Position numbers and translations under genes: made by a program. From an uncultured Collinsella sp. (GTDB taxonomy: Bacteria; Actinomycetota; Coriobacteriia; Coriobacteriales; Coriobacteriaceae): a DNA stretch of 64,000 nucleotides. The notes beneath the pieces are model-generated. The model was given only the letters and a program-made list of their open reading frames with translations. It made no database searches and was not told where the DNA came from. The stretch covers positions 2,965 through 66,964 of the forward strand of contig UQHO01000003.1 in the NCBI GenBank assembly GCA_900540995.1. The letters are read 5' to 3'. Below are positions 1-64,000 of this stretch, piece after piece (the stretch's first letter is position 1; each line of letters opens with the position of its first letter).

Positions 1-170
1 GTACTTTAGCCAAACAAGGCGCGGCCTATACGGTCGAGCTCGACCGCCACGTAATAACTACGACCAACCCGCCACAATGGGACAGGTTAATTTTGGCAGG
101 TCTATCTGGGCAAACGCCGCCTCTCTGCCATGTGGTGCCATGGGGACAGGTTAGTTTGCGCTAATTTAAA

Positions 171-208
171 AAGAAAAAGGGCCGCGCACCCAAATGGATG
201 CACGGCCC
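171..208 (-). terminator. Rho-independent terminator downstream of rpmE
   Basis: GC stem gggccgcg/cacggccc with a tttttctt tract when read on the minus strand, immediately after the rpmE stop. Confidence 0.5.
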
Positions 209-245
209 TCATGCCATGAATGCGAGCGATTCCGCGGCGAGCTAT

Positions 246-671
246 TTACTCAGCAGCCTCGGTGGTCTCGGCCTCGGCAGCGGCCTCCTCGACGGGAGCC
301 TCTGCGGGAGCCTCGGCGGCCTGCTTGGCAGCCTCCTCGGCAAACTTAGCAGCACGCTTAGCCTTCTCGGCAGCCTTGACCTCAGCGGCGGCCTTGCGAG
401 CGGCCTCGGCCTCAGCAGCCTTGGCGGCCTTGGCGGCCTTGGCCTCCTCGGCCTTCTTGAGCTGGGCGGCAGCGGCGCCACCGAACTTGTCGGCGAAGCG
501 CTGGACGCGTCCACCGGTGTCGACGAACTTCTGCTGGCCGGTGTAGAACGGGTGGCACTCGTTGCAAAGCTCGACCTTCATCTCGGACACGGTAGCGTGC
601 GTCTTGAAGGTGTTGCCGCAGGAGCACGTCACCGTGCACTCGACATACTGGGGATGGATACCCTGCTTCAT
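246..671 (-). CDS. rpmE: 50S ribosomal protein L31, Zn-ribbon type A, with a ~70-aa Ala/Lys/Glu-rich C-terminal extension
   Basis: MKQGIHPQY...CSCGNTF...[10 protein letters not shown] signature, followed by an AKAAE-repeat tail. An AAGGAG RBS precedes the ATG. Confidence 0.9.
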
Positions 672-976
672 GGTAGGACTCCTTATTGGTCAGGCGCTGG
701 TTACCGATCAGCGCATAAGGCGTCTTGGTTTCCGACCAAGACAACAAACTCGGCTATGGTACCACGGCGCCGCGCGTCCCACAAAAGGTTCACGGTCTTT
801 GCGCAACGCGGCGTGGCCAACCGCGGCGAACACGCACCCTGTCGCCCCTTCGCCCGTGTTGCAGACGTGTAACGCCGCAGTAAGCACACCCCTTTTGGCG
901 CCAGACGGGTACAATGATGAACACTGTACCGTAGCGGAGCGCCTCCGCGCGCCGCAACCACGCGAAAGGGTTTCCC

Positions 977-1264
977 ATGGCCGAGATCTCGTCCTCCCGT
1001 ATCGTCATCACCGTCCTTGGCAAGAACCGCCCCGGCATCGTCGCCGGCGTCACCCGTGTCCTGGGCGAGGCCAACGTCGACATCCGCGACATCACGCAGT
1101 CCATTATCGAGGACATCTTCACCATGACCATGCTGGCCGACACCGCCGAGTCCAAGCTCGACTTCGCTGAGCTGCAGAAGGCCCTGGCCGAGGCCGGCGA
1201 GCTTTCGGGCGTCAACGTGTCCATCCAGCGCGAGGACGTCTTTAACTTTATGTACCGCCTGTAG
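977..1264 (+). CDS. ACT-domain protein (UPF0237-like)
   Basis: A 95-aa protein whose N-terminal ACT-like motif is RIVITVLGKNRPGIVAGVT. Confidence 0.7.
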   Translation: MAEISSSRIVITVLGKNRPGIVAGVTRVLGEANVDIRDITQSIIEDIFTMTMLADTAESKLDFAELQKALAEAGELSGVNVSIQREDVFNFMYRL

Positions 1265-1341
1265 CGAGCAAGCCGCCGGGGATTGCCTGACACGCGCATG
1301 CCCATGCAAGCCACCCCGATGCGGCCCGGAGAGGAGCGCGC

Positions 1342-2760
1342 ATGGCCTACGACGCCAAGAAAATCTATTACCGCTTCGATGACCACTTGAGCCGACTGGT
1401 TCTGGATTACGAAGCAAGCCGCCAGATTTCGTCTGAGAGCGAAAGCCTCTACCACGGCCTGCCGACCGACCCTTATGACGAGGGCTTGTTCGAAGAGCAC
1501 AATGTCAAGCGCGGCCTGCGCAATGCCGACGGCTCGGGCGTGGTCGCGGGCCTCACTCGTATCTCGGATGTGCACGGCTACAACAAGGTCGACGGAAAGG
1601 TCGTGCCCGATCAGGGCAAGCTCACGCTTCGCGGCTACAGCATCGAGGATCTGGTCAACAATGCCCAGGCCGAGAATCGCTACGGCTACGAGGAAGTCGC
1701 CTATCTGCTTATCACGGGTTCGCTGCCCAACAAGGAAGAGCTCGACGGCTTTTGCGAGCGCCTAGGCGCCTTTAGACATCTGAGCGACGAGTACGTTAAA
1801 GAGTTCCCTATGACCACGGTGTCGTCGAGCATCATGAACGTGCTCCAGCGCGCCGTGTTGCTGCTTTACGCCTTCGACGCCGAGCCCGACGTGATCACGC
1901 CCGAGCACGAAATCGACGTCGCTATTTCCATGCTCGCACGTCTCCCGCGCATCGCCGCCTTCGCACACATGGCCTCGGTCGCTAAGCTTCGCGGCTCCGA
2001 GGTTCACGTGCCGCACCCCACGCCCGGCCTCTCCACCGCCGAGACCATCCTACAGGTCCTGCGCGGCGGCATGGCGTTCACCCGCGATGAGGCGATGCTG
2101 CTCGACGTTATGCTCATGCTGCATGCCGAGCACGGCGGCGGCAACAACTCCACCTTCGCCTGCCGCGTGCTGTCGTCTTCGGCCACCGACCCGTATTCCG
2201 CCTACGCCGCGGCCATCGGCTCGCTCAAGGGCCCGCGCCACGGCGGTGCCAATGCCAAGGTCGTGTCTATGCACGAGGACATCCGCGCGCATGTCTCCAA
2301 CTGGGAGGACGAGGACGAGGTCGCAGCCTACCTGGGCAAGATCCTCGACAAGCAGGCCTTCGACGGCACGGGTCTCATCTACGGCATGGGCCACGCCGTC
2401 TACACACTGAGCGACCCGCGCGCCGAGGTGTGCCGCCGTTACGCGCGCACACTTGCCGCCAAGAAGGACCTGGGCGATGAATTCGCGCTCATCGAGCGCA
2501 TCGAGCGCCTGGCACCGCAGGTGATGCGCGACCACGGCATGACCAAGCCCATCTGCGCCAACATCGACCTGTACACGGGCTTTATCTACAAGATGCTCGG
2601 CGTGCCCGAGACGCTCTTTACGCCGCTGTTCGCCGTCGCCCGCATGGCCGGCTGGTCGGCACACCGCATGGAAGAGCTCTTCTGCGCGCATCGCATCATC
2701 CGCCCGGCATACCGTCCGGTGATCGAGCCGCTGGAGTACAAGCCGCTCGCCGACCGCTAG
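1342..2760 (+). CDS. Citrate synthase family protein
   Basis: Motifs LHAEHGGGNNSTF, GPRHGGANAKV, GMGHAVYTLSDPRA and NIDLYTGFIY match citrate synthase signatures. A GAGGAG RBS is present. Confidence 0.85.
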   Translation: MAYDAKKIYYRFDDHLSRLVLDYEASRQISSESESLYHGLPTDPYDEGLFEEHNVKRGLRNADGSGVVAGLTRISDVHGYNKVDGKVVPDQGKLTLRGYSIEDLVNNAQAENRYGYEEVAYLLITGSLPNKEELDGFCERLGAFRHLSDEYVKEFPMTTVSSSIMNVLQRAVLLLYAFDAEPDVITPEHEIDVAISMLARLPRIAAFAHMASVAKLRGSEVHVPHPTPGLSTAETILQVLRGGMAFTRDEAMLLDVMLMLHAEHGGGNNSTFACRVLSSSATDPYSAYAAAIGSLKGPRHGGANAKVVSMHEDIRAHVSNWEDEDEVAAYLGKILDKQAFDGTGLIYGMGHAVYTLSDPRAEVCRRYARTLAAKKDLGDEFALIERIERLAPQVMRDHGMTKPICANIDLYTGFIYKMLGVPETLFTPLFAVARMAGWSAHRMEELFCAHRIIRPAYRPVIEPLEYKPLADR

Positions 2761-2783
2761 GACGCGGACCGTTATAGAACTCG

Positions 2784-2823
2784 AGCGTGGCCAGGGCATC
2801 GCCGCCCTCGGCCACGCTTTTTA
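2784..2823 (+). terminator. Rho-independent terminator after citrate synthase
   Basis: Stem agcgtggcc...ggccacgct followed by ttttt. Confidence 0.5.
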
Positions 2824-2847
2824 TGCCAGCAGAAAGGGCTGCATCAA

Positions 2848-3690
2848 ATGATTGTGTTTTCCGATATGGACGGAACGCTGCTGACGAGCGATAAGCAAAT
2901 GAGCGATGCCACCTGGTCGATGCTCGACGAACTCGCTCGACGCGGAATTGAATTTGTGCCCTGCACGGGACGTCCGCTGTCGGGCATCTTTGAGCCCATC
3001 CTCGCCCATCCCGCCGTGCACTATGCCGTCTGCGCCAATGGCGCCAGCGTCTGGCAGCTCGACGACGATGTGCCCAACGATGCCTCGCGCGCCACGCGCA
3101 TTTTGAGCCGTCCGCTCGATCGCGGCATTGCCCATCGCGTCCGTCGCATCGCCGCCGGCCACGATGTGACCTTCGATATCTTCGCGGATGGGCAGTGCTT
3201 CCTCCCCCGCTCGCTATACGGGCGTCTGGATGAGTTCTGCGGCGGCGACCCCCACATCGCGGCTTCGCTCAAGCGCACACGAACGCCGATCGACATGGAT
3301 ATCGACAGCAAAATCGACGAGGTCGAGACGCTCGAACGCATCGCTATGTACTGGCACGACCCCGCCGATCGCGACGCCATCGCGGCGGCGCTCGACACGC
3401 TCGGAGGAATTGAGGTCACGCGTTCTTACGCCATGAATATCGAGGTCATGGGTGAGGGCGCCACCAAGGGAACGGCCCTCACGTGGCTATGCGAGCACCT
3501 GGGCGAGCGTCTCGCCGACGCTTGGGCGTTCGGCGACAACATCAACGACATCCCCATGCTGCAGGCAGCGGGCCACGGCATGGCCATGATCAACGCCGAG
3601 CCCGAGGACCGCGAGGCGGCCGACGCCATCACCGAGTTCGACAACGACCACGACGGCGTCGCCCGCACCATCATGGCCGCCCTCGCCTAG
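2848..3690 (+). CDS. Cof-type HAD-IIB family hydrolase (sugar phosphatase-like)
   Basis: N-terminal FSDMDGTLL motif with an HAD-IIB cap. The C-terminal GDNINDIPML motif is also present. Confidence 0.8.
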   Translation: MIVFSDMDGTLLTSDKQMSDATWSMLDELARRGIEFVPCTGRPLSGIFEPILAHPAVHYAVCANGASVWQLDDDVPNDASRATRILSRPLDRGIAHRVRRIAAGHDVTFDIFADGQCFLPRSLYGRLDEFCGGDPHIAASLKRTRTPIDMDIDSKIDEVETLERIAMYWHDPADRDAIAAALDTLGGIEVTRSYAMNIEVMGEGATKGTALTWLCEHLGERLADAWAFGDNINDIPMLQAAGHGMAMINAEPEDREAADAITEFDNDHDGVARTIMAALA

Positions 3691-3730
3691 TCATTGGGGC
3701 GTTCTTGAATGACTAGTCGTTGGGGACAGT
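3686..3730. repeat. ~40-bp hairpin element with two GACTAGTC palindromic cores (copy A)
   Basis: ctagtcattggggcgttcttgaatgactagtcgttgggga. A 9-bp stem surrounds a 12-nt loop. It is the inverted copy of the 4768-4807 element. Confidence 0.6.
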
Positions 3731-3797
3731 CTTCGCGAAAAAGCTGCAAGGACTGTCCCCCACTGCCGGCAGAAAAGGAACGTCCCCATCTGCCGGA

Positions 3798-4592
3798 TTA
3801 GGAGAGACTCTCCAGCACGCGACGGAGCTCCTGCTGAACGGCGTGGTCGCGGTTGCAGCCTACGACGCGATCGGCCACCGCCTTGAGCGCGGGGCGCGCG
3901 TTTTCCATCGCGCAGCCCGTGCCGACAAAGCGAATGATCTCGTAGTCGTTCATCGAGTCGCCAAACGCCATGACCTCGTCGCAACCAATGCCGTAATGCT
4001 CCGCGAGCTGCGCGATACCCGAGGCCTTCGACACACCAGGCTGCATGGCATCGATCCACGCGTTGCCCGAAGGCGCAAAAGTAAAGAGCTGACCAAGTTC
4101 GCGCTGTAGCACGTACGCACTGTCCATAACCGCACTGTCGTCGCAAAAGATACTCGCTTTGATGATATTTACGCTGGGATCGGGCAGCTCCCAAATGCGC
4201 TCGGCATTGGGAAGGTCCTTATCGACCTCACGCACGAACTTGCACTCGTCATCGAGCAGGAAGGACTTGGTTCGGTCAAAGAGCGCAAGATGCAGATTGG
4301 GAAACGTCCTGACGGCTTGGGCGAGCCTTCGAATCGCCAGGTGGGAATACACCTCACGGTCTACCATCTTGCCGTCGGCGTAGACCTGGGCGCCGTTAGC
4401 GGCGACAAAGTCCATCTTGTCGCGAACGGGCGCAAAGAACTCGCACAGGCGATCGTAGCGACGACCTGACGATGCAGCGAAATGCACACCATGCTCGTGT
4501 AGCGCCAGAATCAGTTCGTAGGTCTCGGGAGGCACCTGGCCGTTTTCGTCAAGCAGTGTGCCGTCCATATCGGATGCAATCAGTTTAAACAT
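3798..4592 (-). CDS. Cof-type HAD-IIB family hydrolase
   Basis: ASDMDGTLLD N-terminus and a GDSMND motif. It is a paralog of the upstream HAD gene. Confidence 0.8.
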   Translation of the reverse strand: MFKLIASDMDGTLLDENGQVPPETYELILALHEHGVHFAASSGRRYDRLCEFFAPVRDKMDFVAANGAQVYADGKMVDREVYSHLAIRRLAQAVRTFPNLHLALFDRTKSFLLDDECKFVREVDKDLPNAERIWELPDPSVNIIKASIFCDDSAVMDSAYVLQRELGQLFTFAPSGNAWIDAMQPGVSKASGIAQLAEHYGIGCDEVMAFGDSMNDYEIIRFVGTGCAMENARPALKAVADRVVGCNRDHAVQQELRRVLESLS

Positions 4593-4767
4593 AGAAAAGC
4601 TCCCTTTGGGTACGTTGGAATCGAACGCGTATCCGATTCCAACGTACCCAAAGGGAGCTCAAATAAGACTCCGCGGACGCAAACGCTACAAGGACCTAGC
4701 AAATAGCTCACGCGCGCCAGAGGTCCTACGGCCGCAGCGTCAGGCGACACGCCAAAGAGTGTCGCAG

Positions 4768-4807
4768 GCGACTAGTCGTTTAAGAACGTCCCCAATGACT
4801 AGTCGGC
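4768..4807. repeat. ~40-bp GACTAGTC hairpin element (copy B, inverted relative to copy A)
   Basis: gcgactagtcgtttaagaacgtccccaatgactagtcggcg. Its reverse complement matches copy A at about 34 of 37 positions. Confidence 0.6.
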
Positions 4808-6619
4808 GTAGGTGAAGGTAGTGACGTCGAACATGCCCTCAGGGCGAATGCGGAGCGTCGGGATCACCGGCAGGGGCAGGAAGATGATGCCCATGATGGG
4901 GTCGAGCGGCGGCTCAATACCCATGGCGCGCGCCTTGACCATAAAGTCGTCGTGCTGCGCGGCGACATCCTCGGCCGTGCCCTCGCTCATCAGACCACCG
5001 ATCGCCAGCGGAATACGCGCCACGACCTCACCGTTGCGCACCAGCACGTGACCGCCCTGGCCAACAGCCTCGACGGCAGCCATCATATCGGCCGCGTTGT
5101 CGCCCACCACGCACACGTTGTGCGAGTCGTGGCCGATCGTCGAGGCGATGGCACCGCCCGTAATGGTAAAGCCACGCACCCAGCCGCGACCAATGTGCTT
5201 GCCAACGAGCCCCAGGCCAGCGGGACCGTCGCCGTCGGCGCCCTCGGCCTGCAGCGACACGCCGCGGCCATGGCGCTCAATCAGCATAATGCGACGCAAG
5301 TCCTTGGCATTCTCGGGGCGAGCCATGCCCGTGATGGCCTTGCCCGGCACAACGTCGATCACTGCCTCACCCGGCTTAAAGGCATAGTCGAACACGTCGA
5401 GCGATAGCTTCGGCAGCTTAACGGAGGCGCGCAGCTCATCGGCAAGCGCTGCGACCTCGGCCATCTCGGGTGCAATCTCGCCCACAAAGGTGCCATCCTG
5501 CGCCACCAGGGCACCGGCGGCATAAACACGATGCGGAGCTGTGGCAAACGTCAGGTCGTTGAGTACCAGCAGGTCGGCACGCTTGCCCGGGGCGATGGCG
5601 CCACGCAGCTCGTGTGGGTCGCGGCAACCGTGGTCCAGGCCAAACGCCTCGGCCGTGGACAGGGACGCCATAGAGATGGCAACCACGGGGTCAATACCGG
5701 CCTCGATGGCCACGCGGCAGGCATTGTCGATCATACCGGTCGAAAGCGCATCGGAGGGAGCGCGGTCGTCGGTCGCAAAACAGCAGCGGCGGGCACGGGC
5801 GGGGTTCTCCAGCAGCATCGGAGACAGGTTGGCCAGGTCGTGGCTACACGTGCCCTCGCGCAGCATCACATACATGCCACGGGACAGCTTGTCGAGCGCC
5901 TCCTCGGGAATCGTCGACTCGTGGTCGGCGATAATGCCCGCTGCGGCATAGGCGTTGAGGTCCTTACCGGCAACGAGCGGCGCGTGGCCGTCAACCTGCT
6001 TGGACGGCGTCTGGTTGGCAGCATCGATGCGGGCGCAGGTCTCGGGATCGGCCATAAAGACGCCCGGCAGGTTCATCATTTCGCCCAGACCAAAAACGTC
6101 GCCCGGATGCTCGGCAAAAAACGCCTGCATATCGGCAGCGGTGATGACGGCACCGGCCTGCTCATCGGGCAGTGCGGGCACGCACGAAGGCATCATGTAC
6201 TTGATGGAGATGGGCGCGCGACGACCGTCCTCAATCATAAAGCGCAGGCCGTCGAGACCGGCAACATTGGCGATCTCGTGACTGTCGGCAATGGCGGTGG
6301 TAGTACCGCGCGTCGCGGCCATGCGAGCATACTCGGCGGGGCGGATGTTCGAGGACTCGATATGCAAGTGTCCGTCAATAAAACCGGGGGCAAGATAGCA
6401 ACCCTGGCAGTCGATAACCTCGGCAGCCTCGTAGGTACCGGCGGTATCGTCGCGACCATCGTAGAGCACGCCGACGATCACACCGTCCTTGACGGCAACG
6501 CTACCGGGCGCCACGCGCTGACCGTACACGTCGACAATGTGCGCATTGGCAAACAGCGTGTCGACGGGCACGCGGCCCTCGGCAGCGTCGATCACAGACC
6601 TCATGACCTCAACGGACAT
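4799..6619 (-). CDS. ade: Adenine deaminase
   Basis: A 606-aa amidohydrolase with GFIDGHLHIESS and a DLLVLNDL motif, typical of Ade. An AAAGGAG RBS is present. Confidence 0.8.
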   Translation of the reverse strand: MSVEVMRSVIDAAEGRVPVDTLFANAHIVDVYGQRVAPGSVAVKDGVIVGVLYDGRDDTAGTYEAAEVIDCQGCYLAPGFIDGHLHIESSNIRPAEYARMAATRGTTTAIADSHEIANVAGLDGLRFMIEDGRRAPISIKYMMPSCVPALPDEQAGAVITAADMQAFFAEHPGDVFGLGEMMNLPGVFMADPETCARIDAANQTPSKQVDGHAPLVAGKDLNAYAAAGIIADHESTIPEEALDKLSRGMYVMLREGTCSHDLANLSPMLLENPARARRCCFATDDRAPSDALSTGMIDNACRVAIEAGIDPVVAISMASLSTAEAFGLDHGCRDPHELRGAIAPGKRADLLVLNDLTFATAPHRVYAAGALVAQDGTFVGEIAPEMAEVAALADELRASVKLPKLSLDVFDYAFKPGEAVIDVVPGKAITGMARPENAKDLRRIMLIERHGRGVSLQAEGADGDGPAGLGLVGKHIGRGWVRGFTITGGAIASTIGHDSHNVCVVGDNAADMMAAVEAVGQGGHVLVRNGEVVARIPLAIGGLMSEGTAEDVAAQHDDFMVKARAMGIEPPLDPIMGIIFLPLPVIPTLRIRPEGMFDVTTFTYAD

Positions 6620-6775
6620 ACATACTCCTTTAACCGTAGAAATAACTGCGGGGCGGACGGGCCTTCACCGCAGCAAGCCAATAGCCATTGTATGCCCAAA
6701 AGAAAGTCCCGCTAACACCCCTTCCGCTTAACGGCACCGCCAAATGATCCCTCCGTCCCCAAGGGATCGTCGTAA

Positions 6776-6811
6776 CCAAAAAGGCCGCAGTCGGGATTCC
6801 CGGCTGCGGCC
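6776..6811 (-). terminator. Rho-independent terminator downstream of tyrS
   Basis: Stem ggccgcagtcggg...cccggctgcggcc, preceded on the plus strand by aaaaa, which is the T-tract for the minus-strand transcript. Confidence 0.5.
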
Positions 6812-6840
6812 TTATTGCACTTGTGAGGTCAACTCGCTCG

Positions 6841-8052
6841 TTAGACCAACTTAAAGCCCTTGCGCTTGCCCACGGAGAGGGTGTCGCCCAGTTTGAGGGC
6901 GCTCGGATCGATGTTGTAGCTCTTGGGAGCCACAGCCTTGCCGTTGATCTTGACGCCGCCGCCGTCGATGTCGCGGCGGGCCTGACCGGCGCTGGCCGAA
7001 AGGCCCAGGTCCTTGAGCAGGCCGGCGAGGTAAATCTGGCCCTCGTCGTTGACGGTCAGCTCAACGTGCTTCTCGGGGAAGTCGGCAAGCTGGCCCTCCT
7101 TGAACACACGGTCGAACTCGGCCTGGGCCTCGTCGCCGGCGCCGGCGCCGTGGTAGGTGTCGCACAGGTCGCGACCCAGAGCGCGCTTGAGCTCGTAGGG
7201 GTCGGCAGAACCGTCGGCCAGGGCGGCGTCGATCTTGTCGACCTCGGCCGGGGCGAGCGAGCTGGCCAGACGATAGTACTTGCCGATCATCTCGTCGGGG
7301 ATGGACATGGTCTTGCCGAACATATCCTTGGGAGCATCGGTCAGGCCGATGTAGTTGCCATAGGACTTGGACATCTTGCGCACGCCGTCGGTGCCCTCGA
7401 GCAGCGGCATGGTGAGCGCAATCTGCGGCTCCATGCCCATCTTCTCCATGAGCTCGCGGCCGGCGAGCAGGTTGAAGAGCTGGTCGGTGCCGCCCATCTC
7501 GACGTCGGCCTTGATCTGAACGGAGTCGAAGGCCTGCATCACGGGGTACAGGAACTCGTGCAGGGCGATCGGCGTCTGGGACTGGTAGCGCTTGGTAAAG
7601 TCGTCGCGCTCAAGGATGCGAGCGACGGTGAACTTGGAGCACACCTGCAGCAGGCCGGCCAGGTCCATCGAAAGGATCCAGTCGCCGTTGTGCACGATGG
7701 TGGTCTTCTCGGGGTCCAGAATCTTCATGGCCTGGCTCACGTAGGTCTCGGCGTTGGCCTCGATCTGCTCCTGCGAAAGCTGCGGACGCGTGGAGTTCTT
7801 GCCCGAGGGGTCGCCGATCAGCGCGGTGCCGTTGCCGATGATGAGGGTGACGTTGTGGCCCAGGTCCTGGAACTGACGCATCTTGCGCAGGGGCACGGCA
7901 TGGCCCAGGTGCAGGTCGGGGCTGGTGGGATCGACGCCGAGCTTGATGTTGAGGGGCTCGCCCTTCTCAAGCTTCTTGCGAAGGTCGGCCTCGGGGACGA
8001 TCTGCGCTGCACCCGAGGTGATGATACGCATTTGCTCGTCAACAGACAGCAT
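6841..8052 (-). CDS. tyrS: Tyrosine--tRNA ligase
   Basis: HLGH and KMSKS motifs plus a C-terminal S4-like domain. An AAGGAGG RBS is present. Confidence 0.95.
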   Translation of the reverse strand: MLSVDEQMRIITSGAAQIVPEADLRKKLEKGEPLNIKLGVDPTSPDLHLGHAVPLRKMRQFQDLGHNVTLIIGNGTALIGDPSGKNSTRPQLSQEQIEANAETYVSQAMKILDPEKTTIVHNGDWILSMDLAGLLQVCSKFTVARILERDDFTKRYQSQTPIALHEFLYPVMQAFDSVQIKADVEMGGTDQLFNLLAGRELMEKMGMEPQIALTMPLLEGTDGVRKMSKSYGNYIGLTDAPKDMFGKTMSIPDEMIGKYYRLASSLAPAEVDKIDAALADGSADPYELKRALGRDLCDTYHGAGAGDEAQAEFDRVFKEGQLADFPEKHVELTVNDEGQIYLAGLLKDLGLSASAGQARRDIDGGGVKINGKAVAPKSYNIDPSALKLGDTLSVGKRKGFKLV

Positions 8053-8149
8053 TGGGTATCCTCCTTTTGCTATAGCACCCTCACCGGATACGGCGGTGCT
8101 GGAAGTTCATAAACTCACTAATAATAACCAAAACAGCGCGACGCGGCAC

Positions 8150-10108
8150 CTACGACAGGAAAATCCTCGTCCTGCCGCACGCGTCAACGGCGGCCGGTAG
8201 ACGCGTACCGTCACGTTCAACTAAATAGCGCGTTTGCTGACGGCGCGAGCAGTCACGGCAACGGACCTGTCCCGTCGCATCGGTGGCGCAGACGCCCTCG
8301 GCGGTCAGCAGGCAGTGCTCGCACACCATAAGCTCGGGACGGTCGGCGTCGACCGGACCCAAGACGCCGGGCTCAGCAGCCAGTTCGGCAATACGCTCCG
8401 CATCATTGCCGAGCAACTCGGCCGGCAAGTACACCCGCCCCGCACCAAGTCCGCACAGCCAGGTAAGCGTGGCCCGATTCGCGCAGAACACCGGCGCCGC
8501 CACGTCAAACGTCACGCCCAGCTCGCGAGCGATCACCACCTGTCCTAGGTTGCGGCAGACGACGCGCCCGGCACGCTGCATCAGTGAGCAGGTCCGGTCA
8601 GCGTCACCCGTGCGGCACACCTCGTCAAGCACCACAACGGCGTCGGACAAATCGAGTTCTCCGCGCGGGTCGGCATCCATCAGCTGCCAAGCAAAAACCA
8701 TGCGAGTGGGAACCGCGCACTCCACCAACTCCGTCGACGCACCGCCATCCACCGCAACGTCCTCAAAGGGCAGTGCCTCAACGGCACGTGCAACGGGCGC
8801 AATCGCATCCGCCTCGGCCCGCATGCGCTCCAACACCGCCGCCGTCTGATCCAACACGCCGGCGCTGCGAATCAGGTATACCTCGCAGCCCGTGTCCACC
8901 TTACGCTTGCAATGCACGACGACGCGCTTCCCCGCTGCGGCATCCACCGGGCAGGGCACCTGCGGCCAGCGCTTAGGCACATCGAGACGCGCGTCGACAC
9001 CCGGATAAAACCGAATCTCGAGCGTGTCACCCGCCGCCACGGCGGAGTCGAGCTCAACGGTCACCTCTTCGTGGCCCACAGCGACCAAGCGCCCCACGCG
9101 CACGCCCTGGTTAATCGCACGCTCAAAGCTCATCAGCTCGGCACCCGAACGCCCTCGCAGGTACGCATCGGTAAACCCACGGTTAAACGACCTTCCCAGC
9201 TCGCGCTCAAGCTCTTCCACGGCACCGGGGTCCCACGCGCCGTCGCACAGTATATCGAGTGCCCGGCGCCACACCCGCACCACGTTGAATACGTAATCGG
9301 GGTTCTTCATGCGCCCCTCGATCTTGAGCGACGCCACGCCGGCATCTACAAGCTCAGGCAGATGTGCAATACCCAGATAGTCGCGCGGGCACAGCAGGCG
9401 ATCTCCCTCGACGGCGACAACGCTCTGTCCCGCCTCGTCCACCAGGTCGTACGCCAGACGGCACGGCTGCGTGCAGTCGCCGCGCATCGCCGAGCGCCCA
9501 CGCCGCAGGGCCGAGAACTCGCACGCCCCCGAATAGCCGATGCAAATCGCACCGTGGCAGAATACCTCGATGGGCACGCCCGTGGCACATAGCGCCGCAA
9601 TCTCGTCGACCGTCAGCTCGCGTGCCGTCGTCACGCGCTCGACCCCCAGCTCATCGGCGGCAAGTCGCACGGCACCCTCGCTATGAGCGCCCGCCTGCGT
9701 GGACAGGTGAATCTCGACCCCGGGAATCGCCGCGCGCAGCGCGCAGGCCAACCCGGCATCGGCCACAATCAGAGCATCGGCGCCCAGCTCCAGTGCATGA
9801 GCTCCCAACGCCACCGCGTCGGACAACTCATCGTCAAACACGAACACGTTGAGCGTCACGTACACACGCACGCCATGGGTATGCGCCACGGCGCAGCCGC
9901 GCGCAAACTCGTCGTCGGTAAAACCGTGTGCACTCACACGGGCGTTAAAGCCGCCCAACCCCGCATAGATGGCATCGGCGCCCGCGGCGATGGCCGCAAG
10001 CATCTGGTCGAGTCCGCCCGCCGGCGCCAGCAACTCGGGCAGCGCCGCACCGGCAGCATCCAATCCAGTCTCGTATTGTCCGCTCGGCCCCATCGCCCGA
10101 ATCGCCAT
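8150..10108 (-). CDS. Peptidase U32 family protein
   Basis: PELLAPAGG...IYAG...FNAR N-terminus and the Cys-rich CxxxC region typical of U32. The start was placed at the MAIRAM ATG, which has an AAGGAG RBS. The track ORF begins 27 nt upstream. Confidence 0.85.
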   Translation of the reverse strand: MAIRAMGPSGQYETGLDAAGAALPELLAPAGGLDQMLAAIAAGADAIYAGLGGFNARVSAHGFTDDEFARGCAVAHTHGVRVYVTLNVFVFDDELSDAVALGAHALELGADALIVADAGLACALRAAIPGVEIHLSTQAGAHSEGAVRLAADELGVERVTTARELTVDEIAALCATGVPIEVFCHGAICIGYSGACEFSALRRGRSAMRGDCTQPCRLAYDLVDEAGQSVVAVEGDRLLCPRDYLGIAHLPELVDAGVASLKIEGRMKNPDYVFNVVRVWRRALDILCDGAWDPGAVEELERELGRSFNRGFTDAYLRGRSGAELMSFERAINQGVRVGRLVAVGHEEVTVELDSAVAAGDTLEIRFYPGVDARLDVPKRWPQVPCPVDAAAGKRVVVHCKRKVDTGCEVYLIRSAGVLDQTAAVLERMRAEADAIAPVARAVEALPFEDVAVDGGASTELVECAVPTRMVFAWQLMDADPRGELDLSDAVVVLDEVCRTGDADRTCSLMQRAGRVVCRNLGQVVIARELGVTFDVAAPVFCANRATLTWLCGLGAGRVYLPAELLGNDAERIAELAAEPGVLGPVDADRPELMVCEHCLLTAEGVCATDATGQVRCRDCSRRQQTRYLVERDGTRLPAAVDACGRTRIFLS

Positions 10109-10270
10109 CGGCAAACTCCTTACCAAGGTATGCATTCACTCTGAAAAATGCCGTCTTCCAGCATACACGAGGCCTCGCGCGCCCCGTTTGGTTTATCGTG
10201 TAATAACTTATGTCCATCCTGCCCCGACGGCACATCCACCGTCCGGCACGACATACCTGGAGGTCAATAT

Positions 10271-12463
10271 ATGGGTCCTCGCCAACGACAGGGACACAGC
10301 CGTTCAAAGACGCACGCCCTGCCCATAATTCTGCTCTCGTTTTTGGGCTTTCTGCTGATTGCGGGCGTGGCGTTTGGCATCGGCATGGTCGGCAACGTCA
10401 ACCGCTGGCTGTCCGATCTGCCCGACTACACCGACGCCAACGCGTATCTGGTAAGCGAGCCCACCGAGATCGTCGACTGCAACGGCAACAAGATCGCGAG
10501 CTTCTACACGCAAAACCGCAAGTCCATCACCAAGGACGAGGTCTCCCCCTACGTGCTGCAGGGCACCGTTGACGTCGAGGACGAGCGCTTCTACGAGCAC
10601 GGCGGTATCGACCTGTGGGGTATCGCGCGTGCTGCGGTGGCAACCCTCGGCGGCGGGCACGAAGGCGCCTCGACTATCACCCAGCAGCTGGTGCGCAACA
10701 CCATCCTGCAGGAGGAGCAGTTCGACTCGACCATCGAGCGCAAGGTGCGCGAGGCCTACATCGCCATCAAGATGGAGGACATGTACTCCAAAGACGAGAT
10801 CCTCATGATGTACCTCAACACCATCTATTACGGCCACGGCGCCTACGGCATCGAGGCCGCAGCCGAGACCTATCTGTCCAAGAGCGCCGCCGACCTCACC
10901 CTCAGCGAGGCCGCGCTGCTCATCGGCCTTCCCAACTCGCCTTCGCAGTACGACCCCACGGTCAACCCCGACCTGGCGCTGTCCCGTCGCAACAAGGTCC
11001 TCGACAACATGCTGCGCCTGGGCCACATCACGCAGGAGGAGCACGATGCCGCACAGGCCGAACCCATCGCCCTCAATGTGACCGAAATCTCGGGCAGCGG
11101 CGTCGACGTATACTCGCAGCCCTACTTTGTCTCCTACGTCAAGCAGCTGCTGGAGCAGGAGTTCTCGACCGACGTGCTCTTTAAGGGCGGCCTGACCGTC
11201 AAGACCACCATCGACCCCACGATGCAGCAGGTGGCAGAGAATGCCGTTCGTGAGCAGCTCGACACGCTCTCGCTCGACGGCCTGGACATGGGCATGGTCG
11301 TCGTCGATCCCAAGACCGGCTACATCAAGTGCATGGTGGGCGGCTACGACTACAACGCCGACGAGAACCACGTAAACCATGCCACGGCCAAGCGTCCCGT
11401 CGGCTCCACCTTTAAGGCCTTTACGCTGGCAACTGCCATCCAAAACGGCATGAACCCCAACGTCACCCTCAACTGCAACTCGCCGCTCAAGGCCAAGGGC
11501 ACCACGACCGAGGTCCAAAACTACGCCAACCATAGCTATGGCAACATCACGCTTAAGCAGGCAACGGCATACTCCTCCAACACCGGCTACATCCAGGTGG
11601 CGGAAGCCGTCGGCAACAGCAAGATCATCTCGCTCGTCAAAAAGCTCGGCATCGATCCCGCCAAGGACAACATCGAGGACGTTCCCGTCATGACCCTCGG
11701 CACCGGCTCGATCTCGCCGCTCGAGATGGCCGCCGCCTACGCGACGTTTGCCAACGGCGGCTACTATCGCCAGCCGATCGCCATCACCGAGATTGACTCT
11801 CGTACCGGTTCGGTGCTGTACCAGCACACCGACAATCCCTCACAGGTGCTTACCGAGGGCGAGGCCGCCGCGGTCACCGATGTTCTGTCCGGCGTCATGC
11901 AGGGCGGCGGTACGGGTGCTGCCGGTGCCCTGAGCGTCAACCAGCCCTATGCCGGCAAGACGGGCACCACCGACAACACCACCAACCTGTGGTTCTGCGG
12001 CTATACCCCGCAGCTGGCGTGCGCCCTGTGGACCGGCTATTCCGCGGGCGAGATTCCCATCCAAAAATACGGCACAGACCTGCTGGGCGACAGCACCAAC
12101 CTGCCTGTCTTTAAGCGGTTTATGAACACCGTTCTGACCGGTACCGAGCGCGAGGAGTTTGCGACCGGAACGGCGCCCACATACAAGAACAACAGCGTCT
12201 GGAAGTTCTACGGCACCAACAACACCAAGAAGACGGAGAACGACGACAAGGACGAGAACGAAGACGAAGAGGAAACCACCACGACGACGACCACGACGAC
12301 CACGACGACCGAGACCACGGGCGGCGACACCACCGGCGGCACCGGTACGACCGGTGGCTCGACGGGCGGCTCCACTGGTGGTTCGACCGGCGGCGATGGC
12401 GGCACGCCTACGCCTACGCCCACTCCCGACCCCTCGCCCACGCCTGACGATACGGTCGGCTAG
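10271..12463 (+). CDS. Class A penicillin-binding protein (PBP1A-type) with a Thr/Gly/Pro-rich C-terminal tail
   Basis: N-terminal TM segment, a GT51 motif (EDERFYEHGGID) and a transpeptidase STFK motif. The start was set at the ATG with a GGAGG RBS. Confidence 0.9.
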   Translation: MGPRQRQGHSRSKTHALPIILLSFLGFLLIAGVAFGIGMVGNVNRWLSDLPDYTDANAYLVSEPTEIVDCNGNKIASFYTQNRKSITKDEVSPYVLQGTVDVEDERFYEHGGIDLWGIARAAVATLGGGHEGASTITQQLVRNTILQEEQFDSTIERKVREAYIAIKMEDMYSKDEILMMYLNTIYYGHGAYGIEAAAETYLSKSAADLTLSEAALLIGLPNSPSQYDPTVNPDLALSRRNKVLDNMLRLGHITQEEHDAAQAEPIALNVTEISGSGVDVYSQPYFVSYVKQLLEQEFSTDVLFKGGLTVKTTIDPTMQQVAENAVREQLDTLSLDGLDMGMVVVDPKTGYIKCMVGGYDYNADENHVNHATAKRPVGSTFKAFTLATAIQNGMNPNVTLNCNSPLKAKGTTTEVQNYANHSYGNITLKQATAYSSNTGYIQVAEAVGNSKIISLVKKLGIDPAKDNIEDVPVMTLGTGSISPLEMAAAYATFANGGYYRQPIAITEIDSRTGSVLYQHTDNPSQVLTEGEAAAVTDVLSGVMQGGGTGAAGALSVNQPYAGKTGTTDNTTNLWFCGYTPQLACALWTGYSAGEIPIQKYGTDLLGDSTNLPVFKRFMNTVLTGTEREEFATGTAPTYKNNSVWKFYGTNNTKKTENDDKDENEDEEETTTTTTTTTTTTETTGGDTTGGTGTTGGSTGGSTGGSTGGDGGTPTPTPTPDPSPTPDDTVG
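12286..12445 (+). repeat. Low-complexity coding repeat (poly-Thr, GGST and PTP repeats) at the PBP C-terminus
   Basis: The nucleotide repeats accacgacgacgacc and ggcggctcgac give the T12 and (TGGS)n runs. Confidence 0.7.
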
Positions 12464-12486
12464 AAATCATCCGGCCATAAGCAACA

Positions 12487-12528
12487 AGGCCCCCGAGCAG
12501 CTTATTGAACTGCTCGGGGGCCTTTTTA
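12487..12528 (+). terminator. Rho-independent terminator after the PBP gene, possibly bidirectional with argR
   Basis: Stem ggcccccgagcag...ctgctcgggggcc followed by ttttt. Confidence 0.65.
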
Positions 12529-12653
12529 GTTTAAAGCGACCTGATGGGCGGTCTTTATACCGGCAGACAAAAAAGGGGGGCACCGACCAACGTCGATACC
12601 CCTTACAAGCCACTATGTCAGCGCGCACGGTGCCGAGCGCACGACCCGCACGC

Positions 12654-13091
12654 CTACTTGCGAGAATTGCTCAGCTTATTGATCAGCGCCTCAAGACGCT
12701 CGCCGTCCTCGGCCGTCTGGGCAATAACCAAAATCGTATCGTTGCCGGCAAGCGAGCCAAGCACATCGGGCAGCTCTGCCGCATCAACGGCGGCGGCGAT
12801 GCCGGAAGCCGTGCCAGGCTGAGCCTTAATCATAACCAGATTATCGGTGCGCAGAACGCCCGTTACGAGCTCGGAAACCATACGCTGCAGGTGCAGGTCC
12901 TCTGCCAGAACATAGATGCCCTCAGGGAGCTTACGCAGCCCCATATCGGCAATATCGCGAGAGACAGTCGCCTGCGTGCAATCAAAGCCCATAGCGCGGA
13001 GCTCATCAACCAGCACGCGCTGCGTGCGGACGTCCTTATTGCGCACAATATCTCTAATGGCATCCTGGCGCCCATTGCGTTTTTTAGCCAT
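12654..13091 (-). CDS. argR: Arginine repressor
   Basis: N-terminal winged helix (RQDAIRDIVRNKDVRTQRVLVDEL) and a C-terminal oligomerisation domain. The start was placed at MAKKRNGRQ. Confidence 0.85.
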   Translation of the reverse strand: MAKKRNGRQDAIRDIVRNKDVRTQRVLVDELRAMGFDCTQATVSRDIADMGLRKLPEGIYVLAEDLHLQRMVSELVTGVLRTDNLVMIKAQPGTASGIAAAVDAAELPDVLGSLAGNDTILVIAQTAEDGERLEALINKLSNSRK

Positions 13092-13179
13092 ACAAACCCT
13101 CTCTCCAAAAGATGGCGGAGACAATCAATCAGTGATTGAATAGTTTAACGCTATTTGAAGGCTTTTGTGTATAAGAACG

Positions 13180-13217
13180 CATTTCGAAACAATTCTATGC
13201 AAATTTGTTTCGAAATG
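13180..13217. promoter_or_regulatory. Inverted repeat (13-bp arms, 10-nt spacer) upstream of argR, a candidate operator
   Basis: catttcgaaacaa-N10-ttgtttcgaaatg in the AT-rich argR upstream region. A nearby tgattgaata resembles an ARG-box half-site. Confidence 0.3.
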
Positions 13218-13223
13218 AGCCGT

Positions 13224-14264
13224 TTAGGCGGTTTTTGCACCCGTCCGGTTAAGAAAAGCTGCCAGATGCGTACACATCACGCAGCGCGTGGGCTTGGCGC
13301 TGGCGATCGGCCCAAACAACAGACCGAGTCCCCGATGGTTGTCCTTGAGCGCGGCGACCATCTGACGGGTTCGAGGCGCCTCGAGCATATCACGCATGCG
13401 GGCGGAACGCTCAATTGACGACACCCCATGCGGGCTCAGACACAAATTCTCGATGCAGGCGACCAGTCCGGCAAAGTAGAACTTTTGGCTTGCCAGCTTG
13501 AGCCGACCACCGCTATCTGCTTCCGAGAGTGAGTCCGCAAGCTCGTCGAGCGCTCGAGTGTCATCGGATATCCTGGCATACATGGTGGGATCAAAGGCAT
13601 CTGTAAGCTTAGGTGCCACCGCGTGGAAACAAGCGTCGCCGCAGCCGGACACGAATCGTGCCTGCGAGAGCGCATAAGCCATAAACTCAACCGTACGGTA
13701 CGCCTTGCCGCGCGACAGGCATGCCTCAAACAGCGAGCGGCTGTACATCACGCCAGAGGTCTGAGCGACTAGGCCGCCTAAAATCAACTGAGGCAGCCCG
13801 GCCACCATCGAAGATTTGCTATCAATGGAAATATGAGTAGCATCCAAGACGCGCGAATGACGCTCGCGATGCGCATCGTATCGATCGAGCGACACCGAGG
13901 GGAGCACAATGTCTGCCGCAGTATCGCACGCGATATCGACCATCTTGGAAAGGGCCTGCGGAGCAAACCACTCATCGGCGTTCATGGCGATGATTTGAGA
14001 GCCGCGCGAGGCATCAAAACCGGCACGAAGACAAGCGCCGCGCTTCGCGTCCTCGACGTCAATCAAATCAATATGGATGTCCCTATCGGCAGCAACTTGA
14101 AGCGAATGGCGCACACCGGGCGCAGCATCGCGGCAGACAACGACAATCTGCAAATCGTAGAGGTCTTGGTTCTGGATACTCTCGAGCGCACGCATCGCAT
14201 AGCTGGGCGAACCTTCTACCACAAGGATCACCGAAAGTCGCGGATGCGAGCCACGTCGAACCAA
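13224..14264 (-). CDS. Glycosyltransferase family 2-like protein
   Basis: The N-terminal SVILVVEGSPSY...LESIQNQ pattern is typical of GT-A/GT2. The remainder is not recognised. Confidence 0.5.
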   Translation of the reverse strand: MVRRGSHPRLSVILVVEGSPSYAMRALESIQNQDLYDLQIVVVCRDAAPGVRHSLQVAADRDIHIDLIDVEDAKRGACLRAGFDASRGSQIIAMNADEWFAPQALSKMVDIACDTAADIVLPSVSLDRYDAHRERHSRVLDATHISIDSKSSMVAGLPQLILGGLVAQTSGVMYSRSLFEACLSRGKAYRTVEFMAYALSQARFVSGCGDACFHAVAPKLTDAFDPTMYARISDDTRALDELADSLSEADSGGRLKLASQKFYFAGLVACIENLCLSPHGVSSIERSARMRDMLEAPRTRQMVAALKDNHRGLGLLFGPIASAKPTRCVMCTHLAAFLNRTGAKTA

Positions 14265-14425
14265 GTTATCCGTCCTCTCGACAGCAATGAATTAAATCGT
14301 GGTTCATGGTACACCCCGGCAATAAAAGCAATGAGACACCGGTTGTATTGCACGCCAAGAACAGATGTTGCACACGTGCAGCCCACAGATGACAGGTGTC
14401 GACGCACGACGCGTCGAGCCCTCCC

Positions 14426-15250
14426 CTAGTCGAGCACGACAAGCTCGGCGGGATCGTAATCCACGCCCATAAACGTAAGGCCGCAGGCAGGAGCCGTGGG
14501 GCCCGCAGCGGTACGGTCGCAAGCGTCGATGACCTCGCGCATCCACTCGGGTTCGCGGCGATGCATGCCAATCTCGACAAGCGTGCCCACGATCGTGCGG
14601 ACCATCGAATGCAAAAATGCGTTGCCCTCAATGGTAAACGTCAGGATATCCTCGCCAAAGGCCACCTCATGGCCAAACTCGGCCCGCATCACGCAGCGGT
14701 GCGTAGGCTTGCCCACGGCAGAGGCGACCTTGCAAAAGCTCTTAAAGTCCTGCTCACCCAAAAGCGCGGGACAGGCCGCAGACATGGCCTCGACGTCCAA
14801 GGGATAGCGATGCCACCACACGGCACCACGGGACAGCACGGGGCGCGCATCGCGATCGGCAATACGGTACGTATACGTACGGGAACGCGCGTCAAAGCGT
14901 GCAGAAAAGCCCTTACGGGCCCTGTAGACCTCGTTTATGGCGATATCTTTAGGCAGCAGGGCATCCATAGCCCGCAGCCACCTACGGCGCGTAAGGGCGA
15001 GCTCAGCGTCCGTTACGGGCACGCTGATGTACTGAGCCACGGCATGCACGCCGGCATCGGTACGACCTGCGCACGTCAGATCGATCGGACGGCGAAGCAG
15101 CGTCTCGATGGCTCGACGCAGCTCACCCGCAACCGTCGTCTGTCCCGGCTGCTCGGCAAATCCGCTATACGACGAGCCATCATAGGCCACGCGAAATACG
15201 AGCGTGGCGTCAAGCTCGGAAATCGAATTGAAATCAGACGGCGCAGTCAT
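14426..15250 (-). CDS. truA: tRNA pseudouridine(38-40) synthase
   Basis: GRTDAGVHA catalytic motif. The start was moved to the ATG with a GGGAG RBS, because the track start is TTG. Confidence 0.9.
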   Translation of the reverse strand: MTAPSDFNSISELDATLVFRVAYDGSSYSGFAEQPGQTTVAGELRRAIETLLRRPIDLTCAGRTDAGVHAVAQYISVPVTDAELALTRRRWLRAMDALLPKDIAINEVYRARKGFSARFDARSRTYTYRIADRDARPVLSRGAVWWHRYPLDVEAMSAACPALLGEQDFKSFCKVASAVGKPTHRCVMRAEFGHEVAFGEDILTFTIEGNAFLHSMVRTIVGTLVEIGMHRREPEWMREVIDACDRTAAGPTAPACGLTFMGVDYDPAELVVLD

Positions 15251-15342
15251 GGGCGCTCCCAACAAACAAGTAACGGTATCGCGACAAAAAAAGAGGGGTA
15301 CGCGAACGTACCCCTCGAATATAGCCTATGCAGACGGAATGT

Positions 15343-15810
15343 CTACTCAGCGGTCTCCTCAGCAGGAGCCTCCTCGACAGCCTCGACCTTCTTGGGAGCA
15401 GCGGCCTTCTTGGGGGCCGGAGCAGCCTTCTTGGCCTTAGGCGTGCAAGGCTCGGTGACGAGCTCCATGATAACGATGGGAGCGTTGTCGCCCTTACGGT
15501 TACCGAGCTTCATGATGCGGGTGTAACCGCCGTTGCGGTCCTGCCACATGCCCTGGGCAGCCTTGTCGAAGATCTCGGCAACGAGCTGCTTATCGCCGAG
15601 CTTGGCGATAGCCAGACGACGAGAGTGCAGGTCGCCCTTCTTGGCCCAAGTGATGATCGGGTCGACGACCGAACGCAGCGCCTTAGCGCGGGTCTCGGTG
15701 GTCTTGATGCGGTCGTTCTCGAAGAGGGCCTTAGCAAGGCTCTTCTTCATGGCCTTGGTGTGGCTCGCATCGGTGCCGAGCTTCAGGCCCTTCTTAACGT
15801 TGTGACGCAT
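15343..15810 (-). CDS. rplQ: 50S ribosomal protein L17 with a Lys/Ala/Pro-rich C-terminal extension
   Basis: The L17 core is followed by a KAKKAAPAPKKAAAPKK tail. Confidence 0.95.
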   Translation of the reverse strand: MRHNVKKGLKLGTDASHTKAMKKSLAKALFENDRIKTTETRAKALRSVVDPIITWAKKGDLHSRRLAIAKLGDKQLVAEIFDKAAQGMWQDRNGGYTRIMKLGNRKGDNAPIVIMELVTEPCTPKAKKAAPAPKKAAAPKKVEAVEEAPAEETAE

Positions 15811-15840
15811 GGTCTAGTTTCTCCTCAAATATGCGAAGCA

Positions 15841-16782
15841 TTAAGCCTTCAGGCTCAGGCCCATGGACTCAAGCTTGTCCTTCACTTCCTCGATCGACTT
15901 AACACCGAAGTTACGGATGTTGAGCAGATCGTTCTCCGAGAACTCAACGAGCTGACGGACCGAGTGAATGCTGGCGCGCTTAAGGCAGTTGTAGGAACGG
16001 ACGGAAAGGTCCAGATCCTCGATCTGCTTGTCCAGCTCGGCGTTGTCGTTGGTGACCTCGGGAGCGAAGATCGAAGCCTCCTCCTCGACCTCGGGGGTCT
16101 CGGCAAGGTTCATAAAGGCGGCCATATGCTGGTTGATGATATTGGCAGCCTGGACCACGGCGTCGCGCGGGGCGATGGAGCCGTTGGTCTCGATCTCGAG
16201 GACAAGGCGGTCGTAGTCGGTGTGCTGACCGACACGGCAAGCCTCAACGAGCTTGGCGCAACGGGAAACCGGCGAGTACAGCGAGTCGACATGGATCACA
16301 CCGATGGGATCGTTATCGCGCTTGTTGGCCTCGCCAGAAACATAGCCGCGGCCATAGCCGATGCGCATGCTCATGGTGAGATGGCCACCCTCGGTGAGCG
16401 TAGCGATGTGCTGCTCGGGGTTGACCAGCTCAAACTCGGACGGAATAAAGAAGTCCGCACCGGTGACCTCGCAGGGGCCGTCAACCGAAATGGTGGCGGT
16501 CGCCTCGTCGGTCGTGCCGAGAGCCCTGAAGACAAGACCCTTGACATTCAGGACGATGTCGGTGACATCCTCGACCATGTTAGGGATGGTCATGAACTCG
16601 TGCTGCGCGCCATCGATCTGAATAGCCTCGACGGCGGCACCCTCGAGCGAGGACAGAAGAACGCGACGAAGGGAGTTACCCAGCGTATCGCCGTAGCCAC
16701 GCTCGAGCGGCTCAACGGAGACACGAGCAGACGTCTCGTTGATCTCTTCGACCTGAACCTGAGGCCTAATGAATTCTGACAT
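15841..16782 (-). CDS. rpoA: DNA-directed RNA polymerase subunit alpha
   Basis: 313 aa with the characteristic N-terminal and CTD sequence of RpoA. Confidence 0.97.
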   Translation of the reverse strand: MSEFIRPQVQVEEINETSARVSVEPLERGYGDTLGNSLRRVLLSSLEGAAVEAIQIDGAQHEFMTIPNMVEDVTDIVLNVKGLVFRALGTTDEATATISVDGPCEVTGADFFIPSEFELVNPEQHIATLTEGGHLTMSMRIGYGRGYVSGEANKRDNDPIGVIHVDSLYSPVSRCAKLVEACRVGQHTDYDRLVLEIETNGSIAPRDAVVQAANIINQHMAAFMNLAETPEVEEEASIFAPEVTNDNAELDKQIEDLDLSVRSYNCLKRASIHSVRQLVEFSENDLLNIRNFGVKSIEEVKDKLESMGLSLKA

Positions 16783-16814
16783 GTATTACCTCCAGCCTCA
16801 GCAGCCCGGATGGA

Positions 16815-17411
16815 CTACTTAGAGTAGAGCTCGACGATGAGCTGCTCGTTGATATCACCGCTGATCTGCTCACGCGTCGGCAGAGCGAGCACGTTACCAG
16901 ACAGCTTCTCGATATCGACCTCGAGCCAGCCAGGGACCTCGAAACGCTCGGAGGAAATCAGGGCCTCCTTGATGGGGAGGAGGTCACGGAACTTCTCGCC
17001 GACAGCGACGACGTCGCCGGCCTTGACGCGGTAGGACGGGATGTCCACGCGCTTGCCGTTCACGGTGAAGTGACCGTGACGGACGGACTGACGAGCCTCT
17101 TTGCGGGTGCGGGCGAAGCCAAGACGGAAGACGACGTTGTCGAGGCGAGACTCAAGGATGATCATGAGGTTCTCACCGGTGACGCCGTTCATCTTACGGG
17201 CCTTGTTGAAGTAGCCGTGGAACTGCTTCTCCAGAACGCCATAGATGAACTTGACCTTCTGCTTCTCGCGCAGCTGCATGCCGTACTCAGATTCCTTGCG
17301 ACGGCGCTTGGGCTGACGGATAGATTCCTTCTTGCTGCTGTAACCGAGCTCAGCGGGATCGATCCCGAGCTGACGGCAGCGCTTAAGAACAGGAGTCCTG
17401 TCGATTGCCAT
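16815..17411 (-). CDS. rpsD: 30S ribosomal protein S4
   Basis: The full-length sequence matches S4. Confidence 0.97.
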   Translation of the reverse strand: MAIDRTPVLKRCRQLGIDPAELGYSSKKESIRQPKRRRKESEYGMQLREKQKVKFIYGVLEKQFHGYFNKARKMNGVTGENLMIILESRLDNVVFRLGFARTRKEARQSVRHGHFTVNGKRVDIPSYRVKAGDVVAVGEKFRDLLPIKEALISSERFEVPGWLEVDIEKLSGNVLALPTREQISGDINEQLIVELYSK

Positions 17412-17430
17412 ATTGATACGATCCTTTCAG

Positions 17431-17835
17431 TTACACGCGGCGACGCTTCTTGGGGCGGCAGCCGTTGTGCGGAATGGGGGTCTTGTCCTGGATGCTCGAG
17501 ACCTCGAGGCCAGCAGCCTGGAGGGAGCGGATGGCGGTCTCACGACCGGAGCCGGGGCCCTTGACGAAGACGGAAACCTTCTTCATACCGTGCTCCATGG
17601 CCTGCTTGGCAGCAGCCTCGGCAGCCATCTGGGCAGCGAACGGCGTGGACTTACGGGAGCCCTTGAAGCCCACCTGGCCAGCCGACTTCCAGGAAATGAC
17701 GTTGCCCTGGGGATCGGTGATCGAAACGATCGTGTTGTTGAACGTAGAACGAATGTGAGCCTGGCCCACGGAAATGTTCTTACGGTCCGCGCGCTTCAGA
17801 CGGGCAGCGCGAACGTTCTTCTTAGCAGTAGCCAT
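17431..17835 (-). CDS. rpsK: 30S ribosomal protein S11
   Basis: The sequence matches S11. Confidence 0.97.
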
Positions 17836-17849
17836 CTATCTAGCGCTCC

Positions 17850-18224
17850 TTATTTCTTCTTCTTAGCACCGATCTGACGCTTCGGGCCCTTGCGGGTACG
17901 AGCGTTAGTGTGGGTGCGCTGACCGCGGACCGGGAGGCCCTTGCGGTGACGAAGGCCGCGGTTGCAGCCGATGTCCATAAGGCGCTTGACGTTCTGGTTG
18001 CGCTCACGGCGGAGGTCGCCCTCAACCATGATCTGGTTCTTATCGATATAATCGCGGATGGCGTTAACCTCATCCTCGGTGAGGTCCTTAACGCGCGTAT
18101 CCACGTTAACGTTGCACTCGACGCAAATCTTCGTCGCAGTGGTGCGGCCGATGCCGTAAATGTAGGTCAGACCGATCTCAACGCGCTTCTCACGCGGGAG
18201 ATCGACACCATTAATACGGGCCAA
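17850..18224 (-). CDS. rpsM: 30S ribosomal protein S13 (apparent TTG start)
   Basis: ARINGVDLP... S13 sequence. There is no in-frame ATG, and a GAGAGGAG RBS precedes the TTG. Confidence 0.95.
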
Positions 18225-18238
18225 CGTAGTCTCCTCTC

Positions 18239-18352
18239 TTAACCCTGACGCTGCTTATGACGGGGGTTCTCGCAAATGACGAGGACCTTGCCATGGCGCC
18301 TAATGATTTTGCACTTATCGCACATCTTCTTGACCGAAGGACGTACCTTCAT
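18239..18352 (-). CDS. rpmJ: 50S ribosomal protein L36
   Basis: Hand translation gives [37 protein letters not shown]. This ORF is absent from the supplied track because it is shorter than 60 aa. Confidence 0.9.
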
Positions 18353-18502
18353 CGTTCTTCCTTTCGGTAGCGCTCAAACTACTTCCCTACTATCTACTCG
18401 CCCAGCCGCAGGCGTTTAAAACTATGGCTGGTCTTCACACACAATCCGACCGTAGGTTGAGCTAAGCCTGCAGTCGGAAATGGAGTGCGTGTATGCGTGC
18501 CG

Positions 18503-18727
18503 CTATTTGTAGCGATAGGTGATGCGGCCGCGGGTCAGGTCGTACGGGGAAAGCTCCACGACAACCCTGTCACCGGGGAGAATACGGATGTAATTCATTC
18601 GGATCTTGCCAGAAATGTTGCACAGAACCGAATGACCGTTCTCGAGCTCGACCTTAAACATGGCATTGGGCAGCGGTTCCTTTACCGTACCCTCGAGCTC
18701 AATTGCGTCTTCCTTCTTCACAAGCAA
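18503..18727 (-). CDS. infA: Translation initiation factor IF-1
   Basis: [11 protein letters not shown]...[16 protein letters not shown] matches the IF-1 S1 domain. The true start may be the GTG 6 nt downstream of the track start. Confidence 0.95.
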
Positions 18728-18825
18728 TCATCTTTCTCTAGAAAACGACAGCGATTGAGTATTCTACAACACGTATGCACGCATCGTAATAACTTCGTAA
18801 TGGCTCCACAACTAAGTGGAACTTG

Positions 18826-19614
18826 TTACATTTCTCCGCCTTGGAGCGAACACCAAGCACCTTGGGCATCCGTGGTCAGAATCACCGGACCGTCATTGGT
18901 AATGGCGACGGTGTTCTCGTAGTGCGCGGCGGGCAGGTGGTCGTTGGTCGTGACGATCCAACCGTCGGAGCCCGTGCTCACATGGTTGGAACCCATCGTA
19001 ACCATCGGCTCGATGGCAATGACCATGCCGGCCTGGAGGCGAACGCCCCTCCCCTTCTTTCCATAGTTAGGAACGTTGGGGTCCTCGTGCATCACGCGGC
19101 CAATGCCATGGCCCACATAATCACGAAGCACGCCGTAACCGTGAGACTCGGCGAGGGACTGAACGGCATAACCGACGTCCCCGATATGGTTACCGGGAAC
19201 AGCCTGCTCGATGGCAGCCTTAAGGCAATCACGCGTGACCTCGCACAAAGCCTTGGCTTCGGGCGTGGGGGTGCCGACGAAAAACGTCCAAGCATTATCG
19301 CCGACCCAACCGTCGACAACGGCTCCCGTATCGATGGAGATGATATCGCCATCGCGCAGGATCATGTCGGGGTTGGGAATACCGTGGACCACGGCATCGT
19401 TGATCGATGCGCAGATGGTCCCCGGGAACCCGCCGTAACCCTTAAAGGCCGGGGTGCCGCCATGCATGCGGATAATCTGCTCCGCGAGCTGATCGAGCTC
19501 AAAAGTCGAAACGCCGGGGCGCACCATGGCTCCAACGTGGCGGAGCGCCATCTTAGATAGCGCTCCTGCCTTCTTCATCTGCTCGATTTGCGTTGCAGAC
19601 TTAATCTTGATCAT
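18826..19614 (-). CDS. map: Type I methionine aminopeptidase
   Basis: Metal ligands and the overall sequence match Map. It overlaps the adk stop (ATGA). Confidence 0.95.
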   Translation of the reverse strand: MIKIKSATQIEQMKKAGALSKMALRHVGAMVRPGVSTFELDQLAEQIIRMHGGTPAFKGYGGFPGTICASINDAVVHGIPNPDMILRDGDIISIDTGAVVDGWVGDNAWTFFVGTPTPEAKALCEVTRDCLKAAIEQAVPGNHIGDVGYAVQSLAESHGYGVLRDYVGHGIGRVMHEDPNVPNYGKKGRGVRLQAGMVIAIEPMVTMGSNHVSTGSDGWIVTTNDHLPAAHYENTVAITNDGPVILTTDAQGAWCSLQGGEM

Positions 19615-20237
19615 AGACCGAGAGCCTCTTTGACATCCCCGTACACGGTCTCGCGAGCCTGGTCACCGTTGACCGACTTGAGCAGACCCTGACCACGATA
19701 GTAGTCGACGAGCGGGCTCGTGGACTTCTCGTAGACGTCGAGACGGTTCTTGATGGTCTCGGGCTTGTCGTCGTCGCGCTGATACATCTCGCCGGCGCAC
19801 TTGGGGCAGGTAGCATCGGCAGCGGTGCCGGTGTAACCGCAGGCGCGGCAGGTGCGACGCGAAGACAGACGATCGATAATGACCTCGGGGGCTACATCGA
19901 CCAGAAGGGCACAGTCGATCTCGCGACCCATGGCGGAAAGCTCGGAATCGAGCGTCACAGCCTGGGCGGTGTTGCGCGGGAAGCCGTCGAGGATGAAGCC
20001 CTGTTGGGCGTCATCGGCGGCAAGGCGCTCCTTGACAAGGTCGATCACGAGCTGGTCGGGAACGAGCTCGCCAGCGTCCATGTACTTCTTAGCCTGAATA
20101 CCAAGCTCGGTGCCACCCTTGACGGCAGCACGCAGCAGGTCGCCCGTGGAAATATGGGCGACGCCAAACTCGGCGACGAGCTCCTGTGCGACGGTGCCCT
20201 TACCGGCACCCGGAGCTCCGAGCAATACGAGGTTCAT
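19611..20237 (-). CDS. adk: Adenylate kinase
   Basis: P-loop GAPGAGKGT and a Zn-lid with four Cys residues. The start was placed at the ATG with an AGGAGG RBS. Confidence 0.95.
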   Translation of the reverse strand: MNLVLLGAPGAGKGTVAQELVAEFGVAHISTGDLLRAAVKGGTELGIQAKKYMDAGELVPDQLVIDLVKERLAADDAQQGFILDGFPRNTAQAVTLDSELSAMGREIDCALLVDVAPEVIIDRLSSRRTCRACGYTGTAADATCPKCAGEMYQRDDDKPETIKNRLDVYEKSTSPLVDYYRGQGLLKSVNGDQARETVYGDVKEALGL

Positions 20238-20255
20238 GAGCAATCCTCCTCTAGC

Positions 20256-21542
20256 CTATTTAAAGAATCCATCGTAATCATACATCTTGATCTGGCCTTC
20301 GAGCTTATCGACCGTGTCGAGCACGACGCCGACCATGATGAGGATGGACGTGCCGCCAAATGCCTGGATCAGATGGTTACCCGTGAAGGAGAAGATGATC
20401 GAAGGCACGATGGCGATGAGCGCCAAAAAGACAGCGCTGGGAAGCGTGATCTTGTTGAGCGCGTTCTTGATGTAGGCCGCGGTAGCCCTACCCGGACGGA
20501 CGCCCGGAATAAAGCCGCCCTGCTTCTTAAGGTTATCGGCCGTGTCATCGGGGTTGAACACCATGGAGGTGTAGAAGTACGCGAAGAACACGATGAGGAC
20601 AACGTTAAGCACCCAGTTGAGCCAACCGGTCGAAAGCGCGGAGGCAACTGCCTGAATCCAGCCGATGCCGGGGAAGAACACGGCAATCTGAGCCGGGAAG
20701 TACAGCAGCGCCGAAGCGAAGATGATCGGCACGACACCCGCGGTGTTGACCTTGATGGGCAGGTAGGTGGTCTGGCCACCCATCATGCGACGGCCCACGA
20801 CGCGCTTAGCGTAGGAGACCGGGATGCGGCGCTGGCCGCGCTCAAGGAAAACAATCAGCGGGATAACCAGCAGGATGATGGCGCAGATGATCACCATGGT
20901 GATGATGCCACCGGCATTGCCCTCGGTGCTGGAGAAGATAGCCTGCGGCAGACCGGCCATGATGTTCGCGAAGATGATCAGCGACATGCCATTGCCGATA
21001 CCGCGCTGGGTGATGAGCTCACCAATCCACATGATCAGCATGGCGCCCGCGGTGAGCGTACCGACGATCATGAGGTCGAAGATGATCTCGGGAGCGCCGG
21101 CGCCATTGAAGCTGATGCCGAAGCTCTTAAAGAGGAAGAGGTAACCCACGGAGTTGAGGATTGCCAGAGCCAGAGTGAGGTAACGCGAATACTGCGTAAT
21201 CTTGGTCTGACCGACCTCGCCCTCGCGGGCAAGCTCATGCAGGGAAGGCACGACGGCTTGGAGCATCTGGAGGATGATCGAGCTGGTGATGTAAGGCATG
21301 ATGCCCAGCGAAAACACCGACACATAGCTCAACGCGCCGCCAGAGAAAAGATTCAGGAGGGCCATAGCACCTGCGGCGACCGAATTGTTATCGGTCGAGA
21401 AAAGGCCCAGCATCCCCTGGAAGGGAATGCCGGGCACAGGAACGTGCGCACCAATGCGGTACACGACGAGCATAGCTATGGTAAAAAGAATCTTTTCGCG
21501 CAATTCTTTGATGCGGAAAGCATTCTTAAGACCATTTAGCAC
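20256..21542 (-). CDS. secY: Preprotein translocase subunit SecY
   Basis: A 428-aa multi-TM protein with SecY sequence. It has a GTG start. Confidence 0.97.
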
Positions 21543-21985
21543 GGCAGCTCGACCTTTCCGCCGGCGGCCTCGATCTTGGCCTGCGCAGAAGCGCTGACCT
21601 TGTCGACCTTGACCGTGAACTTCTTGGTGAGCTCACCATTGCCGAGCACCTTGACGGGCTCGAACTCGCTCTTGGTGATGCGAGCGGCCTTAAGAGCGGC
21701 ACCGTCGATCACAGCGCCGTCCTCGAACTTACGCTCGAGACGCTCAACGTTAACAGCGGTGTACTCGATACGACGGGGGTTACGGAAGCCCGGAAGCTTG
21801 GGCAGGCGCATAGCCAGCGGAGTCTGGCCACCCTCGAAGCCGGCACCCTTGGTGCCGCCAGAGCGGGAACCCTGGCCCTTCTGACCGCGGCCAGAAGTGG
21901 TGCCGTGACCCGAAGAATTGCCACGGCCGACGCGCTTGCGGTTCTTGGTGGAACCGGGCGCGGGAGTAAGATCGTGAAGCTGCAT
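21536..21985 (-). CDS. rplO: 50S ribosomal protein L15
   Basis: L15 sequence with a GAGGAG RBS. Confidence 0.95.
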
Positions 21986-21988
21986 TTG

Positions 21989-22171
21989 CTACTCCTCTAC
22001 AATCTCGACAAGGTGCTTGACCTTGAAGATCATGCCGCGGACGGACTCGTTGTCAGCAATCTCGCGAACCTCGCGGATCCTGTGGAGACCGAGGGCACGG
22101 ACAGTACGGACCTGGTCCTGCTTGCAACCGTTGGTGCTGCGGACCTGCTTGATCTTGATGGTGTCAGCCAT
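21989..22171 (-). CDS. rpmD: 50S ribosomal protein L30
   Basis: L30 sequence. Confidence 0.95.
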   Translation of the reverse strand: MADTIKIKQVRSTNGCKQDQVRTVRALGLHRIREVREIADNESVRGMIFKVKHLVEIVEE

Positions 22172-22173
22172 GC

Positions 22174-22698
22174 TTAGTTCTCCTTACCGACGAACATCTC
22201 GGAGACCGTCAGGCCACGGCGAGCCGCGACGTCCTCAGGGCTGGAGAGCTCCTTGAGGCCCTCGACGGCAGCCTTGATGATGTTGAGGCCGTTGTCGGTA
22301 CCGAGGGACTTGGACAGGACGTTCTTGATGCCAGCAAGCTCGAAGAGGGGACGCACAGCGCCGCCGGCGATAACGCCGGTACCCTCGACAGCGGGCTTGA
22401 TGATGATGCGGCCGGCACCAAAGTGGCCGAGAACCTCGTGCGGGATGGTGCCCTGATCGGTCACCGGCACGTGGAACATGTTCTTCTTGGCATCGAGAGA
22501 CGCCTTGGAGATGGCCATGGGCACCTCAGCGGACTTGCCCATGCCAACGCCGACGTTGCCCTTGCCGTCGCCAACGACGACGAGAGCGACGAGGCTCATG
22601 CGACGACCACCCTTGACGGTCTTCGACACGCGGTTGATGTAAACGACGCGCTCCTCGAACTCGGAGGCCTCGCGCTGCTGCTTCTGATTACGAGCCAT
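22174..22698 (-). CDS. rpsE: 30S ribosomal protein S5
   Basis: S5 sequence. Confidence 0.95.
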
Positions 22699-22712
22699 GT
22701 GCTACATACCTC

Positions 22713-23081
22713 CTAGAACTCGAGACCGGCGGCACGAGCACCGTCGGCGAGGGCCTTGACGCGGCCATGGTAGATACGGCCACCGCGATCGAAGGCGACC
22801 TTGGTGATGCCGGCCTCGATGGCGCGCTTGCCAACGAGCTGACCGACCTTCTCCGCAGCCTCCTTGTTCGAGGTGTGGGTGCCCTTAAACTCGGCCTCGA
22901 GGGTCGAGGCAGAGACGAGCGTCAGGCTGGAGCCCTTGCTGTCGTCGATGATCTGGGCATAGATGTTGGCGTTAGTACGGGTCACGCGAAGACGCGGACG
23001 CTCGGAGGTACCCGAGACCTTGCCGCGAACACGACGCTGACGACGCTTGAGGCCTTCCAGCTTCGCCTTATGCTTGTTCAT
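22713..23081 (-). CDS. rplR: 50S ribosomal protein L18
   Basis: L18 sequence. Confidence 0.95.
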
Positions 23082-23156
23082 ACGTAAACTCCTAAAAAGG
23101 TTGATCTTGCCAGCACCTGACGGGGTGCTGGTCTTATGCGAGTGAGTCGGTTACGA

Positions 23157-23693
23157 CTACTTGGCGGCCTTACCCAGCTTGCGGCGGATGTGCTCGCCAA
23201 CGTAGTGGATACCCTTGCCCTTGTAAGGCTCGGGAGGACGATGGCCGCGGATCTCAGCGGCGATCTGACCGACCTGCTGCTTGTTGATACCCTTGACGTT
23301 CACGTGGGTGTTGTCGGGAACCTCGAAGGTGATGCCCTCGGGAGCCTCGACGATCACGGGGTGCGAGAAGCCCAGGGAGAACTCGAGGTTCTTGCCCTTC
23401 TGCTGCACGCGGTAACCGACGCCGGCGAGCTCGAGCTTCTTCTCGAAGCCCTCGGAAACGCCAACAACCATGTTGTGGATGAGGGCACGGGTGAGGCCGT
23501 GGCGGGCACGGGTCTCACGCTCGTCGTCGGGACGGGAAACGGTGAGGACGTTGTCCTCGACGTTGATAGCGAGCTTCTCAAAGACATCGAGCTCGAGCTG
23601 GCCCTTGGGGCCCTTGACGACAACGTTGTTGCCGTTGACTGCCACTTCGACTCCGGCGGGAATCTGGACAGGCTTATTACCGATACGAGACAC
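23157..23693 (-). CDS. rplF: 50S ribosomal protein L6
   Basis: L6 sequence with a GTG start. Confidence 0.95.
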
Positions 23694-23726
23694 GGTGATC
23701 TCCTTTCCTTCTACCTACCGAGCGAA

Positions 23727-24125
23727 TTACCAGACGTAAGCGATGATCTCGCCGCCGACGTTGTGCTTGCGAGCATCGCGGTCGGTCATGACGCCATGGC
23801 TGGTGGAAATAATGGCGGTACCAAGGCCACCGCGGACGCGGGGCATGTCGGCAACGCCGGTGTACTTACGCAGGCCCGGCTTGGAAATGCGGCGGATGCC
23901 GTTGATGACCTTAGCCTTCTTGGGACCATACTTAAGCGTGATGTGCAGAGTCTTCTGGGGAACGGTGTCCTCGACATCGTAGCCCTCGATGTAGCCCTCC
24001 TCGTGCAGAACACGAGCGATCTCGACGAGCTTCTTGCTGCTCGGCATGGAGACCGTGGCCTTGTTCACCGAGTTAGCGTTACGGATGCGCGTAAGCATAT
24101 CTGCGATCGGGTCTGTAAGGTTCAT
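23727..24125 (-). CDS. rpsH: 30S ribosomal protein S8
   Basis: S8 sequence with an AAGGAG RBS. Confidence 0.95.
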
Positions 24126-24244
24126 ACAGATTCTCCTTCGTTCTTGATGAACACGTGCTCTTGGTTCTTCGCCGCCCTTAACGGCAAAGCCTTTTTAGCG
24201 CGTTTTCCCTGTTCCAAACTGATGCTTGAAACGCTGGTAGTGAC

Positions 24245-24430
24245 TTACCAGCTGGCCTTCTTAACGCCGGGAAGCTCGCCCTTGAGTGCAAGCTCGCGGA
24301 AGCAGACACGGCACAGGCCGAACTTGCGGTACACAGAGTGCGGACGGCCGCAGCGCTGGCAGCGCGTGTACTCACGAGTAGAGAACTTCTGCTTGCGATT
24401 GCACTTGACGATCATCGATGTCTTAGCCAC
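24245..24430 (-). CDS. rpsZ: 30S ribosomal protein S14 type Z (zinc-binding)
   Basis: A 61-aa protein with a CxxC...CxxC motif and a GTG start. Confidence 0.93.
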
Positions 24431-24509
24431 TTATATCCTCCTCACATAGAGTATTGTTCGCCCCAAGCGCCGCCCCCTTGTGGGAACGGCGCTTATAGGG
24501 CAGGTGAAC

Positions 24510-25067
24510 CTATTTCTTGAACGGGAAACCGAAGGCGTCCAGAAGGGCCTTGGCCTCCTCATCGGTGTTGGCGGTGGTCACGAAAGTGATGTCCATACCA
24601 CGCTGGTGATCGACGGAGTCGAAGTCGATCTCGGGGAAGATGAGCTGCTCGGTGACGCCCATGGAGAAGTTACCACGGCCGTCGAAGCTCTTGGCGGAGA
24701 TGCCGCGGAAGTCGCGGATACGGGGGATCGCGACGGAGGTCAGACGATCGAAGAACTCCCACATACGGTCGCCACGCAGGGTAACCTTGCAGCCGATCGG
24801 CATACCAGCGCGCAGGCGGAAGGTAGCGATGGACTTGCGGGCACGGGTGATCATCGGCTGCTGACCGGTGATGGCGCGCAGGTCGCGCACGGCACCGTCG
24901 ATGGCCTTGGAATCGGTAGCGGCCTCGCCGACACCCATGTTCACGACGATCTTCTCAAACTTGGGGATCATCATGACGTTCTCGTACTGGAACTTGTCCT
25001 GAAGCTGCTGCTTGACCTCGTTGTTGTACTTGGTCTTCAGACGCGGCACATACTTCTCTTCTGCCAT
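24510..25067 (-). CDS. rplE: 50S ribosomal protein L5
   Basis: L5 sequence. It is the first r-protein gene after the inserted block and lacks the usual upstream rplX. Confidence 0.95.
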
Positions 25068-25295
25068 TGTTCACTCCTTCTTGGGGTTTTAAGCACGGGG
25101 CGTGGCCACGATGGGTTGTCCTCGTGCCTCCTGGCTGCATCCGCGCCGCTCATGGCATTTTGCGGTTTGGACTCGACGCAGCAGGAGCCGACAAAACAAT
25201 CGGTACTATACGCGCATCGGGAGCGTATTTCCAGAAAAACCTCGTCTGCCTGCACAACTCCACAACTCCCCCGCACAAATGGGTCCCAAAAAGCT

Positions 25296-25360
25296 GTTGC
25301 GGTGAAATAGGGACTGTTTGGCGGCCTAACAGGCTTAAACAATCCGTATTTCACCGCAAC
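25296..25360. repeat. Long palindromic hairpin element, copy 1 (degenerate)
   Basis: gttgcggtgaaatagggactgtttg...caaacaatccgtatttcaccgcaac. It sits between the rplE start and the xdhC-like stop, at the left junction of the inserted block. Confidence 0.7.
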
Positions 25361-25378
25361 TTATTGGTGGGGATGCGA

Positions 25379-26422
25379 TTAGCGCTTGCGGGGGACGAGT
25401 TTGGTGCGGCGCAGGTGGATCATCTCGGCGGCGATGGAGATGGCGATCTCCTCGGGGTCCTCGGCCTCGATGGCAACGCCGATCGGAAGGTGCAGCTCGT
25501 CGATCTGGTCCTGCGTAAAGCCTTCCTGCTCCAGGCGGGCGCGCACAAAGGCCGTCTTGCGGCGCGAACCCAGACAGCCCAGGTAGGCAGGCTTGGCACG
25601 CATGGCCTGAATCACCACGTCGATATCGGACTTGTGACCCGCCGTGGCGACGACCACCAAGTCGCGCGGACCGATGGGACACAGCTCGCTCAGGTTCTTG
25701 TAATCGACCAGGCGACGATCGTAGACACCGGGCACCCATTCGGGCGTCAACGTGCCGGGGCGGTCATCGCAGGCCACGACGGCAAAGCCCGCCGCCGTGA
25801 GCACGCGCGCCGTCGCGGCGCCCACGTGTCCGCAGCCAAAGATGTAGGTCAGGCCCTCGGGGCAGAGCGTCTCGACGTGCGCCGCGGGAATCTCGGAGGC
25901 GGCGTTAGTGTAGGTGACGTTACTCCCCTCCTCCACCAGTGAAAGCCCGGGGCAGCCCGCAATGGTATGGCGCGATGCCTCGCCATGGTACTCGGCCACA
26001 TCGCCCTCGAGCGCGCTCGCGATAAACGGTTCAAAGTCGATGACGAAGTCGCCGATGCGCCGATAGACCAAGACGTCGGCAATTTCCTGGAACAACGGTG
26101 CCTGGGTCGCATCCAGATGTAGGTAGCACAGGCAGATGGCTCCGCCGCAGATCATGCCGGTATCGGAGTTCTCGCCGCCCATGGTGTAGCGGACCAGACG
26201 CGATTGCCCCGCGGCCAGCAGCTCTCGCGCCTCGTCCAGCGCAAAGAGCTCGATCTTGCCGCCGCCGATGGTGCCCGCCTGGCTACCGTCGGCAAAGACG
26301 GCCATCCAGGCGCCCACGCCGCGCGGCGACGACCCCGCCGTGCCGGCTACGACCACGAGCTCGCACGTCTCGCCAGCACGCAGGGCGACAAGCGCCGCAT
26401 TCACAACATCGAGCTTTTCCAT
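25379..26422 (-). CDS. XdhC/CoxI family molybdenum-hydroxylase accessory protein
   Basis: N-terminal XdhC_CoxI region and a C-terminal Rossmann-like domain (IFGCGHVGAATARVL). It equates to the N-terminal half of E. coli YqeB. Confidence 0.75.
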   Translation of the reverse strand: MEKLDVVNAALVALRAGETCELVVVAGTAGSSPRGVGAWMAVFADGSQAGTIGGGKIELFALDEARELLAAGQSRLVRYTMGGENSDTGMICGGAICLCYLHLDATQAPLFQEIADVLVYRRIGDFVIDFEPFIASALEGDVAEYHGEASRHTIAGCPGLSLVEEGSNVTYTNAASEIPAAHVETLCPEGLTYIFGCGHVGAATARVLTAAGFAVVACDDRPGTLTPEWVPGVYDRRLVDYKNLSELCPIGPRDLVVVATAGHKSDIDVVIQAMRAKPAYLGCLGSRRKTAFVRARLEQEGFTQDQIDELHLPIGVAIEAEDPEEIAISIAAEMIHLRRTKLVPRKR

Positions 26423-26431
26423 TGCCGCCTT

Positions 26432-27226
26432 CTATCCTCTAAAGATATCGGTGAGCATAGCGAGTGCCTCGAGCACGCCGCCGCCGACCGACGTCGCCTT
26501 GTCCGAAATGTAGTTGATATAGCTGGCATCGCCACGCGGATCGACATCGGCGCATTTAAAGCCCTCAGTCACCTGCACGCCGTTCGCCAAAAGCCCGCGC
26601 AGGCAGCCATCGATCTGCGTGCACATGGGCGTATCGTCCGCGTAGCCAATCACGTCTCCGGCGCTCACGATGTCGCCGATTGCGCGGTCGGACCGAAACA
26701 CGCCGGCGGCGGGGCTGTGGATAACGCGCTCCTTGCCATAGCCGGCGATCACGCCCGGCACGCCCGTGTTGGGCTGGGGCGAGCCCTGGGTAATGACGCG
26801 GCCCAAAAAATGCCCGCGCATGGTCTCGACCACGGCGTCGCAATCGACCGGCGCGGTAAAGCCCGGCCCCACGGCGATGACGGTAGGCGCCATGTCGCGC
26901 GTGGTGCCCAGGTTGCGCTTGGCCAAAATCGCGTCGACCACAGCTGCGGGTTTAAGCTCATCGAGCATCTTGGCCTGAGGGTCCACCACGACGGCAACAT
27001 CCCCCGCTTGGGTAATCTCGAGCGCCTCTGCCGGCGTCTGCGCCAAGCGAGCGCGAATGCCCTCGACCTGGACCTCGCCCAGGCGAATAGCCTCGCAAAA
27101 ACTGATTGTGCGGCGGATGCACGTGGGAACCGCGATATCGGCCATAACGACCGACACGCCGGCGCGCACCAAGCGAGCGGCGACACCCGTGGCGATATCG
27201 CCGGCGCCGCGAACATAAACGAGCAT
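26432..27226 (-). CDS. Selenium-dependent molybdenum hydroxylase system protein, YqeB/EF2563 family (C-terminal-half type)
   Basis: A 264-aa protein with the MLVYVRGAGDIATGVA N-terminus. It is adjacent to the xdhC-like and yqeC-like genes. The family assignment is from memory of TIGR03309. Confidence 0.55.
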   Translation of the reverse strand: MLVYVRGAGDIATGVAARLVRAGVSVVMADIAVPTCIRRTISFCEAIRLGEVQVEGIRARLAQTPAEALEITQAGDVAVVVDPQAKMLDELKPAAVVDAILAKRNLGTTRDMAPTVIAVGPGFTAPVDCDAVVETMRGHFLGRVITQGSPQPNTGVPGVIAGYGKERVIHSPAAGVFRSDRAIGDIVSAGDVIGYADDTPMCTQIDGCLRGLLANGVQVTEGFKCADVDPRGDASYINYISDKATSVGGGVLEALAMLTDIFRG

Positions 27227-27328
27227 TCCCGGGGCACCTCCCTGTGCTACGGTTTGAGCAGAGCAAAAGCGGCTCGACCGCTACTCTGATGATTATTTAT
27301 TATCACAGTATTATACGGCGGTGAACAG

Positions 27329-28063
27329 ATGGAAACGGTTAGCGGCAATCTTGCCTCGGCGCTCAGGATCGAGCCGGGCATTACCGCGATTATCGGCAGC
27401 GGCGGCAAGTCGACGTTGCTGAAGACGCTGGGTCTCGAGCTCATGCGCGCCGGCGGCAGGGTGCTTCTCTGTACCACCACGCACATGTTTCCCGTCGCCG
27501 GCGTGCCATGGGACGGGTCGAGCCGTCGCCTGAACGCCGCGCCTTGGAAGCCGGGGACCCTGCATGTTCCCGGCTGTACCTGCGAGGCATGCGCGGGCAT
27601 GAGCCGCGGAAGTATCTGCCAGGCGGGCGTTTTGGACCCGGAGACAGGCAAGCTCTCCTCCCCTGCCGAGCCGCTCGACCAGCTGGCGCAGCGCTTTGAC
27701 TACGTCCTGGCCGAGGCGGACGGCAGCAAGCGGCTCCCGCTCAAGGCCCACGCCGCCTGGGAGCCGGTGATTCCCTCTGGCACGGCCAACATCGTCTGGA
27801 TCGCCGGCGCCTCAGGGCTCGGCAAGCCCATCAACGAAGCCGTCCACCGCCCCGAGCTCTTTTGCGAGCGTTGCGGCTGCGAGCCTACCGACATCGCCAC
27901 ACCCGAGCGCGTCGCCATGGTGCTCAATGCCGAGATGCAGGCGCTGAAACTCAGCACCGCACGCGTCATGCTCAACCAAGTCGACACGCTCAGCGACCCC
28001 ACGATGGCCGACCGCTTCGAGGCAGCTCTCGACCGCCCCGTCGTCGCCAGCAGCCTCAAGTAG
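27329..28063 (+). CDS. YqeC-family selenium-dependent hydroxylase accessory protein (P-loop)
   Basis: A 244-aa protein with the Walker-A-like IIGSGGKSTL motif. This matches the size and context of the YqeC family (TIGR03172). Confidence 0.6.
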   Translation: METVSGNLASALRIEPGITAIIGSGGKSTLLKTLGLELMRAGGRVLLCTTTHMFPVAGVPWDGSSRRLNAAPWKPGTLHVPGCTCEACAGMSRGSICQAGVLDPETGKLSSPAEPLDQLAQRFDYVLAEADGSKRLPLKAHAAWEPVIPSGTANIVWIAGASGLGKPINEAVHRPELFCERCGCEPTDIATPERVAMVLNAEMQALKLSTARVMLNQVDTLSDPTMADRFEAALDRPVVASSLK

Positions 28064-28075
28064 CCGGCCCCATCT

Positions 28076-28150
28076 CCTCAGTTGCGGTGAAATACGGACT
28101 GTTTGGCCGCCCGACGGCCGCAAACAGTCCGTATTTCACCGCAACTGAGG
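28076..28150. repeat. Long palindromic hairpin element, copy 2 (near-perfect; likely bidirectional terminator)
   Basis: cctcagttgcggtgaaatacggactgtttggccg...cggccgcaaacagtccgtatttcaccgcaactgagg, a perfect stem of about 30 bp. It lies between the convergent yqeC-like and hydantoinase genes. Confidence 0.75.
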
Positions 28151-28172
28151 AGGGGACACGGCATCTTTGCTG

Positions 28173-29540
28173 CTAGCGGGGGACGTAGCGGCCGGGCTGG
28201 GCTCCGGTGGGCTCGCCGTCGCGTGCCGCCAGCACGCCGTTCACAAACACGGCCTTGGCGCGGCCATGTGCCTCAAAGCCCTCGAGCGGCGTGTAGTCCA
28301 CGGCCTGATGCTGTGTCGCGGCGCTGATCGTCCAACGCGCGCAAGGATCCCACACGCACACGTCGGCATCGGCACCCTCGGCAAGACAGCCCTTGCGCGG
28401 GTACATGCCAAACACGCGCGCCGGGTTCTCGCTCATCAAGCGGCAGAGGTCCTCGGGTCCCAGCTGTCCCTCAAAGCTCGTGGCAATCGCGACGGGACGA
28501 TGCTCCACGCCGGGCCCGCCGTTGGGAATCGCGCGGAAATCGTCGCGCCCGCGGTCCTTTTGCCCGTGCAGGTTAAAGCTGCAATGATCGGTCGCAATCG
28601 TATCGATCTCGCCGGCCACAAGCGCCTCGCGCAGCGCGGCACGGTCGCCGGCATGGCGCAGCGGCGGGCTCATCACGTACTTGGCGCCCGCAAAGCCGTC
28701 CTCGCCCTGCTCCAGATAGCAGGTGTCGTCGAGCATCAGATACTGAGGGCAGGTCTCGACATAGATATTCTTCTGCCCGCGCGCCTTGGCCGCACGAATG
28801 GCCTCGAGCCCCAACTTGGTCGAAAGGTGCACCACGTTGACTGGGGCGTCGCCGGCCAGGTGCGCCAGATACAGCAGGCGGCTCACGGCTTCGGCCTCAC
28901 ACACGTCCGGGCGGCTGAGCGCATGCCCCTCGGGCCCATGAATCCCCTGCTCGTACACGCGCTTCTGCAGCTCATTCACCAGCGTACCGTTCTCGCAATG
29001 CACGCACAGTATGCCGCCAATACGCTTGAGCTCCTCGAGCACCTCGAGCGTCTCGGCATCGTCCAGGCGCAAATGATCGTAGGCAAAGTAGGTCTTAAAC
29101 GACGATACGCCCGCCTCGCGCATAGCCGAAAGATCGGCGCGGTTGCGTTCATTCCACTCGGCGAGTGCCATATGAAAGGCGTAGTTGGCCGTGCAGGTTC
29201 CGTCGGCACGGCGATGCCACTCGGCCAAGGCATCGGGCATGGTCACGCCGCGGTCGGCCGTCGCGTAGTCCACGATGGTCGTCGTACCGCCGCAGGCAGC
29301 CGCACGCGTGCCGGTTTCAAAGCTATCGGCTGTCCAATCCATGCCGGTCCAGCACTGCATGTGCGTGTGGCCGTCGATAAAGCCGGGAAACACCCAGCAG
29401 CCCGCGGCGTCCTCGACGGTATCGTCGGCGCCCGGCTCAATCGCCGCGGCAATCCGCACGATCTTATCGCCCTCCATGGCAAGATCGGCGCGGCGAAGCC
29501 CCTGGGGCGTCACGAGCGCGCCGTTTTTGATGATGATCAT
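28173..29540 (-). CDS. Cyclic amidohydrolase (D-hydantoinase/dihydropyrimidinase, HyuA-like)
   Basis: A 455-aa protein with the metal-binding GFIDGHTH motif and a hydantoinase-like sequence. An AAGGAG RBS is present. Confidence 0.8.
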   Translation of the reverse strand: MIIIKNGALVTPQGLRRADLAMEGDKIVRIAAAIEPGADDTVEDAAGCWVFPGFIDGHTHMQCWTGMDWTADSFETGTRAAACGGTTTIVDYATADRGVTMPDALAEWHRRADGTCTANYAFHMALAEWNERNRADLSAMREAGVSSFKTYFAYDHLRLDDAETLEVLEELKRIGGILCVHCENGTLVNELQKRVYEQGIHGPEGHALSRPDVCEAEAVSRLLYLAHLAGDAPVNVVHLSTKLGLEAIRAAKARGQKNIYVETCPQYLMLDDTCYLEQGEDGFAGAKYVMSPPLRHAGDRAALREALVAGEIDTIATDHCSFNLHGQKDRGRDDFRAIPNGGPGVEHRPVAIATSFEGQLGPEDLCRLMSENPARVFGMYPRKGCLAEGADADVCVWDPCARWTISAATQHQAVDYTPLEGFEAHGRAKAVFVNGVLAARDGEPTGAQPGRYVPR

Positions 29541-29548
29541 GTTGCTCC

Positions 29549-30163
29549 TTATCGATTCATACAGTTGGCCACGCGATCAAAATACGAGCAGGCGGCAATA
29601 TGCTCCGCTATGCGTCGCTGTCCCTTGGCGGTATCGACATCCCACAGCTCGTAGGCACGCGCTTCGACCAGCGTGACGTCGACGCGACCTTTGAGAATCG
29701 AACCGCCGCCGTCCTTGCCCTCAAGACACATAAGTGCATCGAACAGTTCCGCCGGAAAGAGCACCGGACTCGAAGGCTCACCGCTGCACGCCAAGCGCAC
29801 CGGATGTTTGCGGCCACGCTCGTCAAACGCGTGAACCATGGCATCAAAAGAATCCGCGCTCACAAGCGGCTGGTCGCCCGGCAAAAAGAGGCAACCTTTC
29901 CAGTTGCGTTCGACTCCCCACGAAAGGCCCGCACGGACGCTTTCGCTGCGCAGCTCGCCATCGTGCAGCACGCACGGGCAATGCTTGTCCTCGCAAATCT
30001 GGGCGACCTCGGGCCAACGCGTCGAGACCACAACGTCAAAGCCCCGGGGAACCGAATCGATGGTCCGGGCAATCAGCGGCTCGCCATAGATATCGGCAAG
30101 CATCTTGTTAGAGCCAAACCGCTTGCCCTCGCCCGAGGCCATAATGACGCATCCAAGTTTCAT
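29549..30163 (-). CDS. MobA-like nucleotidyltransferase (molybdenum cofactor cytidylyltransferase MocA/YgfJ-like)
   Basis: N-terminal CVIMASGEGKRFG motif. The start was set at MKLG, which has a GGGGAGG RBS. Confidence 0.7.
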   Translation of the reverse strand: MKLGCVIMASGEGKRFGSNKMLADIYGEPLIARTIDSVPRGFDVVVSTRWPEVAQICEDKHCPCVLHDGELRSESVRAGLSWGVERNWKGCLFLPGDQPLVSADSFDAMVHAFDERGRKHPVRLACSGEPSSPVLFPAELFDALMCLEGKDGGGSILKGRVDVTLVEARAYELWDVDTAKGQRRIAEHIAACSYFDRVANCMNR

Positions 30164-30313
30164 GGTGATACCTCCCCTGAAACCATCGTACCCATAACTC
30201 GCGCCGCGGGCATCCACATCGAAAGCACTTATCCCGCACGCCCGCGATGCAAAAAAGGGGCACCCCGCCGATTGGCAGAGCGCCCCCTTTACATGGCTTA
30301 CCTCAACCCGGCT

Positions 30314-31516
30314 TTAGGCCTGGAGCCAACGAGCGGTGTTGCGCTCGTCGAGGGCCTTGAGGGTAGCGGCGGGATCGGCAACCTTCTGCAGGAACATCAT
30401 GGCAGCGATGGCGTACGGCTTGTAGCTGGCCTCCTTGTACATGCCCACGCGGTGCATGTCGAAGACGTCGGCGTTAACCTCGCCGTGCTCGCAGGAGACA
30501 CCGGAGATGTCGGCGGGCAGCGGGTGCATAAAGATGGTGTCCTGGCCGTTGGCAGTCTTCTCCATGAGCTCGGTCGTAGAGCACCAGTCCTGATGGGTGG
30601 CGTTCTGGGCGAGCAGCTCCTTCTCGAGCGCAGCGATGCCGGCGTCGTCGCCCTCGGCGTACAGGTTGGTACGCTTCTCCATGGCGGCAAACGGAGCCCA
30701 GCTCTTGGGGATCACGATGTCGGCGCCCTCGAAGGCCTCGGCCATGGTGTTGACCTGCTTAAAGGTGGTGCCGGACTCGGCGGCATAGCCCTTGGCGCGC
30801 TCGACGACCTCGGGCATGAGGTCGTAGCCCTCGGGGTGGGCCAGGGTGACGTCCATGCCAAAGCGGGGCAGCAGGCTGATCAGCGACTGCGGGCAGGACA
30901 GCGGCTTGCCGTAAGAGGGCGAATAGGCCCAGGTGACGGCAACCTTCTTGCCCTTGAGGTTCTCGAGGCCGCCAAACTCGTTGATGAGGTAGAGCATGTC
31001 GGCAGAGGACTGCGTGGGGTGATCGGAGTCGGACTGCAGGGAAATAAGCGTGGGACGGTGATCCAGAACGCCGTCCTCGTAGGCCTGCTGCACGGACTCG
31101 GAGACCTCGGCCATGTAGGCATCGCCCTTGCCGATGTACATGTCATCGCGGATGCCGATGACGTCGGCCATGAAGGAGATCATGGTAGCGGTCTCGCGGA
31201 CGGTCTCGCCGTGGGCGATCTGGGACTTCTTCTCGTCCAGGTCCTGCAGCTCAAGGCCGAGCAGGTTGGCGGCCTTAGAGAAAGAGAAGCGCGTACGGGT
31301 GGAGTTGTCGCGGAACAGGGAGACTGCCAGGCCCGAGTCGAAGATCTTGGACGAGACGTTGTTCTCGCGCAGCTCGCGCAGGGCGTCGGCGACGATGTAG
31401 AGCGCCTTGAGCTCGTCGGTGGTCTTGTCCCAAGTGTGCAGGAAGTCGCTACCGTACATACCCTTAAAATCGAGGCCGTTCAGCTGCTCGACGAGCTCGG
31501 TAAACTTAGCGTCCAT
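30314..31516 (-). CDS. YgeW-family knotted carbamoyltransferase
   Basis: STRTR and HPTQ carbamoyltransferase motifs. It is 400 aa from the MDAKFTELV start, compared with the 396-aa E. coli YgeW. The track ORF begins 186 nt upstream. Confidence 0.8.
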   Translation of the reverse strand: MDAKFTELVEQLNGLDFKGMYGSDFLHTWDKTTDELKALYIVADALRELRENNVSSKIFDSGLAVSLFRDNSTRTRFSFSKAANLLGLELQDLDEKKSQIAHGETVRETATMISFMADVIGIRDDMYIGKGDAYMAEVSESVQQAYEDGVLDHRPTLISLQSDSDHPTQSSADMLYLINEFGGLENLKGKKVAVTWAYSPSYGKPLSCPQSLISLLPRFGMDVTLAHPEGYDLMPEVVERAKGYAAESGTTFKQVNTMAEAFEGADIVIPKSWAPFAAMEKRTNLYAEGDDAGIAALEKELLAQNATHQDWCSTTELMEKTANGQDTIFMHPLPADISGVSCEHGEVNADVFDMHRVGMYKEASYKPYAIAAMMFLQKVADPAATLKALDERNTARWLQA

Positions 31517-31717
31517 GGAAATGTCCTTTCTAAAGATGAAACGATCGCAATGAGTAGATGTGCTCCGGCATGCGCGTGTGGCTAGAACATGCAGAGCACC
31601 ATGACGAGGACCCGCCACCGTTGAGGAAGCATGGGAGATAACGACCGCGGGCCCCAAGTCAACAGGGGGTGCCGGGGACACGAGCGTCCCCCGGCTCAAC
31701 AAAATCGAGGAATGGGA

Positions 31718-33103
31718 CTAATCGATCTTGTTGTTGGTCAGACCGGCACGGAACACGGTGGCGTCGCCATCGGCCTGGCTCGGATCGTAGAGGTTCAGGG
31801 CAGCCACATACATGGCGGCAGCGGTGACCAGGTCGTCCTTGTAGGTGACCTCGTTGGGAGCGTGAGCCTGAGACTCGGCACCCGGGCCAAAGCCCACGCA
31901 GGGGATGCCGTAGCGGCCCTGGATGGAGACGCAGTTCGTGGAGAAGGTCCACTTGTCGCACAGCGGGCGACCGGTGCGCTTGTCCATGCTGGGCTCGCAG
32001 CCGATGCGCTCGTCACCAAACATGGCCTTGTGGGCGTCGACGAGGGCCTTGACGTGCGGAGCGGTCTCCTTGTTGATCCACGTGGGGAAGTAAGCCTCGG
32101 TCTCGTAGACCTCGCCGGTCCAGGACGGACGGTCGTACATGTACATGGAGACCTTCACGTCGTCGCCGTACTTCTTGGCAGCCGGCAGGTTGCGGATCTC
32201 GTCCAGGCAGGACTCCCAGGTCTCGCCGGCGGTCATGCGACGGTCGATGGAGATGGCGCAGGAGTCGGCCACGGCGCAACGGCTGGGGCTGGTGTAGAAG
32301 ATCTGGCTGACGGTGCAGGTGCCGCGGCCCAGGAAGCGGGCATCCTCGAAGTGCTCGGGATTGTACTTGGGGTCGAGCATCTTGACGAGACCCTTGATGT
32401 CGGTCGACTCGTCGCAGCCGTTGTTGTTGAGGGCGCGGACGTCGGCGATGATGTCGGCCATCTTGTAGATGGCGTTGTCGCCGCGGTCGGGAGCGGAGCC
32501 GTGGCAGGAGGTGCCGTGAACGTCGACGCGGATCTCCATGCGGCCGCGGTGACCGCGGTAGATGCCGCCGTCGGTGGGCTCGGTGGAAATGACGAACTCG
32601 GGCTTAATGCCGTCCTTGTTGTAGATGTACTGCCAGCACATGCCGTCGCAGTCCTCTTCCTGGACGGTGCCGACGACCATGATCTTGTAGCCCTCGGGGA
32701 TGAGGCCCATGTCCTTCATCATCTTGGCAGCGTAGGTAGCAGAAGCCATGCCGCCCTCCTGGTCGGAGCCGCCGCGGCCGTAGATGATCTCGTCGGTCTC
32801 GTAGCCCTCATAGGGATCGGCGTCCCAGTTCTCGATGTTGCCGATGCCGACAGTGTCGATGTGGGAGTCGATGGCGATGATCTTGTCGCCCTCGCCCATA
32901 AAGCCCATGACGTTGCCCAGGCCGTCGACCTTGACCTCGTCATAGCCAAGGCTCTCCATCTCGGCCTTGATGCAAGCGACAACCTCGCCCTCCTCGCAGG
33001 ACTCAGAGGGATGGGAGATCATAGCGCGCAGGAAGCGAGTCATATCAGCACGATGGGACTCAGCAGCAGCCTTGATAGCGTCGAAATCGAGTTCTTTAGC
33101 CAT
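31718..33103 (-). CDS. M20 family peptidase, YgeY-like
   Basis: M20/ArgE/DapE motifs ([17 protein letters not shown]). It lies between the ygeW-like and dpaL-like genes. Confidence 0.75.
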
Positions 33104-33177
33104 TGTTCATAACCTTTCAAACGAAGGAATCTACCTGTGAGGTGGCGGAGCGATACCTATTTACTCCGCCCCAACGA

Positions 33178-34392
33178 TTAGCAAGTGGGATATTCGCCTT
33201 CCCAAACAATGCGGCGATACTGGTCGGGATCGGTGTCGCCCTCGGTGGAGAAGCAGAGCACGGAGCTCGTCTTGTCCAGGCCGATGAGCTCCTTGAGCTC
33301 GGCGTACTCGGGATCGAGCATGATGGTCTCGACCAGGCCGGTGGTCACTGCGCCGGACTCGCCGGAGATGACGCGCGGGTCGCCCTTCTCGGGAGCGCCC
33401 AGGGTACGCATGCCGCGAGCGGTGACCCAGTCGGGGCAAGACACGAAGGCGGTGGTGTGGTTGCGCAGGATATCCCAGCCCAGGATGTTGGGCTCGCCGC
33501 AGCACAGGCCGGCCATGATGGAAGGCATGTCGCCGTCCACGATACGCGGATCGCCATCGCCGGCGGCAGCACCCTTGTACAGGCAGGCGGCAGGCGCGCA
33601 CTCGACCACAACAAAGGTCGGCGGGTTATCGGGATACAGGTTGGTGAAGTAGCCCACCACGGCGCCGGCCAGCGAGCCCACGCCAGCCTGGACAAAGACG
33701 TGCGTCGGGCGGTTGATGGCCATCTCGCGCAGCTGCTCGGCAGCCTCGGAAGCCATGGTGCCGTAGCCCTCCATGATCCAAGACGGGATCTTCTCGTAGC
33801 CCTCCCAGGCGGTGTCCTGAACGATAACGCCGCGCTCGCAGGCGTCGGCCTCGGCGGCCGCCATGCGCACGCACTCGTCGTAGTTGACCTCTTCGATGGT
33901 CACCGTGGCGCCCTCGGCGGCGATGTTATCGAAGCGGGGCTTGGTGGAACCCTTGGGCATGTGCACGACAGCCTTCTGGCCCAGCTTGTTGGCAGCCCAT
34001 GCCACGCCGCGGCCATGGTTGCCGTCGGTGGCGGTAAAGAAGGTAGCCTGGCCAAAGTCCTTGGCAAGCTGATCGGAAGTCAGGTAATCGAAGGTGCACT
34101 CGGCAACGTCCTTGCCGGTCTCGTCGGCAATGTAGTTGGCCATGGCAAACGAGCCGCCCAGGACCTTAAAGGCGTTGAGGCCAAAGCGATAGCTCTCGTC
34201 CTTAACGCACAGGTTGGACAGGCCCAGACGCGCGGCCTGGCCGTCCAGGCGGGCAAGCGGAGTGACGGTGTACTGGGGGAACGACTGGTGGAAGGCGCGG
34301 GCCTTCTTCACGTGGTCGAGACTCATGATTCCCAAGTGCTTGTCATCGCTCTTGGGCATCGTGTTGCTCGCCCACTGGATCTTATCGGCCAT
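33178..34392 (-). CDS. dpaL: Diaminopropionate ammonia-lyase (YgeX-like, PLP-dependent)
   Basis: A 404-aa PLP fold-type II protein with strong resemblance to DpaL/YgeX. An AAGGAG RBS is present. Confidence 0.8.
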   Translation of the reverse strand: MADKIQWASNTMPKSDDKHLGIMSLDHVKKARAFHQSFPQYTVTPLARLDGQAARLGLSNLCVKDESYRFGLNAFKVLGGSFAMANYIADETGKDVAECTFDYLTSDQLAKDFGQATFFTATDGNHGRGVAWAANKLGQKAVVHMPKGSTKPRFDNIAAEGATVTIEEVNYDECVRMAAAEADACERGVIVQDTAWEGYEKIPSWIMEGYGTMASEAAEQLREMAINRPTHVFVQAGVGSLAGAVVGYFTNLYPDNPPTFVVVECAPAACLYKGAAAGDGDPRIVDGDMPSIMAGLCCGEPNILGWDILRNHTTAFVSCPDWVTARGMRTLGAPEKGDPRVISGESGAVTTGLVETIMLDPEYAELKELIGLDKTSSVLCFSTEGDTDPDQYRRIVWEGEYPTC

Positions 34393-34669
34393 ACGGTGAA
34401 CTCCTTAGGTTCTCTCTTGCCGGCCCCCGCATACGCGTTTCAGCCCGATCCCATTCACACGGCTGAACTTTTATGTGGATGCCAAACAAAAAGTTTGTTA
34501 GTAATGTTCTATCACACTTTTTGATTGGCATACCTAACGAATTGTTTGTTGCCGTAATCGGTACTTTTTCGCCGCCGAACGGTCACATAACGCAGCGACG
34601 CTTTCGTTATTTGCGAACAGGTGTGGTTTATGGCACAGTGAGCCCAAACTAATTTTTAGGAAGGTACCC
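34393..34669. promoter_or_regulatory. Divergent promoter/operator region (dpaL operon and yheO-like regulator)
   Basis: A 277-bp AT-enriched intergenic region carrying the palindromes aacaaa-aag-tttgtt and ttcgttatttgcgaa. Confidence 0.35.
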
Positions 34670-35323
34670 ATGACCCCCGCACAGATTGAGTTTTACAAGC
34701 GCCTCGCACACGGCCTGGCGCTCCAATTTGGCCCCAACTGCGAAGTCGTCGTCCACGATCTGGAGACCGAGGACGTAGACCACTCCATCGTAGTGATCGA
34801 AAACGGCCACGTCAGCGGGCGCAAACTGGGTGACGGCCCCAGCCATATCGTGTTTGAGTCCATGCACGAGGGCGCCACCGATGTACACGACCGCGAGCCG
34901 TACCTCACTAAAACCACCGACGGTAAGCTGCTCAAGTCCTCGACGATCTTTATCCGCAACGATGAGGGCAAACCCGTCGGCATTTTGGGCATCAACTTTG
35001 ACATTACGCTTATGAAGGCTTTTGAGCGTTCGCTCGACGCCTTTACCGGCACCGGCGGCACGGGCTATACCGAGCCCGAGCCCATTACCAAGAACATCGG
35101 CGACCTGCTCGAGGACCTGCTGCACGAGTGCGAGCAGTTTGTGGGCAAGCCCGCGGCACTCATGACCAAAGACGAGCGCATTCGTGCCATTGGCTACCTC
35201 GACCGTCGCGGCGCCTTCCTCATTTCCAAGTCGAGCGAGCGCGCCTGCGAGTTCTTTGGCATCTCCAAATACAGCTTCTATAGCTACCTCAATGAGGCCA
35301 AGGCGGCGGCCGGCGACAAGTAG
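34670..35323 (+). CDS. YheO-like PAS-domain/HTH transcriptional regulator (DauR-like)
   Basis: A 217-aa YheO-family protein. It is a paralog of the 54958-55614 gene. Confidence 0.7.
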   Translation: MTPAQIEFYKRLAHGLALQFGPNCEVVVHDLETEDVDHSIVVIENGHVSGRKLGDGPSHIVFESMHEGATDVHDREPYLTKTTDGKLLKSSTIFIRNDEGKPVGILGINFDITLMKAFERSLDAFTGTGGTGYTEPEPITKNIGDLLEDLLHECEQFVGKPAALMTKDERIRAIGYLDRRGAFLISKSSERACEFFGISKYSFYSYLNEAKAAAGDK

Positions 35324-35446
35324 GCACTCGCCCGGATTGACCCTCCCCTTTTGGGCGCGAGTTCTGGAAAGCACGAATCCAAGACCGAGCCGCTTGGGAA
35401 GTTCCATATAATCGATGTCATTAATATTTCGAAAGGATGGAACAGA

Positions 35447-36433
35447 ATGGCGTTGAGCAAGGCATCATGCACCGGTCGCGGATTGATTCCGGCAATTGGT
35501 GGACATGTGCACCGCATGTTCGATGAGAGTGAAGACGACCTGTTTTCGCTGAGCCTTGACGACGTGATGAATGATCGCCCGTGGACCGCCGACGAACTCA
35601 TGGGCGGCGGGACTCGCCCGTCAAACCCCAATCCCGCACTTGCGCCTAAGACCGCATCTGCGCCGACTCCTGCGCAGTTGGCTGTTTCGACGCCCGCGCC
35701 TACGCCCGCACCCACTTCGGCGCCCACGACCGCTCCCCGCCCCGCAAGCGACCCGTCCGAGACCGCGGCATTTCTCGCTGCAGCGACGCAGGGCAAATCG
35801 GCCGACAGCACCGTTATGTACAGCGCCCAGCAGTTGCCTGTTCCTGCGGCACGCAAGCCTCCGATCGCAAGGCTCGACGAGCCCGTTGCCCATCAGGTTG
35901 CCTACGATTCCTGGGCCACAGCCGATCTGGATGAGACCTCTACCGGCATGCCGGCGCTCGACGTTCCAGTTAACCCGCTTTTTGCCACCAACACGAGCGC
36001 CGTGGACTATGAGGGCGGTGCAGCATATTCCGATTATTCCGATGACTATGCTGGCAATGGTCGCATCGAGACCGAGGGTTATGGCACCGCATCGAGCGAT
36101 TATCTCAACGATCCGTACGCTGCCACGCCTGCACCGGAATATGACCCGGAGGCCGCGTCCGCGCCGGCGTATACCAAAAGCACGGGCGAAGAGCGCTTCG
36201 CCGATTATTACGCCAAGGAAAAGGCGCTGCGTTTCTCGGAATTTCCGCAGGCAGTCAAGGTTGCCTTTATCGCCATTGTCATTGCCCTGCTCGGTGTCAT
36301 TGCGTTTGAGGGATTCCAGCTGTTCCGCGGCCCCACCCAAGCGGAGTCGGAAACCCAGCAAAAAGAGGACGATAACCAGTACCTGGACATCAACACCCTC
36401 AAGGGCGACCCCAACGACGAGGACGACGAGTAG
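35447..36433 (+). CDS. Hypothetical Pro/Ala/Thr-rich protein with a single C-terminal TM helix
   Basis: A short N-terminal domain, a PAPTPAPT low-complexity linker, a DY-rich segment, a VKVAFIAIVIALLGVIAF TM helix and an acidic tail. Confidence 0.5.
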   Translation: MALSKASCTGRGLIPAIGGHVHRMFDESEDDLFSLSLDDVMNDRPWTADELMGGGTRPSNPNPALAPKTASAPTPAQLAVSTPAPTPAPTSAPTTAPRPASDPSETAAFLAAATQGKSADSTVMYSAQQLPVPAARKPPIARLDEPVAHQVAYDSWATADLDETSTGMPALDVPVNPLFATNTSAVDYEGGAAYSDYSDDYAGNGRIETEGYGTASSDYLNDPYAATPAPEYDPEAASAPAYTKSTGEERFADYYAKEKALRFSEFPQAVKVAFIAIVIALLGVIAFEGFQLFRGPTQAESETQQKEDDNQYLDINTLKGDPNDEDDE

Positions 36434-36489
36434 CGAGGGCTGAAGGCGACCACAGGATCCCGCATCCAGCACCGGCTTCTAAGTGCTGT

Positions 36490-36590
36490 TTTGGCATCCA
36501 GCTACACTTTTCCGGATAATTTGCCTATCGAATTTGACACTTTTCCGAAGTTTTAAGGTGCCTATTTCGACACTTTTCCGGATGAAAGCC
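36490..36590. repeat. Three direct repeats of ~26 bp (ttgcctatNNatttgacacttttccg), spaced ~35-38 bp apart
   Basis: acacttttccgg occurs at about 36496, 36535 and 36569. The region is AT-rich. Confidence 0.6.
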
Positions 36591-36798
36591 GAATAATCAC
36601 TTGGGAAACTAACGCCGTTCACGCGTCATTTCGCAGGCGGCGTTTGATTTCCGTCCGTACACGCTGATAGACTTCCTCTTGCCCGCAAGCAGCGGGCGCG
36701 TTTTATCCAGAGTCGGGGTAGAGAGTTGGCTCCACGATCCCGACGCCAACCGGCCAAGAGGCACGGTGGCCCTGCCAATATCGATGAAAGGAGTCCGT

Positions 36799-37551
36799 AT
36801 GGACAATTTCTCCGTGCGCAGTGAGCGCAACTTCCACAACCTGGCAGCCAAGCCAAAACGAATGCATCTTCTGGACAAGCCGAACGGCTATGCCTCGGCC
36901 ATGGTCAAGAGCAGTCTCCCCCACCAGATGCGCTTTACCGTGCAGGCGCTCGAGAAAGAGCTCTACACCGCCGGCGACCCGCACGTACTGCAGATCAAGC
37001 TGCTTGGAGACGACTCGCGCGAGCTGTCTAGCTGGAAGCTGTTTGCCGACGGCACGTGCGTCGCAAGCGGTTCGGGTGACTTTGCCCGCGAGTGCTTCTG
37101 CGAGGGAGCTGAGGTGTTTCTGGACCTGTGTCGCGACGCCGTCGAGACTGCCGAGCTGTGCCAGTGGAGCGAGAGGGAGTACGAGCTGTTGGGTGCCGCG
37201 CGCGGGATTGCGGGGGGGTGTAGGAACAGAAGCCTCATGACGGTGGCCTCAGCTGGAATGACGTATCGCTCGATAAATGATCTCAACAACGTAGCCGATG
37301 CGCCGCATTTCACCTCAAAGGCATTGAGCGATCAGGAGGCGTCCAGCATTTCTTTGATATCCCCAATTGATTGTTCCGAGAAAGTCTCTTCATGTCCTTA
37401 TAATCGCCCTTACGAGAAACGTGGACGAGACAGGCGTCCATATGCCGTCTCTAAACTAACGAGCCGTTCGCGGAAAGAACATCTGGCTAGCATGGGCCAA
37501 AGATATACTGGTATCGCTGCAACAATTATGGAAGATCGGCACCACCAATGA
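36799..37551 (+). CDS. Hypothetical protein, translationally coupled to the downstream surface protein
   Basis: Long ORF starting at an ATG with an AAAGGAG RBS. The 3' third has low GC and may not be coding. Its TGA overlaps the next ATG. Confidence 0.4.
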   Translation: MDNFSVRSERNFHNLAAKPKRMHLLDKPNGYASAMVKSSLPHQMRFTVQALEKELYTAGDPHVLQIKLLGDDSRELSSWKLFADGTCVASGSGDFARECFCEGAEVFLDLCRDAVETAELCQWSEREYELLGAARGIAGGCRNRSLMTVASAGMTYRSINDLNNVADAPHFTSKALSDQEASSISLISPIDCSEKVSSCPYNRPYEKRGRDRRPYAVSKLTSRSRKEHLASMGQRYTGIAATIMEDRHHQ

Positions 37552-39362
37552 CCTCCTTGAAATTCTCCAGGCGCTTCGCGCTTAGCCTGCTCGCCTCGCT
37601 GTCCGCCACCGTAGCGCTTGCTTTGCCCTCAACCGCCCTAGCCGCGTCGGACCCGAACCCGCCCAGCATCTCCAACGTGACGATATCCGCGACGACAGTC
37701 ACGGCCGGCTCCACGCTGCATGTCGGCTATAGCGTCGATGATCCTGACGGGGTACGGTCCGTCACGCCCATAGTCGAAGTCCTTGTCGAAAACGATACCG
37801 GAGACCATGGAATCAGTTCCCGTCTCGCCTTCTCGTCGACCGGCAACACGACCGCGGGCTTCGATATCTCCACCTCCCCGAGCGACCGGCCCTGCAGGTA
37901 CCGGATCATCGGCCTCGGCGTGACCGATAGTCTTGGATGGGTTACCGATGTCTACGACACGACGTATGCCGAGGAGAAGGGGCTCGACTGTCCGACCTTC
38001 ACCACCGACCCCCTCGAGTATGAGGTGACCGAGGGACCCGAGGACCAAAACCCGCCGACCGTGTCCTCCGTGTCGCTCTCGAGCAGGGAGGTCGCAACCG
38101 GTGCCGACCTCCACATCTCTTGGACCGTCTCCGATGCCGACGGCGTTCGCTCCGTTTCCCCCATACTGCGGCAGGGCTGGGAGAATTCGGACGACGGCTG
38201 CTCTGTTTCGTCAGCCTATTATCACGGAGGCTCGTCTATCGACGGGTTTGACCTCACATTCGACAGCAATAGGATCGGAAGGCACAGGCTGATCGGCCTT
38301 TCGGTCACCGATGGCCTAGGGTTCGAGACCGATGTGTACGAGAGTTCCTACGCCAGGGCCAACGGCATTTCGGGCGCGACTTTCTCGGTTGGCGACCCGA
38401 GCGAGCTGTGCTTCGAGGTGACCGGCAGCGCGATCGACCGGAACCCGCCCACGGTCTCGAACGTTTCCATCTCCGCGAAGAGGGTCCCCGTCGGCGGGAT
38501 CCTCCGTATCTATTGCAATGTAGGCGACGCGGACGGCGTAAAGTCTGTCTCCCCGATCCTCGGCGACCCCGGCTATGTCGAGGACCCGAACTCTTTAAAG
38601 ACCCGCAAAACGTTGAGCTGCAGCTACGATGCGGCAAGGGGCTATATCGAAATCGAGTTCCCCACGTCGCTCTCGATGGGCTCGTTTGAAATCCAAGCCC
38701 TCGCGGTCCTCGACAAGACGGGCCACGAGACCTTCGTCTACAGCTCCGCCTACGCCGAGCGTAACGGCAAGACCGGCGTTCAGACCTTTGATGTCGACGA
38801 CGCGGGGGACGTCACCTTCGACGTGACCGCTCCGCTGTATGCCGCCACCAAGGGCGACGGGCAGGCGTATGCAAAGGACGGCGAGGCCGGTCTGACCTTC
38901 CGCTTCAGCGGTCCTCTCGATGAGTTCACGCGTCTCCTCGTGGACGGAACTGAGGTCTCCGCCGAGAACTACACCGCAACCAGGGGCAGCACGATTATCG
39001 AGCTCAGGCCGTCCTACCTGGACACGCTCGCCGGCGGCGGACACACCGTCACGGCCGTCTGGAAGGACGGGACGGCGACCGATGCGTCCTTCACCGTGGA
39101 GGGGAAGGCCCAAGGGGAGCAGGCGGGCGGAAAGACCGACGTAGATTCACCCGGCGACAACAAAAGTGATCCTGCCACTCCTGAAAAGGACGCCGACGAG
39201 GCGGCTACAAAAAAGTCGGGACGCACGACAGCCGATGAACCAAAGCTCGCTGCAACCGGCGACTCCACTTGGATGGCCAGCATCGCATTGGCCATGGCGG
39301 CCACGGCCTGCTTCACGGCAGCGAGAAGGCTTGAGCCCAAGCAGCATAGGCACGAACAGTAG
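37548..39362 (+). CDS. Secreted LAxTG-anchored surface protein with three ~131-aa tandem repeats
   Basis: Signal peptide LLASLSATVALALPSTALA, three repeats beginning D(P/Q/R)NPP(S/T)(I/V)S(N/S)V, and a C-terminal LAATG, hydrophobic segment and basic tail. Confidence 0.75.
   Translation: MTSLKFSRRFALSLLASLSATVALALPSTALAASDPNPPSISNVTISATTVTAGSTLHVGYSVDDPDGVRSVTPIVEVLVENDTGDHGISSRLAFSSTGNTTAGFDISTSPSDRPCRYRIIGLGVTDSLGWVTDVYDTTYAEEKGLDCPTFTTDPLEYEVTEGPEDQNPPTVSSVSLSSREVATGADLHISWTVSDADGVRSVSPILRQGWENSDDGCSVSSAYYHGGSSIDGFDLTFDSNRIGRHRLIGLSVTDGLGFETDVYESSYARANGISGATFSVGDPSELCFEVTGSAIDRNPPTVSNVSISAKRVPVGGILRIYCNVGDADGVKSVSPILGDPGYVEDPNSLKTRKTLSCSYDAARGYIEIEFPTSLSMGSFEIQALAVLDKTGHETFVYSSAYAERNGKTGVQTFDVDDAGDVTFDVTAPLYAATKGDGQAYAKDGEAGLTFRFSGPLDEFTRLLVDGTEVSAENYTATRGSTIIELRPSYLDTLAGGGHTVTAVWKDGTATDASFTVEGKAQGEQAGGKTDVDSPGDNKSDPATPEKDADEAATKKSGRTTADEPKLAATGDSTWMASIALAMAATACFTAARRLEPKQHRHEQ
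37647..38830 (+). repeat. Three tandem ~393-nt coding repeats within the surface protein gene
   Basis: Repeat starts are at about 37647, 38043 and 38436. Confidence 0.6.
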
Positions 39363-39544
39363 CTCAAAGCGAACTCAACTGGGAAGGGCAGATGGATAGC
39401 CGTCCTTCTCTTATAATCAACCCAATCCGCTGAAATGCAATCAGTTAACGAGTTTCGCCAGACGCTCGGCCTCTACCCCGCTCTAGCAAGCCACCAGGCG
39501 ATGAGATAATGCCCACGACTATCAACGTAAGCAAGGAGCGCGCT

Positions 39545-40780
39545 ATGGCAGACAACGAGACCAAACCCTCGGCGAACGACGGCCGAGAGGAGCTCGTGGC
39601 AAAACAGCTCGCATCGACCAAAATCCACCTCGCGCTCACTCAGAAGCGGGTGGACGTCTCCGGCGCCATCAAGCTACCGCTCGAGCGAATTCCCCAACTC
39701 GGCGTGGCGTTCGCCTCGCTCCCCTCGATGTTTCGCACCGTCACCAACACGGTGAGCGTGCCCACGCTGCTCCAGGCGACTGACAAATATGGTAACCCGC
39801 TCGATCCGTCGAAACTCAACACGTTCAAGGACGGCAGCGGTCTCACAGGGGGCTACCGCGACGCCGCCAAGGGCCTTGGGCAGGCGCGCTTCCACGTAGT
39901 CGAGGGCGACATCGCCACGAGCGTCACGCAGGTGCCTTACGATCCAACATCGCTATTCATGGCAGCCGCAATCGCGCAGATAAACCAAAAGCTCGACTCC
40001 ATCCAGGAGTCCGTCGACGAAATGTTCGAGTACATGCGTCAGCGCGACAAGGCCAACATGCGTGGCAACCTCAAGACGCTCGCAGACATCCTCAACGGTT
40101 ACGGCCTCAACTACGGCAACGCCACCTACATGGCAAACGCCCATATGAAGGTGCTCGACATCAAGCAGTCGTCCGCGCAGGACATGGAACTCTTCCGCTC
40201 GCAGGCACAGGCGGATCTGAAAAAGAAAGGGTTCATCGAGGTGCGAGACGGCTTGGGCAGACGCCTCGACAAGGTGCTCGACTACCTCAAAGACTGCCAG
40301 CTCGCCACCTACATCCACGCGTTCTCGCTGTTCCTCGAACCCATGCTCGCCCAGAACTTCGAGCCCGCAAAGCTCGCGGACGCCACTGCGAAGATCGAGG
40401 CTGATTCGATCGCGTACCGCGAGCTCTACACCGACTGCTACAACGCACTCGAAGCGGGGGCTGTCGACACCGTCGATGCGGCACTGCTGGGCGGTATCGC
40501 GTCCGCGGGCAAATTGCTCGGTCACGCCATCGCAAAGACCCCCGTGGGTGACCATACACTCATCGACGAGGCGCTCGAAGGCGCAGGAGAGAGCATCGGA
40601 AAGTTCAACGACAAGCAATCCGAGAAACTCCTCGAAAAGCTCCATCAGGCAAAGACGCCCGACGTCACGCCGTTCAAGCAGAGCGTAAAGGAGATCGACA
40701 CCCTCTACAACCGCCCCGCGCAGATCGCCGTGGACGCCGAGAACGTCTACATCTTGCCTGCCAAGCAGCAGGAAGAGTAA
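39545..40780 (+). CDS. Hypothetical protein (411 aa), no recognisable domain
   Basis: ATG with an AAGGAG RBS. It appears soluble with no TM segment and matches no motif I recognise. Confidence 0.55.
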   Translation: MADNETKPSANDGREELVAKQLASTKIHLALTQKRVDVSGAIKLPLERIPQLGVAFASLPSMFRTVTNTVSVPTLLQATDKYGNPLDPSKLNTFKDGSGLTGGYRDAAKGLGQARFHVVEGDIATSVTQVPYDPTSLFMAAAIAQINQKLDSIQESVDEMFEYMRQRDKANMRGNLKTLADILNGYGLNYGNATYMANAHMKVLDIKQSSAQDMELFRSQAQADLKKKGFIEVRDGLGRRLDKVLDYLKDCQLATYIHAFSLFLEPMLAQNFEPAKLADATAKIEADSIAYRELYTDCYNALEAGAVDTVDAALLGGIASAGKLLGHAIAKTPVGDHTLIDEALEGAGESIGKFNDKQSEKLLEKLHQAKTPDVTPFKQSVKEIDTLYNRPAQIAVDAENVYILPAKQQEE

Positions 40781-40790
40781 CGATACGCGA

Positions 40791-40813
40791 CAGGCACGCG
40801 CCATGCAGACAGC
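40791..40813. repeat. 23-bp direct repeat (left copy) flanking the exonuclease gene
   Basis: caggcacgcgccatgcagacagc. Confidence 0.6.
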
Positions 40814-40821
40814 TAACGCCC

Positions 40822-41556
40822 CTACCTTCCCGCCGCCTTCAGCTTCAGCAGCAGGTCGCCCAGCTCGGGGCACTTGCTAGAGAGGCGTGTCTGGGCCCGC
40901 TCGCCCATCCCCCAACGTTGGCGGACTTCTTGGGCGCGCGGACTCACGTGATAGTCCCCGTCCATCACCTGCTTGAGCAGCTTGGCGGTCACGCGCGCAT
41001 CGGCTAGGGCGCTGTGGGCATGGCCCGTCGACTCGTCAAACTCGATGCCGAACCACGTTGCCGCGTCGCCCAACGAGACGCGCCCGTGGCTGCCAACGTC
41101 CATGATCGAGGTGTAAAACGCCTGCAGGTCGGCCCAGTCCGTAGGAAATGTGGAAAGGTCGATGTGCTTTGCCTGGCACTCGGTCAAAAGCTGCCGACGG
41201 TCCGCACCGCTCCAACAGACCACCTGGGCGGAGTAGCGACCGATCCAATCGCTGAGCCTTTTTATCACCATGTAGAGCAGATCGGCCATCGCGGTGTCCA
41301 CGGCCGATATCCCCGTGAGCTCGCGGACGGGATACGCAACGCCTTCGGTAAATTCCGTCTGCACAAACTGCGAGAACTCGCCCATAACGTTGCCGTGGTA
41401 ATCGAGCTTAACGGCGCCGACCTCGATAATCTCATTGCGCAGCCCACGGCGCTGGCGCTGCTTTGGCACCGGCGCAAACTCAAAGTCCAGCACAATCTGG
41501 CGCGCAAAGTTCGTCGTATCGATAGCCGAGATACACGGCGTCTTTTCAGCTGACAC
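40822..41556 (-). CDS. DEDDh-family 3'-5' exonuclease (DnaQ/epsilon-like domain protein)
   Basis: The VLDFEF, EIIEVGAVKL and HSALADA motifs match ExoI, ExoII and ExoIII. Confidence 0.7.
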   Translation of the reverse strand: MSAEKTPCISAIDTTNFARQIVLDFEFAPVPKQRQRRGLRNEIIEVGAVKLDYHGNVMGEFSQFVQTEFTEGVAYPVRELTGISAVDTAMADLLYMVIKRLSDWIGRYSAQVVCWSGADRRQLLTECQAKHIDLSTFPTDWADLQAFYTSIMDVGSHGRVSLGDAATWFGIEFDESTGHAHSALADARVTAKLLKQVMDGDYHVSPRAQEVRQRWGMGERAQTRLSSKCPELGDLLLKLKAAGR

Positions 41557-41663
41557 GGTTAGGGCCTTTCTCCGTTGCTTGCCGCTTGTTACATAAGCGG
41601 CTACATTGCCGTAAGGTTAGGCGCTCGTGCGGACATGAAATCGGAGCGCAATGCCACGCGCGC

Positions 41664-41686
41664 CAGGCACACGCCATGCAGACGGC
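41664..41686. repeat. 23-bp direct repeat (right copy) flanking the exonuclease gene
   Basis: caggcacacgccatgcagacggc, which matches the left copy at 21 of 23 positions. Confidence 0.6.
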
Positions 41687-42013
41687 CCCAAGAGAGTCGC
41701 CCGCTCTATTCAAATGCATGAAAAAGATTTAGGCCCGGTGACTTGAATCAGCGGTCATCCCGGGCCCATCAGAGCTCGTAGAGCTCTTGGTTGCTTTGGT
41801 CTCGCTCTTCACGGCGCTTATCGAACTTTCCGAGGCACTCAAGCAGCATTCGAAGCATAACAAGTCGCTGCCATTAAGGCACTGACCTCTTGACCAAGCA
41901 ACGGCGCTGCCCAGCTATCACCCTTGGGCTGCCGTCAACTTTATTCTATCCGCGAGCATCTGGTTTACCAAATGGATTTTCGGTAAAGGAAGCACGGCAC
42001 GCCCGCAAAACCA

Positions 42014-43309
42014 CTACGCCCCAAGTGCCGCCATGGGAATCACCGCCACGCCGTCGTCGCGTGTGTAGGCAATGCTCCCCTTTCCAACCACGACCGCCAA
42101 AAACGCCGGCGCGGCATTCTGGGCGGCAGGATTGGAGAGCACTTTCCTCTCCAGCGCCTTGAGATTTCTCGCTCCATCGTCTGCTTTCGCATCACTCAGC
42201 TTGACCTCGATGGCTCCCCAGCGCCCGTCGTGCTCAACGATCAGATCGACCTCAAGGCCCTTCTCATCTCGGAAATAATGGACACTGTTGTCGACACCGC
42301 CGTAGGTGGAAAGGAACACGCGCACGTCGCGCAGGACGAGATTCTCAAAGAGCATCCCCAGCGTTTGCATATCGCCAAGCAGCCGCTCAGGGGTAGCCCC
42401 CAGCAACGCCGCCGCAAGTGACGGGTCACAGAAGTAGCGCTTGGGGCGCACGCGAACGCGGGCCTTCGAGCGCATGGGCGGCTCCCATCCGCACAGGTCC
42501 TCGGTCAGCTTGAGCCTGTTGAAGAGGTCCAAGTACGCAGCGATGGTCCTCTCGTCGGGGCCCGCCTCACCGTACGAGGCGTCCTTTACGAGCGTCTTGT
42601 ACGTGACAGCCTGGCTCTCGTTCATGGCAAGAGCTCGCAAAAGGCCGTGTGCAAGCTCGGGCGACATGCCCTCGTCCAGCACGTTGACGTCGAGCACCGA
42701 GTGCACGTACTGGCTTGCCGTCTCTCGCGCAAGATCTTCCGAAAGCCCAAGATTTGCAGGCCAACCGCCCCTGCAGCACCAGCGGGCGACGTCATCCACC
42801 GTGCTCTCGCGACGCTGAGGGGCAAAATCCTCGCCCTTAAAGAGGCTTGCCAGTGACACGAGCGGCTCGCCGTCGCCCGACTCACACAGGGCCATGGGGC
42901 GCATTGACAGACGGGCGATCCTACCCGTGCCGGAATGACGAACATGGCTGCGCTCCTCGCTTTTGAGCGCGGTCGAGCCCGTGAGCAAAAGTGTCCCCCG
43001 TTCGTTGCCGCTCGCGTCCACGAAACGCCGGGCGGCATCCCAAACCTCGGGCACCTCCTGCCATTCATCGACCAGGTGTGGCGCATCGCCGATGAGCGCC
43101 AGGCTTGGGTCGACCTCTGCCGCCGCACGCTGCGCAGGCTCATCGAGCCTGGAGACGCTCGCCGAGCGAGAGAGCGCCGTCCAGGTCTTGCCGCACCATT
43201 TGGGGCCGTTGATCTCCACACAGCCAAACGCCCGCATAAGGGTGTCGAGGCGCTCCTCTATGAGCCGGGGCCTATATCCCTTTTGGGTCAATCTCTTTGG
43301 TGCATCCAT
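42014..43309 (-). CDS. AAA+ ATPase with C-terminal DUF4143-type domain
   Basis: Walker A GPKWCGKT. The length and layout are typical of the COG1373 family. Confidence 0.7.
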   Translation of the reverse strand: MDAPKRLTQKGYRPRLIEERLDTLMRAFGCVEINGPKWCGKTWTALSRSASVSRLDEPAQRAAAEVDPSLALIGDAPHLVDEWQEVPEVWDAARRFVDASGNERGTLLLTGSTALKSEERSHVRHSGTGRIARLSMRPMALCESGDGEPLVSLASLFKGEDFAPQRRESTVDDVARWCCRGGWPANLGLSEDLARETASQYVHSVLDVNVLDEGMSPELAHGLLRALAMNESQAVTYKTLVKDASYGEAGPDERTIAAYLDLFNRLKLTEDLCGWEPPMRSKARVRVRPKRYFCDPSLAAALLGATPERLLGDMQTLGMLFENLVLRDVRVFLSTYGGVDNSVHYFRDEKGLEVDLIVEHDGRWGAIEVKLSDAKADDGARNLKALERKVLSNPAAQNAAPAFLAVVVGKGSIAYTRDDGVAVIPMAALGA

Positions 43310-43343
43310 AGACGGCCGTCCCTCTCTATCACGCGATATGCGA

Positions 43344-43451
43344 AATTACGCCATTCTCAATGCTGATTTTACGCTACTTTCAATGTAGTTTTTACGCCAT
43401 GACAGATGTAGTTTTTACGCCATTTTCATTGAAGGTTTTACGCTTGGCATC
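43344..43451. repeat. Five tandem ~22-bp iteron-like repeats (consensus tAGTTTTTACGCCATnnTCAaTG)
   Basis: Unit starts are at about 43344, 43363, 43386, 43408 and 43431, in the AT-rich intergenic region between the two ATPase genes. Confidence 0.65.
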
Positions 43452-43494
43452 CTTAGCGCGACCCATTCCGAGCATCACATCAGAGCGTGCTTGG

Positions 43495-44886
43495 TTATCT
43501 CCGCTCGCACATCTCGGCAAACGAAATCAGCTTGGCATCTCCCCTGCTCGCCGCAGCTTCCTGACATCCTTGCGTAAAGCCTCGCTTCGAGAAGATCGCA
43601 TAGCTTTTGTGCTGCCGCCTAAAGAGCTCGCTTCGATGCACGAGCTTTTGCAGCACGTCTTCGCCCACCGGTTCACTGCGCCATTTGCATTCCGCAAACA
43701 GCGCAGTGCCCTCGCCATCGTCAACAATCAAGTCGATTTCTTCCTGCGTATGCGTGCGATTATCCGTCCCCCACCAGCGCCCAACGCTTGCCGGAACCAC
43801 ATCAAGCTGGCCCGCCCGCGCGAGTTCGTACACGTATTGTCTGCATATAAGCTCAAAGACCGTACCCATGTAATCCGATACGTGCGGCTCAATGCGCTCA
43901 TACGCCATCTCGGCCATATCGTTTTGAATCAGCCCGATGTTCTGCGGAACAAACTTGTACCAGAACCTAAACATCTGATCGCTCAGCAGATACACGGCTC
44001 GCTTATTGCTCGTCTCGTTTAGGGGCAGCTCGCGCTCGACAATCCCAAGCGACGCCAGCTTATCCACATAGCTCTTTACGTTGCTCGCAGGGATTCCCGT
44101 AGAGCTCGCAATCTCCGAGATCTTCGAGCGCCCCTGGGCAATTGCTTGCACGATCGCATCATATTGCTCGGGATTGCGGCACTCCTGCAATAGCAGGTTA
44201 CTCGGCTCCTCAAAGAGATAGCCCGTAGGAGTAAGAAAAAGACGTTTGATGTTGTCCTTGAGCGGTGCGGCAGGATCGACTTTCTCGATATATGCAGGAA
44301 TGCCACCCGTCATGCCATAGCAAACTGCAGCGTCTTCGCGACCCATGCTCTGCCACAGGCCGAGGGTCGTCATAAAATCGAGCGGCATGATCTTAAACTG
44401 GGCCGTACGCCTACCGTATAGCGGACTCTCGTAGCCCAACACCTGCTCTTCCATAAACGAAAGCGACGACCCGCACAGGATAAGCATAAGCTTGGTCTCT
44501 TTGTACAAGTGATCGATCTTGTCTTGCAGCAACGAGCTGATCTCGGGATTCGATTGGGCGAGATAAGGATACTCGTCGATCACGACAATCAAACGTTCCG
44601 TACGAGCCATGGTAGCCAATGCATCGAACGCCTCGTCAAAACTACGAAACGACACGCCAGCAACACCAACGGAGCCCGCAAGTATCGCCTGGCTAAAGCC
44701 ATGCAGGTTTGCCTCTGCATTGGTGCGACGAGCTTGAAAGTAAATAGCCTTCTTGCCTTGGATAAACTCTGTGATAAGACGCGTTTTGCCCACGCGACGG
44801 CGGCCGTAAATCACAGGCATCTCAAAGGAGCCCGTGCCATACAGTCGATTGAGCTCGGACATTTCCGCCGTTCTTCCGATAAACAT
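43495..44886 (-). CDS. ATP-binding protein (archaeal-type ATPase with DUF234)
   Basis: Walker A GRRRVGKT. The 463-aa architecture is typical of the PF01637 and DUF234 combination. Confidence 0.7.
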   Translation of the reverse strand: MFIGRTAEMSELNRLYGTGSFEMPVIYGRRRVGKTRLITEFIQGKKAIYFQARRTNAEANLHGFSQAILAGSVGVAGVSFRSFDEAFDALATMARTERLIVVIDEYPYLAQSNPEISSLLQDKIDHLYKETKLMLILCGSSLSFMEEQVLGYESPLYGRRTAQFKIMPLDFMTTLGLWQSMGREDAAVCYGMTGGIPAYIEKVDPAAPLKDNIKRLFLTPTGYLFEEPSNLLLQECRNPEQYDAIVQAIAQGRSKISEIASSTGIPASNVKSYVDKLASLGIVERELPLNETSNKRAVYLLSDQMFRFWYKFVPQNIGLIQNDMAEMAYERIEPHVSDYMGTVFELICRQYVYELARAGQLDVVPASVGRWWGTDNRTHTQEEIDLIVDDGEGTALFAECKWRSEPVGEDVLQKLVHRSELFRRQHKSYAIFSKRGFTQGCQEAAASRGDAKLISFAEMCERR

Positions 44887-44901
44887 AGGGCCATCCTTCC
44901 T

Positions 44902-44957
44902 TTACGTTATAGCTAGCTATATTATACTTTCCTATAATATAGCTAGCTATAACGTAA
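44902..44957. repeat. Perfect AT-rich palindrome (25-bp arms, 6-bp spacer)
   Basis: ttacgttatagctagctatattata-ctttcc-tataatatagctagctataacgtaa, just upstream of the DUF234 ATPase start. Confidence 0.8.
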
Positions 44958-45010
44958 TTCGACAAGCGGCGCACGCAAAAGGGTCGGTACACCACCGCAC
45001 GTGGACCGTT

Positions 45011-45129
45011 CCGGAAAATGTATCCCGTTCTGGAGCCAAAAACTGGGCCGTAGTTTCCGCCAAACATGCCATCCGGAAAGCGTGTCCCGTTCTGAGCGCC
45101 AAATCCGGGACGCAGTTTCCACTCCAAAC
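45011..45129. repeat. Two tandem ~58-bp direct repeats (~75% identity)
   Basis: ccggaaaatgtatcccgttctggagccaaaaactgggccgtagtttccgccaaac, then ccggaaagcgtgtcccgttctgagcgccaaatccgggacgcagtttccactccaaac. Confidence 0.55.
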
Positions 45130-45230
45130 AAAGGGCCCCGGCTCGCGATGGAGCCGGGGCCAAAGGCGCAGCGTATGTAGTTGATGTTGAGCGCGAACAG
45201 CTCGTCAGCAATGGCCGTCCGCGCCCTACC

Positions 45231-48008
45231 CTACCCGCGGTTGCGGACGCGGCTGTAGGGCGTATCCACCATGGGCAGATTTGGACGCAGCTTGCCGTCA
45301 AACGCGCGGTAGGCGTTCTGTACGGCGGGCGCCGTGGGGATCGTTGCGATCTCGCCGATGCCCTTGCCGCCGTATGCCACGGGCAGCAGCTCGTCCTTCT
45401 CCACGTAGATGGCGTGGATATCCGGAATCTCGGGCGCACGGAACAGCCCGAGCGTGCCGTACCTTGCCTGGGGCACGCAGTCCTTGAGCGGCCAGTCCTC
45501 GGTAAGCGCATAGCCCATACCCATGAGCACGCCGCCTTCGATCTGACCCTGGATGGAGATGGGATTGACCACCTTGCCGGAATCGTGCGCAGCATAGACC
45601 TCGCTCACGCGGCCGTCATCATCCAGAATGACCACATGCGTGGCAAAACCGTAGCAGATGTGGCTCTTGGGGTTGGGAACGTCGGCGCCCAGCTTGTCGG
45701 TCGGCTCCAGGTACACGTACCCAAACTCGCAGCCCTCGAGCGCCTTGATGGCGGCAGCGGGATCTTGAGGATGCATACCCTGGCCGGCGACGAGTTCCTG
45801 TGTGTGCAGCTGATAGGCGCGACCGTCGTCGTACTCGATCTTGACGCCATCACCATGGGCGCTCACAGGAGCATCGGGTGCATGCTTGCCGGCCTCGATG
45901 TCAAGCATGGCATCGCGCAGCAGGAAGGCGGCACCGCGCACGGCCTCGCCGGTCACGACCGTCTGACGCGAGCCAGACGTGGTGCCGGAGTCGGGAGCGT
46001 TCTCGGTAGAGCACTCGCCATTGGCGATGCAGCGAAGCGGCAGGCCGCATGCCTCGGCAACGTCCTGCAAAAAGACCGTGTTGCAACCCTGGCCGATGTC
46101 GGACGTGGCGGCATAGACCACGGCCACGCCGTCCTCGATGCGAATCTTGCAGCGGCCGGCATCGGGCAGGCCAACGCCCACGCCGGCGTTCTTCATGGCG
46201 CAGGCGATACCGGCGTGTCCGGGATGCGCATAGTAGGCATCCTTGACCTCGAGCAGCGTCTCCTTCAGCGCCGTGGAGCAGTCGGCAATCTGGCCGTTGG
46301 GCAAAACCTCGCCCGGCTCGATGGCGTTTCGGTAACGAATCTCCCACGGATCCAGGCCGACCTTCTCTGCCAGCAGGTCGATCAGGCTCTCGAGCGCAAA
46401 CTCGGACTGGCAAACGCCAAAGCCTCGGTACGCGCCGGCGGGCGGGTTGTTGGTGTAGTAACCAAAACCGCGAATGTCGGTGTTCTGGTACTTGTAGGGG
46501 CCGACGGCATGCGTGCAGGCGCGCTCGAGCACCGGGCCGCACAGCGACGCGTAGGCGCCGGTGTCAAAGTTGATCTCGCAGTCCAGACCGGTAAAGTTGC
46601 CCTCGGCGTCGCAGCCCAGCGTAAAGGTGCCGTCCATGGCGTGGCGCTTGGGATGGAACGCGAGCGACTCGGCACGCGTGAGCTTGCACTTCACAGGACG
46701 CTGGAGCTTATAGGCAGCAAGCGCGGCCAGGTGCTGGATCGAAACGTCCTCCTTGCCGCCAAAACCGCCGCCCACAAGCATGGTCTCGACAACCACACGC
46801 TCGGGCTCGTTGTCCCAGCCAAACATGTGGGCGCACTCTTTGCGCGTATCGTAGGCACCCTGGTCGGTCGACTGCACCTTGACGCCGTTCTTGTACGGGA
46901 AGGCGACGGCGCACTCGGGCTCCAAGAAGGCATGCTCGGTAAAGGGCGTGGTAAAGCGCTGCGTCACGGTGAACGCGCTCTCCGCTAGCGCCTTGGCGGC
47001 GTCGCCGCGCGTCACGTGACGGCTCTGGCACACGTTGTCCTTGAGTTCCACCGTGTTGCCAAAGGCAAAGAAACTGTCATGCAGGCGCGGGGCGTCGGCA
47101 GCCCTAGCTTCGACAATGTTGCGCACGGGCTCCAGCGGCTCGTAATCAATCTTTACGAGCTTCTTAGCCTTCTCGAGCGTCGCCTCGTCCTCGGCAACCA
47201 CCAGCACGATGGCGTCACCCACGCAGCGGGTGATATCGCCCTGGGCGATCATGACATCCCAGTCCTGGATAAGGTGGCCGACCTGGTTGACCGGCACGTC
47301 CTCGGCGCGCAGGATGCCCACCACACCGGGCAGGGCCTCGGCCTTGGAGGTATCAATGGAGAGCACGCGGGCGCGCGGATACTTGGAGCGCACGGCGCTA
47401 GCATAGGTCAGGCCCGGCTGATCGAGCTCGTCGATGTCGTCGGGATACTTGCCCTCGCCGAGCACCTTCTTGCGCACGTCGATGCGGAAGGCGCGCTTGC
47501 CCACACCGTAGTCGTCGCCGCGCTCCAGGTCCTCGTCGATCTGCTTTTCGCCGCGGAGCACCGCAGCTGCCAGCGAAATGCCCTCGATGATCTTCTTGTA
47601 GCCGGTGCAGCGGCAGACGTTACCGCGAATGGCGTACTTGATCTGCTCCTCGGTGGGCTCGGGGTCCTCGGCGATGAGCGCCGCGCCCGCCATGACCATG
47701 CCGGGGATGCAAAAACCGCACTGCACGGCGCCCACGGCGCCAAAGGCGTACACAAAGGCCTCGCGCACGTCCTCGGGCAGGCCCTCGACGGTCACGATAT
47801 TACGGCCGGCGGCAAGAGCGGTGGTCAGCACGCACGCCTTGACGGCCGCGCCGTCCACATGGATGGTGCAGGTACCGCAGGCGCCCTCGGAGCAGCCGTC
47901 CTTAGCGGAATGGATATGCAGGTCGTCGCGCAAGTAGCGGAGCAGCGGCTTGTTCTGAGTCGTCGTGCGCTCGACGCCGTTAACGGTAAAAGTGAATTCC
48001 TGTGCCAT
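45231..48008 (-). CDS. Fused [2Fe-2S]/molybdopterin-binding molybdenum hydroxylase (XdhD-like; putative selenium-dependent xanthine/purine hydroxylase)
   Basis: N-terminal ferredoxin motifs (CSEGACGTC, CGFCIPG, CRCTGY) fused to an aldehyde oxidase/xanthine dehydrogenase MoCo domain, 925 aa in all. Confidence 0.8.
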   Translation of the reverse strand: MAQEFTFTVNGVERTTTQNKPLLRYLRDDLHIHSAKDGCSEGACGTCTIHVDGAAVKACVLTTALAAGRNIVTVEGLPEDVREAFVYAFGAVGAVQCGFCIPGMVMAGAALIAEDPEPTEEQIKYAIRGNVCRCTGYKKIIEGISLAAAVLRGEKQIDEDLERGDDYGVGKRAFRIDVRKKVLGEGKYPDDIDELDQPGLTYASAVRSKYPRARVLSIDTSKAEALPGVVGILRAEDVPVNQVGHLIQDWDVMIAQGDITRCVGDAIVLVVAEDEATLEKAKKLVKIDYEPLEPVRNIVEARAADAPRLHDSFFAFGNTVELKDNVCQSRHVTRGDAAKALAESAFTVTQRFTTPFTEHAFLEPECAVAFPYKNGVKVQSTDQGAYDTRKECAHMFGWDNEPERVVVETMLVGGGFGGKEDVSIQHLAALAAYKLQRPVKCKLTRAESLAFHPKRHAMDGTFTLGCDAEGNFTGLDCEINFDTGAYASLCGPVLERACTHAVGPYKYQNTDIRGFGYYTNNPPAGAYRGFGVCQSEFALESLIDLLAEKVGLDPWEIRYRNAIEPGEVLPNGQIADCSTALKETLLEVKDAYYAHPGHAGIACAMKNAGVGVGLPDAGRCKIRIEDGVAVVYAATSDIGQGCNTVFLQDVAEACGLPLRCIANGECSTENAPDSGTTSGSRQTVVTGEAVRGAAFLLRDAMLDIEAGKHAPDAPVSAHGDGVKIEYDDGRAYQLHTQELVAGQGMHPQDPAAAIKALEGCEFGYVYLEPTDKLGADVPNPKSHICYGFATHVVILDDDGRVSEVYAAHDSGKVVNPISIQGQIEGGVLMGMGYALTEDWPLKDCVPQARYGTLGLFRAPEIPDIHAIYVEKDELLPVAYGGKGIGEIATIPTAPAVQNAYRAFDGKLRPNLPMVDTPYSRVRNRG

Positions 48009-48020
48009 GGTGATTCCCTT

Positions 48021-48500
48021 CTACACGCCGGCGGCGATGCCGGTGCGGTCGTGGATGGCGCCATGCGGGCAGACGACGGCGCACATGCCGCACGACAGGC
48101 AGTCCGCGCCGTCGATATGGGCGCAGTTGTCCTCGATGCGGATAGCGCTGGCAGGGCACTTTTTGGCGCACATGCCGCAACCGATGCAGCTCGTGTCGCA
48201 GATCTTGCGCGCAATGGCGCCCTTGTCGGTGTTGTTGCAGCGCACCAGGATGTTCTGGTAGCCGGGAACGAAGGCAATCACGCGCTGTGGACACGCCATG
48301 CCGCACAGGCCACAGCCCGTGCACTTAGAGCGATCCACGCGGGCGATGCCATCGACCAGCGCAATGGCACCGTGGGGGCAGGCCGTGACGCAGGCGCCAC
48401 AGCCAATGCAGCCTTCGCTGCAGCGGGCGTCGCCGCCTGCGGAGGCGCAACCGCTTCCGCAGGCAACGTAGGCCACGTTATGTTGAATGGATTTGGCCAT
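48021..48500 (-). CDS. 4Fe-4S ferredoxin-domain protein (YgfS-like)
   Basis: Multiple CxxCxxCxxxCP motifs in 159 aa. Confidence 0.75.
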   Translation of the reverse strand: MAKSIQHNVAYVACGSGCASAGGDARCSEGCIGCGACVTACPHGAIALVDGIARVDRSKCTGCGLCGMACPQRVIAFVPGYQNILVRCNNTDKGAIARKICDTSCIGCGMCAKKCPASAIRIEDNCAHIDGADCLSCGMCAVVCPHGAIHDRTGIAAGV

Positions 48501-48511
48501 AAGAGACTCGC

Positions 48512-51511
48512 CTATTTCTTAAGGAGATAAGGATAGCTGTCGCGCACGGCCTTGATGGTCAGGCGGACGGCCTCGGGCAGACCGGTGTTGACGGCATCGA
48601 CCGAGACGGTGCGGACCGTGCCGGCGACGCGGACTTTAAAGTGGTCCTCGTCCACAGCCAGGAAGCCCTCGTTCTCGGAGTTCTCCATGTCCTGCTCGCT
48701 CCAGAACAGGGTGAGCTTGTCCTTGTAGGGACGACCCTCCTGGTAGGGGCAGAATACGGCGCAGTTGCCGCACTCGTTGCACATGCCATCGACGTGGACG
48801 ACCTGATGTTTGGCCAGGCCCGGCACCTTAATTGCCACGTTGGCGCGGTTGGGGCACACGTCGCAGCAGACCTCGCACACCGAGCCGCAGCCCAGGCAGC
48901 GGGTCTTGGTGCAGTTGCGCTTGTCACGGCACAGCGACCCCTTGCGCTCGTAGCAGGTGTCCTCGCGGCCGGCCTGCTCGTTGCAGTCGACGTACTTGTT
49001 AAAGTCCACGCCGGCGATGGCACGGGCGACCTCGGCGGCGTCGGCGATAGCCTCGACCACGGTGGCCGGACCGCGACGGCAATCGCCTGCAGCCCAAACG
49101 CCCTCGACGCCGGTGGAGGTGGCGGCAAGGCGGCCGCGACGGTCGTGCTCGACGCCCGCGGCATCGTACAGGCTGGCATCGATGCCCTCGCCCACGGCGC
49201 AGATCACCGTGGTGGCGGAAAGCTCGACGGTCTCGCCCGTGGCGACGGGGCTGCGACGGCCGCTTGCATCCGGCTCGCCAAGCTCCATGACGTCGCAGGT
49301 CAGCACGGCGCCGTTAAGCGCCTTGGGGGCCAGCAGCTCGCAGAACTCAACGCCGTCGGCAAGAGCAAGATCGAGCTCTTCCTCGTCAGCGGGCATCTGC
49401 TTCTTGGTGCGGCGATACACCAGGCGCACGTTCTTCACGCCAGCAAGGCGCTTGGCCACGCGGGCCGCGTCCATGGCGGTGTTGCCGGCGCCAATGACCA
49501 CGACGTCCTCGCCCAGCTCGAGCTTCTCGCCCTTCTTGGCGGCCTCGAGGAACTCCAGCACGTCGAGCTCGGCACCCTCGCCCAAGCCCGCAGAGCCGGG
49601 CATCCAGGCACCAGTGGCCACGACTACGTCGGTAAAGCCCTGGGCCTTGAGCTCGTCAATGGACTCCACGCGGGCGTTGAGCTGCACCTTGGCGCCAAAG
49701 GCCAGACAGAGCTCGGCATCGTGGGAGATATCGTCGCTCGCGATACGGAACTCGGGGATCACGTGACGGACCACGCCGCCGAGAGAGTCGCGGGCCTCGA
49801 AGATAGTGACGGGCACGCCGGCGCGCGTCAGGAAGAACGCCGTCGCCAGACCGGCCGGGCCGCCGCCGATAACGGCAACGTTGCGCTCGGCGTCGTTGGC
49901 AATGGCCTGGGCGCGCAGCTTGGGCAGCACGGCGGTCATGGCCTCGCGGGCGGCCTTGAGCTTGCTGGCGCGGATCTGGGCGCCCTCGGGCTCGTAGAAC
50001 GCACGCTCGCAGGCACGGCCGCAGGGATGCGGGCAGATGGTACCGGTGATGAACGGCAGGGCGTTGCGCTCGATGATGATGTTGAGTGCGTCCTCGTAGC
50101 GGCCCTCGTCAACAGCCGCCAGATAGGCGGGAATATCCTGCTGGATGGGGCAGCTCGTGCGGCACGGCGTGGTAAAGCAGTCGGAAAGCGGGCTCTTGCC
50201 GGCGACCTTGCGGTCGGGCAGCGGGCGCAGCGGCTTCTTGTAGAGCGGGTTGGTGAGCGAGTCGGTCTGGATCGCAGTCACGGCCTCGAGAGAGACGCCC
50301 GCGAACGGCTTGCCATCCAGGTCGGTAAACTCGCCAGCCATCTGGCTAAAGCGCTCGTAGCCACCAGGCTTGAGTACGTCGGTCGCCAGGGTGACGGGCC
50401 AAATGCCGGCATCGTACAGGGCGCGGATGTTGTAGACCGTAGCACCGCCAGAGTAGCTAATGCGCAGCTTGCCATCGAACTGCTCGGTAATGCGACGGGC
50501 GGCCTCGATGGTCAGCGAGAACAGCGAACGGCCGGACATGTACATCTCGGTGGAGGGCAGCTCGTTCCTCGTCACGTCGACGGGGAACGTGTTGGTCAGC
50601 TTGACGCCAAACTCCAGGCCGCGCTCGGCACACAGGGCAATCAGACGCTCAAACATGGGCACAGCGTCGACCCACTGCAGATCCTCGCGGAAGTGCGTGT
50701 CATCGAAGACGATGTAGTCGAAGCCCAGCTCGTTGAGGCGCTGGCGAGCAAACTCATAGCCCAGCAGCGTGGGGTTGCACTTGATGTAGGTGTTGAGACC
50801 CTTCTCGGTAATCAGATAGGTCGCGATGCGCTCGATCTCCGCCGGCGGGCAGCCATGCAGCGTGGACTCGGTAATGGAGTTGGAGACGCGCGCCGGGATG
50901 GACTCGACAAACGCGGCATCGACATTCTCAAACTTGTCCAGGTTAGCGAGCGCCCACGTGCGGCACTCGTTCCAAACCTCGGAGCCGCTGGCGTCCTTCA
51001 TGCCCTCAATGTACGCATCGACCTTGGGGCTCTTGATGCCCTCGAGGTCATAACCCACGGACATGTTGAAGACAAAACCATCCGGGCTGCCCAGGCCGTA
51101 CTCGCGAGCGATCAGGTGGCAGGCAAACCATGCCTTCACGTACTCGGCAAAGGCCTGCGGAACCTCGAGCTCGGTCGACCACTCGCAGTTGTAGCACTCG
51201 TCCTGCGCCACGATGCAGGGCTTGTTCACACACTTGGAGAGCTCCTCGCCGTCCATAACCTGAACGGTCTTGAGCTCAAAGAAGCGGGAACCGGCCACGT
51301 AGGATGCCACGATGTTCTGGGCCAGCTGCGTATTGGGACCGGCGGCCGGGCCAAACGGAGTCTCGATGCGCTCGTCAAAAATGGGAAGCGCGCCCTCCTG
51401 GTTGGTCGTGACCATCTTGCGCACGCCAAAGACGGCGCCCTGAGTCTTGTGCTCCTCGATGATCCAGTTCATCAGCTGCGAAAACGGGATCGGCCTCATG
51501 ATGTCGCTCAT
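48512..51511 (-). CDS. YgfK-like oxidoreductase (putative selenate-reductase/hydroxylase electron-transfer subunit)
   Basis: About 999 aa, with a DPD-like TIM-barrel N-terminus, a GltD-like FAD/NAD(P) region (VAVIGGGPAGLATAFFL) and C-terminal Cys clusters. The start was set at MSDIMRPIPF, which has a GAGGAG RBS. Confidence 0.7.
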   Translation of the reverse strand: MSDIMRPIPFSQLMNWIIEEHKTQGAVFGVRKMVTTNQEGALPIFDERIETPFGPAAGPNTQLAQNIVASYVAGSRFFELKTVQVMDGEELSKCVNKPCIVAQDECYNCEWSTELEVPQAFAEYVKAWFACHLIAREYGLGSPDGFVFNMSVGYDLEGIKSPKVDAYIEGMKDASGSEVWNECRTWALANLDKFENVDAAFVESIPARVSNSITESTLHGCPPAEIERIATYLITEKGLNTYIKCNPTLLGYEFARQRLNELGFDYIVFDDTHFREDLQWVDAVPMFERLIALCAERGLEFGVKLTNTFPVDVTRNELPSTEMYMSGRSLFSLTIEAARRITEQFDGKLRISYSGGATVYNIRALYDAGIWPVTLATDVLKPGGYERFSQMAGEFTDLDGKPFAGVSLEAVTAIQTDSLTNPLYKKPLRPLPDRKVAGKSPLSDCFTTPCRTSCPIQQDIPAYLAAVDEGRYEDALNIIIERNALPFITGTICPHPCGRACERAFYEPEGAQIRASKLKAAREAMTAVLPKLRAQAIANDAERNVAVIGGGPAGLATAFFLTRAGVPVTIFEARDSLGGVVRHVIPEFRIASDDISHDAELCLAFGAKVQLNARVESIDELKAQGFTDVVVATGAWMPGSAGLGEGAELDVLEFLEAAKKGEKLELGEDVVVIGAGNTAMDAARVAKRLAGVKNVRLVYRRTKKQMPADEEELDLALADGVEFCELLAPKALNGAVLTCDVMELGEPDASGRRSPVATGETVELSATTVICAVGEGIDASLYDAAGVEHDRRGRLAATSTGVEGVWAAGDCRRGPATVVEAIADAAEVARAIAGVDFNKYVDCNEQAGREDTCYERKGSLCRDKRNCTKTRCLGCGSVCEVCCDVCPNRANVAIKVPGLAKHQVVHVDGMCNECGNCAVFCPYQEGRPYKDKLTLFWSEQDMENSENEGFLAVDEDHFKVRVAGTVRTVSVDAVNTGLPEAVRLTIKAVRDSYPYLLKK

Positions 51512-51659
51512 AATGAGCTCCTCTCTGTAACGCCCGGCGAGACCGCGCGACGGGCGCAAATACGGTGTAGCGCTAGCACAGCGCCGGCGACCCCGCGGAG
51601 GCCGCCTATACGCGCGTCGAACGCGGCGAAACATCCGACGCGCGTGAATCTACTTGTAA

Positions 51660-53015
51660 TTAGTAGGTGCGTTCGTTGAGCGTGCTCCAGAGCTTCTTGG
51701 ACTCAGCCATGGTCCACGCGTTGATCTTGTCCTCATCAATGCCAACGAACTCGCGATCCTTGTACAGGACGCGGCCGTTGATGATGGTGGTGCGGCAGTT
51801 TTTGCCCATCATGCCAAAGAGCATGTGGCCGTCGATGTTCTCCTCGCTCAGCGGCGTAAAGGGCTTGTAGTCCATGACGATGACGTCGGCGGCAGCGCCG
51901 GCCTCGAGCACACCGAGCTTGCGATCGAAGTACTTGCTGGCCATCTTGGCGTTGTTCTCGAACAGCATCGTCATTGCCTCGCACCAGCCCACGTTGGGCA
52001 TAGCGGCGTTGTGACGCTGAATGATCAGGAAGACCTTGAGGCTCTCGAGCATATCGTGGGTGTAGGCATCGGTGCCCATGCACACGGGGATGCCGCGGCG
52101 GAAGAACTCGAGCACGGGGGCGCAGCCTACGGCGTTGCCCATATTGGATTCTGGGTTGTTGACGAGCCAGGTGCCGGACTCCTTGACGATATCCATCTCG
52201 GCAGGCGTCACGTGGATGCAGTGGCCGAGCATGGTGTCGGGACCCAGCAGGTTGTGCTGCAGCAGGCGCTCGACGGGGCTGATACCACCGCGGTTGAGGC
52301 GGGAATCCCACACGTCGTTCATGCCCTCGCACACATGGATGTGGAAGCCGGTCAGGCCGTTGTTGGCCTCGGCCATCTTATCCATGGTCTCGTCCGAAAG
52401 TGTAAAGGTGGCATGTCCGCCAAACATGGCAGCGATCATGTGGTTGTCGTTGTCGCGACGCTCCTTGGCGGCCCACTGGGCAAATTCGGCGTTCTCGGCA
52501 ATGGCCTGGTCGCATTTTTCCTGGCCGCGGCGATCGGAGACCTCGTAGCACAGGCACGAACGCATGCCCAGCTCCTGAGCTGCATCCTTAATGGTAAAGA
52601 GGCTTCCCGGGATCTCGCAGAAGCTCGCGTGGTGGTCGAAGATCGTGGTGACACCATCGCGAATGGAGTCCAGAATCGTGGCATAGGCGCTTGCCTTGGT
52701 GCCGTCGAGTGTCAGATTGTCGTCGATCTTCCACCACTGCTGCTCAAGATTCTCCAGGAAGTTGGTGGGGTTGCAGCCCTTAATGGCAAGGCCGCGGGCC
52801 AGACCCGAGTAGATGTGGGTGTGGCAGTTGATGAGTCCGGGCATGATGAGGTTGCCCTGGGCATCGACGTACTCGGCATCCGGGTACTTGGCCTTGAGCT
52901 CGCACTCGGGACCTACTTCGACGATCGTATCTCCGTCAATGGCGACCGCACCGTTTGGAATGAACGGGGCCTGAGCATTGCGGGTAAAGACGGAACCGTT
53001 AGCGACCAGAAGCAT
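51660..53015 (-). CDS. ssnA: SsnA-like amidohydrolase (chlorohydrolase/deaminase family)
   Basis: GLINCHTHIYSG metal-binding motif in a protein of about 450 aa. The start was placed at the second ATG, which has an AAGGGAG RBS. Confidence 0.75.
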   Translation of the reverse strand: MLLVANGSVFTRNAQAPFIPNGAVAIDGDTIVEVGPECELKAKYPDAEYVDAQGNLIMPGLINCHTHIYSGLARGLAIKGCNPTNFLENLEQQWWKIDDNLTLDGTKASAYATILDSIRDGVTTIFDHHASFCEIPGSLFTIKDAAQELGMRSCLCYEVSDRRGQEKCDQAIAENAEFAQWAAKERRDNDNHMIAAMFGGHATFTLSDETMDKMAEANNGLTGFHIHVCEGMNDVWDSRLNRGGISPVERLLQHNLLGPDTMLGHCIHVTPAEMDIVKESGTWLVNNPESNMGNAVGCAPVLEFFRRGIPVCMGTDAYTHDMLESLKVFLIIQRHNAAMPNVGWCEAMTMLFENNAKMASKYFDRKLGVLEAGAAADVIVMDYKPFTPLSEENIDGHMLFGMMGKNCRTTIINGRVLYKDREFVGIDEDKINAWTMAESKKLWSTLNERTY

Positions 53016-53210
53016 AAATGCTCCCTTCAACATCAGGGGCGGGGTTTGACACCTCTGACATGGCGGAGTGCGAAGCGCCGGCCTACACCGGAAACGGGCC
53101 CTCTCCCGTCAACGCTTCACCAAAGGGACAAACCCTTTGAAGTGCGGCTTGGCACCGCATGACGTCGGCGGACGAGGCGATGCGCCCGCCGACGAATAGC
53201 ACCGAATTGG

Positions 53211-54605
53211 TTACTTCTTGCTCTCGGGCAAGACCAGATCCACGGCAGCGTCCTTGGCAGCATCGATGTGCTGAGCCACGACCGGCGTCTGCGGAAGGAT
53301 CAGGTTAAGGACAATGGCCATGATGGCGGTGGGGGTTACGGCATTGGAGCCGATGACGGTGGGCACCCAGGTGGGCATACCCTCACCGGCAAGGCAACCG
53401 CTGGCCATCCAGATACCCAGGCCAAAGACGACGGAGGTACCGACGATGGTGGTGGTGCGCTGCGTGAGGCCCTCGCGGGTGAACATGCGCACGCCGTTCA
53501 TGGTGATGGTGCCAAAGACGCCGACGGTCGCGCCGCCGATGACGGGCTGCGGGATAGCGGAAAGGACGGCAGAGAGCTGCGGGAACAGGCCGGCGATGGC
53601 AAAGACGGCCGCGATGATCACAAAGACCCACTTGTTGACGACCTTGTTGGAGCAGATGATGCCCACGTTCTGGCCAAGGGCGCTGGTGGGAAGACCGCCC
53701 AGCAGGCCGCCGACCATAGAGGTGAGGCCCTGGGACACGATAGCGCCGGAGAGCTCGCGCTCGGTGGGCATACGGTCGATGGAGCCCAGGCAGGCGGCAG
53801 AGACGTCGCCGATAACCTGGATGGCAACCATGGGGAACACGACGGCAAGGGTAATGCAGACCTCGGGATCAAACTCGAGCGCATAGGGCATGAGCTTGGG
53901 AAGGGCGAAGACCTGGGCGGTGGCGACGCTGGAGAAGTCGATCATGCCAAAGGGGATGGAGACGATCATACCAACGATCATGCCAAAGAACACGGATCCC
54001 AGCTTGAGCGTGCCCTTGCCAAAGTTGGCGAGCGCAAAGACCACGGCGAAGGTGATAAGAGCGACGCACCAGGCCTGCGGGGTGCCCCACAGCGGCGTAC
54101 CCATACCGCCGGCCATATACTTGACAGCCGTGGGATAGAGAGAGACGCCAATGGAGAAGATGACCGTACCGGTCACGACAGGCGGGAACAGCCACTTGAT
54201 CTTGCTGTAGGCCAGACCAAAGAGGACCGCGACGGCGCCGCCGACGATCTCGCCACCCAGCAGCGCACCAAAGCTAAAGCCCGAGGCACCCATGGCCTGC
54301 AGGGCCGGCAGAAACGCGAACGAAACGCCCATGACGATGGGCAGGCCGCCGCCGATGCGACGGAAGGGAGCGAAGGCCTGAAGGGCCGTGTCGATCGCCG
54401 AAAGAATGAGCGCGACCTGGATGATGTCGGTGCTCTGCTGGCTATTAAAGCCGTAGACGCCGGCCATGATGACCGCCGGGGTAATGATGCCGGCAAACGA
54501 TGCCAGTACGTGCTGAAGGGCACACGGGATCATTTCCTTAACGGGAGGCATACCTTCGCGAGTGAACAGGGCTTCAGTGCCGTTCGTAACCGTCTCCTGG
54601 GTCAT
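53211..54605 (-). CDS. NCS2 family nucleobase:cation symporter (xanthine/uric acid permease-like)
   Basis: Multi-TM protein with NCS2 hallmarks. Confidence 0.8.
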   Translation of the reverse strand: MTQETVTNGTEALFTREGMPPVKEMIPCALQHVLASFAGIITPAVIMAGVYGFNSQQSTDIIQVALILSAIDTALQAFAPFRRIGGGLPIVMGVSFAFLPALQAMGASGFSFGALLGGEIVGGAVAVLFGLAYSKIKWLFPPVVTGTVIFSIGVSLYPTAVKYMAGGMGTPLWGTPQAWCVALITFAVVFALANFGKGTLKLGSVFFGMIVGMIVSIPFGMIDFSSVATAQVFALPKLMPYALEFDPEVCITLAVVFPMVAIQVIGDVSAACLGSIDRMPTERELSGAIVSQGLTSMVGGLLGGLPTSALGQNVGIICSNKVVNKWVFVIIAAVFAIAGLFPQLSAVLSAIPQPVIGGATVGVFGTITMNGVRMFTREGLTQRTTTIVGTSVVFGLGIWMASGCLAGEGMPTWVPTVIGSNAVTPTAIMAIVLNLILPQTPVVAQHIDAAKDAAVDLVLPESKK

Positions 54606-54957
54606 TTGACCACCAATCCTCGAAGTAGTTGTTTTCGCATCTAACGCTCTATTGTGACGCAGTGCGGGGTTGAGGTTGTGCCTTCATTGCATATCGTATT
54701 AAAGATGATTCTCATTCTCAATAATAATTTTTTGTTATCAGACCATTCTTCAGCTGAAATAACGCATTTCCGCAGGTCAGGAAAGTGTCTGGTCAAAATA
54801 ACATCTAACTTTTCTTTTGGTCAACCGTTTACCGCTAAATTCCTACCGTTCGTCTGCATTACGCAATGTACCTGCGGATATACGAGATGGTGGGCAGCGT
54901 GTTACCATGAGAAAAAATTGTTATGAACATTTCCGTTTTCACCCAAAGGAGTTGCCC
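54606..54957. promoter_or_regulatory. AT-rich divergent promoter/operator region (permease and yheO-like regulator)
   Basis: About 350 bp with markedly low GC (about 35-40%) in a roughly 63% GC genome, with ataacgca-type motifs shared with the 34393-34669 region. Confidence 0.35.
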
Positions 54958-55614
54958 GTGAACGAGACCGTACGCCGCTTTTTGCCGATGGTCGATTTTC
55001 TGGAGCAGATACTCGGCAAAAACAGCGAAATCGTGCTGCACGATTTCTCGGATCCCGACCACGCCATCGTCGATATTCGCAACGGCATCGTGAGCGGCCG
55101 CAAGGTCGGCGGTCCCGCCACCGATCTGGCACTCAAGATCATGCACGACGCCAAGTATCGCGACCTGCCGTTTATTACGGGCTACGAGGGGCGCGGTGCC
55201 GGCGGCAAGACGTTGGAGTCGGCGACGTACTTTATCCGCGAGAATGACGAGATCGTCGGTATGCTCTGCGTCAACACCGACCTCTCGACCGTACGCTCCA
55301 TCAACGCCATGGCGCAGCAGCTCATGGCGTGCTTCGACGCGGCGCCGACGCGCACGGAGCCCGCCCCTATCGAGGTCGAAAGCCTTTCGGAGTCCACACA
55401 GGAGCTCATTGACCGCAGCATTGCCGAGTTGCTGAGCGCGCGCGGGCTGGATGTAGCGTCGCTTGGTCAGAGCGACCGCGTGGACGTCATTCGCCACCTC
55501 AACGGCAACGGGGTGTTCATGCTCAAGGGCGCCGTGGCCTGCGCCGCCACCGCGCTGGGCATCTCGGAGCCCAGCGTCTACCGCTACCTGCAAAAAGTTC
55601 GCAAGGAGGGCTAA
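54958..55614 (+). CDS. YheO-like PAS-domain/HTH transcriptional regulator (second copy)
   Basis: It aligns with the 34670-35323 protein. The GTG start has an AAGGAG RBS 6 nt upstream. Confidence 0.65.
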   Translation: MNETVRRFLPMVDFLEQILGKNSEIVLHDFSDPDHAIVDIRNGIVSGRKVGGPATDLALKIMHDAKYRDLPFITGYEGRGAGGKTLESATYFIRENDEIVGMLCVNTDLSTVRSINAMAQQLMACFDAAPTRTEPAPIEVESLSESTQELIDRSIAELLSARGLDVASLGQSDRVDVIRHLNGNGVFMLKGAVACAATALGISEPSVYRYLQKVRKEG

Positions 55615-55657
55615 CGAGCAAAATGGAGCGCGGCTCCACAAGCGATCCCTCACTTAA

Positions 55658-55698
55658 CAAAAGACCCTGCAGCTCGCACGCGCTGCAGGGTCTTTTTG
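55658..55698. terminator. Bidirectional rho-independent terminator (yheO-like and ridA convergent)
   Basis: aaaa-gaccctgcagc-tcgcacgc-gctgcagggtc-ttttt. Confidence 0.7.
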
Positions 55699-55726
55699 CA
55701 TGTCATGTTTAGTTGTTGCCAACGCC

Positions 55727-56104
55727 TTAGAGAGCGGCGACGACCTCGATCTCGACCAGACCGCCAGCCGGAAGGGCGGCAACCTGGAAAGCGCTGCGCG
55801 CGGGGAACGGGGCCTCGAACTTGGAGGCGTAGATCTCGTTCACGGCAGCGAAGTCGGCAATGTCGGCCAGGTAGACCGTGGTCTTGACGACATCGGCAAA
55901 CGTAGCGCCGGCGGCAGTCAGCAGGGCCTCGACGTTAGCAAGGGACTGCTTGGCCTGGGCCTCGACGCCCTCGGGCATCTTGCCAGTTGTGGGGTCGATG
56001 CCCAGCTGGCCGGACAGGAACACCATGTTGCCGGTCTGGATACCGGGGGAATACGGTCCGATGGCTGCGGGTGCGTTATCGGAAGACACGACGGTCTTGC
56101 TCAT
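55727..56104 (-). CDS. ridA: RidA family (YjgF/L-PSP) imine deaminase
   Basis: A 125-aa RidA-fold sequence, with an ATG that has an AAGGAG RBS. Confidence 0.8.
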   Translation of the reverse strand: MSKTVVSSDNAPAAIGPYSPGIQTGNMVFLSGQLGIDPTTGKMPEGVEAQAKQSLANVEALLTAAGATFADVVKTTVYLADIADFAAVNEIYASKFEAPFPARSAFQVAALPAGGLVEIEVVAAL

Positions 56105-56404
56105 GTTTTTCTCCTTACGATCAGATAGAGAGCGTGAGCGCGGCGTTCGCACCGGGAGGCACAATTCGGTCTGAACACCGCGCTTGATTTGGGATAGTAC
56201 TCAAGGTTTCTGTTTGATGCAAGAATATTATCAGCTGGAGAGAATATTTTATCGCCCAACGGCGCCCGTTGGCAGCTGAACGGTTCTCCACGGGGTCAGC
56301 CAGCCTAAGCTGCTGAAGACTTTATCCCGCTTGGAGCACGGGCATCGCCTGCCGCAACGGCACCACTATACTTTTGAATATCTGAGCATTTTGAAAGGCA
56401 GGAT

Positions 56405-58897
56405 ATGACCGCAACCGCCAGTCGAACCACCAACCGCAGACCCGAGCTTTTGGCGCCCGCCGGAGGGCCCGAGCCCTTTGCCGCCGCGCTCGCTGCCGGG
56501 GCAGACGCCATCTACTGCGGCATGGGCAGCTTCAACGCCCGCCGCAAGGCAACCAACTTTACCGACGAGGCCTTTGAGCAAGCCTGCCGCGCCGCGCATC
56601 TAGCCGGGTCGCGCGTCTACGTCACGGTAAACATCGTCATCAAGCAGTCTGAGATGGGCGATGCGCTGCAACTCATCCATCGCTGCTCCACGCTGGGCGC
56701 CGACGCCTTCATTATCCAGGACTGGGGTCTGTTCTTTGAGGTCAAGCGCACCATGCCCGGCATCGAGACACACATCTCGACCCAGGCGAACATCCACGAC
56801 GACCGCGGAACCCTTTGGTGCCGTGAGCAGGGCGCCGACCGCGTGACTCTCTCGCGCGAGCTCTCCATCGACGAGATCGCCGCCATTCACAACGCCGCGC
56901 CCGATGTGGACCTTGAGGTCTTTAGCCACGGTGCCATCTGCTTTTGCTACTCGGGTCTGTGCCTGCTGTCGAGCTTTGCCATGGCTGGCCGCTCGGCCAA
57001 CCGCGGCATGTGCGCCCAGCCCTGCCGCCTACCCTACAAGCTAATTGACGAGAACGGCCGCTCGCTCTCCCCTGCCGGACGCGAGCGCGCGCTGTGCCCG
57101 CGCGACACCAACACTTCGCAGCTTGTTCGCCGTCTGTATGACGCCGGCGCCGCATCGCTCAAGCTCGAGGGCCGCATGAAGGCCCCCGATTACGTGTATT
57201 CCATCGTCGACGTGTATCGTCATCAGATTGATGACATGCTGGCCGATGTTTCGACCTCTAAGGATGAGGATGCGGCCCGCCAGCGACAGCTCAAGCGCTG
57301 CTTTAACCGCGACTTTACGCACGCCTACCAAGACGGTACCTCGGGTGACGAGATGATGAGCTACGAGCGCTCCAACAACCGCGGCCAGATCGTGGGCACG
57401 GTGCTGGGCAGCCGCCCGGCCAACCGCGATGTGCGCGGCCTCAAGCCCGACGACCGCCGTCGGCGCGCCGCCATCGCCCGCATTGAGTTGTTTGAGCCCG
57501 TGGGCAAGGGCGACCTGCTGGAGCTTCGCCACGATAACGAGTTTGACCAGTTCCTGACCACCATTGCCGCCGATGATGCCGCCGCCGGTGACATCATCGA
57601 GTGCCGCGTGCCTCGCAGCATGCCCGAGGGCTGCCGCGTGCGCGTGATTCGAAGCCAGCGCGCCATTGACGCTGCCGGCGCCGCGCTCAAGCGCGATGTG
57701 CTGCGCCGCCGCGCCGTTGATGTAACCGTTGTGGCGCGTTTGGGCGAACCGTTTGCCGTCACGCTTACTTGCTGCGACGCCCCTTCGCTTACGGCCACGG
57801 CCACGGGCTTTACCGTCGAGGCCGCCAAGACCCGCGCGGTCGAGGCGTCCGATCTGGTAGAGCATGTGGGCCGCATGGGGTCCTCGCCCTTTGAGTCCGC
57901 GAGCTTTGATGTGGCGCTCGATAAGGGCTGCGGCATGGGCTTCTCCGCTGTGCACAAGGTGCGCGCCGCCGCCTGCAAGGCGCTGGAGGAGGCCATTCTG
58001 GCACCGTATGACGAGCGTGCCCGCACGCTCGAGCTGCCGGTGCTCGACAAATGTACGCGGCCCATGCCCGAGCACTACCGCGACGAGCCGCAGATCTGCG
58101 CCACCGTCACCTCGCTCGAGGCCGCCGAGGCAGCGCGAGCGGAGGGTGCAACGCGCATCTACATGACCACCGACGCGCTCGATGCGGCCGAGCTCTCCCC
58201 CGCCGATGCGTTTGAGCAGGGCATCGTGCCCGTGCTCGACGAGGTCTGCCGTGCCGTTGACCACGAGCGCGTCGACCCGTGGGTTGTTGCCGGCGCCACG
58301 GTCGCTATTGGCAACATCTCTGAGCTTGCCCTGGCCGCCCAGGTTGGCGCCACGGCCGAGATTCGCTCTTGCCTGCCGGTGCACAACACGCCCTGCATGG
58401 AGGCGCTTGCCGAGCGCGGGGCCGGTGCGTTTTGGCTCTCGCCCGAGATCACGCTCGACGAGATTGTCTCGTTCGGCGCCGCCGCGCCCGCGACTCTGGG
58501 CATCACCGTCTTTGGCCGCCCACGCGTCATGACAAGCGAGCATTGCATTCTGCAGGTTGCCAACGGCTGCATCCACGATTGCGCCAACTGCCGCCTGCGT
58601 GCCCGCAAGCTCTCGCTCAAGAATATCGACGGCAAGGTCATGCCCGTACGCACCGACATCCATGGCCGCTCTCGCTTGTACGATGCTTACCCCATCGACC
58701 TCACGCCGCAGGTACCGCAGTTGCTCGACGCCGGCGTCCGTCGTCTTATGGTCGACGGAACCTTGCTCGAGGCCGATGAGATTGGCCGTGCCGTCGCTCG
58801 CGTCCGTCGCGCCGTCGAGGCGGCTCAAGCCGGCCGCAAGCCCGCCGCCCGCCTGCGCGGCGCCACCTCGGGCTGCATGTTTGTGGGAATTAGCTAA
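56405..58897 (+). CDS. Peptidase U32 family protein, long form (830 aa)
   Basis: U32 N-terminus (PELLAPAGG...IYCG...FNAR, Cys cluster) with a C-terminal extension of about 400 aa. It is a paralog of the 8150-10108 gene. Confidence 0.8.
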   Translation: MTATASRTTNRRPELLAPAGGPEPFAAALAAGADAIYCGMGSFNARRKATNFTDEAFEQACRAAHLAGSRVYVTVNIVIKQSEMGDALQLIHRCSTLGADAFIIQDWGLFFEVKRTMPGIETHISTQANIHDDRGTLWCREQGADRVTLSRELSIDEIAAIHNAAPDVDLEVFSHGAICFCYSGLCLLSSFAMAGRSANRGMCAQPCRLPYKLIDENGRSLSPAGRERALCPRDTNTSQLVRRLYDAGAASLKLEGRMKAPDYVYSIVDVYRHQIDDMLADVSTSKDEDAARQRQLKRCFNRDFTHAYQDGTSGDEMMSYERSNNRGQIVGTVLGSRPANRDVRGLKPDDRRRRAAIARIELFEPVGKGDLLELRHDNEFDQFLTTIAADDAAAGDIIECRVPRSMPEGCRVRVIRSQRAIDAAGAALKRDVLRRRAVDVTVVARLGEPFAVTLTCCDAPSLTATATGFTVEAAKTRAVEASDLVEHVGRMGSSPFESASFDVALDKGCGMGFSAVHKVRAAACKALEEAILAPYDERARTLELPVLDKCTRPMPEHYRDEPQICATVTSLEAAEAARAEGATRIYMTTDALDAAELSPADAFEQGIVPVLDEVCRAVDHERVDPWVVAGATVAIGNISELALAAQVGATAEIRSCLPVHNTPCMEALAERGAGAFWLSPEITLDEIVSFGAAAPATLGITVFGRPRVMTSEHCILQVANGCIHDCANCRLRARKLSLKNIDGKVMPVRTDIHGRSRLYDAYPIDLTPQVPQLLDAGVRRLMVDGTLLEADEIGRAVARVRRAVEAAQAGRKPAARLRGATSGCMFVGIS

Positions 58898-58912
58898 TCG
58901 AAAGGCTTACAC

Positions 58913-59572
58913 GTGAACGAAGAACCTCAAGTCCTCTACTGCGACGCCTGGCTCATGGCTATCGATAAGCCTGCCGGCATGATCGTCCACGGTGACGGCA
59001 CCGGCGAGCGCACACTTACCGACTACGCCAGCGACCTGCTGCTGGCGATGGGCGACGGCTTTGCCGCGACCGACATGCAACCGCTCAACCGCTTGGACCG
59101 CGACACCACCGGCGTGGTGTTGTTCTCGCTCGACAAGCGGACGCAGCCCGCTTTTGACCAGATGGTCATCGACCACGCATTCGAAAAGCACTATCTGGCG
59201 CTCGCCGAGGGCAAGATCGACTGGAACGAAAAGCTCATCGACAAGCCCATCGCCCGCGACCGCCACGACAGCCGCAAGATGCGCGTCGGCGCCAGCGGCA
59301 AGCCGTCTCAGACGCGCGTCAAGGTACTCAAGCGCCTTAAGAGCCGCCGAGGCCTGCCCGCGCGTTCGTATATCGATGTTGAGCTGCTCACCGGCCGCAA
59401 GCATCAGATTCGCGTGCACCTGGCCAGCGAGCGTCACCCCCTGGTTGGCGACGACCTGTACGGAACGCCGCGCCCCTGCGGCCTGATGCTCCACGCCCAC
59501 AGCGTGTCCTTCACGCATCCCGTAACCGGCGAGCACATCCACATCGAAGCCCCCTGCCCCTGGGAGCCCTAA
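58913..59572 (+). CDS. RluA family pseudouridine synthase
   Basis: NRLDRDTTG catalytic motif. It starts 16 nt after the U32 gene. Confidence 0.8.
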   Translation: MNEEPQVLYCDAWLMAIDKPAGMIVHGDGTGERTLTDYASDLLLAMGDGFAATDMQPLNRLDRDTTGVVLFSLDKRTQPAFDQMVIDHAFEKHYLALAEGKIDWNEKLIDKPIARDRHDSRKMRVGASGKPSQTRVKVLKRLKSRRGLPARSYIDVELLTGRKHQIRVHLASERHPLVGDDLYGTPRPCGLMLHAHSVSFTHPVTGEHIHIEAPCPWEP

Positions 59573-59632
59573 ACCACCACAATGGGGACAGGCACCTTCG
59601 CGGTGGTTTTGGCCTTAGCCCGTCCCCTGCTG

Positions 59633-60379
59633 CTAGACCGTGATGACGTTGTCCATTGCCCGGTACTTGGCGGGGACCTCGCCTGCGGTAATAATCGTTG
59701 CGTCGCGGAAGTCCGCGAACTTGACGGGCGCCACCATGCCAAATTTACTGGCGTCCGAGATTACGAAGCGTTTGGCGGTATGGCGCATCGAGATACGCTT
59801 GACCTGTGCTTCCTCGATATCCGGTGTGGTGAGACCTTGCTCGGCCGCGATGCCGTTGGATCCCCAAAAGCCGCAGTTGAAGTTATAGCGGTCCAGGGTT
59901 GCCAAGGCATCGGGGCCAACGAGCGCCTCGGTCTCGGGTTTGAGCTCGCCGCCCAGCACCACGGTACGCATGCCGCGCAAAGCAAGGTGCTGAGCATGGA
60001 GCACGGAATCGGTCACATAGGTGACGCCGTCGAGACGCGGAAGATGCTCGATGAGCTTGAGGGTCGTTGAGCCCGAATCGATATACACAAAGCTATCGGG
60101 CTCCACCAGGGCCGCGGCACGAGCACAGATGCGCTCCTTGTCATCGTTATGGAGATCACTGCGTTCGCTGATCGTCAAGTCGCGCGTCACGTGCGCGCGC
60201 TCCAGACTCGTCGCACCTCCGTGCACCTTGGCGATACGGTGCGCGCGGTCGAGCGTTTGCAAGTCACGGCGAATGGTGGACGGTGTCACGCCCAGGGCCT
60301 CGGCAAGTTCCGGCACGGTAACCGAGCCGGCCTGCTGCACCATCGACACGATCGCATTGAGCCTATCTTCCGCAAGCAT
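59633..60379 (-). CDS. DeoR/GlpR family transcriptional regulator
   Basis: N-terminal HTH (VTVPELAEALGVTPSTIRRDL) and a C-terminal DeoR sugar-binding domain. Confidence 0.85.
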   Translation of the reverse strand: MLAEDRLNAIVSMVQQAGSVTVPELAEALGVTPSTIRRDLQTLDRAHRIAKVHGGATSLERAHVTRDLTISERSDLHNDDKERICARAAALVEPDSFVYIDSGSTTLKLIEHLPRLDGVTYVTDSVLHAQHLALRGMRTVVLGGELKPETEALVGPDALATLDRYNFNCGFWGSNGIAAEQGLTTPDIEEAQVKRISMRHTAKRFVISDASKFGMVAPVKFADFRDATIITAGEVPAKYRAMDNVITV

Positions 60380-60382
60380 CGC

Positions 60383-61462
60383 TTACTCCTCCTCGGGGTA
60401 GACGACTCCCCAATCGGCGCGGAGCTTGGTCATGAGCTCCATCACATCAGAAGCATAATCCAGAAGCTCACGCTTGGAATCGTCGCCGGCGACGGCCTGC
60501 TCGAGGTCAGCCATCTCGTAGCACAGGGCATAAGCCTCGGTGCCAGCGTGGACCTCCTCACGGCGACCGTCCGCAGTCCACACGATGGTCGCATGGTCGG
60601 CGCGCGGATACTCGTTGACCTCGATATAGCACTTGTCGAAGCTAATGACCGAACGCTTGGGCTGCTTGGAGTGGAGCGTGAGGCTCACCACGCCCAGCTG
60701 CTGTTCGGCATTACGGCAGACGATGCCGCCTGCAACGTCCACGCCGGTCTTGCAGGTGTTACCCAGAGACACGACCTCGACGGGCTGGCTCGCCATAAAC
60801 AGGCGCATGACGGACAGGGCGTATACGCCAATATCGAGCATGGCACCGCCGGCGAGGTTGCGATTGTAGAAACGGTTGGTCAGGTCGCCGTACTCCTTGT
60901 AGCTACCAAAGTTGAGCTGAGCGAGGTTCATGCGGCCAAACTCGCCGGCATCCATGCGGCAGCGCAGCTCTTGATACAAGGGCATGTGGAGCACCGTGGT
61001 AGCGTCCATAAGAACCACGTTGTGTTCGGCGGCAATGGCGCGGGCCTCTTCGAGCTCGGCGGAGTTGAGCGTGATGGCCTTCTCGCAGAGCACGTGCTTG
61101 CCGGCCGCCAGGGCGGCGCGCAGATAGGTGATATGGGTGTTGTGCGGGGTGGTGATGTAGACGGCGTCGATGTCAGGATCGGCGTAGAGATCCTCAACCG
61201 TGTCATAGACCTTCTCAACGCCATACTGTTCTGCAAAAGCCTGAGCCTTGGACAACGTGCGGTTGGCAACGCCCGCGAGCTTTCGGCCGGCAAGGGCAAG
61301 GGACTGAGCCATCTGGTTGGCAATAACGCCGCAACCGATCACAGCCCAACGGAGCTCGGGAGCCGTAAAGATGTCGTTAGGGAACGGCTTGTCCTGGACC
61401 GAAGCAAATGCTGCTTTGGCGGCTGCCGCGGCGTCGAGTGGAGCCTGCTTGGAATCTGCCAT
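60383..61462 (-). CDS. Gfo/Idh/MocA family NAD(P)-dependent oxidoreductase
   Basis: Rossmann motif AVIGCGVIANQ and the EKA motif. It is co-directional with, and 3 nt upstream of, the DeoR gene. Confidence 0.8.
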   Translation of the reverse strand: MADSKQAPLDAAAAAKAAFASVQDKPFPNDIFTAPELRWAVIGCGVIANQMAQSLALAGRKLAGVANRTLSKAQAFAEQYGVEKVYDTVEDLYADPDIDAVYITTPHNTHITYLRAALAAGKHVLCEKAITLNSAELEEARAIAAEHNVVLMDATTVLHMPLYQELRCRMDAGEFGRMNLAQLNFGSYKEYGDLTNRFYNRNLAGGAMLDIGVYALSVMRLFMASQPVEVVSLGNTCKTGVDVAGGIVCRNAEQQLGVVSLTLHSKQPKRSVISFDKCYIEVNEYPRADHATIVWTADGRREEVHAGTEAYALCYEMADLEQAVAGDDSKRELLDYASDVMELMTKLRADWGVVYPEEE

Positions 61463-61729
61463 TATGTGTCTCCTGTGTCATAGAACGTCTTGCATTTCTG
61501 ACAGCTCTATATTCGCACAAACACGCGCGTTTGTGCGCGTTTTTGCGTATCTCACCGCTAAACGGTCATTATTGCCCCGTAAACGGCGCATATATACGCA
61601 TAGGTGCGTAATTAAACGCAATCTAACGCGCATAAACGCGCACACAAGCAATTTATACAGCACGACCCGCTCATTTATGCTTACCCAGTTAGGGTACTCA
61701 TTTAAGTCTGTCCCAAATGAGTGGGGATA
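61463..61729. promoter_or_regulatory. Promoter/operator region of the oxidoreductase-DeoR operon, with repeated AAACGCGCA-like motifs
   Basis: The hairpin cgcacaaac-acgcgc-gtttgtgcg and repeated (a)aacgcgca(c) and cgcatag motifs in an AT-enriched stretch. Confidence 0.35.
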
Positions 61730-61762
61730 GAAAAAGGCCCGGGTGCCGTGGCATCCGGGCCT
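61730..61762 (-). terminator. Rho-independent terminator immediately downstream of rplX
   Basis: Minus-strand reading gives ggcccggatgccacggcacccgggcc followed by tttttc. This ends the upstream r-protein transcript before the inserted block. Confidence 0.7.
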
Positions 61763-61790
61763 TTGCTAGCAACTTGATGTTGCGGGCAGC

Positions 61791-62096
61791 TTAGAACTTG
61801 TGGCCGCACTTCTTGCAGACGCGCAGCTTGTTCTTGCCGTCCTTCTCGTGACCGACGCGGGTAACCTTACCGCACTCGGGGCAAACGAGATTGACGTTGG
61901 AGGCGTCGATGGGAGCCTCCTGCGAAACGATGCCGCCCTGCTGGTTGGCAGCGTTGGGCTTGACGGCCTTCTTGACGACCGAAACGCCCTCGACAACGAC
62001 CTTGTTCTCGGCGGGGAGAGCACGCAGGACAACGCCCTGCTTGCCGCGATCCTTACCAGAGAGAACCTGGACCTTATCGCCCTTCTTGATATACAT
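61791..62096 (-). CDS. rplX: 50S ribosomal protein L24
   Basis: KOW motif [23 protein letters not shown]. Confidence 0.95.
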
Positions 62097-62109
62097 ATAT
62101 CTCCCCTAA

Positions 62110-62478
62110 CTACAGGGTCTCGGGAGCGAGCGAGACGATCTTCATGTACTTCTTGTCACGAAGCTCGCGAGCGACAGGCCCGAAGATACGGGTGCCGACG
62201 GGCGAACCATCGTTGTTGATGACAACGCAGGCGTTCTCATCAAAGCGAATGTAGGAGCCATCCTTGCGGCGGATCTCCTTAACGGTGCGAACGACGACGC
62301 AACGGACAACGTCCTTCTTCTTGACGTTGGCGCCAGGGGTAGCCTCCTGGACAGCACCGATGAACACATCGCCGATGCCTGCATAACGACGCTTGGAACC
62401 GCCAAGCACCTTGATGCAGCGAATCTTGCGAGCGCCGGAGTTGTCGGCGACGTTCAGCATGGTTTGCATCTGAATCAT
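62110..62478 (-). CDS. rplN: 50S ribosomal protein L14
   Basis: [18 protein letters not shown], the canonical L14 N-terminus. Confidence 0.97.
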
Positions 62479-62596
62479 GGTAGATGTTCCTCCGAACTAA
62501 GAACCGAAGAGAGGTGCGCAGCCTTTATGCGGCTCGTGGTATGCAAGCCAGGCATACGCACATCTTCGGAAACGTACAAGTCGTAAGAGCGACTGC

Positions 62597-62857
62597 TTAT
62601 TTAGCGCGCTCGACGACCTCGATGAGGCGCCAACGCTTCATCTTGGACATAGGACGGGTCTCCATAACGCGGACGGTATCGCCCACGCCAGCCGTGCACT
62701 CCTCGTCGTGAGCGTGCAGCTTCTTGGAGCTGGTCATCATCTTGCCGTACTTGGGGTGACGCTTGCGCTCGGTGATGGTGACAACAATGGTCTTGGCACC
62801 GGAGACGGAGGTAACGACACCCGTACGGACCTTACGCGAGTTACGCGAATCAGTCAT
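62597..62857 (-). CDS. rpsQ: 30S ribosomal protein S17
   Basis: S17 sequence. Confidence 0.95.
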   Translation of the reverse strand: MTDSRNSRKVRTGVVTSVSGAKTIVVTITERKRHPKYGKMMTSSKKLHAHDEECTAGVGDTVRVMETRPMSKMKRWRLIEVVERAK

Positions 62858-62873
62858 GTTCTCTCCTTAGGTC

Positions 62874-63089
62874 CTACTCGGCGACAGCGGACTTCTCCGC
62901 TGCGATCTCGCGGGCGCGCTGCTCCGTGAGGACGCGAGCGATGTCCTTCTTCACGGTGTTGACGCGAGCGGTGTTGTCCAGCTGGCTGGTGGCCATCTGG
63001 AAACGAAGGTTAAAGAGCTCGGCGCGCATTTCCTTCAGCTTCTCAACGAGCTGAGCGTCCGAGAGCTCACGAATCTCTGCGGGCTTCAT
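62874..63089 (-). CDS. rpmC: 50S ribosomal protein L29
   Basis: L29 sequence. Confidence 0.95.
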   Translation of the reverse strand: MKPAEIRELSDAQLVEKLKEMRAELFNLRFQMATSQLDNTARVNTVKKDIARVLTEQRAREIAAEKSAVAE

Positions 63090-63592
63090 TAGTTCTCCTC
63101 CTTGGCGGCGGCGGCGTCCTCAGCAGCCCACTTGGCCTCGAGAGCGGCCTCCTCAGCCATCTCCTTCTCGATGCGCTGCTCAGCGTTCTTAGCAGCAACA
63201 ATCTTGGTCTTGATGGGGAGCTTGTGCTGCGCAAGACGCAGAGCCTCGCGAGCGACCTCCTCGGGAACACCCTTGACCTCGAACATGATGCGGCCGGGCT
63301 TGACGACGGCCACCCACTCCTCGGGATTACCCTTACCAGAACCCATGCGAGTCTCGGCGGGCTTCTTGGTGATGGGCTTATCGGGGAAGATCGTGATGTA
63401 GACACGACCGCCACGCTTCATGTAGCGGGTCATGGCAATACGAGCGGCCTCGATCTGACGGTTGGTGATCCAATGGGCCTCGAGAGCCTGGATACCAAAC
63501 TCGCCGAAATGCAGCTCGGTATTACCCTTGGCCTGGCCCTTCATGGAGCCACGCTGCACCTTGCGGTGAAGAATACGCTTAGGGGCAAGCAC
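63089..63592 (-). CDS. rplP: 50S ribosomal protein L16 with an acidic/Ala-rich C-terminal extension
   Basis: L16 core followed by an [22 protein letters not shown] tail. Confidence 0.95.
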
Positions 63593-64000
63593 TACTGACC
63601 CCTCCTCTCGGAGTTACGACGACGAGGACGGGAAGAGCCCTCGAGTGCAGGGTTGGGAACAGGCTGGCCCGGGAGCTTCTCGCCCAGGTAGATCCAGACC
63701 TTCACGCCGCAAGCGCCCATGGTGGTGCTGGCGACAGCCGTGCCGTAGTCGATCTTGGCGCGGAGGGTGTGCAGAGGCACGCGACCCTCACGGTACCACT
63801 CACGACGGCCCATCTCGGCACCGCCGAGACGACCGGAGCACTGGATACGGATGCCCTTGGCGCCGGCCTTGCGAGCGGACTGGACAGCCTTGCGCATAGC
63901 GCGACGGAAGGCAACGCGGCCCTCGAGCTGCTCAGCAATGGACTGAGCAACGAGGTTGGCGTCGAGCTCGGGGCGCTTGATCTCGACAACGTCGACGGAG
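63592..64000 (-). CDS. rpsC: 30S ribosomal protein S3 (C-terminal part; gene continues beyond window end)
   Basis: The frame stays open to the window edge. ...[42 protein letters not shown] matches the S3 C-terminal domain. Confidence 0.9.

Follow-up and report, generated by a model that had tools for sequence, protein, structure and literature searches.

The DNA which we have analysed is a stretch of 64,000 nucleotides (the window) from the Collinsella aerofaciens complex; 80 loci with 98–100% identity place it in Collinsella. Positions 45231–54605 hold the five genes of the upper operon, all of them on the minus strand and with HMM scores far above chance. Their identification as permease, SsnA, YgfK, ferredoxin and hydroxylase in the earlier note was correct, as judged from family assignments against curated cut-offs. 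The first gene (53211–54605) codes for an NCS2 nucleobase permease of the xanthine/urate type: it matches Xan_ur_permease (PF00860, 5e-65), has 340 bits against TIGR03173 pbuX, under the cut-off of 414, and is 26–28% identical to E. coli UacT and XanQ. Next comes the SsnA amidohydrolase (51660–53033; NF005540 632 bits, cut-off 444; TIGR03314 553 bits), which has 32% identity to E. coli SsnA, the enzyme which, once 2,8-dioxopurine has been reduced, opens its ring (Li et al. 2025). The third gene is YgfK, the NADPH:2,8-dioxopurine oxidoreductase or DOPOR (48512–51511; TIGR03315 1287 bits, cut-off 835). Its reading frame spans 48512–51634, but the real start is the ATG at 51511: GAGAGGAG is found just before it and residue 1 of E. 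coli YgfK, 43% identical over the full length, aligns there. The length of about 999 aa given previously is thus borne out.

The two remaining genes are 12 bp apart. The ferredoxin (48021–48500, 159 aa) has four Fer4 stretches with four CxxCxxCxxxCP motifs, i.e. four [4Fe-4S] motifs, and is found at the same position in all the Coriobacteriales loci seen. The last gene (45231–48008, 925 aa) is a selenium-dependent molybdenum hydroxylase of DOPDH (XdhAC) type, with domains Fer2_2, Ald_Xan_dh_C, MoCoBD_1 and MoCoBD_2. The 2Fe-2S and molybdenum-binding domains are fused and there is no FAD domain; a search of the window for YgfM or another FAD subunit found none. This protein had been called XdhD-like, which holds for function and domain layout but not for the family: it has 1129 bits against TIGR03311 Se_dep_XDH (cut-off 830). 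As an XdhD ortholog it was rejected, with only 228.6 bits against TIGR03313 (cut-off 1101.9) and 26–27% identity to XdhD. The DOPDH gene of C. sporogenes, CLOSPO_02131, bears the TIGR03311 product name, and the clostridial DOPDH is known from the literature to turn urate into 2,8-dioxopurine and not to use NAD(P)H. We propose that the ferredoxin is the electron donor of the hydroxylase; a donor of this kind (Fdx) was suggested by Li et al. (2025) for cases where YgfM is missing.

The operon is closed by an intrinsic terminator on the minus strand (45134–45161) with an 11-bp stem, 10 of its pairs G–C, followed by CTTTGTTTGG. By consensus match it is the top-scoring terminator in the region, and it sits in DNA which is kept in all strains. 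At the other end, a divergent control region (54606–54957) separates the permease gene from the regulator YheO-2. Two promoter-like sites were found there on the minus strand by consensus match, at 54824–54795 and 54721–54693, together with a perfect CGGTAAACGGT at 54824–54834. The 20-mer TCAATAATAATTTTTTGTTA in this region is common to the window and to L096, a locus from a more distant Collinsella with a YheO-2 which is 57% identical.

The lower-pathway and cofactor genes occupy positions 25379–34392; they were assigned with Pfam and their start codons were checked. On the minus strand we find ygeX (33178–34392), ygeY (31718–33103), ygeW (30314–31516), a mocA-like gene (29549–30163), hyuA (28173–29540), the C-terminal half of yqeB (26432–27226) and its XdhC-like N-terminal half (25379–26422), while yqeC (27329–28063) is on the plus strand. 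The proteins of this half are 38–61% identical to those of E. coli (YgeX 50%, YgeY 59%, YgeW 61%, HyuA 38%), and the pathway proteins of the window taken together 32–61%. Neither selD nor a carbamate kinase is present in the 64-kb window; the absence of the latter fits its reported location elsewhere in C. aerofaciens ATCC 25986. The entire locus is enclosed by a ribosomal-protein gene cluster.

Each half has its own YheO-like regulator, as had been noticed before, and both carry PAS_6 and HTH_22. YheO-1 (34670–35323, plus strand) is divergent from ygeX; YheO-2 (54958–55614, plus strand) has 218 aa and a GTG start. Orthologs of YheO-1, 55–63% identical, adjoin the upper operon in Atopobiaceae; orthologs of YheO-2 are found at the same place in L096 and in the Atopobiaceae locus L101 (39%). 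In Atopobiaceae orthologs of the two form a tandem pair at the start of the upper operon. The two regulators of the window are 30–32% identical in pairwise comparison; by this and by the tree they are old paralogs, older than the split between Collinsella and Atopobiaceae. A duplication of YheO accompanying the splitting of the locus is therefore discarded. The family was also thought to be foreign to the E. coli locus, where it is indeed absent, but Lacrimispora saccharolytica has a urate-induced 'YheO domain protein' between ygeX and ssnA (Liu et al. 2022, supplementary RNA-seq table).

Two palindromes AACAAA-N3-TTTGTT, 51 bp apart (34485–34550), precede ygeX and are the proposed operators of YheO-1. 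They are the only matches with at most one mismatch in the 64 kb. When up to two mismatches are allowed, 14 matches are observed in 4.0 kb of intergenic DNA adjacent to YheO genes, against 2 in the other 257 kb, an enrichment of about 450-fold; the latter two also sit upstream of purine genes. In Atopobiaceae operator-like palindromes are found upstream of all three purine units. Ahead of the upper operon of the window there is at best a weak copy of the motif, with 3 mismatches. From this distribution we infer that YheO-1 probably binds these palindromes; operators and ligands of the YheO proteins are both putative.

From the stop of YheO-1 to the stop of the hydroxylase there are 9,907 bp with no purine gene. 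The earlier note had described about 10 kb of unrelated genes between the halves, which is right for the whole gap; only about 8.1 kb of it (36910–45011) is strain-variable cargo, missing from the shortest relative (L016) when it is compared with the window by blastn. The first gene of the gap, downstream of YheO-1 (35447–36433, plus strand), codes for a protein rich in proline and alanine, with a transmembrane helix at its C-terminus. It has no family match in Pfam or PHROG and is missing from L093, L095 and L096; it is present in all 18 gap-spanning loci of the C. aerofaciens complex, with 55–95% identity, and is core to this complex. A plus-strand cassette follows (36700–40780): a SAM riboswitch (36700–36790; RF00162, 45.4 bits with a gathering score of 44.4), a surface protein with signal peptide, C-terminal LAATG motif and hydrophobic tail in its translation (37548–39362), and two genes without assigned family (36799–37551 and 39509–40780). 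None of the proteins of the cassette has a Pfam, PADLOC or PHROG family. On the minus strand there are a DEDDh (RNase T-like) exonuclease (40822–41556; PF00929, PADLOC DEDDh, phrog_192) and two ATPases, candidate defence genes by Pfam and PADLOC: AAA_14/DUF4143, PDC-S01 (42014–43309; PDLC04790, 9.8e-63) and ATPase_2/DUF234 with a winged-helix domain, PDC-S27 (43495–44886; PDLC04984, 3.7e-62), the latter with a G+C content of 0.537. The cargo as a whole has a G+C content of 0.589, as compared with 0.634–0.636 in the two operons. It contains no remnant of a transposase or integrase and is not flanked by direct repeats. At the edge of the variable region two copies of a hairpin-forming repeat with a 62-bp period are found on the plus strand (45011–45122; 2 matches against 0.02 expected). 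In other strains this repeat forms arrays of 2–5 units around single-gene cassettes. Homology with the window ends at 45000–45129 in 65 of 79 loci.

The gap is very variable among strains: it measures 2,116 to 9,357 bp in 18 Collinsella loci which span both halves and exceeds 10 kb in 21 more. Elsewhere its cargo includes type I restriction-modification, GmrSD, EcoRII with Dcm, AbiEi, an integrase and ISL3, IS21 and IS110 transposases. Modules are present or absent independently of one another, and the junction types are scattered over the tree of flanking genes without following its phylogeny. The halves are arranged in the same order and on the same strand in L096, where the cargo is different and measures 5.8 kb, and likewise in Atopobiaceae, where purine ABC-transporter genes and a classical xdhABC fill about 13 kb between them. 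The halves are adjacent in Lacrimispora, where ygeX, yheO and ssnA are neighbours, and in E. coli. We conclude that the linkage is old. It is not universal in Collinsella, since the upper operon is not found within 10 kb past YheO-1 in C. tanakaei (L093) nor in L095. The gap itself is a secondary variable site which has been refilled repeatedly; the direction of single gains and losses we infer.

Our best explanation, to which as a whole we give a probability of about 0.8, is that 45231–54605 represents the upper operon of the 'reductive' pathway by which C. aerofaciens degrades uric acid anaerobically through 2,8-dioxopurine. A promoter in the divergent region at 54.6–54.96 kb would drive the genes from permease to hydroxylase, with the transcript stopping at the hairpin. 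The permease would take up urate or related purines, and the FAD-less hydroxylase, with electrons probably supplied by the ferredoxin, would strip the 6-oxo group from urate to give 2,8-dioxopurine. YgfK would then reduce the ring with NADPH and SsnA would open it. The lower operon (25.4–34.4 kb) would convert the hydantoin intermediate into pyruvate and ammonia through HyuA, YgeW, YgeY and YgeX, and it encodes the putative selenium-cofactor helpers YqeB, YqeC and MocA. Each operon faces the YheO-type PAS/HTH regulator by which it may be controlled. The DNA between the upper terminator and YheO-1 would be a long-standing flexible site, with cargo gained, lost and swapped among strains: in this strain about 8 kb with two candidate defence ATPases, an exonuclease and a surface-protein cassette, in Atopobiaceae purine transport and xanthine dehydrogenase genes.

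It is unlikely that the halves were never a single locus in this lineage, i.e. that two self-contained operons came secondarily close in some Collinsella and the gap is ordinary inter-operon space. A regulator and control region in each half and the separate terminator of the upper one agree with such a history, as do the 10 kb of unrelated genes past YheO-1 in L093 and L095; also SsnA always accompanies the upstream pathway genes, but is found with those downstream only 'in many organisms' (Li et al. 2025). However Coriobacteriaceae and Atopobiaceae have the upper-then-lower order and strand in common, the Atopobiaceae filler consists of purine genes, palindromes precede all three of their purine units, and in other phyla the clusters are uninterrupted.

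The proposal of the earlier note, a single discrete insertion of some 10 kb (35.35–45.2 kb) into a contiguous locus, the halves then each gaining a YheO regulator, appears improbable. It has in its favour that the gap is secondary, non-purine, lower in G+C and strain-variable, and that the locus of E. coli K-12 is contiguous (ygeV / ygeW-ygeX-ygeY-hyuA-yqeA / yqeB-yqeC / mocA-ygfK-ssnA-ygfM-xdhD-xanQ), like the neighbours in Lacrimispora. But abutting halves were found in none of the Coriobacteriales loci sampled; the shortest gap, in L016, retains one gene and a truncated riboswitch-controlled gene, which makes it a deletion scar. The core first gene, the independent modules, the scattered junctions and the age of both paralogs also argue against a single event, and so does the order of genes: lower, cofactor, upper in E. 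coli; upper, lower, cofactor here. A repeatedly refilled site between two anciently linked operons is the reading which we retain. An older annotation as xanthine dehydrogenase and 'selenate reductase', acting on xanthine/hypoxanthine or selenate instead of urate, survives in the NCBIfam names (TIGR03311 'selenium-dependent xanthine dehydrogenase', TIGR03315 'putative selenate reductase subunit YgfK') but is very improbable: YgfK is specific for 2,8-dioxopurine and needs no selenate according to the literature, the clostridial enzyme with a TIGR03311-named gene acts on urate, urate induces ygfK and ssnA in C. aerofaciens, and Atopobiaceae have a separate classical xdhABC beside the hydroxylase, which indicates different roles.

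Among known systems, YheO/DauR-type regulators resemble our pair in having both Pfam domains at full length and in being divergent from a catabolic operon. A literature search gave no characterised member tied to purine catabolism, and a solved structure could not be detected from the sequence; the operator proposed here comes from computation alone. As in flexible islands and defence-island hotspots, the flanks of the gap are fixed and cargo differs by strain, with restriction-modification, GmrSD, Abi, candidate defence ATPases, IS elements and an integrase; the gap is also poorer in G+C and is where many assemblies break off. It differs from typical hotspots by its position inside a catabolic supercluster, immediately downstream of an operon terminator, by the 62-bp hairpin repeat arrays at its edge and by the lack of a mobility gene in the window cargo.

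The reductive urate locus of E. coli, ygeV-ygeW...ygfK-ssnA-ygfM-xdhD (Li et al. 2025), has the same overall chemistry and also contains YqeB and YqeC. Its gene order is different, its molybdenum enzyme belongs to TIGR03313 instead of TIGR03311, and YqeB is split here into two genes in swapped order. In the window a ferredoxin gene replaces the FAD subunit YgfM, and YheO regulators are found instead of the sigma-54 activator YgeV.

Another close system is the uric-acid cluster which gut anaerobes such as C. sporogenes, L. saccharolytica and C. aerofaciens possess (Liu et al. 2022 preprint/Cell 2023; Liu et al. 2025 preprint), characterised in the literature of 2022–2025, with pathway steps reconstituted (Li et al. 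2025 and related work). Enzyme activities are taken from these studies, as is the urate induction of five cluster genes in C. aerofaciens itself. The same families are found here: pbuX-type permease, DOPDH, YgfK, SsnA, HyuA, YgeW, YgeY, YgeX, YqeB, YqeC and YgfJ, with carbamate kinase outside the cluster as in ATCC 25986. Positions 45231–54605 and 25379–34392 together are this cluster, so that the original observation is real but largely ordinary, gut-bacterial anaerobic uric-acid breakdown having been described already. Our case differs in its arrangement as two operons, with strain-specific cargo of 2 to more than 10 kb in between. It also has a gene for a four-cluster ferredoxin, placed between those of YgfK and the hydroxylase, which is not among the listed genes CLOSPO_02121–02131 of C. 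sporogenes. Two YheO regulators are present as well; neither Liu paper uses the word 'regulator' in its main text. The new details are the AACAAA-N3-TTTGTT palindrome at YheO-adjacent promoters and the location of the locus within a ribosomal-protein gene cluster.

The upper half of the locus (45231–54605) consists of five co-directional minus-strand genes, which the earlier note had read from the sequence; profile matches and alignment with the E. coli proteins show that they are real. They code for an NCS2 permease (53211–54605, −), SsnA (51660–53033, −; NF005540, 632 bits, above cut-off), the 999-aa YgfK or DOPOR (48512–51511, −; TIGR03315, 1287 bits, above cut-off), a ferredoxin with four CxxCxxCxxxCP motifs (48021–48500, −) and a 925-aa protein with fused 2Fe-2S and molybdopterin domains (45231–48008, −; TIGR03311, 1129 bits for a cut-off of 830). 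With these three cut-offs passed, YgfK and SsnA adjoin a molybdenum hydroxylase. The open reading frame of YgfK extends to 51634, but residue 1 of the E. coli protein aligns at 51511, where an ATG preceded by GAGAGGAG gives a product of 999 aa. The gaps between the genes are 12–180 bp, and a strong hairpin with a T-tract (45161–45134 on the coding strand) ends the unit. Promoter-like sites are found within 54.6–54.96 kb, a region common to the operon and to the divergent regulator gene YheO-2 (54958–55614, +). Within or before the operon no credible riboswitch or leader RNA appeared down to E = 1. A scan with one genome per species gave 80 Collinsella loci with a hydroxylase 98–100% identical, which points to the C. 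aerofaciens complex as the source of this DNA.

The lower half (25379–34392) encodes YgeX, YgeY, YgeW, a MocA-like protein, HyuA, YqeC and YqeB, as judged from Pfam and comparison with E. coli. Its lower-pathway genes hyuA, ygeW, ygeY and ygeX (28173–34392) have Pfam matches and 38–61% identity to the E. coli proteins. Judged by gene content, the two halves together match the anaerobic uric-acid (2,8-dioxopurine) pathway. In the published pathway urate is converted into 2,8-dioxopurine by a selenium-dependent molybdenum enzyme (DOPDH or XdhAC in clostridia, XdhD-YgfM in E. coli), YgfK reduces the ring, and SsnA and HyuA open the two rings; the ureido groups are removed by YgeW with carbamate kinase, plus YgeY, and YgeX yields pyruvate and ammonia. 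Pathway knock-outs come only from C. sporogenes and E. coli. Since the gene sets match, the upper half corresponds to the upper pathway (uptake, dehydroxylation, reduction and first ring opening) and the lower half to the lower pathway and cofactor maturation.

Carbamate kinase is a variable partner. The 64 kb window has no match to E. coli YqeA or to the kinase of another Collinsella locus (L008), and none lies between ygeW and the mocA-like gene (30164–30313). In some Collinsella (L008–L010, 4680–5630) and in C. tanakaei the kinase gene is found between ygeW and mocA. In strain ATCC 25986 it is reported elsewhere on the chromosome (Liu et al. 2025). According to the same authors 33 of 39 strains have it within the cluster, of which it is thus a frequent rather than a strictly defining member. 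YqeB is divided into two genes, of which the one for the C-terminal half comes first: a 264-aa product (26432–27226, −) aligns with residues 270–540 of E. coli YqeB with 54% identity and has no Pfam match, and an XdhC-like product (25379–26422, −) covers residues 22–274. The split is kept in all Collinsella loci and in the loci L093 (C. tanakaei) and L095. Some strains (L001, L003, L106, L109 and L111) have an extra NCS2 permease between the XdhC-like gene and rplE, absent from the window; in L111 it is broken into two pieces.

The earlier note called the 925-aa enzyme XdhD-like. It is a hydroxylase, with domains MoCoBD_1, MoCoBD_2 and Ald_Xan_dh_C, but it falls outside the XdhD family, to which it has 26–27% identity. 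We rejected an enzyme of the E. coli XdhD-YgfM type: TIGR03313 gives 228.6 bits for a cut-off of 1101.9, and neither the FAD subunit YgfM nor YgeV of E. coli has a homolog in the 64 kb window. Glu606 of E. coli XdhD belongs to an insertion which the Collinsella protein does not have, in an alignment with 26% identity. The fused 2Fe-2S and Mo domains, the absence of a FAD domain and the position beside ygfK and ssnA are those of clostridial DOPDH (XdhAC). Markers of the selenium cofactor are also present: YqeC (PF19842 at 1e-32) and YqeB, as two genes; selD is not evident in the window. The DOPDH gene of C. sporogenes, CLOSPO_02131, is annotated as 'selenium-dependent molybdenum hydroxylase 1', which is the name of TIGR03311, a likeness by annotation. 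Since TIGR03311 is passed, TIGR03313 is failed and CLOSPO_02131 carries the TIGR03311 product name, the Collinsella enzyme is probably best filed with the clostridial type, to which it is likened through family name and domain layout. A search of solved structures found none for DOPDH; the nearest one to the hydroxylase is the FAD-less aldehyde oxidoreductase of Desulfovibrio. Liu et al. describe the physiological donor of clostridial DOPDH, an enzyme that does not use NAD(P)H, as unknown; Li et al. suggest ferredoxin. In every Coriobacteriales locus examined, ygfK and the hydroxylase gene have a ferredoxin gene between them, and the product of this gene is therefore a concrete candidate for the donor.

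A peculiarity of the purine locus is its place in the genome. With its neighbours it occupies 36.7 kb, from 25.4 to 61.8 kb, between rplX (L24, 61791–62096) and rplE (L5, 24510–25067), two genes that usually adjoin each other in the spc operon. The region 15841–64000 reads S3-L16-L29-S17-L14-L24, then the 36.7 kb, then L5-S8-L6-L18-S5-L15-SecY-Adk-Map...S4-RpoA. The title of the earlier note spoke of a nested insertion, and the word 'nested' is explained by this position inside the ribosomal-protein cluster. Each of the 20 long Collinsella contigs sampled (ten with an identical L5, ten with an identical L24) has L24 and L5 split; three of these assemblies have them 40.4, 43.5 and 51.4 kb apart. 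A promoter-like site at 25233–25205 (−) could restart the L5 block. In the same Collinsella contigs the ribosomal-protein cluster is interrupted a second time, by a cation-efflux and a histidine-phosphatase gene between the S10 gene and L3 (L113, 1–2058; also L112–L121). A ribosomal-protein leader of the L31-Coriobacteria type at 679–714 (−), with an Rfam score of 35.1 bits (gathering score 33), fits the taxonomic assignment.

Between the stop codons of YheO-1, the regulator gene divergent from ygeX (34670–35323, +), and of the hydroxylase there are 9,907 bp. This gap contains a gene for a Pro/Ala-rich membrane protein (35447–36433), a SAM (S-box) riboswitch (36700–36790, +; 45.4 bits for a gathering score of 44.4), a gene without family match just downstream of it (36799–37551), a gene for an LAATG-anchored surface protein (37548–39362, +), another gene without family match (39509–40780), a DEDDh exonuclease (40822–41556) and two ATPases of the PADLOC candidate defence families PDC-S01 and PDC-S27. 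The Pro-rich protein and four plus-strand cargo proteins belong to no PADLOC, PHROGs or Pfam family. The ribosome-binding site GAAAGGAG of the gene at 36799 overlaps the 3' strand of the P1 stem of the SAM aptamer, which suggests translational control; the product of this gene has 250 aa in the window and about 140 aa in other strains. The surface protein is secreted, 604 aa long, and contains an internal repeat of about 130 aa three or four times; its C-terminus, an LAATG sorting motif with a hydrophobic tail behind it, is of the kind typical for class E sortase substrates. It is found in only some strains, with 69–99% identity, and has no family match. A near-perfect inverted repeat of 21 nt, GTTATAGCTAGCTATATTATA ... 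TATAATATAGCTAGCTATAAC (44908–44952), lies within AT-rich DNA directly upstream of the start codon of the DUF234 ATPase and may be an operator for this winged-helix protein. The cargo has a G+C fraction of 0.589, the two operons 0.634–0.636 and the window about 61%.

The content of the gap changes from strain to strain. Both halves are spanned in 18 of 90 loci, with gaps of 2,116–9,357 bp; 21 further loci reach 10 kb past the hydroxylase without meeting YheO-1 (a gap over 10,000 bp), and many contigs stop less than 2 kb from the hydroxylase. In ten contigs with an identical YheO-1 the alternative cargo includes type I restriction-modification, GmrSD, EcoRII with a methylase, AbiEi, an integrase and ISL3, IS21 or IS110 transposases. 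The window cargo has no remnants of transposase, integrase, GmrSD or AbiEi and no flanking direct repeats. The flanks of the gap are 92–94% identical by blastn and the adjacent ferredoxin-hydroxylase DNA 95–99%; homology between strains breaks at 45000–45129, just beyond the terminator, in 65 of 79 loci. Compared with the locus with the shortest gap (L016), the segment specific to the window is 36910–45011 (8.1 kb). That shortest gap keeps one gene and a truncated one: the riboswitch is retained with about 37 codons of the gene downstream, followed by repeat units. We tried to polarise gain and loss with a neighbour-joining tree of the ferredoxin-plus-hydroxylase DNA, which has no support values and where recombination is likely; it showed only that junction types are scattered, the window's type being found in 14 loci. 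Since the shortest gap is not a pristine empty site and junction types are scattered over the tree, the site evolves by repeated gain, loss and exchange.

At the edge of the gap (45011–45122) there is a hairpin-forming repeat with a period of 62 bp, in two copies for an expectation of 0.02. Other strains (L005, L013, L057, L061, L087 and others) have direct or inverted arrays of 2–5 units, with 230 distinct unit variants in all. The arrays flank single-gene cassettes, either a DUF234 ATPase or a 332-aa protein without family, border them on the hydroxylase side only, and homology breakpoints between strains cluster there. The repeats could be REP-like elements or recombination substrates. Proteins of about 335–345 aa without Pfam match are also found in an Atopobiaceae locus (L099, 8754–9788, −), where the gene is divergent from ygeX, and in a Collinsella strain (L061, 13517–14515, −); their N-termini are alike by eye only (…LLD/NEAE…G.C…). 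Collinsella strains have such a protein repeatedly downstream of the hydroxylase, encoded by a cassette flanked by repeats.

The earlier note explained the separation of the halves by a secondary insertion of about 10 kb into a single ancestral locus. Variable and unrelated cargo between conserved flanks agrees with such an event, but an empty site is missing: no locus with the halves abutting was found among the 18 spanning Collinsella loci, a more distant Collinsella locus (L096) and the Atopobiaceae loci, with flanks to 10 kb, and the shortest gap is not pristine. More distant synteny was drawn from 12 exact-protein look-ups with flanks sampled to 10 kb. In L096, where the hydroxylase is 83% identical, the divergent pair YheO-2 and permease-ssnA-ygfK-fdx-hydroxylase is followed after 5.8 kb by YheO-1 and the divergent ygeX-ygeY-ygeW; the 5.8 kb contain an HGD-D family protein, a BcrAD/BadFG-type ATPase and an ABC transporter. 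Overlapping loci from Atopobiaceae, including Olsenella uli, start with two yheO genes and permease-ssnA-ygfK-fdx-hydroxylase. The space between the halves is there filled with purine genes: a Bmp-type ABC transporter, classical xdhABC and three small genes come before ygeX-ygeY-ygeW-carbamate kinase-mocA-hyuA, the whole series on one strand. In C. tanakaei and L095 the upper operon is absent within 10 kb beyond YheO-1. Taken with the clusters of Lacrimispora saccharolytica and E. coli, these loci mean that the two halves have long been linked and collinear and that the space between them was refilled many times. The observation of the earlier note is thus confirmed, and its interpretation is partly supported.

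Each half has its own YheO, as had been noted. Both proteins have the expected domains (PF08348 at 3.5e-37 and HTH_22, PF13309, at 3.6e-15 in YheO-1; 1.8e-34 and 7.7e-18 in YheO-2), and they are 30–32% identical to each other. The pair did not arise when the halves were separated. The Atopobiaceae regulator beside the upper operon is an ortholog of YheO-1 (55–63%), not of YheO-2, and one of these loci (L101) has a second, tandem yheO gene of the YheO-2 type (39–42%); in Collinsella the YheO-1 type is located at the lower operon. Because Atopobiaceae carry both types, the paralogs are older than the split between Collinsella and Atopobiaceae. Lacrimispora saccharolytica has ygeX, a 'YheO domain protein' and ssnA as adjacent genes, all of them induced by urate. 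Our literature search found no link between YheO and purine catabolism, and for YheO no solved structure is detectable by sequence.

The palindrome AACAAA-N3-TTTGTT occurs in the 64 kb window with up to one mismatch only at 34485 and 34536. With up to two mismatches, 14 of its 16 occurrences in 261 kb (window plus divergent loci) are in 4.0 kb of intergenic DNA adjacent to YheO genes; the other two directly precede the O. uli ABC transporter and the probable true start of ygeX in an Atopobiaceae locus. This footprint is consistent with a candidate YheO-1 operator. The spacing N3 is the correct one: AACAAA-N4-TTTGTT has 2 matches for 0.68 expected and is uninformative. We do not propose CGGTAAACGGT as an operator: with up to one mismatch it has 6 matches for 0.7 expected, five of them within genes outside control regions. 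Only the copy at 54824–54834 is both intergenic and perfect, and similar strings are found in the YheO intergenic regions of relatives.

These features may be combined in a single tentative reading, to which we give a probability of roughly 0.3. The regulators that sense ligands for the anaerobic urate pathway of Gram-positive gut bacteria, missing so far, would be the YheO paralogs, and the operator of YheO-1 would be AACAAA-N3-TTTGTT. In Atopobiaceae regulator and operator stand before the upper operon; in Collinsella they would have been moved to the head of the lower one and put to new use there. A two-sensor circuit would result in Collinsella, responding to the substrate for the upper half and to an intermediate for the lower half. 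The four-cluster ferredoxin of the operon would be the physiological reductant of DOPDH.

About one third of human urate is disposed of by gut bacteria, and probiotics against gout are being engineered to carry this cluster. The pair of YheO proteins and the operator are candidates for its native regulation in a common gut actinobacterium, and the co-encoded ferredoxin is a concrete candidate for the electron donor of the first enzyme. A strain-variable island can separate the two operons without loss of the pathway, and cluster-calling tools based on gene proximity should allow for such separated operons.

The new details are few. Both the pathway and the organism have been published before, and the gene content and function of the locus are already known; the modest additions are the division into two operons around a variable island, the YheO pair with its candidate operator and the operon ferredoxin. 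The cluster of E. coli is contiguous, as the earlier note had it, though its gene order is different from the one found here.
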